Shown here: piece by piece, positions 1 through 64,000 of the stretch | How the letters are laid out: each line of letters starts with the position of its first letter | Position numbering within the stretch: the stretch's first letter is position 1 | Assembly: GCA_030704615.1 (NCBI GenBank) | Contig: CM060731.1 | Coordinates: 80,972,001-81,036,000, forward strand | Direction: 5' to 3' | DNA from: Takakia lepidozioides | Taxonomy: Eukaryota > Plantae > Bryophyta | Length of the DNA stretch: 64,000 nt | Translations under genes and position numbers: made by a program | The notes under the pieces: generated by a model | The model's input: only the letters and a program-made list of their open reading frames with translations | The model's database searches: none | Told to the model about the DNA's origin: nothing

Positions 1-93
1 ACAATGCCCGGATCTTGATTTCTTGAACTGCAGGAGCTCTGCCGCCATCGTTCACCTTGCAAGCTGCAAGCTCTCAACGAATTGAGGAAATCC

Positions 94-1533
94 ATGCTGA
101 GGTACATTGTAGCCCTGCGTTGTCTTTTACGTTCCTGTCGTCTCTCACCGTCACCCGTTCCTGCATTTTCCCAACGGACCCATATCCCAGAATGCACACA
201 TTGGCCCTCACATGCATCAGGTTTTGCAACGGCGGCGGAGGATGAGGGTTCATCTGCAGGAGCTTCGTCCTGGATGCAGAGGCTGAAGAGTGTGTTCAAG
301 AGCAAGACACCTTCATCAGATTCTTCCCAATCGGATACTTCTAAAGAAAAGTCTGTGTCTCAGCATGACCTTACAATGGAAAGTGAGTGCCATTCTACTG
401 TGTCGCTAGGTGCTCTGCTACAGATTCAACAATCTAATATCATAAAAGGCCCTCACTTGCACAATGTGACTGCTGGGAGTTGATCAGTATGAACCGTTGG
501 ATCACTTTGTTTATTTATTGCAAAGGACACTTCACGAATTTCTTAGCTGAATGAAATGATGGTGCAGACAAGTCTGCTTCTGGTACCAATTTGGCTTATA
601 GGAGACAATGGCGGATATGCTTCTTCCAGCAACATGCGACTGCGGGAAGGAACCCAGTAGGTGTAAATTGGAGACTGAAGAGACAATACCCTAAAGCCTA
701 GACTGGGCCTGCATTACGATGATTCGCAATATAGGACACCAGTATAACAGAGGGGGGGATGTGGAAACTGGCCGATGGTTTCCGCCGGGAATGTAAGTCT
801 TTCGTGGGAAGAGTAACAGTGATCAAACAAGCAAGAAATTTTATGTCTTCTTTCAATGAGTGCTTGAAGACCCCAGATTGAGAGCCAATCCTGTAGTTTG
901 CAGCCACGGTGGTCAGAGGTTGGAAATTAGCCCAATAACCGGTTTAGTACAAGTATGTACTCGATTTGTGAATCTTTATTTGAAATCTGGCTCTGCCTCT
1001 CAACAGATTTTCTTTGTGTTGTACAGATTTTGCAGATGAGTTGAAGAAGGCACGCCAGTTTGGAAGTCTAACGACATTTGGACGCGACCTGCCCAGAGGG
1101 GGTGAAGTATCAGCTGTAAAATCCCTTGAGAGACAGGAGGGGATTCTTCGATCCCTAGCCCGTCATGACCCTCTGATATGCTTTTTCATTACATCTGAAT
1201 TTGGTTGCTACAGGAAAGTCTGTTTCAATGTTTAATGAGAGCACCAACCTTCAGAAGTGGTAAACAGTTAAAGAGGGCTGCATACTACTGGACGGCCAGG
1301 CTTGCAAGTGAGCACACGATGTCTTCAGAAAGTAAGCAAGGGGCATGGGGCTGGGCATGGTGTGGGTCCAGCGAGTTGGAGAGCTGCACAAGGCTAAGGT
1401 GGCAACGGAGTGGGGGTGCACTGTGCGTGATGTTGATGCCGTACTGGCAAAGTACGAGTGGGCAAAGGAGACAAACATGCGTGTGATGAAGCTTAAGGAG
1501 GAAGGCAAGTCGCTTCCTAAGTCTCTTGACGAG
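94..1533 (+). pseudogene. Organelle-targeted SRP54-M-domain-like/SEC-C family protein gene, apparently 3'-truncated (exons ~94-382, 1027-~1175, 1372-1533)
   Basis: N-terminus resembles a transit peptide. GT donor at 383 and AG acceptor at 1026 join to give ...DLTMENFADELKKAR. Exon 3 reads HKAKVATEWGCTVRDVDAVLAKYEWAKE...GKSLPKSLDE followed by GT. This resembles, from memory, the plant protein with FADELKNAR...GKPLPK and a C-terminal SEC-C motif. No clear donor for exon 2 and no SEC-C exon seen downstream. Confidence 0.55.
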
Positions 1534-1679
1534 GTTAGCCTCCCGTGTTTGCTGCCTAAGTGCTCTTGTATGTTTTTGTTATGCTCTGGCAGCTGCATTC
1601 TCTTCTCAAAATCTCTCCTCCCGCTGTCTCACCAATGGCTTTCCACTGTTTGCCTGTTTCCTACCGTCTTTTAATACCG

Positions 1680-4600
1680 CGACGATTGCAGGATATGCAC
1701 AGCAAGTATGCAGGATGGAGGCTTTGGAGACCTATGAGCAATTGATGTGCGAAGGGGTGAAGCCCAACCGCAACACATTTGTTTGTGTTTGCAATGCGTG
1801 TGCAAGCCTAGGAGCTCTGGGAAAGGGGAAAGAGGTCCATGGTGACATCGTTAAAGCTGGATTTGTACCAGATGTCATCCTGAACACTGCCCTGGTGGAC
1901 ATGTATGCCAAATGTGGGTGCATGAAGGATGCGAAAGGAGTTTTCAAATGGCTGAACAAGATGTGGTGTCGTGGAACGCGATGCTTGCAGGGTATGCACA
2001 GCAGGGGCGTGGGATGGAGGCTTTGGAGACCTATGAGCAAATGATGGGGGAAGGGGTGAAGCCCGACCACATCACGTTTGTGTGCGTTTGCAATGCGTGT
2101 GCAAGCCTGGCAGCCCTGGAAAAGGGCAAAGAGGTGCATGGTTGCATCGCCAAAGCTGGAACTATCCAGGTGTGATCCTGAACACTGCCCTGGTGGACAT
2201 GTATGCCAAATGTGGGAGCATTGAGGATGCAGAGGGAGTGTTCAACAACATGGCTGAACGAGATTTATTGTTGTGGAACGTGATGCTTGCAGGATATGCA
2301 CAGCAGGGCATGGGATGGAGGACTTGGAGACCTATGAGCAAATGATGGGGGAAGGGGTGAAGCGCGACCACATCACGTTTGTGTGCGTTTGCAGTGTGTG
2401 TGCAAGCCTGGCAGCCTTGGAAAAGGGCAAAGAGGTGCATGGTTGCATCGAGCTGGAATTGTACAGATGTGATTCTGAACAATACCCTCGTGGACATGTA
2501 TGCCAAATGTGGGAGCATTGAGGATGCGGAGGGAATGTTCAACAATATGGCTGAACGAGATTTGGTGTCATGGAACGCTATGCTTGCAGGGTATGCACAG
2601 CAGGGGCGCGGGATGGAGGCCTTGGATCATACCTATGAGCAAATGATGGGGGAAGGGGTGAAATGCAACCACATCACGTTTGTGAGCGTTTGCAATGCTT
2701 GTGCAAGCGTGGCAGCCCTGGAAAAGGGCAAAGGGGTGTATGGTGACATCATCAAAGCTGGAATTGTACCAAGGTTGCAATGCGTGTGTAAGCCTGGGAG
2801 CCCTGGAACATGGGAAAGAGGTCCATGGTGACATCGTCAAAGCTGGAATTGCACCAGATTCATCCTGAACACTGCCCTAGTGGACATAGGCCAAATGTGT
2901 GTGGATTGAGGATGCAAAGGGAGTTTTCAACACTATGGTTGAAAGAAATGTGGTGTCGTGGAACGCTATGCTTGCAGGGTATGCACAGCAGGGGCACGGG
3001 ATGGAGGCTTTGGAGACCTATGAACAAATGATGGGGGAAGTGGTGAAGCCCTCATGGAGTGCAATGATTGCAGGATATGCTCAACATGGATCTGGTACAG
3101 AGGCATTCAAAATGTATGAGCAAATGCTGCGCGAAGGGGTGAAGCCCAACCACATCACATTTGTTTGGGTTTGCAAAGCGTATGAAAGCCTGGGAGCCCT
3201 GGAAAAACAAGGACAATGTGGTGAGGGCACCTTCTTTGTCGACCTATTTCAGCCTGTTTTGCGCTCTCATCAGACTCAGCCCTGAGATGCATATTGAATT
3301 CTGTAAGTTAGCTCGTTGGGTGGATCTATGGTGGTTTGGAATGACTTTGACAAGTAACTGCCGATGTGGCAGCAGGAAAGTATCCAAAAACAGATAACAG
3401 AGATGAGGATCTACCAAGCATGGGTGTGGTACGAATGCTTTGGAGACCTATGAGCAAATGATGCATGAAGAGGTGAAGCCCAACCACATCACGTTTGTGC
3501 CCTGGCGGATAGGTATGCCAAATGTGGGTGCATTGTCAGACCTGCAATTGTACAAAATATCATTCAGAACAATACCCTTGTGGACATGTATGAAGAGAGT
3601 GTTTGACAGTATGGCTGAACGAGATGTTGTGTCGTGGAGTGCGATGATTGCAGGATATGCACAGCAAGGGTGCGGGATGGAGGCTTTAGAGATCTAGGAG
3701 CAAATGTTGCGCGAAGGGGCGAAGCCCGACCACATCACATTGTTTGTGTTTGCAATGCGTGTGCAAGCCTGGGAGCTCTGGAAAAGTGGAAAGAGGTCCG
3801 TGGTGACATCGTCCAAGCTGGAATTGTATCAGATGTCATTCTGAACACTGCCCTGGTGGACAGGTATGCCAAATGTGGGTGCATTGTCAGACCTGCAATT
3901 GTACAAAATGTCATTCAGAACAATACCCTTGTGGACATGTATGAAGGGAGTGTTCGACAATATGGCTGAACGAGATGTTGTGTCGTGGAGTGCGATGATT
4001 GCAGGATATGCACAGCAAGGGTGCGGGATGGAGGCTTTAGAGATCTAGGAGCAAATGTTGTGCGAAGGGGTGAAGCCCAACCACATCACATTTGTTTGTG
4101 TTTACAATGCGTGTGCAAGCCTGGGAGCTCTGGAAAAAGGGAAAGAGGTCCGTGGTGACATTGTCCAAGCTGGAATTGTAGCAGATGTCATTCTGAACAC
4201 TGCCCTGGTGGACAGGTATGCCAAATGTGGGTGCATTGTCAGACTTGCAATTGTATCATTCAGAACAATACCCTTGTGGACATGTATGAAGGGAGTTTTC
4301 GACAGTATGGCTGAACGAGATGTGGTGTCGTGGAGTACGATGATTGCAGGATATGCACAGCAAGGGTGCGGGATGGAGGCTTTAGAGACCTAGGAGCAAA
4401 TGTTGTGCGAAGGGGCGAAGCCCAACCACATCACATTTGTTTGTGTTTGCAATGCGTGTGCAAGCCTGGGAGCTCTGGAGTGGACATGTATGACAAATGT
4501 GGGTGCATTAAGGATACGAAGGGAGTTAATTTCAACACCATGGCTGAACGAGATGTGGTGTCGTGGAACGCGATGCTTGCAGGGGTATGCACAGCAAGGG

Positions 4601-7083
4601 CGTGGGATGGAGACTTCGGAGACCTATAAGCAAATGATGGGGGAAGGGGTGAAGCCACATCACGTTTGTGTGCGTTTGCAGTTCGTGTGCAAGCCTGGCA
4701 GCCCTGGAAAAGGGCAAAGAGGTGCATGGTTGCATCGCCAAAGCTAGAATTGTACCAGATGTGATTCTGAACAATACCCTCGTGGACATGTATGCCAAAT
4801 GTGGATGCATTAAAGATGCGGATGAAGTGTTCAACAGTATGGCTGAACGAGATTTCGTGCCATGGAATGCCATGCTTGCAAGATATGCACAGCAGGGGCG
4901 CGAGATGGAGGCCTTGGAGACCTATGAGCAAATGATGGGTAAGGGGTGAAGTGCGACCACATCACGTTTGTGTGCATTTGCAATGCTTGTGCAAGCCTGG
5001 CAGCCCTGGAAAAGGGAAAAGGGTGCATGGTGACATCATCAAAGCTGGAATTGTACCAAGGTTGCAATGTGTGTGCAAACCTGGGAGCCCTGGAAAATGG
5101 AAAAGAGGTCCATGGTGACATCGTCAATGCTGGAATTGCACCAGATTCATCCTGAACACTGCCCTGATGGACATATGCCAAATGTGGGTGGATCGAGGAT
5201 GCGAAGGGAGTTTTCAACACTGTGGTTGTAAGAAATGTGGTGTCGTGGAACGCTATGCTTGTAGGGTATGCATAGCAGGGGCACGGGATGGAGGCTTTGG
5301 AGACCTATGAACAAATGATGGGGGAAGTGGTGAAGCCCTCATGGAGTGCAATGATTGCAGGATATTAAAGTGGAGAACAGCCCTCTTGACGCCAAATGTG
5401 GGAGCGGAAAAGATGCACGTCAGGTTTTCGACAAAATGCCTGAACGAGATGTGGTCTCATGGAATGCCATGATTACAGGATATGCTGAGCATGGCTATGC
5501 TGAAGAGGTTTTCAAGATACAAGCAAATGGAACTGGACGCGATGACACCGAACAGGGTTACGTTCGTTTCTGTTGTCAATGCATGTGCCAGTCTAGGGGC
5601 CCTAGAAAAGGGCACGCGGGTCCATGCTGATATTAACAAAGCTGGGGTTGTGTCATATATTAACTTGGACAATGTCCTTGTTAACATGTATGCCAAATGT
5701 GGGAGTGTTCACGATGCACGTCAAGTGTTTGAAAATATGGTTCAGCAAGCATGGAATGCCATAATTGCAGGATATGCTCAGCATGGGTGTAGTACAGAGG
5801 CCTTCCAACTATTTGAACAGATGCAGCAGGAAGGCTTGAAGCCAGATGGTATCACCTTCGTTTCTCTTCTCTCTGCTTGTAGGCATGTAGGCCTGGTGGA
5901 TGAAGGCCACCACTTGTTTGGTTCCATGAGTAGAGATCACGGCCTCACTCCTACAGTGGAGCATTTTTGCTGCATTGTGGACCTTCTTGGCCGTGTAGGC
6001 CGATGAGATGAGGCAAAAGAGTTCATCAACAAAGTGCCAATTGAACCAGATGCTCTGGTTTGGGGGACCTTGCTTGCTGCTGCCAGAATTCATGGGGATG
6101 TGGAGGTAGCAATACATGCAGTAAAATCTCTTCTCAAGTGCGATCCCAACCACTATGCAGCTTATGTGCTGCTATCCAACATCTACGCCGCATCTGGCAG
6201 GTGACAATATGACACAACATGATGTGGTTTCATGGAGGACCATGATTGCAACATATGCTCCGCATGAGTATGGCAGGGAGGCTGTTGAGATGTATGAACA
6301 AATGCAAAATAAAGGGTCTAACGCCCAACACAAACAGTATCACCTTTATATGTGTTCTCTCTGCCTGCAGCCGCACTGACCTACTGAATGAAGGAAGATG
6401 CTACTTCGATTCCCTGAGTGAAGATCATGGTATCAATCTGACAGTAAAACACTTTGGCTGCATGGTGGACCTTCTTGGACGTGCGGGACAACTGGATGAG
6501 GCAGTGGACCTGATTAATAAAATGCCAATCAATCCAGATGTTGTGGTGTGGAAGGCCTTGCTTGGTGCCTGCAGAATCCATGGCAATGTGGAGATGGCTG
6601 AATGTGTGGCAACATCTATCCTCAAGTGGGATGAACAGGATGCCACGACTTATGTGGTGTTATATCAAACATCCATGCTGCAGCTGGCAGGTGGGATGAT
6701 ACTGCAAATGTGAGAAGAATGATGAAGGTCAGAGGGGTTAGAAAGGAGCCGGATGACAAGTTGCATCCCAGAATTAAGGAAATCCATGCTGAGCTGAGAA
6801 GATTGTCTGGGTAGATGAAGGAGGCGGGGTATGTGCCTGACACACGCTTTTTATTGCATGATGTGGAGGAAAGGAATTTTCTCTTAGCCGCCACAGTGAG
6901 AAGCTGGCCATTGGTTTTGGGCTGATCAGCACAATTCATCAAAGAATCTTCGAGTGTGTGGAGACTGCCACACCTCCACCAAATTCATCTCAAAGATTGT
7001 TGGCCGAGCAATTGTTGTCTGGGACGCTAACTACTTTCCACCACTTTGAAGATTGGATTTGTTCTTGTGGTGATTACTGGTGA
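1680..7083 (+). pseudogene. PLS-class PPR array with two E-domain segments and a terminal DYW deaminase domain, heavily frameshifted
   Basis: Repeated P (VVSWNAMLAGYAQQG), L (HITFVCVCNACASL) and S (VILNTALVDMYAKCG) motifs. E regions at ~5760-6200 and ~6220-6750. HSEKLA at ~6892, [10 protein letters not shown] at ~6942, CSCGDYW-stop ending 7083. Many frameshifts and stop codons. Confidence 0.9.
3205..3410 (+). repeat. Non-PPR insert in the PPR array, a copy of the PDF-motif gene segment at ~14617-14820 (-)
   Basis: Near-identical to the reverse complement of ~14617-14820. Partial copy at ~8980-9075 and a diverged copy at ~14045-14225. Confidence 0.8.
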
Positions 7084-7781
7084 AAGGATGTTTTCTTGGA
7101 AAGATGCTAGTGTCTTGCTTCATTCATTGATCTATGTAGCTACTCAGACCATCCACCATTTCCTGATAGTGGGGTCTACCCGGCATAGGTAGGAAGTCAG
7201 CCCACAATTGCACTTGACTGAAGGGGTGATTTTTTACTGATTCTGGTGACAGTGGATGGAAATCAGAGTGCTGTCCTAATTCTGGGTTTGGGTGGTGGAG
7301 CTTCTCCAAAGCTTGAAGATGGAAGTGAATACGAAATTTAATGAGCTTGATGAGAGGGGCAGCCCTGTGCACAAGCTTTTAGTTTGTCAAAAGCTAGCGT
7401 TAACCCGCCAAGATCCAATCCTATGGTGGATGCTTGAAAGTTCATACAATGAATGTAAGGGTATTTGGGTATGTTGATATTGATTGATGTGGCTTGTGAA
7501 AATTGAACATTGAAATGCAGATCCGCCATTTTTCTTCCGGGAAAAACAAAACATGGGATCTCTGCATGTAACACAGTGGGGATGACCCACCCTTTTTTTG
7601 TGAAAAATTGAACGTAGTTATCATAATTTGTTGCTAGTAGTGCGGAGCAACGCGAAGCCCTAGTTTTGATGCATTCTACAAGAGACAGACAAAGACTTAT
7701 GGGAGCCTGCTGAAATGCCCGCTTCCGTTCAAAATGTCCAGTGCCTCTTGCAGTTTCCTGCCTTACATGGTGGCTTCACAT

Positions 7782-8371
7782 CCACACACATAGCCAAGGA
7801 GTACTTGTGGACCCTCTCTTGGACAGCTTTCGAAACATGTGTTCAAGGTGGAGGTGCCTGATTCAAAAAATGGTGCCTGAGGCAATCCTGCCGTATATGG
7901 CTGGGAGCTCCATGCTGTACATGGTTGTCAGAATCAGTGCAGAATTGTGTTCGACCTTGTATAATAGCTGCTATATCTGTTGTCACCCAAGGAGGGTGCA
8001 TCCAATCCTCTATCAAAGCATGTCATATGTGTGCTTATGTCTGAAGTCCGGTGATCTTGGCCGCTTCTGCAAAAACAACGATTGGGCAGCTGAGTAACAG
8101 CCATAGCTTAATAATACTGAAGGACGAGAGACCATAGGCTTAAGAGGAAAAGCTACCAACAGTCAGTAGCTCAGTTGGTAAAGTGCACTGAGTGCCATCC
8201 GGATGACCCTGGGGTCAAATCCTGCTACTTGACGGGTGTGGTACGCTCTTCTCCCCCTTCCCTGCGCGGTGTCGCATTTGAAAGCCTTATGGCGAGGTTA
8301 CTGAGAGGTTATTTTCTCCTCTCTATCAAGGGCCTGATTTGTGAGCTGTTGCTCCCAGGTGTTTCCCTTTT

Positions 8372-8402
<31 letters not shown>

Positions 8403-8967
8403 CTAGAATAGCTTACATATCCGTATAAATAAATTCCAGCGACGACATAAGGTCGGAGACTAGTTTAGCGTAGAGCAGATATAGGGTGCCATAGTGCCAA
8501 GTCATCGTCGCCACGTTTTGTCGCCACGTCATCGTCGTCAAATTCGGTAGGCGACTAGTTTAGCGTATATAGGGTGCCATCGTGCCACGTCATCATTGCC
8601 ACGTCATCGTCGTCTGTGTTGGAACTTGGAACCTGCCCAAAGCCCGAAAATAACTGCAGCCCGGGGAAGGGACGATGACGTCCCCGCATCCTTGAGCGCG
8701 GAGGGATTTGTTTCACACACCGATCGCACAGATGGAGACCTTGGCAGATTATGAGTACACTGCAGGAGCTCTCACAACTGGAATTTGCACGATGGTGGGA
8801 CAACCGCAATCGCAAGGTGTGGCTTTTTCTTAATGTACGATGTGACGAAGTTTGTCCATCCTGCAAATGTGGGATCTTGGCTCCTGTTAGCACCACGATT
8901 TGCTATTCTTCCCGATGTTTACAAGGTTCTTGGGAGAGTCAGCTTGGTCTTAGCAGGCCGTGTTTCA
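7782..8967 (+). repeat. Inverted segmental duplication, copy 1 (partner 15428-16348)
   Basis: Reverse-complement match to the partner. The ORF track shows identical peptides at 8555-8896(-)/15498-15812(+) and 8751(+)/15643(-). Confidence 0.9.
8156..8397 (+). mobile_element. tRNA-derived SINE (possibly tRNA-Gly GCC head)
   Basis: A box TAGCTCAGTTGG at 8167, B-box-like GGGTCAAATCC at ~8212, A-rich tail (A8 then GAAAA repeats). Direct repeat AAAAGCTA at 8148-8155 and 8398-8405. Empty site in the inverted paralog at ~15985-15992. Confidence 0.85.
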
Positions 8968-11929
8968 ATCTGTTTGAAGTCTGTAAGTTAGCTCGTTGGG
9001 TGGATCTGTGGTGACTTTGACGAGTTACTGCCGATGTGGTAGCAGGAAAGTATCCAAAACAGATAACAGAGATGAGTAACAGCCATAGCTTCATCCACAC
9101 CCTTGCACAAAGCAGCCTACAACACAAAGTTCCAAGCATCTTTCACATCAGGAAACAACATTGAACAATCTAAGGATAGCAACAGCGGCCCTCTTTCCTG
9201 TTTCTGCATGACAAAACGAGCCTTTGTTCTAAGAAATGGGGAATGGAGATACAAAGAAAATATCGCCTTGCTATGACAAATTCATTCGCGTCCTGTAAGG
9301 CCTCAAACTAATCTCAAGCTCTTGATCCTCTGGCACTCCACCAATCTCCTACAGTTTTAGAAGGCTCACATGTCAAATTCAACAGTAATCTCCCATCTAT
9401 GCTGAGAATGAGGGATGAACCGATTCTTGTCCCCTTCAAAGAATGGAGAAGGCAAAGTTTTGCTGACAGACCAGCAGTGTTTTTACACGTGCACTACTAT
9501 AAATGAATTCAGTTCATCAAGCAATCGCTACAGGAAACTGGAGAATTAGGAAAGCAAAGTTATGCCGTGCAATGGGGTTGTGTGCCTCCTCTTCCTTACA
9601 CAGGTCTGCAAGGCTGGCACTCTTTACCGTCCTGATGATGCGAATGAGCTTCCGGCTGAATCCTGGGGATGCCTCCCAATTCACAGAGAGATCACATTTT
9701 CTCTTCCTGGTATTCTTGCTCAGGTACATTATCAGTTGTGAAGGTTGTCACCAAATTGATCTCTTAGGCCTACTTAGTGTTGCCAGCCGTTGAGGTGAAA
9801 CTGATAGCAGTGGGGAGGCCCTTGTGAATTGGGCTCTCTATGGGAAAGTGGGATGGCCGAGTCCATGAATTGCTGTTTATGGTGACAATGTGGAAAGGAC
9901 AAGCAGGCCATAGATTGGCAACAGCACCTCTTCATTCTTCTAGATGAACCTGCCACAGACCCACGGTACTGTGACTGGAGGAGGTCATAAAGACAAAGAC
10001 TGGGCACTTTCTCCTCCTTCTCAATTGCATCGGATTGTGATTTTATAACAAGGCTCCGGTGCCGTAACGATTGCCAAGCAGAGCGATCGAAAGCAGATCG
10101 GCCCAAAATCTGAGCTCTCATGTATGTGCAAATACACCCACAAACAGACCCAAGATGAATCTGTGACATTGCATGATTGCAAGCAGCAGCGAAGAAAATT
10201 GACACGTAATTTAGAACTATACATAATCCCTCTCCAGAAATTCAGCATCTGAAGTGCGGCATTCAGCTTTTTCTTTTTAAATGTGTCCAAATTATACCTG
10301 CCATGGAGAATTTCTGCCATGGAGTTGTATTGATACCAATGTTGATATACCCCCAATACAAGATTTGAAATTTGCAATACTGATACCATACCATATGAGG
10401 CCAAGCAAAAACAATGTACATACAAGACCGGTACATTAAAAGTTTAATATCTACTTTGATACCATTATCTGCCAGGTATGAAGGAGGCCTCTTCACCGAC
10501 AATACCATACCCTGGCTGGTATGAAATGGTTATGATACCGGTCCAACACTGGTATATTCAAAAGATGAACATTTATTTTATTCCATTTGATCCATTGTAT
10601 GGCAAGCAGACTTGGATCATGAAATGTTGTTTATATGATATCTTTTTTATTTTCAATTGGTTTAGATTTCAGATTGTTTGGATTTTGACTTAATGTCATG
10701 GTTTCTTGAAAAATGAGCTAGAGCAGCTAGAGTCGAGCAAATGAGATAGAAACAGAGATAGAAACAAAGACATCAGGACAAAATGACAAGGAAAAGAAAC
10801 GACAAATCTTGGTCAATAATACACTACATCCCCCAGAATTTTCTCAATGGGCACCTTGCTGGGCTAGCTGCACTTTACTGGCAAGGGGGGCCCAGTAACC
10901 ATCAGAGAGTTCCCAATGAGTTTACTAGGCTCTCACAATGGTATATATTATATATATTGACTAGGACTGTGTCAAGCTGTCAGGCACTCTGGTTGCACAA
11001 TATAAGCTTTGGGTTTATGATTAATGACAAAGCACTTTGTATACTAAAAATATTTTTGTATGTGACATTCTGGTCATATCTTGGGTGCACAAAAACTGTT
11101 TTTATCTGATCTGACTATATCTTTGGTGTCTGTCCATAATGAGCACTAGCTAGGGCGTGGAGGGGGATCTCAACTTGAAAAGCACAAATCTCCTAAACTT
11201 CATTGCATCAGATCTAAGCTCAGTAAAGCAACCATCATGGGAAGGGAGAGTTGCACATATCAATTCCAATCTTTAACATGCCGAGTGGAAATGGGTTTGG
11301 ACAGTTATAGCTGTAAATTCCGAGTCCCAGTTCCACAAGTGACACGGTAGAAATGGTCTGAAAGGTCACTTTACAAAACTTGTACATTGACATGTGGCAT
11401 GTGTACTGCACATTCACTACCAATGCCCATCAGTTTAAAACACCAGTTTAGCTGCTGCTAACAAGACCCAAATGGATGAGTCGTAATCCACTGGCAGAAG
11501 TGCCACTTGAAAAAGGCTTAGCTTACAAATGTTTCTAAGACAACGAGGTAAACTACACCTATGCAAAGTTCGAACCAGTAAAATGCAATGACAATTATCG
11601 TCCTCGCAAAGGCACTACCAACCCTTCCTGTTTGGGATCTGTCTTCCCCTGCACTACTTTGCCAGTGTCATCCTCAGGTGTAACTATTCACAACATACAT
11701 AATACAGTCCACAACCCATGACCAAACTAGGTACCTCCTTGGTCTTGGTGTACATGAACCCAATCAACCATCCACCCGAAGAGTGGGTCCTCAATCACAG
11801 TTTGCACTTACCCACCCTTGAGGTCATCCATGATGGCCTCTCCCATGTCACAGACTGGAAACAAGTTCAGAGAGGGTCAGTGCTTCAGGCTCAGCCTCGA
11901 GATTTTGAAAGATGGTGAACAGAGGTGCA

Positions 11930-12075
11930 GAGACTATATTCTTGATGGTCCTGACAAGGGTCGCTCTCTGATGAGAATACCCCGGACAGTGTAGCAGAAA
12001 ATGGATATTGTCTTCAGGCCACCCTCACATTGGGCATTGACACTCTCCCTTCCTCTCTGCATCTTTTTGAGAAAG
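11930..12075 (-). mobile_element. Short non-LTR retrotransposon 3' fragment related to 20320-20830
   Basis: Local similarity to ~20620-20730 (ccccggacagtgt...tgtcttcagg...ctctccc(t)ttcctctctgc). Confidence 0.55.
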
Positions 12076-12146
12076 AGAGTTAGCACATAACAGGTAGCTA
12101 TATATACTATTCTATGTGTCAAATTGTTGTACAAGGAAGAACAAGC

Positions 12147-13966
12147 TCATGTGAAATGTGATGGGACATACAATTTGTTGTTTAGGCGCTGGTAAAATGC
12201 AGAGAGAACATTCTGCTGCTCAGATGGATCCCACCCAGCTGCAGCATAGATGTTTGATAGCAACAAATAAGTCGCGGCATCCTGTTCATCCCACGTGAGG
12301 ATAGATGTTGCCGCACGTTCAGCCATCTCCACGCCATGGATTCTGCAGGCACCAAGCAAGGCCTTCCACACCACAGCATCTGGATTGATGACATTGTATT
12401 AATCAGGTCCACTGCCTCATCCAGTGGTCCCGCACGTCCAAGAAGGTCCACCATGCAGCCAAAGTGCTTTACTGTCAGAGTGACACCATGATACTTGATT
12501 CAGGGAATCCCAGTAGCGTCTTCCTTCATCCAGTAGGCCAGTGTGGCTGCATGCAGAGAGAACACATATAAAGGTGATACTGTCCAGCTTCAAACCGTTC
12601 TTTTGCATTCCTTCAAATAGTTGCAGGACCTCCCTATGACAACCATGCTGGGCACATCCTGCAATCATCACGTTCCACGACACCACATTTCGTTCAGCCA
12701 TATTGTCAAATACTCCCTTTGCATCCTCAATGCACCCACATTTCAGATACATGTCCAACCATGGCAGTGTCCAGAATGACAATTGGTACAATTCCAGCTT
12801 TGATGATGTCACAGTGCACCTCTTTGCCCTTTTCCAGGGCTGCCAGGCTTGCACAAGCATTGCAAATGCACACAAACGTGAAGTTGTTGCGCTTCACCCC
12901 TTCCCCCATCATTTGCTCATAGGTCTCCAAGGCCTCCATCCCGCGCCCCGCTGTGCATATCCTGCAAGCATGGCGTTCCATGACACCAAATCTCGTTCAG
13001 CCATATTGTTGAACACTCCATCCACATTTGGCATACATGTCCACAAGGGTATTGTTCAGAATCACATCTGGTACATTTCCAGCTTTGACGATGCAACCAT
13101 GGACCTCTTTGTCCTTTTCCAGGGCTGCCAGGCTTGCACACGCACTGCAAACGCACACAAACGTTATGTGGCGGGCTTCACCCCTTCCCCCATCATTTGC
13201 TCATATGTCTCCAAAGCCTCCATCCCGCGCCCCTGCTGTGCACATCCTGCAAGCATCACGTTCCATGACACCACATCTCGTTCAGCCATAGTGTTGAACA
13301 CTCCCTCCGCATCCTCAATGCTCCCACATTTGGCATACATGTCCACGAGGGTATTGCTCAGAATCACATCTGGTACAATTCCAGCTTTGGTGATGCAACC
13401 ATACACCTCTTTGCCCTTTTCCAGGGCTGCCAGGCTTGCACATGCACTGCAAACACACACAAACATGATGTGGTCGAGCTTCACCCCTTCCCCCATCATT
13501 TGCTCATAGGTCTCCAAAGCCCCATCCCGCGCCCCTGCTGTGCACACCCTGCGAGCATCGGTTCCACGACACCACATCTCGTTCAGCCATAGTGTTGAAC
13601 ACTCCCTTAGCATCCTCAAGGCTCCCACAGTCGGCATACATATCCACCAGAGCAGTGTTCAGGATGACATCTGGTACAATTGCAGATTTGATGATGTCGC
13701 CATGGATCTCTTTGCCCTTTTGCAGGGCTGCCAGACGCACTGCAAACACACAAACGTTATGTGGGCGGGCATCACCCCTTCCCCCATCATTTGCTCATAG
13801 GTCTCCAAAGCCTCCATCCCGCACCCCTGCTGTGCATACCCTGCAAGTATCGCACTCCACGACACCACATCTCGTTCAGCCATAGTGTTGAACACTCCCT
13901 TGGCATCCTCGATGCACCCACATTTGGCATACATGTCCACCAGGGCAGTGTTCAGAATGACATCTG
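12147..13966 (-). pseudogene. Second PLS-class PPR array ending in an E domain, no DYW, frameshifted
   Basis: Same P/L/S motifs on the minus strand, then HFGCMVDLLGRAG and VWKALLGACRIHG...ATYLLLSNIYAAAGW, followed by unrelated sequence. Confidence 0.88.
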
Positions 13967-13984
13967 GTAATTTGACAGGCATCC

Positions 13985-15643
13985 ACCTTTTGCCTCGGTT
14001 GTCCCACCATCGACTGGGGTCAGAAAAGTATTCATTCCACAGCTTCTCCTCATCTCTGTTACCTGTTTCTGGATACTTTCCTGTTGTAACATTGGCAGTA
14101 TCGTATCAAAGTCACTCCAAACTAGATTCACTCAACCAGGTAACTTGCAGAATTCAACATGGAAACTTAGGGCCGATTCTGATAAGAGGGAAAACAGGGT
14201 GAAATGTGTTGGAGAAAGTGCCTTCATTAGCAGTGCCTGATTTTATCAATTGTGCCGCTGCTGCTGCGGCTTCCAGTTGACCATCTACCCATGCAGGTTT
14301 CTTGTAGCTATCCTTCCACATGGGATCATAGGAAACCTGGAGCTTGCCCGGCCCTCTTGGATGAATCTGGACCTCTATCCCTGGTCCTTCAGCTATCCCT
14401 GCCTGTGTACAAATCATGAATACATCCTCAGCCTTGCTGCTAGCAGTAGACACTGATTGCGTGAAGTTCTTCCAGCAAACACCCCAACCCTACTTATTAC
14501 AGTAGTTGCAATTCTGAATTGCATCTGCTTCTCTCTGTAGTCCAACAGGCATTCACCTTTTTGTCTCCATTGTCCCACCATTGACTGGGGTCAGAAAAGT
14601 GTTCATTCCAAAGCTTCTCCTCATCTCTGTTATTTGTTTTTGGATACTTTCCTGCTGCCACATCGTCAGTAACTTGTCAAAGTCACTCCAAACCACCACA
14701 GATCCACCCAACGAGCTAACTTACAGAATTCAATATGCATCTCAGGGCCGAGTCTGATGAGAGGGCAAAACAGGCAGAAATAGGTCGAAGAAGAAGGTGC
14801 CCTCGTCACATTGTCCTTGACCTTGTTTCATTACCCATGGAGGATTTAACCGACCATCAACCCAAAAAGGACCTCTTGTGTGTGCTGCTTGTGTCTGTAG
14901 CTTGTGTCTGCACGGTGCAGCTGAGCAGGCAGAGATTGAAACACGGCCTGCTAAGACCAAGCTGACTCTCCCAAGAACCTTGTAAACATCAGGAAGAATA
15001 CCAAATCATGGTAATCACGACACTGCTGTCACATCCGGGTCACTAGCCCTATAATCTTACTCTGACAAAGAGCCTGGTGGAAGGAGAACAACGTTGTTGT
15101 TGACGATTACACTCACGTTTCTCGAGATTCGCATTTATGCCCACAAAGTGAATCCCTAGCTGGGTCCTGGAGCACTCCGCGCAAAAGGCTACCAGAATGT
15201 ACCTTTCTTGAGTCTCCCTGCAGGCTGAGGAGGCGTCACAACCATCACTTGCAAGGGTCTCGGGCGCGGCGTTGCCAAGGTGGACGCCGGGTTCAGCTCC
15301 ACGGCCCGGTCCATTAATCTGCTGCACGTACTAACAGGAGCCGAGAGCCCACATTTGCAGGATGGACAAACTTAATGTCGGATTGGTATGTGAGAACCAC
15401 CACGGTACAGCTGAGCAGGCAGAGACTGAAACACGGCCTGCTAAGACCAAGCTGACTCTCCCAAGAACCTTGTAAACATCGGGAAGAATAGCAAATCGTG
15501 GTGCTAACAGGAGCCAAGATCCCACATTTGCAGGATGGACAAACTTCGTCACATCGTACATTAAGAAAAAGCCACACCTTGCGATTGCGGTTGTCCCACC
15601 ATCGTGCAAATTCCAGTTGTGAGAGCTCCTGCAGTGTACTCAT
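13985..15643 (-). pseudogene. Degenerate intron-containing gene with tandem OSB/PTAC9-type PDF motifs
   Basis: Three half-motifs each end at a GT donor: EFARWWDNRNRK (~15578-15615), DEEKLWNEHFSDPSQWWDNGDKK (~14558-14625) and DEEKLWNEYFSDPSRWWDNRGK (~13988-14054). Second halves: HTQEVLWVDGRLNPPWV (~14832-14885, frameshifted) and IHPRGP...DSYKKPAWVDGQL (~14273-14367). Confidence 0.6.
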
Positions 15644-16348
15644 AATCTGCCAAGGTCTCCATCTGTGCGATCGGTGTGTGAAACAAATCCCTCCGCGCTC
15701 AAGGATGCGGGGACGTCATCGTCCCTTCCCCGGGCTGCAGTTATTTTCGGGCTTTGGGCAGGTTCCAAGTTCCAACACAGACGACGATGACGTGGCAATG
15801 ATGACGTGGTGAAGATGACTTGCCACTATGGCACCCTATATTTGCTCTACGATAAAAGTATTTGACGATGATGACGTGGCGACGATGACTTGGCACTATG
15901 GCACCCTATATCTGCTCTACGCTAAACTAGTCTCCGACCTTCTGTCGTCGCTGGAATTTATTTATACGGATATGTAAGCTATTCTAGCTTTTCCTCTTGA
16001 GCCTATGGTCTCTCGTCCTTCAGTATTATTAAGCTATGGCTGTTACTCAGCTGCCCAATCGTTGTTTTTGCAGAAGCTGCCAAGATCACCGGACTTCAGA
16101 CATAAGCACACATATGACATCCTTTGATAGAGGATTGGATGCACCCTCCTTGGGTGACAACAGAGATAGCAGCTATTATACAAGGTCAAACACAATTCTG
16201 CACTGATTTTGCACAGCATGGAGCTCCCACCCAAGTATATGGCAGGATTGCCTCAGGCACCATTTTTTGAATCAGGCACCTCCACCTTGAACACATGTTT
16301 CGAAAGCCCAAGAGAGGGTCCACAAGTACTTGTCTGCTATGTGTGTGG
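15428..16348 (-). repeat. Inverted segmental duplication, copy 2 (lacks the SINE)
   Basis: Reverse complement of 7782-8967 without the 8156-8405 insert. Confidence 0.9.
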
Positions 16349-17532
16349 TCCTAGAATTGTGACCCCTTATTTATGTGTTTGGATTTAGGAACATGCCCAA
16401 GTGTTCTGCAATTGAGAGGATGGGGAGAGGGAGGTGAACAGATGAAATAAATATGGTAGTAAGCTTGGGTTGTGATGGATTCAGACTGGTCTGGATGTTG
16501 CAGTGGATTAGTTTTTGATCTGCTTGCTTGTCTTGCAGTATATGTGCGGCGTAAAGAGTAGATGAGTGTAGATATTGCATGAGTTGTGTGGATGTGAGCC
16601 TTCTTCTATTCACAAAGATCATGGTCAGTAGTCCACATCAGTGGAAAAGGCTCTTTTCCGTGGTAGCTGTGTAACTGGCTCTGCAGGGGCCTGTACTTGT
16701 TATGAAGAACTGGCTTTGCAAGGGACCAAGTCTGTATAATGTACAAATCAATGGAAGACAGCTACGCTCCACAACTCTATTGCAGTGACTACAGCACTAG
16801 AGATTTGTGCAGAGATCTCTTGCTTATGTTGGTCATGATGGAAATTGATGGAAAGTTTTTGTAAGCCTATAGATCATGGCAGAGAAAGTAGATTGGAAGA
16901 AGATATGATGAGAAGGGAAGATGAGAAAAAGGACTTTATGCAATCAGTACTGCCAGAACCCACACTTTTCTCACAAGGAAGCTTTGCAAGAGTCATAAGC
17001 ACCATCAGTGCTGCTGCTTACATGGCAGCACATCATTTGCTTACAAAAATCAGATGGCAATTCGGTTAAGCAACAATTGTTAAATCTTCATGTGTTTTTT
17101 CTCTTGGTTCACCTTTACTGAGATCCTAGGGGTGAGAGAATAGATTGTTTAATTGCCTGAGGGTTCCCACAAGGACCATACATCTATATCGACCCTTATT
17201 AGTCGAATCTGATAGCCATGGCATCCACCATATTCAAGTCTGTGATGATCAATGCACTTATTAGACTGTTGCTAAGAATTCTCTTATAGAGGAGTGTCCA
17301 CCTCATCTGTGGGAAAATTTTCCAGGAGTGATGGATGCTCTCCTCATTGCCTGATGACATAACATCTACAAAAATTAAAACCTGCTGAGTGATTCTTAAG
17401 CCCTGTGCGTCCTTCTTCTCACCGCCGCATGACAGCAGACACCAAAGAGTGGGAGGGAAACTCGTGCCTCCTACATTAAATAATCACCTGAATGGTTGAG
17501 GTGATCCATTGTAGCATGACACCTGCTGGGGT

Positions 17533-22250
<4,718 letters not shown>

Positions 22251-22576
22251 CTCCCCTTACAACACTTCCTCTGCACACATGAGCCAACGGTAGTAAAAAT
22301 CTGCGGGGACAGGGTCAACCAGTACTGTAGATCTACGGATCTACAGAGAGAAACAGAGAGAGAGAGAGATCAATATCGTAAGCTTTGCGTCAATGAACTG
22401 ATTCGCTGGGCACACCTTGGCATGCCGGTACTAAAAGACCTTTGCCTACGCATGCCTGCAGAAAACACCACAAACATCGTACCTTCAAAAGGGATTTATA
22501 AATTCAAAATTTATACTATCATGAAGTTTCGCAACTTCCCTTTCGAAAAATCGTGATATACATCCGACATTCTTAC

Positions 22577-22636
<60 letters not shown>
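22577..22636. repeat. Compound (GT)n(GA)n microsatellite upstream of PAT
   Basis: Read directly from the sequence. Confidence 0.95.
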
Positions 22637-22830
22637 TCAAACCTCTTGACAAAGTACTCCCAGTCACAAGGACAGGACCAGCAGAAAGGCAGGCGGGGGA
22701 AAGAAACAAAATACAGTGGAAAACAACACAAAACTACGCAAGAAAGACTCAAGTCAGAGAAGAAGAAGTGCCCAAATGAAGGGGTGAGAGAAACAAATGG
22801 GTACTCGGGCCGAGTGATCTTGTTGACCCT

Positions 22831-22984
22831 CTAAAGACGATGGCAGAGCACACATATTCTGACTCCACCCCCCAACATTCCCGCACCTGCTGGTCTCAGG
22901 ATTGGCACAAGTCTTCCTAAAGACGATGGCAAAGCACACACATTCTGACTCCCACCCAACATTCCCGCACCTGCTGGTCTCAGA
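22831..22984. repeat. Two-copy tandem repeat with ~86 bp period
   Basis: ctaaagacgatggca...cattcccgcacctgctggtctcag occurs twice. Confidence 0.85.
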
Positions 22985-25159
22985 ACTGGGCCGAGTCTTA
23001 GGTCTTCACATTCTCGGTTGGTGAAGTCATCCATACTTCGAATGATACTCGGAGAGGGGCTAACACTATGATTGGGACACTAACTTAGTCCTTCCATAGG
23101 TTACGCTTGCCGAAGCAAGAGTCTTGCCTTTTTCTTCTTTTTTCTTTTCTTGGGGACTGACTTAGGTAGTGCTAGCAATCAAGGAAAGGTCATAAGGAAA
23201 GGCAGCCCCATGTCTGTTCAAGAATGCCGGTTGCAGGTCTGCGGTCAACGAATGGACATGAGAGAACAGAAAGTGACAGTCCAAAGTGGGACCCAATACA
23301 GCATAAAACAAACCCACATCATCACACACTTCCACTAAATCTTTGCTTATTGCCAGTCACATGCTCTAAGAGAGCAGGGCACTGGTGAAGCCTGAAAGCA
23401 GGCAGGTCACAAAGCTCTCGTGATCTAGTCAGGCAGAATTCCCAGAGAGGCATACCAGGTATTTAGTCAAGTCTCTCACACATGCTCTACAAAGGCCAAA
23501 ATTGCATGGAATAAGGAGCAGCCAATGAAGTGGGAGAGTTGGGGTTTAATTGAGGGTGACTTGTGTGGAATAATGCCAATGTTTGATTCTACTGGCGACT
23601 GAAGGTTGGAGACTAGTTTTGGTGTAGAGCGGGGATAGGTGCAATAGCGCCATGTCATCATCAGCCCCTTATCGGCGTCATTTTTTAAAGCTACCCAAAA
23701 AGAAAAAGAAAAATGAATTTTGAAAATAGTTATCTTTGCCATGTATGGTCATTGTCAACAACATCATCATCGTCATCTTTAAGCTGCCTGAGAAAAAAAA
23801 ATTAAAAATATTTTTTACGAATATGTTCTAATATTACTCCCTTCTTTTCTTTTGTTTCTTCACACATCCAAATGTAAATGTTAGAGCACTTCTATACATT
23901 AGTTATGATAAAACCATCAAATAGAAATCAATCCAGTTTACTTATGTTTTGAAACCAACGTAAGTACAACCCTTTAGTTTTATGGTGAGCAAGTTTCAAA
24001 TTACTAATATATACTATAGTACATATATATTAAAATAATAACTAGGGTAGCATGTGCCGTTGGTCAAAGTGTCTAATGTCATCCAAGTCAAGTGCTGGTA
24101 TATAGGGTTAACCTGGGTATCAATAGTGGGTATCAACCTGGTATGAGAGAACCTACCAGGCGGGTAGGTGATGGCCACAATACCGAGGATAGACCAGTGT
24201 TACCCTATTTCGGGCTGCCACCCTACCATACTCATATTGATACATCTCGTGAATGCAGAGCGTGATACCAGCTTCAAAGACCCCGATTGAATCCTGGGTA
24301 GGGTCTTGCAATATACTAACATACATTCTACGGAAGGGTGACGGCTGTGTAGAGAGAACCTTTGGGTGGCCTCCGCGTGAGCCTGGCCGCATGAGCGTGT
24401 AAGCGCAGCCAGGCTCACGCCACGTGAGCAATTCCCGCCACGTTGGTTCTTGCCAGCGTAGTTCACGCCACATCATTCTCATAGGCACAAACCTATAACC
24501 ACGGACAGAACAGCGTGAAGGGGCCCTATAGCCGCAGACTTGAGCATTCGGCACATAGGGAACCATATTTGGGCGATGAGAAGAAGTGCAGAACAATGAA
24601 TGTTGCTGAATGATTGTGTTTGGAGAAAAATATAAGTGGGCATCGTGCAAGGCTACAGACATTCTATCACATGTGAACTTGCACGCTCACCAAACTTCGG
24701 CGCTCACTCACACTGGGAAGATAGTCTGCCTCTCTGTAAATACGGACTTCTTTTCGCTTCACATTCCTCACAAGGGATCTGAAGTGAAAGGGAGTCTGCA
24801 TGTGCACATATGCTAGCCTTGTTCCGCAACCTTGTCAACAGCCCATGCACAGAAGCTCAGAGGGTTTATGAGGCAAGAATATCTCAGTATGAGGCCATTG
24901 GTTTCTACTCCAATCAATCAAAAAGTCACGATTCCTTAGTCCGCACAAAAGCCTTTTCTTAGAGCAAAACCCTCTCCTCAACATGTTTTTGTTTTTGTTT
25001 TATTTGTTTTATTTGTTTTTTAAAAATAAATAACCCCCCCACCTTGGTTGGTTAGAAAAACAATGTACGGCGCCGCACACTGTTTTTCCAACCAACAAAG
25101 GGGTGGGGAGGGGGGATTAAAAAATAAATAAATAAAAAATCCAACCAGAATGGGGGAAA

Positions 25160-25724
25160 GCAGTGTGCGACGTCGCACACCCTTTCTACCCATTGAAAAA
25201 CATCGAACCCGGGACCCAATCAAGCTCATAGAGAAGGTTCCATGGAGTGTTGAAGGGGATAGACAAGAATGCACCCATGGTCTGCAGCGCCACACACCAT
25301 TTAAGCTTCCTCTGAATGTGTGGTTTGAGTGGAAGGGTAGGAATGGAGGCTGCTATTTGGGGTTCATAACATTGTACGGTGGATTCTTGCTTGAAGACAT
25401 CGAATGGATGCGAATGGATCTCATTTCATTTTTGGTTCGTCAGTTGTGGTTTTCTGGTTTCATGTTTTGATGAACGAATGGCTGGTACGACGCCCGGGCG
25501 TCGCACTTTCAAAAACTTTAAAAAAACCCAACTATTGCGATGCGACGGCGTTGCCGGAGGCACCTAACGTTATTGGCGACGCTGCGTCGTCGCAGCGGCA
25601 ACCGTGTCACCTACCCGACATGACCGATGACAGACGGGCATCGCAAGTCATCCCGCGATGCCTCCGTCGCGGGCTATTTGGGGCCACGACGGACGGGCGT
25701 TAATGCCCCTCTTTTGCAGTAGTG
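25160..25724. mobile_element. Probable CACTA (En/Spm) transposon end
   Basis: Ends in TTTTGCAGTAGTG (reverse complement CACTACTGCAAAA), preceded by many CGTCGC/GCGACG subterminal-like motifs. No matching second end found. Confidence 0.45.
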
Positions 25725-26362
25725 GTATTAGGCATTCTTTTTATGCCCATTATAAGAATGTGAATGCCCAACCAGGCCCTCAATTCGCTCAAAGACAGAG
25801 GTTACCACAATTTGCCCCCCTTCAGTTTCTCTTTGCTATTCATGGTCTTGGCATAAAGGTTTGTCATGGCACAGATCTTGCGCATTACAGTGACAAACTA
25901 GAACAAATTGAAAAACTCAACATGACTTCATCATCACCCAAAGGCATATTCAGACCGTCTCACCACCTAACCATTTTACGTCGTCTATCAATTCATAGCA
26001 TAAAGAGTTCCACATGTCATCCCTAAATATCTCAACTGGTGGCCACGATTCCCAATCATCCCCCGTTTCATCTTGACCCACATCCCTAGCAGCATTCCCA
26101 ATATCCACCACAAAGTCCCACATGTTGGGATCCCCAAAAGCCATGGGATCAGCCCGAGCATCCTCTACATCAGAATCTGAACTTGCGTCCACAATCTGTA
26201 TCGTGCACTGGTGCATCTACACCTAACCGAAGCATGTCACTAGCAATGCATGACACAGTGGGTTCATCCGAATCAACAATGCAATAAAGTTGTGAGGATA
26301 ATATGGTATGGACACTGAGTGCCCCAAAAAAGGATATCAGCCAATTTTCTCTGGCGTTTAGA

Positions 26363-28542
26363 ATGTCCCAAGAGACCTCAATCACGGTACCAAAAGCCCA
26401 TTTGGGAGCATTGGAGGAGGAAGGCAAGTCCTCCACATGCAATTCAACGACCCGCAGCTTTACAGTAGAAACCCTGCATTTTGCTGGCCCCCCAAGGTCT
26501 TGCAGCAATTTGGGAACTAAAACGTCAGCATATGGTAGCGTTGTGAGTTCAGTAGCACCGAAGTCATCCAAAAACACAGAGGCGGATAAATTGGAGGCAG
26601 GCACCCATAGTGAACCCTACACGGAACCTGATGAGACTACAAAATACCACCCTGCAACTGGCCGTGACCCAAGTTCATCCTCGACCAAGTCATTTACTAC
26701 TGCGGGAGCCGTGAACTTGGTTTTGCGACTGACAACGTTCGTTTTTTCTCTCATTGCGTTCATTGTTATGGCATCCGACAACGTGACTAATGCTGCTGTG
26801 GGCAGCCTAGACTACGTATATAATCGGAAGCTGACTTTTAGCTCCGTCAAATCTTTTAGGTGAAAACTCTGCACGTTGATTCACTGGGGGGCTCTGCAAT
26901 CTGATAGACTTAAAGGTCCATACATTGGCGAACAGTTGCTGAACAGCTTGGGGTTTTGTGCACCTGATATTTGGCTCTGTGACGTGCGCACCTCCTAATT
27001 ACCACTCCAGAGTAACTATCACTGGCAGACACTCCACTGCTTGTAGTTTGCACAGCACCTACTTCTGGACTTGGATAAATGTCATCCCGTTTTGAAAGAT
27101 CGAGATTCTACACATTTAAGTGAGAAAGGGAGAGATTGCAGACATTCATTTTCAGTAATTGACTCATCTGTCTGAATGACATATGTATGCGATCAGATAA
27201 ATCAAGGGCCTCAAATACTAACATTTACACGCGTCCAGGAGCTCTCAGTCTGTCATTGTCTCAATCTGATCCGTAACCTGTTGATACGGTTTTTGGGTGT
27301 GGGGTTGCAGCTACATTTTGGCCATCAATGTGATTGTACTTGCCTACTGTATTTTCCAAATCATTCAAACTTCCTGCACACTCATGTCGAACGTCACTTT
27401 ACTACCTTACAGAAGAATTTTGGCTTGTGTCAACTTCATTTTCGACCAGGTAGGTGCCCTGCCTCTTCCCTGCTCATCTCTCCAAGGTTCGTGAACAACC
27501 CCTTCTTACCTTCTCTCTCCCTCGTTCTCTGTAGAGAGTCCATGAGAGCGCGTGGAAAGTTCTAGCTCAGAGAGCGTTTTGAGCCAATGGCGCGATGTCC
27601 TTCTTTGCTCCCACACGAAATTTCAAATTGAACCCATAGTGCATAAGTGCACAACTTAAGTAATCAAGTCATCGCTGAAAACAGGTGAACACTGGCTATG
27701 CTCAGCGATGCACAGGTTTGTTGAACTCCATATTCTGGGCTATGATGAGCCTACAACATACTTAACAAAAGCTAAAGCTAAGGGGATAGACAAGAAGGAA
27801 CAAGAGACGAACGAAATGTGATGTACTTCAGTGCAGAACTTTCTGAAGATCCTGCATCCTCCCTGAATCCAAGAAATTGAATCAATCACAGAGGCATGAT
27901 GTCTTCCTTAAATTAATCCATCAGTCTATAGCTCTAGATTTTTCTTCTTTGCTAATTTGAATCCATGGTTGGTTCGATTAATTAGACCTACCACTTGACA
28001 GTGCCAGTGATTCAGAAGTCAACTCATGTGAACTGACACTCTTTATTTTAACAGCATCGACATTGCTCTTGCCAGACGCCCTGTATAATTTATCCGAGTG
28101 ATTTTCAGCCTTGGTTCCTTGTCCCTGTTCTTAAACAATTTTCAGGAGAATGTGCACATGAAAGTGGAATGTGGCTATGCAATCGAATTTGGTTTATTTC
28201 CCATATCGATGTTTGCCATGCCGATGAAGGGACCATGTTGAAGGTAACAACTCCTTTACTAAGATAGCACTTTGTCCGTGCCCAGGATTGGTTGGCACAG
28301 TACAGGATGATTGTGGGCTGACGTCTGTGCAGATGTTTGCTTATTTACTACTGTCTGCGGGCTCGGCCGGGGCGAGTATAGCAACAGAGATTGATTCCGT
28401 CTGCAAAAAAATTGGGACCGTCGTTAGCTTTTGCAATCAAGCCGATGCAGCCATCGCCATGACCTTCATTGCTTTCCTAGCGATGGCTCTCTCTGCTCTT
28501 CTTTCGAGTTTCCATCTCGCTGTCTTGAGCAGAGACGCATAA
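26363..28542 (+). CDS. CASP-like (CASPL, DUF588) four-TM protein with long N-terminal extension; exons 26363-26859, 27311-27449, 28333-28542
   Basis: LVLRLTTFVFSLIAFIVMA, FS|YILAINVIVLAY, FIFDQ|MFAYLLLSAGSAG, FCNQADAAIAMTFIAF. GT-AG junctions keep the frame. The start could instead be 26303. Confidence 0.85.
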
Positions 28543-29229
28543 TAATTGGTTTGGATGACCAATAAGCAGCTTTCTTAATTGTTTAGTTCACTGGGGAGTT
28601 GCTCAGGAACCCCTCAGGAATGTGAGGGAACGCTCGATCTCTACCGCAAGAAGACCGACATAAATCAACATTTGGGTCCGAAGAGAATCCGTAACGATAG
28701 CGATAGCTACTTTGAAGATATGGAGATTCACAAGCAACTTTGGTGTAGCATCACCAACCAAGGCAAGCTACTTTCACTATCCCCTCCCAATTAAGAATTA
28801 CTGTGGCGATGCATTGTCATCTGGGACCATCATGTAGGTACGTAAGATCCTCTATCAATAAGGTGGGCTCTGTCCATTAGAGGATGGTCCAGGAATTAGA
28901 AAGGGGGATACATAGTGAGGCATGGAGGGATTTGAAGAAATAACCCAAGTTGTGTAAGGGGGTCCAAAAGAAGACGGTAGAAAGGCGACAGCTATAAATG
29001 GAGGATGGGCAATGCACGTGAACTTGTGGGCTGCAACATGTGTCAATTGTTCTAGAAAACTACATGCACTGTGATGGGTGGTATGGAACGCGTGGTATGG
29101 AACACCGGTTGCAGGGAGATCAGGTTGCAGCGAGAGTGTGCCATACGAAGAAGGCGATAGCGAGATGGCGATCCTGAAGGTGATAGCGCTAAGGAGAGGA
29201 GCTGCGCAGGATGAAGAGAATATTCAAGC

Positions 29230-30090
29230 AAGGAAACGGAATGAACAAAGGAGGAAGCCTGTCATATGCAAAACGGAGGACAAATTTTTGGAGGCTAGTG
29301 CGACGATAGGTGTTGGAGGAGCAGATGTCGCTAAAGATTGCCTTGCAAAGATGGAGACGTTTTTGCAAGAAGCTTGTATGGTTGGACTGTGCGTGTTGGG
29401 AAAATGTAGCACGAGAGAGATGACTCCGGTCTAAGGACCGGCGTAACTAAGAGCCACTTCGCCTTGCGGCTAATGGCCCCTTTCGGGGGTGGGCACGATT
29501 CTACATCTACATTTGCAAATGGTTTGTCAGGTATATACTTCAAGTACTCAAATGTTAAACATGCTCATTAAAAAAAAATTGGGATGGGTAGATCCACAAA
29601 GTGCGCCTCCCGGTCATCTGGTTCATTGCAAATTATTGAGAGACAGGGGTCTTCACACATTTGCTGGCATGGTGGGCTATTGTCTCAAAGACATCGATGA
29701 ACCACATTTTTGGTTTGTGCATAAAGGTATTGTTGCTGAGGAGATGCAACAGGACATGGATGAATATGTAAAATTCGGTGCTTTTGCCACAAAAAACCAG
29801 GTCTACCTCTCGCACCACTATATGTTGGAGCGTGCACAGATGTGGCATAAACATAGATATGGCATAAGCACATCATGCCTAGACAGCTCTCGACTACTCT
29901 CCCTACAGTTATAGGGCAGTTATTCTTCACAATCCTAAGATCTGGGCAGTTATATCCTGGAGCAGGGTGGGTGGTTCTGTTCAAAAATAGTGGCATGGAT
30001 TACGAAAGATCCACATCCATTTGAAAATCTATGGTTTCACCACAGGAGCTCAGCATGGTTGATATAGCCAGAATTTTCTTTGAGGGCTCA
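29230..30090 (+). mobile_element. Replitron-like HUH endonuclease (Rep) pseudogene
   Basis: SATIGVGGADV...CVL[insert]GGTILHLHLQMV (HUH at 29504-29512), KKKLGW, GLHTFAGMVGYCLKD..EPHF (candidate catalytic Tyr at ~29678), KNQVYLSH..MLERA. No helicase seen. Frameshifts and stops downstream. Confidence 0.7.
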
Positions 30091-30137
30091 TCTGTTTTTT
30101 CCAAGCTTCCAGACTCGGGGAGTTGCCGAAAAATGCT

Positions 30138-30240
30138 GGTGTCGCGACGCTCTCATCAGACTGTAGTAGTTTGCAAAGGTTGAGTGCTGCGACACTCTCA
30201 TTAGACTGTAGTAGTTTGCAAAGGTTGAGTGCTTCTCATA
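30138..30240. repeat. Two-copy 48 bp tandem repeat
   Basis: ctctcat(c/t)agactgtagtagtttgcaaaggttgagtgct is repeated. Confidence 0.85.
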
Positions 30241-32214
30241 ATCGTGACAGGCTGCAGCCAGACCACATCCCAATTACTCTTCGATCTGGTTGTAAGCATC
30301 ATGTCTTTTGAAAAGGATTTTGTATAGCTACTCTTTTGTGCACTATACTGACCCCGCTTTCCACCTTTTGTATCGTATTGCAATTTGTTAATAAAGTGGC
30401 AGTACCACCATGGAAGAATTAATTAATGTGGAAGAATTAATTAATGTGCACTCACAGCTGAATAAGGCCCCTAGAAGCCCCATGGTAGAATTACGTTTTA
30501 GGGTTTAGGGTAAATATAATGTAGAAACTTCCCCAAGGCTCTATGATGATGCAATCAATGCATCACTTCTCTAGGATAGAAGAATAAGCAAGCAAGATTA
30601 GAAAGAGAAAGAATAACACGAGAAACGAGAGGATAATAACAAGGTAAAGAACAAGATAATAAGGACCAAAATTTTGTCACCGCATGTGTACTGTGCAGTC
30701 CATGCTATGATCTCGAAATCTCGAAACGAAAAAAACTATCTTGAGTTTAGTCATATGACACTCCTCCACTCTCTTTCACAAAATTCACTTAGTCAATAAT
30801 CTCTCTTGTGGAGGAGCGCTCACACACTCACCAATGAACTAACCGGGTGTTCTCCCCTAACAAAGCTATGATACCATATTGTAACACTCAGCTAATAACA
30901 TTCAACTACTTGAGGACAACAGGAAGAGGAGGATTAAATATAAGTTACTAACTAAGCAGAGTGAGAATAATTAAGATGCAAGGCAACTCAGGAAAGAATG
31001 TACCCTAAGTGAAGTAAATGACTAAATAGCCGCATAGTAATAATATTATGTCCTACAATATCTGACATCCCACGAGGCCTTTGATCACGAATCTGGGTGT
31101 GAAGTGTCTCAACATTGTTGCTGGCTTTCTACTCTTTCTGGTTGGATATTAACCCCTCTGCTCTTCTCTCGCTCTTGAATTTCCATTATGACGCTATTTG
31201 GAATTCATGTCTAGTGTGGGCGGCTCTCCGAGCCCACACGCTATGGGTCAAAAACATTGATTTCACTTACTGAAGAGGTCACCCATTCCTTATTCAAACT
31301 CCATGTCACATTCTCACGCTGGTCTTCCACGAGATTAGCCCGTTCACATAGCAAAACGGGTTTAGATGTTGGGTTGCACATGGAAGGACTATCCAAAGAG
31401 TCAATGGATAGAACCCTTGGACAATCCCATCTTATATGATGTCAGCAAATGGGAAAGGGTTCACATGGAAAGTGTACTAAGTTATTTTTTTCTGAAGGAC
31501 CTTTAGTATGAGGCAAACCACTCAAAGGGGTCACACCTGTCACCATTGGCAATGTTCATAAGTTGTTTTCACACTTGCTAGGCCATTTACATAGATAAAA
31601 CAGAAATTTTATAATCTACATATTACATTTGACTGTTTTAAGCAATAAGATTTGTAACATTGAATGATGGAATATTGTTATTAATAATGATTATCGTTAT
31701 TTATAATGATTTTTCTATAACTATTGTCAATTTTTAATATACAGGAGAAACTTTTTGTGAAAGGGGTTGGAGAAAGGATAATTTGATTATTTTTATTGTT
31801 GGTGAAACAATGTACATAATTATGTTAATGGTAAAAAATCGATAGCTATAATGTTGGAGCGAATTAATTCTTTGTTGGATGAATAATGACTACCATGGTT
31901 GGAAAGTTTAAAGCCCATTAAACTAGTTTGTGATCAGTCCAATATGCTTTAGTCGTCCGGATTTGCATGGTTGGAGTGGCAAACCATATATGGTCAAGTT
32001 TAGAATCATAGTCTATAGTACTCTCATTGCATGTTATTTGAAATTTATGAATTTCCATGTAGTCTTGAAGCATGATAGATTGAGAAGTAACATATCAAAG
32101 ATTGAAATCCTCAATAAATATGGTTGGGCCATAGTGCGGTATTTTATTGTACATATTCTCCATATGTAATAAAAATGTCTATAACATATTTTGCAAGGTT
32201 TAAATAAAAGTAAT

Positions 32215-35080
32215 TAATGCAAAAAAAAAAAGGAAATTAAAAATTGAAATAAATAAAATAATAAAATAAGGTGAAAAAAAAATGAATGAATGAATATAAA
32301 AATAATGAAAAATGGAAAAACAATAATAATAAACAAAATAAAAAAAAAAAAAAAAAATGGTAAAAAAACAAAAAATAAAAAAGGTGTTGCAAAATCAGGA
32401 TGCATAAAAATAATAAATAAAAAAATAAAATATAATGCGACTTGATGAAAAAAAAAAGATTGTAAAAAAATAAAAAAAAAAAAAAAAAAAGGAAAAAAAA
32501 AAAAAAAAAAAATAATACATAAAAAAAAATAAGAAAATAAAAAAAAAAAAAAAAAAAAAAACTAGGGTTGGAAAAATAAAAAAAAAAATTCAAAAAAAAA
32601 AATAAAATTTTAAAAAAAATAAAAATTAAAAAAAAATTAAAAAAGAAAAAAAAAAAAAAAAACTCAAAAATACTCGGCCCCCACTTCCCCTCCCCATGGC
32701 CCGTTCTACCACCATCCCCCCCCCCATTTAAATGCTCCCCCTCTCCCCCTCCAATTCTCAATGGAACCACCCTCCTTCATCTCTATCCCCCCTCCCCTCC
32801 CCCCCCCCCCTCCATCCTCATGGCAATCCTCCCCCCCCCTCTCCCCACTTCCCCCCCCCCCCCCCCTCTCCCCCCCTCCCTCTCCCCCTCCTCCCCCCCC
32901 CCCCATGCGCCCCCTCATCCCTGCCCTCCCCCCCCTCTGACCTCTCCCCCACTTCCCTACCCCTCCCCCCCCCACCCCCTACCTCCCCCCCCTCCCCCCC
33001 CCCCCCCCCCCCCATGTCCCATAAACTATATGGCCCCTCCTACTCCCCTCCCCCCCCCCTCCCACCCACTCCCCCCCCCCCAACTCAATAAACAAAATTA
33101 TCCCAGGGCCCTGGTTTCCAAAAACAAACACAACCCCAACCCACCATAATCCCCACCTCCTCTCACCCCTCCCCCTCCCCCATGGTTGCGTGCGCCCCAC
33201 TTTTCTTTAGACCCCCTCCTTTGCCCCCTTCCCCTCCTTCCTACGAAAAATGCCTCCTCCCCCTCCCCCTCCCCTCCTCTGTCTCTCCCCCCCCCCCCCA
33301 AGTCTTTCATCCCCATCCTCTCCCCCCTACACTATACAAACCCCCACCCCCCCCCCCCCCTCTCCCATGCCACCCCCCCACCCCCCCCACCACCCCATCC
33401 TTACTCTGTAGAAAAAAACATCCCACTCCAGCTCACATACCTTTACCCACAATCAACCCTTTTTAAAAACAACCATCACAAAAAACCCACACATATCCAA
33501 CACAAACAATTACCATGCCCCCCAAAAACAAACCTGTAAAGAAAAAATAAACAAAACAAACACTCCAAACCATAAAAAAAAAAAAAACTACAATATAAAT
33601 AAAAACCCTCCCCCCAGAATTTGTCCCCTCCTTATCTCCCCCAGTCAATGGCCCCCCCCCCGAAATCCCCCCCTCCCATGATCTCGACTCCCCCCCCGAA
33701 AAAACCCCTCCCCCCTTCCCCCCCCCCCCCCCTACTCCCTAGTCCCCCTTCTCTTCTCAATAAGCTCTCACCCACTCCCCCCCCCCCTAACCCTGTCCTC
33801 CCCCCCCCCTATCCCCCCCCCCCCCTCTGAACCTCAGCTAACACCACTCACCTAAGGACAACCCCCCACCCCATTAAACCCCTCCCTAACTAAGCCCATT
33901 TACTACAAGCAGATCCACCCACCACCACACTTCACCTCCACCCTTCGCCCCTCAATAGCCATATCCCCCCACCCTACCTATCCCCCCCCCCACCATCCCC
34001 TCCCCCCCCTCTGATCCCGACCCCCCTCCCCCCCCCACTGGCTTGCGACTCTCTACTTCCCCCCTCCCCCCTCCCCTCTTCTCTTCCCTCCTCCCCCCAT
34101 TTCCATTATGACGCTAAATCCCCCCTCCTCCTAGTGGGCTCTCTCCGAGCCCCACCCTATGGGTCAAAAACATTGATTTCCCCTACTGAAGAGGTCCCCC
34201 ATCCCTTATTCCCTCCCCATCTCCCATCACCCCGCTGGTCTTCCACGAGATTAGCCTGTGCACATAGCCAAAACGTTTTTAAGTTTTGGGTTGCACCATG
34301 GAAGGACTATCCAAAGAGTCCAACCAACCCCCCCCCTCTACCCCCCCCCCTATGATGTCCCCAATGGGAAAGGGTTCCCTCACATGGAAAGTACCTAAGT
34401 TCTTTCTTTCCTCCCCCCACCCCCTCCCCCCCCCTCCTCCCCACCCCCCCCTCACCATCCCCTAAGTTGTTTTCATTTTCACACTTGCTATGCCATTTAC
34501 CCCCCCTTACATAAACAATTTATATCTACATATCACATTGGCTGGGTTTAAAATAAGCCCCTAAGATTTGTCACATTGGACTGATGGAATTGGTTTTTAA
34601 TGATTTCCCCATTTACTCTTTTTCTATAAACTCTACACCGTCCTTTTACCACAAGACCCCTTTTTGTCCCCAGAAAGGATTTTTGATTATTTTTATTGTT
34701 GGTGAAACGTGTATATTATTTTTTTAATGGGAAAATCCCATAGCTATAATGTTGGAGCGAATTAATCCTCTGTTGGATGAATAAAATGACTAACATGGTT
34801 GAAATTTTAAGCCCCTTAAACCCTAGTTGATCCAGTCCAACTTTAGCTCGTCCTTTGCATCTGGTGGCACACATATATGTCAAGTTGATCATAGTCTATC
34901 GTTACCCCCACACAATTTGAAAATTTATCCCCCCATGTAGTCTTGAAGCATGAACTTGATAAGACACCAACCCCTGATCCCCTCCCCAATAAGGTGGGTA
35001 GTGCCCTATTTTATTCCCCCCCCCTCTTATCCATATGTCAAAATGTCTATTTTGGTAGGTTTATAAATTGTAATTATATT
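32215..35080. other. Low-complexity poly-A/poly-C tract and error-laden duplicate of ~30600-32215, probably an assembly or read artefact
   Basis: Homopolymer runs grade into a corrupted copy of upstream sequence, e.g. ttccattatgacgcta at 31181 and 34101, and ctatgggtcaaaaacattgatttc at 31241 and 34157. Confidence 0.75.
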
Positions 35081-36097
35081 CAATGCTCTTCATGAATTCA
35101 AATTGAAAGTTGCATAAATGAATTCGGTGTCGTCCTAATTGTGTGGATTCATGTGGTGAGAGAACAATTTGAGTGTCATATAAAATGGCATTGCCATGAC
35201 CACGATGAAATGCTATAAAAGAAAAATTGGTGTAATCGATGAAAATGTTCTAGATTAAATTACGATGACGATAATTGGTGTTTCATTCCAAGCACAATAT
35301 GTGAAGCTTGACGTATTCAATCAATATCCATCATATTGATATTGGTTTAGCAAACGAGTATTCAATGTTTGCACGACAAAAAAAAAAATTGCAATATGAA
35401 GGGTATTGACAATTTATGTTGTGTCATTGTTATAAATCGTCTCATGTATTTGGCAACTGACTTATCAACGTTGAAATTTTTTGGTTCGTGTGTGTTCAAA
35501 AGATACAAGTGTTCTTTTTTCCTTATGCTAGATAAAGTTGTGTAAGTTAGACCATGTCTTGTAACACCTTTTAGATCGAAAGCTATAAGCTAACAGGTCT
35601 AAGTGCAGCTTCTGCCTTCTTGAAGTAAAACCTATTATCATGACACTGTTGTCTTCATAGTTGCAAGTTCATTGTTCATTATAGCTAGGCTGTCATGCCA
35701 TAGACATGGGTGCCAATATCGATGCCTACAAAGCACTAATAAGAAGAAGCATCTTTGCGTGGAATACAATGGCGTACTACGTCAATTTGGCAGCTCTGGA
35801 GGAAGTTGTTGCTGATTGCAGGCTTGCAATGCAACAGTTCCCTACCTACACACCAAGCCATGCCCGACCAATGTGCCATCATCGTGTTTGAAGACCTTGC
35901 TACCCGATTGTTTCACTGATTGGTGAAATATCTAACGCTTGAGTGCAACTCTCACAATTGTAGAGATAATCGCTTCCTAATTTAAATTAGGTCTAACAAC
36001 TTCTGCCTTCTTGACGTAAACCTATAATCGAGATTATAACATTGTTGTCTTCATAGTTGGAAGTTCATTGTTCATTGCAGCGAGGCTGTCATGCCAT

Positions 36098-36413
36098 TGT
36101 CAAGTTATTTTACCACTAGTGTGAAACTAGCTAGGAAATAGCTAGCTTTTACATATTGACATTTGGGATTGGCCCAAGTGTCAATCCAGGGGTCAAGGCA
36201 GATTTAGGCCCTGGAGTGGTTATCTTCACGGCAAGCGCGGGAGGCTCATCTTTCTCGAGTTGAGCCTCACCGCCCTAGCTATGGCGCCGTAGTGTGGATT
36301 CCCCATGGCGTGGGGTGCACTTGGCTTGACTTGTATTTGAGTGATGAGGTTATATATGCATGAGTTTATGCTTCAGATTTGTGAGCTCGTGTTTGTATTC
36401 TTCTTCTTTATCA
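36098..36413 (+). repeat. Putative 5' LTR (316 bp, TGTCAAG...TTTATCA)
   Basis: TG/CA termini. It interrupts a local repeat (35985-36097, similar to 35595-35701) right after GCCAT. The near-identical inverted copy at 54322-54638 has the same boundaries. Confidence 0.75.
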
Positions 36414-36429
36414 CTCGAGAAAGATGAGC
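36414..36429 (+). promoter_or_regulatory. Self-priming primer-binding site
   Basis: CTCGAGAAAGATGAGC directly follows the LTR and is the exact reverse complement of 36244-36259 inside the LTR. It lacks the TGG start of tRNA-type PBSs. Confidence 0.7.
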
Positions 36430-37914
36430 TCGTATCTGTGAGTGCCATATACGAGTTAGTTGTAGCACTTGTGGTTTTTGCTTGAGAATGAGAGAAACCA
36501 AGTTATTATGCAAGGAGCACCGTGGAGCTCTTGGTTGTTAGAACGGGCGGAGGCGGTGGGTTACGAGGTGGTAGACCTTGGCATTCAATCTTCAGCTTCA
36601 GAGATGAAAGCACCATGCTGCAGGTAATTCCAGAGCACCTTGATGGTTTCAGATTGTGTACATGCATGAGCAAGCACGATTGGGAAGAGGACCAGTCAAG
36701 AGCAGGTTATAGTGGCTTTGGTGGCAAAGCTGAGAACTGGACTTGGGAATGCGAGCTTTCATTGTGTGAAGGATTGCAAGACCAAGCGAAAGGGCTGATT
36801 TGGCTTGGGGCAAATCAGTGCACTTTGTGGAGTATGGTGAGATTGGGTTTCAATCTCGAGCTTCAGCATTGAGAGGGCTCTTGTCATGGCAAGAGCAGGG
36901 CTGGAACAGGAGCTAAGAGGTGCGGCAAAGGCCATGGAATGTGCACCTAGGGTTTCAGAGCTTGGAAGAAGAGCTCTTGCACCACAAGAGAAGTGTCTTG
37001 TGGCTGGAAATGTAAGCCTTAGGGTTTCAGGAGCTTCGCAAAGGCTGTGGAGTGCTTAGTCTTTGTCTTAGAGAGCATCAAGGAGCCAAGGACCAAGATA
37101 GGGGGCTGATATCTCTTGTGTGAAGAGGTTGCATGTGTGGAGCATGTATTCAGCTCATTGAAGCTTCCATCTTCAAGCTTGGAGGGCAAGTAGGGAAGAG
37201 GGAAGGGCTGACTTCCCTTATGTGAGGCAATGCATGTGTGGAGCATGCTATCAGCCTGGTGAAGGCTTGCATGAAGGGGCTGGTTTCCCTGTAGGGCATG
37301 TGGAGCATGCTTTCAGCCTGCTGAAGCTTGATTTTCAGGTTTGTGGGTGCAAGAAATGAAGCAAAGAGCTGATTCTCTTATGGTGAGAGTGGGGCATGTG
37401 TGGAGCATGTCCAGCCCATTGAGGCTCTTGTTTTCAAGCTTTAGAGAGCTAGAACAGAAGGTCTAGGGCTGGTTTCCACTTGGAGTGAAAAAAAAACACT
37501 TGTAGGGCCTATGTGAGTTGGGGTTTCAACTTCAAGCTTGAAGGGAGCGCAACTCTTGAAGCAGCAGGTGTAGGGGGCTGGAATAGGCTCTAAGACAGAT
37601 GCTATGCCAGGAAAGTGCTTGAATGAGTGCTCACAAGGGCTGGGAACCAGCAGGGCTTGGTTGTTTGCCATTGAGTTTAGTGGCGTGTTTGGGGAGGCTA
37701 AGTGAGAAAGAAGGCTTGGTTTGTGGCAACCACCTCATGGCTTAGGGCTACTATAGTGGTGTGTGGGAGCCGAAAGAGCAAGAATACCTTGCTGATTTCC
37801 TCACAGCCGCCATAGCTCGGTGGAAAGAAGCCTCGAGTCCAAGAGACACAAACCCTAGCTTGGCGTGGCTAAACCCCTTGGAGAAATGGCTAAATTGTTA
37901 GAGCGGCCATGGAT

Positions 37915-38880
37915 GGGGCTGTGACGGGCTGTCCCTGTGGCCTTGGGGGCTGTGATGGGCTGTGCCCGTGGCCTTTAGGGCTGTGATGGGCTGTGAGGGG
38001 CTGTGACAGGCCGTGCCTGAGGCCTTTGGGGCTGTGACGGGCTGTGAGGGGCTGTGACAGGCCGTGCCTGAGGCCTTTGGGGCTGTGACGGGCTGTGAGG
38101 GGCTGTGTCAGGCCGTGCCTGAGGCCTTTGGGGCTGTGAGGGGCTGTGGCGAGCTCTGAGGGGCTGTGACACAGGCTGTGCCCAGTGGCCTGTTGGGGCT
38201 GTGACGGGCTGTGCGGGGCTGTGACACGTTGTGCCCAGTGGCCTGTGGGGCTGTGACGGGCTGTGCGGGGCTGTGACAGGCTGTGCCCAGTGGCCTGTGG
38301 GGCTGTGATGGGCTGTGAGGGGCTGTGACAGGCTGTGCCCATGGCCTTTGGAGCTGTGACGGGCTGTGAGGGGCTGTGACAGGCTGTGCCCAGTGGCCTG
38401 TGGGCTGTGACGTGCTGTGACAGGCGGTGGCGGGCTGTGACAGGCTGTGGCGAGCTGTGATAGATGTGATGGCTGTGATGGGCTTGCGGGCTGTGACAGG
38501 CTGTGCCTTGTGGCCTGTGGGGCTGTGGCGAGCTGTGACGGCTATGAAGAGCTGTGACAGGCTGTGGCGTGATGTGACAGGCTGTGCCTAGTGGCCTGTG
38601 GGGCTGTGAGGGGCTTGACAGGCTGTGCCCTGTGGCGTGTGGGCTGTGACGGCTGTGACAAGCTGAGCCCAGTGGCCTGTGGGCTGTGATGGGCTGTGAG
38701 GGTTGTGGCCTTTGGGGCTGTGACCCTGTGACTTGTATCGGGCTGTGACAGGTTGTGCCCTGTGGCCTATGGGGGCTGTGAGGGGCTGTGACAGGCTGCG
38801 GCCTGTGGGACTGTGACCCTGTGACCTGTGTAGGGGCTGTGACAGGCTGTGGCCTGTGAGTTGTGTGGGCCTGTGCTGGT
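37915..38880. repeat. Satellite of 9-10 bp GGGCTGTGA(C/G/T) units in ~50 bp higher-order repeats, in the element's 5' leader
   Basis: Read directly; e.g. gggctgtgacgggctgtgaggggctgtgacaggccgtgcctgaggcctttg repeats at ~37978-38130. Confidence 0.95.
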
Positions 38881-39591
38881 CTGTGGTGGCCCGTGTTGAC
38901 CTGTGGACGGCCTGTGCTGACTCGTGGTGGCACTGGTGGACTGCCTAAGGACTGGTATGTGGTCTTGAAGGCCGAATTTTGAAGCTTATGGAGGGCGGTT
39001 TGAGGAGTATCTTCATGATATTCCCATGGTCATGCAAGTGAGGGAAAGAGGAGAGGAAGAGTGTTGGGATGAGGGCATGTTGGGGTTAGGCATTGCTTTA
39101 GCTTCTCTCTCCTCGTAGTTTCCACCCTCTCATTAGGCCAAGACCTTTCCGTAGGTGGAGGCAAGAGTCAGTCCGGGTTTGGGCTGGGGTGTCCTTGCAG
39201 GAGCAACACCGTGGAGTTGTTTTTGGTGTGGGGGAGTTGTCGTTCTGATTTCTTGTGTTTGGATCCCCTCCATACCTGCATGCTTGACTGTGCGCCATGC
39301 TAGTTTTGTGTGGGCGTTTGTTTTTATAGGTGATTGGTCCGGATTTGATCACCGGCCAGTCCTAGAGCATGCTGTCGATGTGAGGCTGGGGTGATGACCA
39401 GCCAGACCATCATTGTTTCTCCTGTGGTGAGGTTGGAGTGATGATGACCAGCCAACCATAGGAGTGCTTGCGGTGGATGCAGGTACAGGTGTAGGCTATG
39501 TTAGGAACTTAGTATTCCAAACCATAAACCGCAACAGGTTCTCTACCCGGTTACCTTGTGGAGAGGGGGTTAGGGACATGTTCATGACCGG

Positions 39592-40727
39592 TTGAGTGTC
39601 AACACGGAGGTGCCACTAGTTGCTGGGGACAGTGCCGGTTCGAGCACTAGCGATACTAGTGGGTACACGAGACGAGGTGTGCGGTTTAGGCCACCTTCAC
39701 CTCATGTGTCTTCTACGGAAGGTTCTGATTCGGATTGTGAATCAGGAGGACTCATACCGGCGGTAAAATTGTTTCCTTCCTTGCTATTGTTGTGGGACAC
39801 AATGGAGGAGATGTATGGAGCTACCAAGGGGCCACGAAGGTACTCGGGGCGGTGGGCACCATCGAGTTGGATGATTTTATCCAAGAGTTTGATAGTTGGT
39901 GTGATTTGCAGCAAATACGCAATCCACAACTATTTACGCCTTTCATGGCATGGAAGGGGTTGTTTCAGCACCTTGAGGGGCCGCCTATGGATGATTACCA
40001 TGAGTTCAGGCGGGGGCATGAGGTTGAGATTGAGGAGTGGAGGATGTACTGGTCACCCGACTATGTCTCCATCACTAGGGGCACTAGAGCCACGAGGGAA
40101 GTGGCTACACCTGCCGCTACACACGGCAGCTTCAGCAAGTAGCAGAGGGACTAGTGGGACTGGTGGTACAGTAGCTACGACGTCCACCAAGCCACTACCG
40201 CACCAGCACTAGTACCCGTGCCTGCCTTCACCCTGTTGTGGAGTTCTTCGAAGAGTTGAGAGAAAACTACCAAGGGGTGAGAACGAGAAGTTGCGGAGCT
40301 TGCAAGAGTTCCAACAGAAGCCGACCGAGAGCTTGAGGGAGGCTTTCACTTCACTCGCATGAGGCGCTTGATAAATGTAACCCAAGGGGTTACGGAAGCC
40401 TCAGGCAGTCCATTCTGGTATGGGATATTGGACAAGGAGCTGAGGAGAAGGGTGTGGGATGCAACTCTCCTACAAAGCGGCCCCCCCACCTAGCAAATGT
40501 GTTTTTGCTGGCAAGCGGATAGAGCTCTACATGGTGGAGGAACGAGTGGTCATGGTGGGATTTGCTAGGAGACACCACGGGTATTGGTGCTCCTAGCCAA
40601 CCACTACCTCAACGTGCTCAAGGCAACAAGGGGGCTCAGGTGAAGCTCAGGGAAGGCCGAGAGTAGGACCTCAGATGCAGGGGTCTCTCCCTTCATTTTC
40701 TGGCCAACAACGGGCGGATGTGGTGTG
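39592..40727 (+). pseudogene. gag of the outer element, frameshifted and interrupted at a probable zinc-knuckle start by the nested element
   Basis: MEEMYGATKGPRRYSG / TIELDDFIQEFDSWCD...LFQHLEGPPMDDY / KLRSLQEFQQKPTESLREA...RMRRLI...WYGILDKELRRRV, ending NNGRMWC at the insertion. Confidence 0.65.
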
Positions 40728-41452
40728 TGTCGCGGCCCTTTGCCTTGAGGGCAGGAGGGGTCGGGACACAAGAGGGGCTGCCCATGTGGTGGGGGCAGTA
40801 GCGCGATAGGTACGGGGGCTGAAGCACCCTTGAGTGCCCAAGGCACTCAAGGAGGCGGAGGCGCTCACTAGGTGGAGCCCCGCACACCGGGTTGCGGTGG
40901 GGGTGGCTCCACAAGGGGTGGTGGTAGCTTAGCGGGACTTAGTGGGGGTGGCGTAGGACTCACCATGGGGTGGAGACCTCGTGGTGGGAGTCGTGGGGAG
41001 TCTTGGGACTCATCACGGTCCATGGGGCCGTGGTGAGTGGGCCAAGACTCACCGCGACTCACCACCGGGAGTCGAGGGTCTTCGTGGTGGTTCACCATAA
41101 AATGGCATGGCTGGTTGTGAAACCCCCGCGGACAGCTACAGAAGTATATATAAGGGGAGTAGTAACCCCGAGAACGGTGGAAGCCCGTTGGTGACCAAAA
41201 ACTAGTGAGTAAGCGAGCGAGCCGGAAAGCGACCAAAGAGTGGGGAGCTGTTCCGGACTGCCATCTACCAAAGGGAATTCCACTAGGCCCAAATAGGTGG
41301 AGGGTCTTTCGGGAAGCGAAGGGGGACCGTTATGTCCCGGTGAGCAGCCGAAGCTCCGAGTTGGCCCGGCGGCCAGGTTGGGAGTCAGGCGCGCGCATCA
41401 AAGCGAGTAACTATGACTTGAAGGGGAGCTTACCGAAGTGAGGTGCGCGACA
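40728..41452 (+). repeat. 5' LTR of the nested chromovirus (725 bp)
   Basis: 7 bp terminal inverted repeat, TATATAA at ~41147, direct repeat of 46969-47516. Confidence 0.92.
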
Positions 41453-41454
41453 CT

Positions 41455-41466
41455 TGGTATCAGAGC
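41455..41466 (+). promoter_or_regulatory. PBS complementary to initiator tRNA-Met
   Basis: TGGTATCAGAGC, 2 nt after the LTR end. Confidence 0.93.
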
Positions 41467-41507
41467 TTAGAGTTCAGTACGCGATCGTCCTTGGGATTGG
41501 CCTCATC

Positions 41508-44500
41508 ATGGGGTCGGGCAAGCCGAAGCGAAAGCGGAACGGCCCAAAAGATGATGATCCCGGTGAGCCCGATGGGGGCGACGTGTCACCGAGGCGGCCG
41601 TTTGAGGAAGCGATGCATTTTCCAAAAACGAGGCCGCCCAAGAGCGGGAGGAATCCGAGGAGTCGGAGCCCGAGAAATCCTTGAGAGCTCCGACAAACCA
41701 AGAGATGCCTCCCATGCCGGCAGCCTTTTGGGAAGGGTTGTTGGCGCAGTTTGGTGGGACGTTGAAAGACGTGTTGAAGGCGGCTAATGCCACTTCCGCT
41801 AAGGCAAAGTTTAAGGTGAAGCCTAAGGAACCCGGCACCTTCGAGGGCGTCCAAATCGGAAGGCACTCAACACCTGGCTCTTGGAGCTAGAGCAGTACTT
41901 TCGGGCGGCCAAGTTGAGTGACGAGGATCGGGTGGAAGTGGCTCCCACCTATTTGAGGGGCTATGCTCAACAATGGTGGCAGAAACGCCTTCACGACCGA
42001 GGCCCAAGCCCGGAAACCTTGAACTGGAGTGGGTTCAAGGAATTGATGAAGAGACAGTTTGTGCCCCTCAACGCATCCTGGCTTGCCCGGGACAAGATGA
42101 GGAATTTGAAGCAAACAGATGACATTCGGGGGTATGTCCAGGCTTTCAATGTGCTGTTGCTCGAAGTCGCGGACATGGCAGAACCAGAAATGGTCTTCAA
42201 CTTTGTGGCGGGACTGGCCCCATGGGCCAGGCGGAAGTTGGAGGAGAAGCCACCCAAGACTTTGAACGAGGCAATTGAGAGGGCTGAATGTTTCTCGGAT
42301 GTCCCAAGGGGTGAGAGACAAGGCCGTACGGAGCTGAACCACAAGAAGACCCGGCGGGAAGGTGACTCCTTCCGACCGGAAAAGAAGTGGGATAGGCCAC
42401 GCGGCGACAATGGCACGTGGGAAATCGAAGGGAGGGCCTTCACACGTCAAGGCGGCACCCGGTGCTTCGAAAAGAAAAGCGGGTGGAGCGGCTTATGGCG
42501 GACAGAAGGCGACCTTTGATGGAGTGTGTTTCAATTGCGGGGAGCCCGGGCACATGGCCAAGAAGTGCACGAAGCCCCGACAATTGAACATGACTCGGGC
42601 GACCACGGAGCTGTCGGAAGATACCATCAGTCGCTTGGTGGAAGCGGTGGTCGCCAGAACTTGCAAGGTAGGCAAATTTTCTTGTGAGTTGTATCAGGAA
42701 ACTGGCGCCTTACGAAAATGGAGTCAGTTATTGTTCGTGGATGGGATAATATCCGGAACTAATGTGTCGTTGTTGGTGGACACAGGAGCGTCGCACTCCT
42801 TCATGACACCGGCAACGGCACAAAAGCTTGGACTCCCGACAAGTGACGTGGGGGCCTCTATTGAGGTGCGTTCTGCCAAAGGAGAACCACAGTTGGCGAC
42901 AAGGTTGGCGTTTGATGTTCCTCTTCAACTGGGGAGTTGGGAGGGACGTGAGAACTTCACCATCTGCGAGATCGATGGAGTAGATCTCATTTTGGGGATG
43001 ACCTTTTTGAGCAAATCCGGAGTGGTCATAGATGGCCGCAAGAGAGTAGTCACGCTGCCATGTGGGAATGGTGGCGAGGTCTTACGAGTGTCGGAAACGC
43101 CCAAATCCGTGGGAGGGCGAATAAACCTTCTGTCAGCAAGGGAGTGGGCCGTGGAGGAGGCACACGAACTCCAGTTTTTGCTTTACATTAGAGAAGTGAA
43201 AGGAGAAGGCGATGGGGAGCCGAGCCCAGATTGGATCAAGGGGATCTTGGAGAAATACCAGGATGTGATGCCGGAGGATTTATCAAGCGGCTTGCCACCG
43301 CGAAGAGGAGTTGACCACAAGATTGAGGTGATACCAGGATCGGAACCGCCTGCCAAGGCACCCTACCGGTTGAGCCACAGGGAGTTGGTCGAGCTGAAGA
43401 CTCAGCTCAAGGATCTAATGTCAAAGGGGTACATCCGGCCGAGTAAGTCACCTTACGGAGCCCCGGTGCTATTCGCAGACAAGAAGGATGGGACGCTGCG
43501 GATGTGTGTCGATTACAGGGCTCTGAATAAGGTGACTATCAAAACCGGTACCCTTTGCCAAGGATCGACGACCTCTTCGATCGGTTGGCAGGAGCGAAGT
43601 ATTCAGCGGATCGACTTGCGCTCCGGCTATCGCTATCATCAAATTCGGGTGGCGGAAGGAGATGAGGAGAAGACCGCGTGCAGGACAAGGTATGGTTCAT
43701 ATGAGTTCTTGGTGATGCCTTTTGGGCTCACTAATGCACCGGCGACCTTTAGCACGCTGATGAACAGCCTTTTCAGGAGTGGTTGGATGACTTTGTGATC
43801 GTGTACATCGACGACATCTTGGTGTACTCGAAAACAAAGGAGGAACACCTGGAGCACCTCAAAAGGGTGTTCCAAAAGTTGCGAGAAGGGAAGCTGTATG
43901 CCAAAGCTTCAAAGTGCGAATTCGGGGTCACGAAAGTGGAGTTCTGGGGCATGTGATTACACAGGATGGGATCAAAATGGATGACAGAAAAGTGAGGGCG
44001 ATCTTGGACTGGGAGCCTCCGACTTTGGTCCCGGGAGTGCGATCCTTCCTAGGACTCGCCTCCTATTACCGGAAGTATGTGAGAAATTTTGCCAAGATCG
44101 CGGGGCCGCTGTCGGACCTTCTGTGTAAATCTAAAGTCTGGGCATGGAACACCTTTTGTGGCCAAGCTTTTGCTGAATTGAAGCAGCGGATGGCGGAAGC
44201 TCCAGTCTTGAAATCCCGGAGTTCGATCGTCCGTTTCGAGATACATACAGATGCGTCGGACTTCGCGATTGGGGTGTACTGATGCAAGATGGACGTCCAG
44301 TGGCTTACGAAAGTAAGAAACTGAATGAAGTGGAGCGACGGTGGCCGACGCACGAGAAAGAGATGAAGGCGGTGGTGCCTGTCTTGAGCTCTGGCGCCAC
44401 TATGTTGGTTCCAACCCAGTGAAGGTGTTCGCGGACAATGTCACGGTGAAGTATTTTGCCACGCAGCCCAAGTTGTCCCCAAAACAACTTAGGTGGCAAG

Positions 44501-46065
44501 ATACTTTGGCGTGTTCGACGTGGATATCCAGTACAAACCGGGACGAGACAACGTGGTGGCCGATGCTTTAAGTAGAAAGCAGCAGCTCTTGTTGGTGTAC
44601 AAGGGCGAGACGGCGCTCCAAAGGAAATCCGGAAGGCTTGCCGGAAGGATGAGCTGGCAAGTCCATGATGCAGGACTTGAGGATGGGGGTTAAATCGCAG
44701 TTCCACTTGCAAAATGGACTGCTCCGATATAAGCAAAAACGTCTCTACGTGCCAAAGGGAGGGATCAGAGATAGCCTCTTGAGAGAATGCCATGATAGCC
44801 CGCTTGCGGGCCACGGCGGAGCCAAGCGCACTGCGGCACTCTTGAAGAAAGAGTATTTCTGGCCCAAACTGAGGGAGGAGGCAGAGGAGTATGTCAAGAC
44901 ATGCACCACATGCCAACAAAACCGGAGCGAGTACAAAAAGCAAGCGGGGCTGTTACAACCCTTGCCGATTCCAGAGGGGACTTGGGAAAGCGTCTCGATG
45001 GATTTCATGACTGCTATGCCGCTGTCAAAAGGATTCGATGCAATCATGGTGGTGGTGGATAGGTTCAGTAAAATGGGCCATTTCATCCCCACCAAGGAGA
45101 CGGCAACGGCGCAGGAGACAGGGCGACTTTACTTCGCCCACGTCTTAAAGCATCATGGAGTCCCGAAGGATATTGTCTCGGATCGCGATCCAAAGTTTAC
45201 GAGTAAATTTTGGAGGACACTTTGGAAGAAGATGGGGACGAGGCTGAAGATGAGCACCGCCTTCCGACCTACGACGGACGGCCAAACGGAAAGAGTGAAT
45301 TCCGTAGTGAAGCAATTCTTGCGGAATTACGTGTCGGCAGACCAATCAGACTGGATGGAACACTTAGACGCGGCAGAGTTCTGTTATAATAACACAGAAC
45401 ACTTCGCAACGGGAGTTTCCCCTTTCGTATTGGTCTATGGAAAAGCACCTCTGGTGCCGACAAGTTGGGCCGCCCAGGACGTTGAGGAACCGGCAGTAGC
45501 GGCGGTACTGGAAGAACGCGAAGCGTTTGTTGAAGCTCGCAAAGTACAACATTGCCAAAGCTAGGAAACGGTATGAAAGGCAGGCGAATCGGAAGCGGAG
45601 GGAAGTGAAGTTTGAGGCAGGCACAGAGGTCTGGTTGAACATCAAGAATTTCCGACTACCTCCGGAAGTGAGTCCGAAGTTCGTACCTCCGTATGCGGGA
45701 CCCTTTTGCATTCGGAAGGTTATGAATGAGGATGTGTATGAATTGGAGCTGCCGGCAAACAGCAAGGTGCACCCAGTATTTCATGTCTCCCTTTTGAAGC
45801 CTTACTTCAAAGATGAAGCGCGTCCGAATCGACATCAAGTGTTGCGTCCGCCACCTATGCTGTTGGATCATGAAAATGAACATGAGTACGAGGTGGAGGC
45901 AATACTTAAGTCGAGAGGTTCAAGAACCGAGAAACGGAGTATCTCGTCAAATGGAAGGGCTATCATCATGTGGAGGCATCTTGGGTGCGTGCCTCAGAAA
46001 TGGGAAACGCATCCGAGGCGGTTGCAGCTTTCGAAGGGCGACCTCAAAAGCGGAAGAAACGTTGA
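41508..46065 (+). pseudogene. Chromovirus gag-pol: Gag, CCHC knuckle, protease, RT, RNase H, integrase, GPF motif, chromodomain; several frameshifts
   Basis: [43 protein letters not shown] (~43804), HTDASDFAIG, HDSPLAGHGG...CTTCQ, SMDFM...SDRDPKF...DGQTERVN, YAGPF, EYEVEAIL...EYLVKWKGY..EASWV (~45883-45990). Confidence 0.92.
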
Positions 46066-46968
46066 TGGGGACATCAACCTTGGAGCGTGGGGGAGGAAAT
46101 GCATGCTTAGCCCGGCTTAGCTAGCTTAGGAATCCGATTACAAAAACTTGTATTGTACAAAATTTGTTATAAAGGAAATGGGTTCCAAATGTTGTGCGTC
46201 CTATTTTGTTTGGAATGGTGATGCATGGTATGGTTGGCTAGTGTGTAGAATGCATGCTAGCTTATAAAAGTGGGAGAGGTAAATTGGGTTAATCGTGTGT
46301 TTGCGTAGTGCCGAAATCGGGTGACCCCCATCCAAGGGGCAAGGAAACTTGCGACTTCTTTGGGAGTTCACGTGCTAGTGCGCACCTGGCGCGTGCGCGT
46401 ACTATAACTGCGCTACCGAGGGGGTTGCCTTGTAGTGCGGGCTAACGCGGAAGCTACGTGCTTCCGTTCACGTACTATAATCGTGTAGCCTCGGGACGAA
46501 GTCGTAGTGCGGCTTCGGCGTGTTCCCGTACCTCAGGCCAGCATTCCAAGGCGGACCCAATTGTAGTGATTGGGGCGCACGGTTGGTTCAAGGTTATCTT
46601 CCTAGTCAAAGAGGGTTCCAGGTGACCCTTGCTCAAGGTGATGCCAAAAGCGGCATCATGAGCGGTCGCAAGCAATGTTGTTGCAGTAAGGCGATTCGAT
46701 CCTCAAGGAGGATCGTTCCTTGGCCTTGAAGTAGGCCAAGAAGAGTGCACTGGGAGGAGCTTGAGAGGCTCCACCCTTGGCCGGGACTTGGAGGAAGTCG
46801 GCCGAACTAGCTAGTGGAGAGTAGAGTCAAGTGTGGGGTTTGGTTCTTTGCCATGGGACGCCATGGTACGGAAACAAACTCCTTGATGTGGGACGCCACA
46901 ACTTGGATGTTCGTTTCTACAAAATGGACAAGTCGATGAGGACATCGACTCCCTGTTGGTAGGGTGTG

Positions 46969-47516
46969 TGTCGCGGCCCTTTGCCTTGAGGGCAGGGGGG
47001 TCGGGACACAAGAGGGGCTGCCCATGTGGTGGGGGCAGTAGCAGCGATAGGTACGGGGGCTGAAGCACCCTTGAGTGCCCAAGGCACTCAAGGAGGCGGA
47101 GGCGCTCACTAGGTGGAGCCCCGCACACCGGTTTGCGGTGGGGGTGGCTCCACAAGGGGTGGTGGTAGCTTAGCGGGACTTAGTGGGGGTGGCGTAGGAC
47201 TCACCATGGGTGGGAGACCTCGTGTGGGGAGTCGTGGGGAGTCTTGGGACTCATCACGGCCCATGGGGCCGTGGTGAGTGGGCCAAGACTCACCGCGACT
47301 CACCACCGGGAGTCGAGGGTCTTCGTGGTGGTTCATCATAAAATGGCATGGCTGGTTGTGAAAACCCCGCGGACAGCTACAGAAGTATATATAAGGGGAG
47401 TAGTAACCCCGAGAACGGTGCAAGCCCGTTGTGTCCAAAAACTAGTGAGTGAGCGAGCGAGCCGGAAAGCGACCAAAGAGTGGGGAGCTGTTCCGGACTG
47501 CCATCTACCAAAGGGA
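46969..47516 (+). repeat. 3' LTR of the nested chromovirus, missing its last ~176 bp
   Basis: Matches 40728-41276 and then switches abruptly to outer-element sequence. Confidence 0.9.
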
Positions 47517-48012
47517 GTCAGAGGTGGAGTTGGATCCACAGCGTGGGGAGGCAAGCCGTCAGGCTAGGCTTCCTCAGTCATTCACATTGGCGGAGACAGT
47601 GTCGACGCCATCCATGGCACCATAGTTCTCGCCCGACTGTTACCGAGGCGGAGGTTACTATGCCTTTGGGAGAGCTACACGGTAGCACCACTACCCTAGT
47701 TTGCCAGCTACGACAGCTAGTGTGCTACTAGGAGCGGCCACATCTGTGTGCCAGGCTCAATTGTTCTCGGCTACCATGATTGCGACGCCGGGGGTAAGAC
47801 AGCTGAGGTGTTCAGGCTGGCAGCTACACTCTGTGAGAGTGGGAGGTTACTTCATCTTCTGCGGAGATAGTGGGAGATGTAGTGCCGGAGGGATCCTCGG
47901 ATTTGAGGGTCAAGACTGCCACGGCGGCGCCATGGCAAGCTGCAGCTGCCAGGTTGATGGAGCTGCCAGCTAGGCCAGCCATTGAGCGCGCCATGGTGAC
48001 ACCTGAGTTGTC

Positions 48013-48400
48013 ATGTTAGACAACCAGGATGGCATTTTCTGTTTGAGTGGACCGGCAGGCAAGATGTACCGGCCCACTGCGGGTCTTGTTAGACTTGGGA
48101 GCTTAGCCACTGATGCTGGGCAAAGCTGCTATTGCAGGCTTGGGCCTCACGGAGGCGGATATGGAGCCTTGTCCTTTCCAGATACTGACGTCTCTGGGAG
48201 GATCGGAGCAGGCTCAGGGCATGACACGGCGTGAGTTGGCTATCAGACTACGGCCGGATCACCCTACAGATGGCTCAGTGATGCGAGCTAAGGCTATTGT
48301 GACAGACGCGGTCTCATACGATATCCTGGTTGGTGGGGCAGTGTTGTACCCCATGGGCTTTACCCTGGATTTTGGGAGGAGTCAGCTTCATATAGGCCTG
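48013..48400 (+). pseudogene. Aspartic protease of the outer element
   Basis: RVLLDLGA*PLMLG at 48080-48121 (degenerate D-S/T-G-A site) and YDILVGGAVL. Confidence 0.7.
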
Positions 48401-48780
48401 CATGGCAGTCAGGGGAGGGCCGGCGTGTACAGCTCCCTATGACGTTCATAGGAGGAGTTGCGGTTGCCCAGCGAGGCAAGATGCCGACACTAGCAGCATT
48501 CACATCGGCAGTGAGTTGGCCTAGAGAGTTGCTTGAGGGCAACACTCATTCAGAGGATGTGCCACCTCCGGGAGAGCAGGATGACATGTATGGTATGGCG
48601 GAGTTGCTACCATGGTTGCTCAGACTCCATTGTGGGGCACGAGCAAGGATTTGCAGCGGAATGCTGATCGACGGGTGCAACAAGCCTGGGTGGAGGCTTT
48701 TGTACCGTCAGGAGAGGAGGAAAGTGCGGGGATTGCACCAGGACCACCTCAGTTGTCTCCATTGGGACACCACACCTATT

Positions 48781-49780
48781 GTGTGGCAGTATCCGGATGA
48801 AGGCATTTGTCTTCTGGACTTGTTTGGCGGGATCAGCACCGGATTGGCTGCTGTGTTACAGGCAGATGTACGAGATCGGCATTATCTGTATGTGGAGAGG
48901 GATGAGACTGCACGACGCGTTTCACTTCGCCATGTTGCTCAGTTGGTGCAGCGGTACCCTGAGTTGTTGTCGGTGTCTGCAATCGTGGATATCAGCAGGC
49001 CTTGCCAGTAGACATTTTGTTGCTGGGGGCGCAGGATTTGGAACCGGTTGGCTCCATTGATCTGGTAGTGGCAGGTTGGCCCTGCCAAGGGCATTCATCA
49101 GCCGGGCATGGCAATGGATTGCGAGACTCGAGGTCGGGTCTGTTTTGGGAGATGGTGCGGGTTTTGCGCCACTTGCAGCTTCATCAAGCTGTATCTCCAG
49201 CATACATCTTGGAGAATGTGCCACTGATGGGCGATTCTCGGGCCAGGGTGATGGCCAGTGTGCATCAAGTCCGATCGTGGCTTGGGTCAGCAGTGTTGCT
49301 AGATGCAGCTACAGTGGGGTCACGGGCTCATCGTCCACGGCTATGGTGGACTAACTTGATGCCACGCGCACTGCTCAACCGTACATTTGATGGGGTGCAG
49401 CGGCCAGCACATCTCACAGTGGATAGCATTCTGGACACAGGGAGGCAGTCTCAGCGTGTGAGACACGATGACCGTTCGCCTTTGGCAGTGGTCAACAAGG
49501 TGGGTCAACCACGAGCAGCATTACCTACACTGCTCAGCTTCCCAGGATCACATGCTTTCCGGGATAGTGGACTTGGCCTCTTGTGGGATGCTCAGTTGCA
49601 GCAGTTAGTAGAGCCTAATGCTGACGAGCGTGAGCGGGCAATGGGTTTTACCACTGGTACCACGGCGGTGTCGTCTCTTTCTGAGGCATCACGTCGTCAA
49701 GTGTTGGGGCAAGCAATGGATCTCAATTGCTTGACCTGGATTATCAGCTTGGCTCTGGCTGAGCAACGTAGAGTGCGGAA
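48781..49780 (+). pseudogene. C5 cytosine DNA methyltransferase domain (DNMT3-like) inside the retrotransposon pol, with one frameshift at ~48984
   Basis: Motif I LLDLFGGISTG (48811), II YVERD, IV IDLVVAGWPCQGHS (catalytic Cys 49083-85), V SGLFWE, VI YILENV (49212), VII LDAA, VIII HRPRLWWTNL (49329), IX ERERAMGF, X RRQVLGQAM, all in canonical order. Confidence 0.92.
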
Positions 49781-50119
49781 TATACTTCCCTCGATGGTCT
49801 CTCTGCCTACCGAGACGGTACAGGCAGTGAGTGGGGGCGAGCATGTGAGGACCACGGGGTGCATGCATCCATGGCACACGTGGGAGGTGCTCGAGGTTCA
49901 GAGGGAGTTGGCAGCCAAGGCGGCTGTGATGGATGAGGTTGGGGATTCTTCTCGGGTTGAGGAGGTCCTCAAGGATGAGATGATGGGGCAGGATGAGGTC
50001 TTGTCATTGATTGAGCAGGCAGGGAGTACTGCTCAAGAGGTTGCAACATAGCAACCACTGGACGCGTCCTCTACCTCTAAGCCCACTGGACTTAAGGTTG
50101 TAGTTACGGAGGACAATTG

Positions 50120-51520
50120 GGAGCCTGACATTGGACCCATTGTCACCGGAGGAGAGAGACAACGTATATGACGGTTCCTGAGGGCTTACAGGAATTGCTT
50201 TGCCTTCAGTTTGAAGGACTTGGGAGCACTGAAGGGTCAAGAGATCCGTATTGAGTTGGCCACTGACACGCCAATCTTTCGGAGACCCTATAGATACAGT
50301 GACATGGAGAGGTCTTTGATTCAGATGAGGACTCAAGATCTCTGGGAGGCAGGTTTGGTGGAGCTCTCTGGTGGAGAGTATGCTTCAGCCACAGTGATGC
50401 TAGCCAAGAATGATGTCTATGGCAATTGGACGGAGAGACGTATGTGCGGTGATTATCGGCCTGTAAATCGTCAGACCAAGTCCGATAAGTATGCCATGCC
50501 AACACCAGAGGAGATCTTTGATGCCATCGGGCATGCTGAGGTCTTTAGCACTTTGGATTTACGATCCAGATATCACCAGTTGTCAATCAAGGAGGTGGAC
50601 AAGCAGAAGACGACATTCTGGGGGATCAATGAGCACGGAAAGGATTGCCTATATTAGTGGCGGTTCTTACCATTTGGGCTTAAGAATGCTCCTGCAGAGT
50701 TTCAGAGAGTCATGGATAGGATTCTAGCAGGGGTGGACTTTGCTCGGTGCTACATAGATGACATCATCATCTTTAGTGTTACGATGGAGGAGCATGAGAG
50801 ACACCTTCAGGTGGTATTGGAGCGCTTGAGAGCGCACGGATTGAAGTTGCATCCGAGGAAGTGCAAGTTTTTCCACAACCAGATTGAGTATCTGGGTCAC
50901 ATGATATATCCTGGAGGATTGGGGGTACAACAGACTAAGGTAGAGGCCATTGCACAAATTCCACGCCCATGGATGTGAGCCGAGTTCGAGCTTTCATGGG
51001 GTTGGCAAACAGTTTGTCAAGGGATTTAGTATCATTGCAAAGGCTCTAACCAAGCTGACCAAGGTGGACCAGGAGTGGCAGTGGGAAGATGAGCAGGAAC
51101 GAGCTTTTCAAGAGCTCAAGGCGAGGTTGACCTCGGCGCCTATCTTGAGACGACCTATCAGGGGGCGTCCCTTTCAGCTGCATACGGATTGGAGCATGCT
51201 GGGGCTTAGAGCGGTGCTCACACAGGTGGATGATGAGGGAAAAGAGTTCGTAGTGGCTTATGCTAGCCGCTCGAACAACGCTGTAGAGGCTAAGTACAGC
51301 TCATATGAGGGAGAGTGCTTAGATGCAGTGTGGGCCGTGGCACACTTCAGGTGCTATCTATACGGCAATCTTTTCACCCTTGTCACGGATCACCAGCCAC
51401 TCAAGTGGTTGATGTAGTCAGACAAGCTTACGGGGAAGCTTGCACGGTGGGCACTCATATTCCAGGAGTATGACTTTCAGGTTGTGCATCGACCGGGTTT
51501 GGTCAATTGGGATGCGGATG
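50120..51520 (+). pseudogene. Reverse transcriptase and RNase H of the outer element
   Basis: RMCGDYRPVN, FSTLDLRSRYHQ, LPFGLKNAPAEFQR, YIDDIIIFS, LHTDWSMLGL, YASRSNN, YEGECL, TDHQPLKWL. Stops at 50655 and 51415. Confidence 0.92.
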
Positions 51521-51879
51521 GATTGAGTTGCAATCCATGCATGAGCCAGCAGGATGACACTGGAGCTCGGTGGCATGGTGAGACGGATGAGGAGATGGTG
51601 CCAGGATGGCACGCATCTGTATTTTTGTGTATCTTGGCATCGGGAGGTCAAGTTGGACCTACAACAGGGATGACTGTAGACGGAGTGTCTGAGGACCCTG
51701 AGGCTAGTGATGAGCCAGGTGGTGCCAGAGATATACATGAGGATTCGGCTGTGTTGGACTACCTCCGCACGGGAGACACGACAGCCACTGTGACTGCCAG
51801 GGAGAGGGATCGGATCCTGCAACGAGCCAAGAGGTTCAAGTGGGAGGGGATACACCTACTTCGAGTGTGGGAGGATGGT

Positions 51880-53178
51880 CGGGTGAGGATTGTGCCTCAC
51901 CCCACACAGCGTGCAGGGTTAGTGCGGCATGCCCATGAGGAGTTGGGGCATTTTGGAGTGCGACGCACTCACAGTTTACTGCAGGGGCAGTATTGGTGGC
52001 GTGGTATGCATACAGAGGTGCAACAGTTCGTGGCTAGGTGCATGGTGTGTGACAGGGTGCGTGCTTCATTCAACGCCCCTACACCACAGTTGCATCATTT
52101 ACCAATCATGGGATTGGGCTACAGGTGGAGTCTTGATTTCGCAGGACCGTTGCCACTGACTATGCGCCACCACAGATATGTGTTGGTGATGGTGGAGCAC
52201 TTCTCCAAGTGGATTGAGTTGGTTCCATTACCTGACAAGGCTAGTGAGGGGGCTGCGTATGCATTCTTGGATTGTGTGCTTAGCCGATTTGGTGCTCCAG
52301 CTGAGGTACTCACGGACCAAGGGAGAGAGTTCTTGGGGGAGTTTCAGGCTTTGTGTGCTAAAGCCTTGATAGACCACCGCACCACTTCTCGGGATCATCC
52401 TCCTGAGGCCGATGGCTTGGCAGAGAGAGTCGTTCAGACGGTGAAGAGGGGTTTGCGCAAGTATGGCTTGCAGAAGGGACACCTAGGAGATTAGGATCTT
52501 CAGGTTCCTTGGTTAGCCATGGGCTACGGGTTCAGCAAACAAGCATCACTTGCCTCCTTCTCACCATATTTCCTTCTCTTTGGTCGAGAGCCGGATTTGC
52601 CTGCAGCCATTCGTAGGGACACTGCTCAAGTCCCTAACCTTGACGATCCGGACGTGTGGGTACGTGCATGCGATCAGCGTGCAGAGTTGTTCAAGAAAGT
52701 CATGCCCATGGCTTTTGAGAACCTTGCCATTGCACAGCACCGTGATACGTTGAGGTATGCCACTATACGTGGTGGAGGATATCGTCTTGGGGTTCGGAGG
52801 TTTAGCCCTGGTGACTATGTTTATTTGCAGCAGACCGCTCCTACGACTCTGGATGTTACTGCAGGGCGTGTTATTCTGAGGGTTCAAGAGGTGTTGCCCT
52901 CAGGAGTCCTGATCTTGGAGGGTCGGGATGGCATGACTTGGAAAGACCATGTGCGTAATTGTGCGCCATGTCACCTTCCCTATGTCGATGGCAGAGTTGA
53001 CCCAAACTTGGCAGTGGTACCTGCAGGTTTGAGGTGCATGCTCTGTGGGTCTACCAAAGGGGCAGCCACCATGCTGGTGTGTGATCGATGCTCAAGGGGT
53101 TGGCATATGGGATGCTTGACACCACCTCTTGAGAAGGTTCCTGACGGAGATTGGTTGTGTCCACACTGCTTGGGATAG
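51880..53178 (+). pseudogene. Integrase (HHCC and DDE) with C-terminal PHD finger (53035-53169)
   Basis: HAHEELGHFG...CMVCD, SLDFAGP, LTDQGREF, DGLAERVV. In-frame stop at 52492. C4HC3 finger CMLC...MLVCDRCSRGWHMGCLTPPLEKVPDGDWLCPHC, then stop. Confidence 0.92.
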
Positions 53179-53430
53179 TGGCAGTGGACATGACTGGAGG
53201 CAGTTAACAAGACATGGGAGGCCAGGCTCATAGGAGTCAATACATGAGATCCCAAGCTCAAGTTCACAGGTTGCAAGACGGCGACTAACGGTGGGGCAAC
53301 TCTTGCACCCGGCCTCTTGATCTATTGAGTTTGAGTGTAGTAGGGATAGTGGTGGAGGACTTAGTGAGGCTAGCTATGGTCACTATCACATCTTGTGGCT
53401 ACCTGGACTTAGAGGGACCTAAGCACCAGC

Positions 53431-53440
53431 TAGGGGGGCG
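53431..53440 (+). promoter_or_regulatory. Putative polypurine tract of the outer element
   Basis: TAGGGGGGCG followed by AT-TGT, about 250 bp after the PHD stop. Confidence 0.6.
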
Positions 53441-54322
53441 ATTGTGTGGACTAGTGACTGCCATAGTGGGCAGCATAGTGGCAGCCTAGTGACTGACTAG
53501 TTGTAGCCTAGTGGTTGGACTAGTGACTGACTAGTTGTAGCCTAGTGGTTGGACTAGTGGTGAACTAGTGATATACTAGTGTATGGCGTGCACATGTGTT
53601 GTGTGGTTTTGGACAATGATGTAGTTGTGTTTCAAAGTCGTGGAAGTGAACATGATCATGGTTTAGTATGGATTTTCAATTCGTCAATTTTTGAAATATC
53701 AGATAATATTGATATCAAAAAATTATAGACAAATACGTTACATGTGACAATAGCGTGTTGCTTGAAGATATGAAAGATGCACAGCTTCATTGTCATAGAC
53801 GCACTTGAAAAAAATAAAAATAAAAATATTTGCCGGTTCCACTATCCACTTCCTCCCATGAAAAAAACTACCATTGTGCTTCCACTCTTATAACTATCAG
53901 ATGATTCACAACAAATATAAGATTAACAAGTGTACACAAGCGTTGGAGTGCTCATCAATCGGTGAAACAATCATGTAGCATTATCTTCAAGCGGTTGTAC
54001 TTATCGATGATGGCACACTGGTCGGCATGGGTTTCGTGTAGGCTAGGGAACTGTTCGATAGCAAGCTTGCAATCAGCAACGCCTTCCTCCAACGCCCACA
54101 AAGTAGTACTTTGTAGGCGTCGATATAGTCACTTATGTCCATGGTGTCGTGCGCATACATATCGCTACACAACTACATCGTTGTCCAAAACCACACAACA
54201 CATGTGCACGCCACACACTAGTATATCACTAGTTCACCACTAGTCCAGCCACTAGGCTACAACTAGTCAGTCACTAGGCTGCCACTATGCTGCCCACTAT
54301 GGCAGTCACTAGTTCACACAAT
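53441..54322. repeat. Foldback with arms 53441-53630 and 54167-54322 and a ~535 bp spacer
   Basis: The arms are reverse complements apart from a few substitutions and an extra ~34 bp tandem unit in the left arm. CTAG-rich. Confidence 0.9.
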
Positions 54323-54638
54323 GATAAAGAAGAAGAATACAAGCACGAGCTCACAAATCTGAAGCATAAACTCATGCATATATAACCTCATCACTCAAAT
54401 ACAAGTCAAGCCAAGTGCACCCCACGCCATGAGGAATCCACACTACGGCACCATAGCCAAGCGCGGTGAGGCTCAACTCGAGAAAGATGAGCCTCCCGCG
54501 CTTGCCGTGAAGATAACCACTCCAGGGCCTAAATCTGCCTTGACCCCTGGATTGACACTTGGGCCAATCCCAAATGTCAATATGTAAAAGCTAGCTATTT
54601 CCTAGCTAGTTTCACACTAGTGGTAAAATAACTTGACA
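54322..54638 (-). repeat. Inverted copy of LTR 36098-36413
   Basis: Reverse-complement match with a handful of differences. Flanks CACAA and GCTGT are not a target-site duplication. Confidence 0.92.
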
Positions 54639-54639
54639 G

Positions 54640-57600
54640 CTGTCGGTTACAAAAAAAATCAGTCACTTGTCCAAACAAGTCATTTTGTTTAACTAATAGT
54701 TTTCGAAAAGAATTCATTCTATGATTGTAATAATGTGCATAAGTAACAGGGTCGGAATCGAACGAGTTCCGTAATGTCTCCACGTTCTAAATGTTTGATT
54801 TGTTCTGAAGACAATTTTTTCTGGGCTAGCTGACATATTGTATTGATCAAAGATTTCCAATTTGCTTCTGCGTTCGTGAAACTACAAAAAATGTTGGTGG
54901 GCTGAGTTGGCGTATCATAACAAATATATCTTTACGTAATCCTTGCAAATAATGTGGTGATGTTCAGACCTTCTCAAGTTTTCTATATCCTAAGTGAGAT
55001 CATAGTATTGTATCAAGGTTTGATTTATAACTAACTCGCTTTGTTGTTAGTTTACGCCCTTGAAGCTGACCTTTTCTAATTCGAATCTAAGATAATGAAA
55101 GTATAAAATGAATTCTATATAATTGGAATATGACATGCTAATGTGCTGTTATGAAGAGTGAACTCTTGCAATTGCTTGATATGAATAATTTTTTATAATT
55201 TCCCCAGGATGAGAACATGTTCATAAAACAAAGTTGGGAAATTGTATTTTTCACTATTATGATCTCGAAAAAGTCCAAGCGATTATTTTCAAGTGAGACC
55301 TATATTGAGTATTTGAAGCGAGAGTTCAAGTGGGACGAGCCGCTGATCACGTTATAAGGTGCAATCGATCGATGGGTTAGATACTGCATGAAGGTGGGGC
55401 CCAAGGAAAGGGGCTACATGTTTTTCAAAGATATTTTTTCATTTTTAGCCCTTGGTCTGGATCTTCAGCTCTATCCTGATGATTCCTTGAGTTGGCTACA
55501 TGCGGTACTTCTAAGTTCAGCAAAGAGCTACAAAAGCGTTTGCCGAACTGCTCCACGCTACGACACTTGGAGCGATTGCATAAGTATTACGTTCATGATC
55601 AAATATTTGTTCAACATCAATGAATTATCTACGAATGTGTCTGTGGGAGTATTCTCATGTATTTCTTCCAAAAAATCATTAGTATTTTGGTCTTTAACAT
55701 CGTCTATGATTGTTTGGAAATCCTCAGACAATTCAAACATATTTTTCTAATTTCTTCTTATCAAAACATTGACAAGTTGATATAATGGAATTCCACAGAA
55801 ATCATGTAATGCTTTGCTAAGAAGACGAAAATGTCCGAGGTCCCTGGGAATCCTTTAAATATGTATTAATACTCTGGTGGTAGAATCCGGGAGTTTTGCA
55901 GAGGTGAAGATGTTCTGAAGATCCGGGTTAGAGGCAATATACGTGCAGTTGCTGAGGGCAGCGATGCGCTGAATTTACTGGGAGGTTATGGAGGTGCTTC
56001 TGTTGGACAAGTGGATAGCATTTGTCGACACTATGTGATAGATCCAAGGAATCATGATCACTATAATTTGATGGACTAATGGAATTTAGTGGTTGATTCC
56101 GCCTATGTATTGTAGGCATTTGAGGCTCGATGCAGCCTTCAGGAGTTCAATAGTGTTTTGAACTGGGCGAGGGCAGTTGGTGGACCTTTCTATGGATGGG
56201 CGTTCAAGTACTACGTTCACAAGTTAGCTACGTCCGCTGATGGTTTTTCTATTAAGGTTAGAAAGTTTGGGGAGTGCTGTTGATACTGATCCTGGAGAGA
56301 AGTATGAGATCATTGGTGGGAAAGTGACTCATGAAGGCGTTAATGAATTGCAGTGCAATACTTTTCTTTGCACTTGGTCTGCTAGTTTTGAATCAAGGTA
56401 CTGGTATCCCAAATATTCGCAATTTCCTTGTATAGACTGTATTGCTAAGTGTGTGAAAATTATCTCGGATGGACAAGATGGCTTGAAGAGAGTGGAGATT
56501 TTAGCATATATTCAGATTATTGTTGGTGATAGTCACACTCTGGATGGAGATAAGTTGAACGAGTTGGATGCGACATTTAGCAATGATCGTAAGGATAGAG
56601 CGTACATTGCCGTCCGACGTCCTTGAAAAGTTGGAGCGGACGTGCTATGTAGACTAACTGACACTTATCGTTCTGCTGCCGTTCTCCGATATGTTGGGCA
56701 TCTCAATGTTAAATGGCTTTTGAGAGGTTAGGAAGCTGGTTAGACTTCGATCATCAGATTTCGCTCCTTGCAGAAGGAGGTGAGATTTTATCCATCAGAT
56801 TTCTTTCTTTCGTTATTGTTGCTTCATCTTGGGAAAGACGTAGGATTAAATACAATTAAGAAAGTAAGTTCTATAAAGAATTCAATTTCCGCACAATTCA
56901 GTCTAGCCAGAAATAAGGAAAATAATAAATACTCTGTTTTTTTTAAAAATTCTAAAAAATTCAGCGCCATTAACTTCTTCTATCTACACCGCAGCAGAAG
57001 CAATCTGAATTACTTAAAACTGAAATCGAAAAGATTGTAACTCCGGGACATACAGCATGGAGGAGTGGCAATTTATTCTAGGGGTGATGTGTCACCACCC
57101 TTGGAATTCAGCGCCATTAATCTGGATTACTTAAAACTGAAATCGAAAAGAGTATAACTCCGAGACATGGAACATGCAGGCGTGACAATTTATTCCAAGG
57201 GTGGTCACTCACCACCCTTGGAATAAATTGTCACTCCTCCATGCTCCATGTCCGTGATCAACTGGATAAAAGGAAACATTGACTCATTAGCCCACACGTA
57301 AAATTCGACCTCAGCCTAATACAATCCCCTCCACGACAACTTCTTTATTTCCACCCCTAATATTGCACCAACGCCGAAGAGAGATTTAAAGAGCTTCAAA
57401 GATAGCACTAAATCATTCTTGGCAATGACAATAAATTCAGCATTGGTGAATCTCATTTTAAATTGCGTCCCACTTGCATCGTGTTGTCATCTTCTTGAAT
57501 TTCTCGGTATACTCGTCTTTGTGCTGTAACTCATAGGTGTCCTCACCCCTGCACAACATTTCAACAATGCTCAACATTAGTTGTAGTTTCTACTAGAATT

Positions 57601-58140
57601 GTTGAAACAAAAAGTCTAGCCACCTAGCCCTGAAAAGATTATGCGAGACATGACAAAATATGCTTACCGGAAAGACTCTCCACCTTCAGTCTTAGCTCCA
57701 AGCAACGCATAATGTAACATCCTCCTCCTCTTCTGGGATTAGTTTAACACCCAATGAATGCCGGAGGGCATTCAAATCATCAATATTTATAGTCGATGCA
57801 GCCCTTGTCCGCGACAATGATTCTTACATCCAGCCAAACATGAGATCCAGCTTACTGTGGATTTGTTCTGTCTCTCTTCCTACATATCCGAACAAGAACA
57901 TCATACCATCATGTTCCCAAACATGAAGTAATTAAGCTCCAAAATATATACTCCCAAAATTACAGACGAGTCTCCCTCTGTATACACACCGGTCACTAAG
58001 TGTTGTAAGACATATTGGATTTTATCAATATTTGTTGGAACATTAATAATGCTACCGCGAATGCCAAATTGAGCGAATCCATGCAGCTGATATATTTGTG
58101 CAAATGCCATTCGAGGGCTGCAAGACGTTCATCATTCACC
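54640..58140 (-). mobile_element. Degenerate Helitron RepHel N-terminal remnants
   Basis: ERLAALRMAFAQIYQLHGFAQFGIRGSIINVPTN (~58030-58135), YLQGLRKDIFVMIRQLSPPTFF (~54885-54955) and SDPVTYAHYYNHRMNSFRKLL...FGQVTDFF..VT (54645-54760), cut off by the inverted LTR just before the expected EFQxRG/HUH motifs. Confidence 0.7.
57164..57252. repeat. Hairpin with 42 bp stem (3 mismatches) and 5 nt loop; partial tandem copy at ~57000-57105
   Basis: GACATGGAACATGCAGGCGTGACAATTTATTCCAAGGGTGGT-CACTC-ACCACCCTTGGAATAAATTGTCACTCCTCCATGCTCCATGTC. Confidence 0.9.
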
Positions 58141-59378
58141 GGTTATGCATTCGGGATTGGATTGCTAGGATAGGCGAAGGTCGGCGGTGGAGTTAAATTG
58201 GGATACCCCTCCCATAAAAATGGGCAGAAAAAGTAATGACCCAAATTTCTTGTAGTCTACCAAGGGATAACCCCAACCCCCCCCCCTCTCCCCCCTCCCC
58301 AACCCCACCATTCAATAGGTGTAGCTCGCTTTTCCAGTTTGGTGGTGGGTTAGGGAACACTTCCACGTGGACCCGGTGGTGCTGGGGTCGAATCGAGGCT
58401 GATGGCCCCTCGGGTCCTATTGACCTATGTGGACAACAAGAAAATTGACTTGACTTTTGCCAACCACTTCCATGTACCAAAGTTCTAATAAGTTGGCTAC
58501 AAGCCATGTTGGTACAAATTCCAATAACACACTATACAATCTAAAATCCTGCCACAATACATGACATTGCAGAAACTACATATGAAAGTAACTCGCCGAA
58601 CATGTATACCCACACCCCTAGCGCAATTCACAAGAACCCCAATTTCTCGGTGCATTAAATTGGACCGGGCTTTGCCTACAAAGGATATATGGACGGCTAG
58701 AACAACTCTTTTGACGTCAAAATTCAAAATCCGGCACAAATGCTCCACATGGAAGCCACTCACTTATTTTCCATTTGGCCGGTGTTGGTGCATGATAAAG
58801 AGCAAAAGTGTGAGACTTTATATATGAGTGTTCTTGTCACAAGGAACAGGGAGGGTAGTAGGAAGATTCCGGGCATGTGAGTGACGACGACCTCCGACGG
58901 CGAAGTGAGACGATCGTGGACGTGCGCTGACGCTGCCGTGCCGGAACAGACGCAGCTGCTCTCGCACGGCACCGGAGCTGCGGCCCCGAGGCTTCACATG
59001 GGATGGATCGCTCGGCGGGATTGAGCGAGCGTTTGTGGGTTTGGAAGCCTCGTCACGCTCGTGTTTGACAGAATCCCCTGTTCATTCCCTCGCTGACTTG
59101 TGCGGTGATGGTGATTTGAGTGGGGTGAGTCGCTCTGGAGGCGGAGCTGGTGAATCCGTTGTGGGGGAGCACTCCTCCCCCTCTAGGTGTGGTGGGTTTG
59201 GAAACTCCTGCATGCAATGTGTTTGTGTTCTTCTCTCCGTTGAGGTTGGGGTTGGGGTAGGTTTTCATGAATTTGGTTGAATGCCTTTCAATATTCGTGA
59301 CTTTGTGTGTCTCTACTCTTTTTCTCTGCCGGGTCTGGGTGTTTACAGTATCCTGTAAGCTTGATCAGCGAGAGAATT

Positions 59379-59380
<2 letters not shown>

Positions 59381-59439
<59 letters not shown>
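59381..59439. repeat. (GA)n microsatellite 5' of the trihelix ORF
   Basis: Read directly from the sequence. Confidence 0.95.
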
Positions 59440-59441
<2 letters not shown>

Positions 59442-59520
59442 GTTGGCTTGGCGGGTAGCATTTGCAGTTTTTGGGGGTGTGGGAATTTCTATCTCTGTGT
59501 CCTCCCGCTTCCTCTGTACA

Positions 59521-60267
59521 ATGGACAGCGACAGGAGCCAGACACCTGTATCCTTGCCGCATATGAGCATGATGGCCGCTCTGGCTTTGCCATCAGTGAA
59601 TTCTGAGAAGAAACCGTCAACTGGTACGAAAAATGGAGAGGAGAAGCGGGAAGAGTGGTCGGCCCGCTCCATCGCCCTCTTCCTGGATCTGTATGAGGAG
59701 AAGTACTTTGATATGGACAGGGGTAACTTTCGGCAAAGGGATTGGGAGCAGCTTGTCGATCGCTTCAACCAGGAAGGAGGGGGAGGAAAATCAGTCAAGC
59801 AGTGCCGCGACAAGATGGATTCCTTGAAAAAGCGCCACAAGCTTGAGAAAGCAAAGAAGGCGAGCACAGGAGCTGAAACTTGTACGTGGATTTGGTTTGA
59901 CAAAATGGATGGGATGTTTGGAGACAATCCCAAACACTTAGGAATGTTAGCAGCCCTTGAGGTGGCCGACAAGTTTCCCGGGGACAAATATCCTGGGGAC
60001 AAATTTCATGTAATGGATACTGAAAATTTGTTGGAGGAAGTTGAGCCTCCAAGAATTGTAGGTAACTGGAGACAGGCCAAGAAGGTTTTGAAGGAGCTTC
60101 CCCTTTCTGCTGAAGAGCGGGGAAAGGCCAGAACTCTTCTTCTTGAAAAGAAAGAGGAGGACAGATTAGAGTATTTTGAAGGGGACTTCGAGGAAATCAC
60201 ACATGGGTTGAAGATGCTGATCGAAAGGAGCTGCTTCAACCCGTCAGGTGGTGCGGCCCTTCATTAA
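59521..60267 (+). CDS. Intronless Myb/SANT-like (trihelix-type) DNA-binding protein
   Basis: EWSARSIALFLDLYEEKY...GNFRQRDWEQL...KSVKQCRDKMDSLKKRHKLEK...WIWFDKMDGMFG. Open from ATG 59521 to TAA 60267. Confidence 0.8.
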   Translation: MDSDRSQTPVSLPHMSMMAALALPSVNSEKKPSTGTKNGEEKREEWSARSIALFLDLYEEKYFDMDRGNFRQRDWEQLVDRFNQEGGGGKSVKQCRDKMDSLKKRHKLEKAKKASTGAETCTWIWFDKMDGMFGDNPKHLGMLAALEVADKFPGDKYPGDKFHVMDTENLLEEVEPPRIVGNWRQAKKVLKELPLSAEERGKARTLLLEKKEEDRLEYFEGDFEEITHGLKMLIERSCFNPSGGAALH

Positions 60268-62699
60268 TTCAGGAGTGTGTCCCTTGCTATGCCTGGATGT
60301 CTACTAAACACTTGATGTTCTCTCTATTAGCATCTTTCCTTGAGTGTTGTCCTAAATTTTTTCCTTCCTTTTAGTATCTGTTGTCATTTGCTCTTACTTT
60401 TTCTGTGGGCTCTCTTGAACTCGGCGCTACAGACTCCTATTCTAGTCTTTGGGTGTCGCCGCAACCTAGTTGACTTTTTTACCTTGTATATCTAGGAAAT
60501 GGCCTCTAGTTGGAGGAGCTGTGCTTGTCTTGCGGTGCCAAGGTCCTACCATTAGTGGGTATGATGAGCTTTATTTGAAACTTCGCACCCCAGCTTTTCT
60601 CTCGTTATAGAGAGTTTCTTATGCAGGATTCAGCCAACATCAATCCCTTTTCCTTCTCCACACTTCCTTCATACCTGCAAATCTTAAAATCGCACTAGGC
60701 TGCAACATCTATTGAAAATAGTTGTGTCTTTAGCGACAAACACCCTTATTTTCAGCTCTTGCACATGTCCTTGAACAGCACTTTCCTTTTGTATAATTGA
60801 GTGCAGGACCACCCAGTAAAGCAAAATACTGTTGGCAACGTTCTGCATTTTGCTGTATGATATTTGGTACTAGCATGCAGTTCATATCTTTGGGACCCCC
60901 CCATTTTCTTCTACTGAACTGTTATTTCTCTCATGCAGGTTCCTCAGGAGCAAACCAGATGGATTATGTAATGGCCTCTGACATGCAGCGAAGGCTTGAA
61001 GAACTATTAACTGGTACAGAAACAATTTCCACATCTTATTTTATTTTCTTACCATTGACTATTGTCCTCAAGGGGATGCACACTCTGTTCATGGGCAAAA
61101 CTTCAAGTTTGTTGAAAATCAAAGTCTACAAACGGGTGTAGATTTGCTGCAGAAGCGCAATTACACCATGTTGACAGGTTTGAGCAAGGCAATCATTCGC
61201 TGCTCACTGCAACTGTGTGCCAGACCAGTGATGCCTTAAGTGGATGTATTGTTAGTTAGTTACGGCAACTAAGACAGTAGTTGTGCATTGGTGACATCTT
61301 GTTGGTCTATGAGCCATTTTTTGGGTGCGCTGTTCTGCCTGTGTTCATGCATGGTTTTTTGTTTGCAGATGTGATTGTCCTCAAGCGGCGCACGTCATCA
61401 GATTTGCGGTTGACCACAATCACCAAAAGGGGTCGGGGATGAAGATGTGAAGATTTATGAGGGGTCTACGTGGCAGAAACCTGATCCCTGTGTTGGAAAG
61501 ACACCCTGTGCATATTCTGCAGTGTAGTAGATGATGGATGCTATAGTGTTAGACAGGGGATCATAGTCCTCAAGAAGCATTGGACTTGTGGATGAATGTA
61601 TCAAAGGGAACACCTTAGAAATCCTTGCAAGGCCCTGACTTTGCTTTGGAGGAGGGGGAGCTAGAGTTTTATTTGGTTACTGTAAGCCCTCAACGGCTTT
61701 AGACCAAATCGAAACCCCAGTTTGGAAAGTTGGCAATGGATAAGCCGCCTCATCATGGACAGCGGCATGTTGCTGTCACTTTTGAGGAGATTGCGACTGG
61801 CCTCAGAGAGAAGATGCATGGTGGAGTTTCTGACGTCATTTTTGGGAAGTGCAAGTGTTTCTCTATGAGGGCAAAGATGAGGAGATCCCCTCTTGGAGGT
61901 CAAACTCTGAGGTGAGTTGAGGGCAGGGGTTGGGATGATTCCTGTTGATGTGAGAGATGTGGATGAGTTTCCTGGCCTAATTGGTGCTGTTTGGCTACTT
62001 TAAGGCTGAAGAGACCATGCCTAAATGAGTCAGACTGGCAGATCTTCTCAGTCACTTCACACATAGTTTCTTAATCTGAATACTGGCCGGTGTCTAGGGG
62101 CCTCGAGAAATTATGGGAAAATGCCCGCAGCTAGTTGTTGCATCAGGTATATGCTCGGAGGTGTGAGGATGGATCAAAACCCTAAACACGACTCAATGTG
62201 CAGGATGGACATGACTGTTGATGGAGAGGGATAACGCAATCTTGGACATACAATGAAAGGCAATCAAAGAGATCTGCAGGAAGGCAACCAGCCAAGCAGC
62301 TGGAGGCAATCCCCATAGGGACTAGGAGGTGGAGGCTCATAATTTCAATAAGAAAAGTACCCACAGCAGCGTGTTTACGTGCTGCTTATGGGGCCCACAC
62401 CCAACTGGTACAGTCATATGAGCACAGGACAAGCCAGTTTTCTAACCAATCAAGCTTCATAGCCAGCAGAATTGTGGCATACCAAATGCCTTGTAAATCT
62501 GTGGCGAAATCAGGATTGCCAAGCCCCATGCCAACTACAACTTGTGCAATACTGGTTATGTAGGCCAGGGCCCATCTCGATCTTGTATCAATTCTCCAGC
62601 TTCACATGTCCCTGGCATTGGACAGCTGCCATGCCAAAGTACAACCCCTGCCTTCTTCTTGCAGTAGTTTTGACTCATTGGCATGTGACTTAAGATTGA

Positions 62700-63750
62700 G
62701 GCCAGGTTGAGACATCAATGATCCACTGTAAACCTCTACATTGGGGTTTTACTTGTGAAATGCTGCGGGAATATGAACAGCAGGACTGCTATTGCAAGGT
62801 CCTTCTAATCTATGGATGGATCCACTGTAAACCTCGACATTGGGGTTCCCTATCAATGAAGGTGAGGTATTTGGTTGCTGGCACCTTGAAGGTAGAGAGG
62901 GTCCTGTGTGTTTTTGGATCATCATGGAGAAATTCAACAGTTCATACAGGTGTTGAAGGGGTCATCAGCCACTTTGTAAATTGAGTAGTGCAAGCTGCTG
63001 CAGCTGTCTACTGAAGTGTGATGTACTCTTCCTGATGCTCCCCTTTGTTAGTGAACGCCAGAGAAAAGGATGGACTGTAAAAAATATGAGAAAGTGAACA
63101 AGGCTTTGCTGAGTGTAGAACAACTACTCTCCATGCATAGCCGAGGAGAGTGATATGGTGTTGCACCATTTGCCTTCCAATCAATTGTTGAAGTGAAGTT
63201 GCTGGTAGGACTTGCGTTTTTGATAAGGCAAAGTATCTCAAGAGTTCCAGGTTAGGAATGTCCTTGGAAGATACCAAGCCTACAATTGAGCTGTGACAGG
63301 GTTGTGACCTGCTTGGTGTCTGCAAAATGGTGTGGCATCTGCATGCATGTTTACAGTTTTGGGCCGGATCCACAGAGGTTGGAGGGGGCACATGTGCAAA
63401 AGCTTCGGATCAACGATTTTACAATGCCATGAGATCCATGGAAATGTGAAAAACCAGTCTGTTGACATGGCTGCAAACTCTCACTCAGGAACTTGGCTTC
63501 CTCATTGGTAAGGCAGCCCAGCTTTGGTGTAATAGTTATAGTGCTATCACAATGGCAAACAATAATCCAATGTTTCACACCGGTACTAAGCACATAGTGG
63601 CGCATTACCATTTCATCGAAGAAAAAATATTGAAAGGAGAAGTAGACTTAGATCACCGTGTTGCATCAAAAGTCAAGTTGCTCATATATTCATAAAACCC
63701 TTGGTGAAACAAAAGTTTATCCATTTCAGAGATGCTCTGGGACTGGTCAG
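62700..63750 (+). mobile_element. Highly degenerate Ty1/copia RT-RNase H remnant
   Basis: LTQELGF...LWCNSYSAITMANNNPMFHTGTKHIVAHYHFIEEKI matches the copia RNase H pattern (CDN..AI..A.NP.FH.RTKHI...YHF.RE). A weaker MxxCKP RT-like motif occurs at ~62718. Confidence 0.7.
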
Positions 63751-64000
63751 CATACAACATGTATCAACCAACAAAAGTGTTGTACGAATGCTGAAACTTC
63801 CCAGCTAACTAATGGATTTTCTTCAATCGATCAGGAATAGGATAGGGCAGATAAAACGAAGTATCAGTGGAATAATCAATAGAGCATTCCATTGTACTCA
63901 GTAGAATAGTATTCCGAAGTCATAATTCCTGTAGGATAATCCATAGAACTCTCAATCCCATATTCATACCACTCTGAACAGACCTCTATATCTGGATACT

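Follow-up and report, generated by a model that had tools for sequence, protein, structure and literature searches.

A DNMT3 domain within a gypsy Pol ORF has been described in KnitGypsy-Dnmt3 of Klebsormidium nitens (de Mendoza et al. 2018), which is reported to show 'the same repeat structure as DIRS' (PMC5890265). According to this source, KnitGypsy-Dnmt3 gave no methylation in yeast, and methylation of the element's own cDNA was proposed for DIRS-DNMT3. The term 'PHD' is absent from the text and three supplements of the paper, a part of the source that does not cover Figure 4c. PHD fingers as such are known in retrotransposons generally (PMC6673714, PMC8557442, bioRxiv 2021.11.30.470311), and Gypsy-7a_cRei, which carries one, shows a 2.6-fold excess of intergenic insertions over the chance expectation (bioRxiv 2022.06.16.496473). 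In their accessible parts, PMC6317226 and PMC12344493 contain no description of a Gypsy-DNMT3 clade with a PHD finger, and bioRxiv 2026.09.17.752431 holds nothing relevant to such elements. Our literature search, which did not extend to most subscription papers, Repbase reports and theses, found no paper on gypsy elements with PHD and DNMT3 in bryophytes or on their integration from circles.

The window element and its PHD finger

The window analysed here is a stretch of 64,000 nucleotides from Takakia lepidozioides (contig CM060731.1), and all coordinates refer to it. It contains an outer element with the domain order PR-RT-RH-INT and a DDE integrase, as in Ty3/gypsy, and a nested element with the domains gag, PR, RT, RH, INT and SH3_Tf2-1 (Table 1). 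In tblastn searches, the Marchantia gene model MARPO_0020s0163 matches gag before the nest as well as PR-DNMT after it (47500-49889), so that both sides belong to one element. An intact relative matches the outer element at 41-51% identity and the nested chromovirus-like element at 26-36%. The window copy of the Gypsy-DNMT3 element is dead, not intact. Its damage consists of frameshifts near 48985, near 50965 and in the 47.5-48.4 kb region, several stops, the nest and the inverted 3′ end. The copy sits in low-depth flanks, outside any dense repeat block.

Table 1. Features of the outer element and its nest, in window coordinates
Feature	Position	Strand	Basis or remark
Target-site duplication CCAT, left	36094..36097	+	Empty-site paralogue at ~35690-35720
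Repeat A1, 316 bp, left end of the element, starts TGTC	36098..36413	+	311/317 identical to A2
Putative self-priming-type primer site, 17 nt	36413..36429	+	Complementary to 36244-36260 inside A1
Long 5′ non-coding region	36430..39600	+	Tandem array 37914-38885; high contig depth over 36430-37880
gag region, broken	39619..40721	+	tblastn with Marchantia MARPO_0020s0163
Nested Ty3/gypsy element, chromovirus-like, splits outer ORF1	40722..47516	+	LTRs 97.5% identical, 556 bp
Aspartic protease region, frameshifted	48074..48388	+	tblastn with P0010 and P0091
DNMT3-like C5 cytosine methyltransferase; PC, ENV, RxR motifs; frameshift near 48985	48802..49770	+	
In-frame TAG CAA CCA between DNMT and RT: conserved stop, readthrough-type context	50049..50057	+	
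Reverse transcriptase; premature stops, frameshift at end (near 50965)	50172..50969	+	
RNase H	51007..51500	+	Domain search
Integrase: HHCC, DDE core (52135, 52315, 52423), long helix, SH3-like C-terminal beta domain	51900..52990	+	
C4HC3 PHD finger, closes frame	53035..53178	+	PF00628, solved-sequence matches, predicted fold
Polypurine tract (PPT)	53431..53441	+	Same place before B in other loci
Repeat B1, clipped at inversion breakpoint	53442..53630	+	
Right flank of insertion, inverted with B2-A2; minus-strand start CCAT is the right duplication	53631..54144	-	Low depth
Repeat B2, 177 bp, true right end, ends GACA	54145..54321	-	64 contigs with diverse loose ends at 54145
Repeat A2, preceded by palindromic junction GACA-GC-TGTC (54635-54644)	54322..54644	-	

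A preliminary description of this locus had reported an intact C4HC3 PHD finger at the end of the pol frame, and this was confirmed. All zinc ligands are present (8/8), and PF00628 matches residues 181-225 (53035-53169) of the ORF window:52495-53178 (+) with an E of 2.9e-11 and 43.6 bits, compared to a cut-off of 24. The C-terminal end of this ORF reads ...RCMLC...MLVCDRCSRGWHMGCLTPPLEKVPDGDWLCPHCLG-stop; the complete finger is followed by two residues and the stop that closes the frame. RNase H, integrase core and PHD lie in one frame in the window copy, which is broken by stops at 51415-51417 and 52492-52494. The second of these stops is absent from the contigs of other copies.

The preliminary description had also likened the finger to H3-tail readers of the BAZ2/KDM5-PHD1 type, and this likeness held in sequences of solved structures, in the predicted fold and in the residues that contact the histone. 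Among 76 matching solved sequences, the best single-domain matches were KDM5B PHD1, KDM5A PHD1 and ATXR5, followed by DPF, BHC80, BAZ2A/B and UHRF1. ING, BPTF and TAF3 were not observed among the best 60 of these 76 matches. The predicted model, built with 50 sequences, reaches a pLDDT of about 90 over the finger, with an rmsd of about 1.2 Å to ATXR5 and about 1.1 Å to BAZ2A. In KDM5B PHD1, A1 of H3 is held by L325, P347, G349 and W351, and R2 by D328 (PMC4225485). The window PHD carries the equivalents of all five positions. Residues were counted in the 213 parsable PHDs out of 240 relatives, where D is found in 204, P in 191, G in 183, and W in 195 with F in another 18. In PHD fingers that read H3K4me3 (ING, BPTF, TAF3), a tryptophan two residues before the zinc-binding histidine forms the K4me3 cage. 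At this position the window PHD and 203 of the 213 relatives carry G, and the cage tryptophan was found neither in the window nor in the relatives (0/213). Judged by sequence and predicted fold, the finger is a true member of the class that binds unmodified H3 tails.

The recognition of K4 is less uniform. The acid that binds K4 in KDM5B (D308) is absent at this position of the window PHD, and an acid occurs in the D308 stretch of 120/213 relatives. The loop is acidic in 155 of the 213 relatives and neutral to basic in the window's subfamily. As this subfamily carries neither the acidic loop nor the D308 acid, its K4 selectivity could be weak. On the other hand, the ATXR5 PHD reads K4 via backbone carbonyls and needs no acid (PMC5499861), so that K4 selectivity seems possible without one. 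In 173/213 PHDs, a methionine is conserved at the third residue upstream of the third cysteine, which the K4me0 model does not explain. Between copies, the median dN/dS is 0.235 for the PHD, compared to 0.20 for the INT core, 0.18 for RT and 0.34 for DNMT; these values were obtained from non-independent pairs with pS of 0.25-0.65 only, with chlorophyte-type loci excluded.

Breadth of the family and its methyltransferase

A query consisting of INT and PHD retrieved 252 proteins of 1303-3720 aa, and the best 120 of these 252 were analysed using phmmer. PHD was found in 118 and DNMT in 105 of these 120 long relatives. Since the query itself included the PHD, the count for this domain is biased. 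In 118 of the 120 long relatives listed, INT and PHD are carried by single intact ORFs, so that the finger is in frame with the integrase in intact relatives. As an unbiased check, we used the best 80 of 466 metagenome loci, picked by integrase motifs alone; viral contigs yielded 0 loci. PHD follows INT in 74 of these 80 loci, and the remaining 6 end at a contig edge just past INT. DNMT and PHD occur together in 35/80, so that finger and methyltransferase co-occur widely in other copies. The family's hosts include chlorophytes, liverworts, Sphagnum and Klebsormidium. Chlorophyte hosts of the relatives are Tetrabaena, Haematococcus, Pleodorina, Chlamydomonas, Monoraphidium and Scenedesmus. Further relatives of INT-PHD were found in Marchantia (78% identity), Calypogeia and Klebsormidium nitens, and relatives of the DNMT in Sphagnum, Marchantia and Calypogeia.

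The K. nitens protein KFL_015960010, which carries INT and PHD, is about 53% identical to the C-terminal part of the window element (E 6.6e-100). Locus L074 is 92.7% identical to this protein over 315 aa and has the order DNMT-RT-RH-INT-PHD. Since L074 matches the K. nitens protein and also carries DNMT, the KnitGypsy-Dnmt3 family very probably has a PHD already. By sequence comparison, the window element belongs with Gypsy-DNMT3 (KnitGypsy-Dnmt3), and the relatives collected here extend this family well beyond the one alga from which it was described in 2018. The summed contig depth in run X1, which is not a copy number, is 0.6-1.4 million over 47520-53519, compared to 80-240 in the flanks. 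This shows that the family, including both DNMT and PHD, is very abundant.

The methyltransferase (PF00145, E 1e-12) lies upstream of the PHD in the same element. Its best solved relatives are DNMT3A/B (DNMT3A E 2e-8), DRM2 being far weaker. The domain is unpermuted, and PC, ENV and RxR are present in the window. Among the 105 DNMTs, the catalytic cysteine is kept in 96 and the combination of C, E and RxR in 92; EC often replaces PC. About 10 DNMTs are without catalytic motifs while their PHD stays intact. DNMT is located between RNase H and INT in most chlorophyte-type proteins (91 full cases of 120), whereas 5 proteins and the window have it ahead of RT. It is missing in 15/120 PHD-bearing relatives, a state that requires 6 changes on the RT tree, at least 5 of them forced. 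RT and DNMT trees both separate the two DNMT positions (support 99 and 95, respectively). As these trees include neither host DNMT3 nor a reference gypsy outgroup, and the DNMT tree took every third chlorophyte-type row, one and two captures of DNMT are indistinguishable in them. CpG is depleted in the outer element (44/291 NCG codons) compared to the nested element (65/205, p 1.5e-5). This depletion does not track DNMT, as it is present in L030, which lacks DNMT, and absent in L074, which carries it.

An in-frame TAG between DNMT and RT is found at the same place in the window, in L001, in L006/L061 (99% identical and counted as one locus) and in L053, L056, L060 and L072. The stop context is TAG CAA CCA in the window and TAG CAG TTA in L001, both of which are full matches to UAG_CARYYA, a readthrough signal of plant viruses (PMC4132726). 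TAG CAA CCY was observed in four other loci. The full CARYYA is confined to the window and L001; five other loci match 5/6 bases or are known from translation alone. The stop is absent in a subfamily comprising L010, L012, L018, L029, L054 and L064, and in P0008, P0010 and P0091. DNMT and RT share a frame in the window, where the stop splits them, and form a single ORF in the latter three proteins. Many database DNMT proteins end, and RT-INT-PHD proteins start, near the stop, with a length filter that favours split forms. In the window's subfamily, DNMT closes ORF1 before the stop and PHD closes ORF2 (RT-integrase-PHD). It seems likely from this arrangement that DNMT is made as a separate protein there. 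The preliminary description had proposed a histone reader and a DNA-methylation writer in one retroelement. Both domains are indeed carried by the element, but in the window's subfamily they lie in separate ORFs.

Element ends and a proposed life cycle

A copy of A1 (98%) lies in reverse orientation at 54322-54638 (minus strand) and is attached to a repeat B copy. In minus-strand direction, the right block runs B-end, GC, A2, B2, CCAT. From this block order and from CCAT on both flanks, it follows that the layout before the inversion was A-coding-PPT-B-GC-A-B. Uninverted complete copies with the layout A-coding-B-A-B are present in L028, L049, L061 and L069. Two other interpretations, a separate solo LTR for A and a terminal inverted repeat for the right end, were dropped because the CCAT duplication, the loose contig ends and the uninverted loci show a local inversion. 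The summed contig depth rises exactly at 36098, from about 80-100 to about 1e6, and over A it is roughly double that of the adjoining internal stretch. Loose contig ends before A read B-end followed by GC (21 contigs of X2, 3 of X5).

Target duplications are 4 bp long in 5/5 complete copies (4 exact, one with a transition), and no target-site motif was observed in 13 target tetramers. In hand-picked loci, the B1|A2 spacer always measures two bases (17/17: GC 8, GT 4, AC 4, AT 1), while the A2|B2 joint shifts by a few bases from copy to copy within a subfamily. An exact GACAGCTGTC palindrome was detected in 13 of the 74 PHD-bearing loci (10 distinct); 4 of the distinct loci are chlorophyte-type, so that both lineages carry it. 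It is always located downstream of the PHD (380 kb scanned) and never upstream (426 kb). Among palindromes with this base composition, two others are more widespread, with 44 and 18 loci compared to 13 for GACAGCTGTC; the position bias refers to GACAGCTGTC. The stretch right after A1 is complementary to the middle of A over 17, 17, 14 and 12 nt in four copies, with differing letters. In the window, L049, L061 and L069 (4/5 complete copies) this complementarity is longer than in all 118 control windows; in L028 it is only 9 nt, and 4/118 controls are as long. From this pattern we infer a self-priming-type primer site after A1.

On balance, we interpret the broken copy as a Gypsy-DNMT3 element whose PHD would tether the integrase to free H3 N-termini, whose separate DNMT would methylate the element's own cDNA and which would follow a circle-type cycle. 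The RNA would start in the middle of A1, and the complementary stretch behind A1 would let it self-prime reverse transcription. Gag-PR-DNMT would be produced in bulk and RT-RH-IN-PHD by UAG readthrough, so that the particle would hold far more DNMT than IN-PHD. It is somewhat favoured by the ORF layout that DNMT acts on the cDNA, apart from the PHD, which suits a putatively abundant Gag-PR-DNMT and a rare RT-IN-PHD. The LTR unit would be B-GC-A, with the PPT before it and the primer site after it, at both ends of the cDNA; ordinary priming would give this unit at both ends, with a PPT directly before B and a primer-like stretch directly behind A. The cDNA ends would be joined into a two-LTR circle, leaving a variable A|B joint. 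The integrase would then cut the internal palindrome GACA-GC-TGTC of one LTR, lose the two middle bases and insert the DNA with a 4-bp duplication, which would result in the order A-coding-B-GC-A-B. Transcription from A1 into A2 would restore the LTR unit. On the target nucleosomes, the PHD would bind A1-R2 of H3, probably favouring unmethylated K4, and would take the role that the chromodomain has in chromoviruses. The C-terminus of integrase is the position of known targeting domains (PMC6673714).

For the element ends, the layout found here makes it probable that the element inserts from a two-LTR circle after cleavage within one LTR. Alternatively, template switches of the reverse transcriptase could copy the internal B-GC-A junction and yield a linear DNA ending in TGTC/GACA, like the internal complementary regions of DIRS, so that no circle would be needed. 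The same layout is found in DIRS-class elements (PMC5890265). Linear DNA with two-base overhangs is also the usual integrase substrate. Such switches are nevertheless rather unlikely to account for the ends, since the PPT borders on B rather than A and the primer-like stretch follows A directly, which would place B-GC-A at both ends, and since the B1|A2 spacer has a fixed length in spite of the variable A2|B2 joint.

With regard to the finger, its sequence suggests that it tethers the integration complex to H3 tails, which we consider the probable function. The preliminary description had drawn a parallel to the ADD and methyltransferase domains of animal DNMT3, by which the PHD would bring DNMT to H3K4me0 chromatin, like ADD in DNMT3A, and insertion and target would be methylated there. 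In favour of such a module, the two domains co-occur in 35/80 loci and most long relatives, most DNMTs are catalytically complete, and the RT and DNMT trees split alike. Moreover, the chlorophyte-type order places DNMT against the integrase (91/120), so that a DNMT-IN-PHD product is possible there. The parallel is not supported, however: DNMT takes two positions and is missing beside the PHD in 15/120 relatives, with at least five forced changes; about 10 DNMTs are degraded beside an intact PHD; and RT, RNase H and the conserved stop separate the two domains in the window's subfamily. The finger is also a plain C4HC3 PHD without the GATA finger of the ADD type. We regard this module as unlikely, at least in the window's subfamily. 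It is about equally unlikely that the nucleosomes bound by the PHD are those of the element's circular cDNA in the nucleus, or that the finger holds the integrase on chromatin generally, with no choice of target. The end layout implies a ligated nuclear intermediate, which would carry nucleosomes, the target tetramers show no motif, and the K4-reading residues vary among subfamilies while the A1/R2 residues do not; against this stands the location of the finger where known targeting domains are found (PMC6673714). A structural appendix of the integrase, or one that binds a non-histone protein, might explain the conserved methionine that the K4me0 model leaves aside. PHD fingers with other partners exist. 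The ATXR5 PHD also touches the SET domain of ATXR5 (PMC5499861). Yet the five conserved surface positions are the H3 A1/R2 grip of KDM5B and ATXR5, which makes an appendix quite improbable. More tentatively, tethering to H3 tails and the circle route might be extended to an old Ty3/gypsy clade of green plants that spans chlorophytes and bryophytes, with the circle as its normal substrate, cut at the conserved palindrome inside the LTR, pre-methylated by DNMT3 at Gag level and steered by the PHD to free H3 tails unmethylated at K4.

PHD and DNMT3 are each already known in retrotransposons, so that the finger alone is a modest finding. The conserved, presumably leaky stop suggests DNMT at capsid levels, which bears on what the DNMTs of retrotransposons act on. 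If the proposed cycle is true, the two-LTR circle, usually deemed a dead end, would be a distinct route for a DDE integrase, and circle-type ends would explain how tools that seek two whole LTRs could overlook a high-copy family. Several bryophyte genes that carry the annotation 'DNA methyltransferase' or 'PHD' are fragments of the Gypsy-DNMT3 element. Copies in Marchantia and Chlamydomonas, for which chromatin maps exist, make PHD targeting and cDNA self-methylation testable.

Comparison with known systems

As regards its finger, the element resembles KDM5A/B PHD1 and the PHDs of ATXR5, BAZ2A/B and UHRF1 in sequence, predicted fold and A1/R2 residues. It differs from readers of the KDM5B type by the lack of the K4-binding acid in the window copy and by a methionine that opens strand beta-1. 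Among gypsy elements, Gypsy-7a_cRei and REM1 of Chlamydomonas reinhardtii likewise have a PHD that has been proposed to steer insertion (bioRxiv 10.1101/2022.06.16.496473). Compared by description only, Gypsy-7a_cRei has ordinary LTRs, a PHD listed before INT and no DNMT (bioRxiv 2022.06.16.496473), and REM1 is reported to have a truncated and reversed integrase. In EpiLTRs, a reader and a DNA-methylation writer are also combined in one LTR retrotransposon (bioRxiv 10.64898/2026.05.21.726589). However, these carry DAM, a DNMT4-related DNMT and a chromodomain, and their authors set them apart from Gypsy-DNMT3 (bioRxiv 10.64898/2026.05.21.726589). Chromoviruses (Tcn1, Chlamyvir, Galadriel, Tekay, Reina, CRM; PMC6317226) also have a chromatin reader at the integrase C-terminus. 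Compared to them, the element studied here has a PHD in place of the chromodomain, split repeats in place of two whole LTRs, and an added DNMT. No match to a Chromo domain was found in the window ORF or in the 14 relatives scanned.

Self-priming is predicted for Tcn1 elements (PMC6317226), and in self-priming of the Tf1/Tcn1 type the primer site is complementary to the interior of the 5′ repeat, as in 4/5 complete copies here. The integrase of prototype foamy virus likewise cleaves a conserved palindrome in circular two-LTR DNA (PMC1180852). The foamy palindrome is the LTR-LTR junction itself, whereas here the palindrome is internal to the LTR unit, and the insert would retain the joint between the two ends. 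Phygy of REXdb is defined by an NCGN target preference and a short internal non-coding part (PMC6317226). The family is not Phygy-like, with a central CG in 0/13 target tetramers and a 5′ non-coding region of 3.2 kb. DIRS and Ngaro elements use a tyrosine recombinase and have no DDE integrase, in contrast to the window element with its rve integrase and 4-bp duplications. Like KnitGypsy-Dnmt3, the element is of the Ty3/gypsy type, carries a DNMT3-like domain in unpermuted form and has repeats arranged in the DIRS-like manner. The KnitGypsy-Dnmt3 paper describes the family from K. nitens only and gives no mechanism for the ends (PMC5890265), whereas the family described here extends to bryophytes and chlorophytes. 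Beyond that description, our data add two DNMT positions, a conserved stop after DNMT, target duplications and the conserved junction palindrome.

Rearrangement and nesting of the outer element

The right end of the outer element, the broken Gypsy-DNMT3 copy, carries a local inversion. The turned segment comprises the right flank together with the end repeats B2 and A2, and about 20 bp of the end of B1 were lost with it. The uninverted version of this joint is present in contigs of run X5. The nested Ty3/gypsy element, which splits ORF1 of the outer element, has a tRNA-Met type primer site, TGGTATCAGAGC, at about position 41455, and its 3′ LTR seems to be shortened. Near position 45900, the sequence YEVEAIL resembles the start of a chromodomain; a chromodomain at this site was not confirmed by Pfam. 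In the surroundings, the arrays of decayed repeats look like PLS-type PPR motifs when their sequence is judged by eye, and the low-complexity stretch is possibly sequence of poor quality.

Features in and around the outer element
Feature	Window position	Location
Arrays of ~300-bp decayed repeats, second array inverted	1.6-6.3 kb and 12.5-14 kb	
CASP-domain exons	26288-28539	flanking
Replitron HUH fragment	29474-29911	flanking
Low-complexity stretch, A-rich then C-rich	32177-34300	
Nested Ty3/gypsy element	40722-47516	in ORF1
Local inversion	53631-54645	right end
Myb/SANT ORF, transposon type	59365-60264	flanking

Retrotransposon fragments in gene models and DNMT motifs of relatives

Gene models of Marchantia and Sphagnum that are annotated as hypothetical, PHD or DNA methyltransferase proteins are fragments of the Gypsy-DNMT3 retrotransposon (P0123, P0131, P0247, P0249, P0251, P0258, P0268, P0279, P0281, P0293 and P0300). 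In many family members, the catalytic cysteine of DNMT motif IV is preceded by GWEC rather than the usual PC. In a volvocalean subclade (P0012, P0013, P0018, P0027, P0028, P0049, P0065, P0098 and P0040, which is Chlamydomonas CHLRE_09g398141v5), the PHD is intact and the DNMT-like domain is retained with decayed catalytic motifs. At a single Klebsormidium-like metagenome locus, L074, TGA CGG was observed immediately 3′ of the DNMT; by the account in PMC4132726, TGA CGG is another readthrough-type context.

Additional domains in related proteins

A tail of 100-400 aa after the PHD is common to P0011, P0017, P0047, P0063, P0104 and other chlorophyte-type proteins, and 109 of 110 tails are linked. 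Within this tail lies a small domain rich in beta structure, along with a region that resembles a methyltransferase; matches to MethyltransfD12 are weak (E about 0.003 in P0047 and P0063). In some relatives (P0025, P0037, P0050 and P0053), a G-patch domain sits between DNMT and integrase. If the methyltransferase-like region of the tail is real, the chlorophyte-type proteins that have it combine a DNMT, a PHD and an adenine-MTase-like domain. They would then resemble EpiLTRs, which carry a comparable combination with a chromodomain in place of the PHD.
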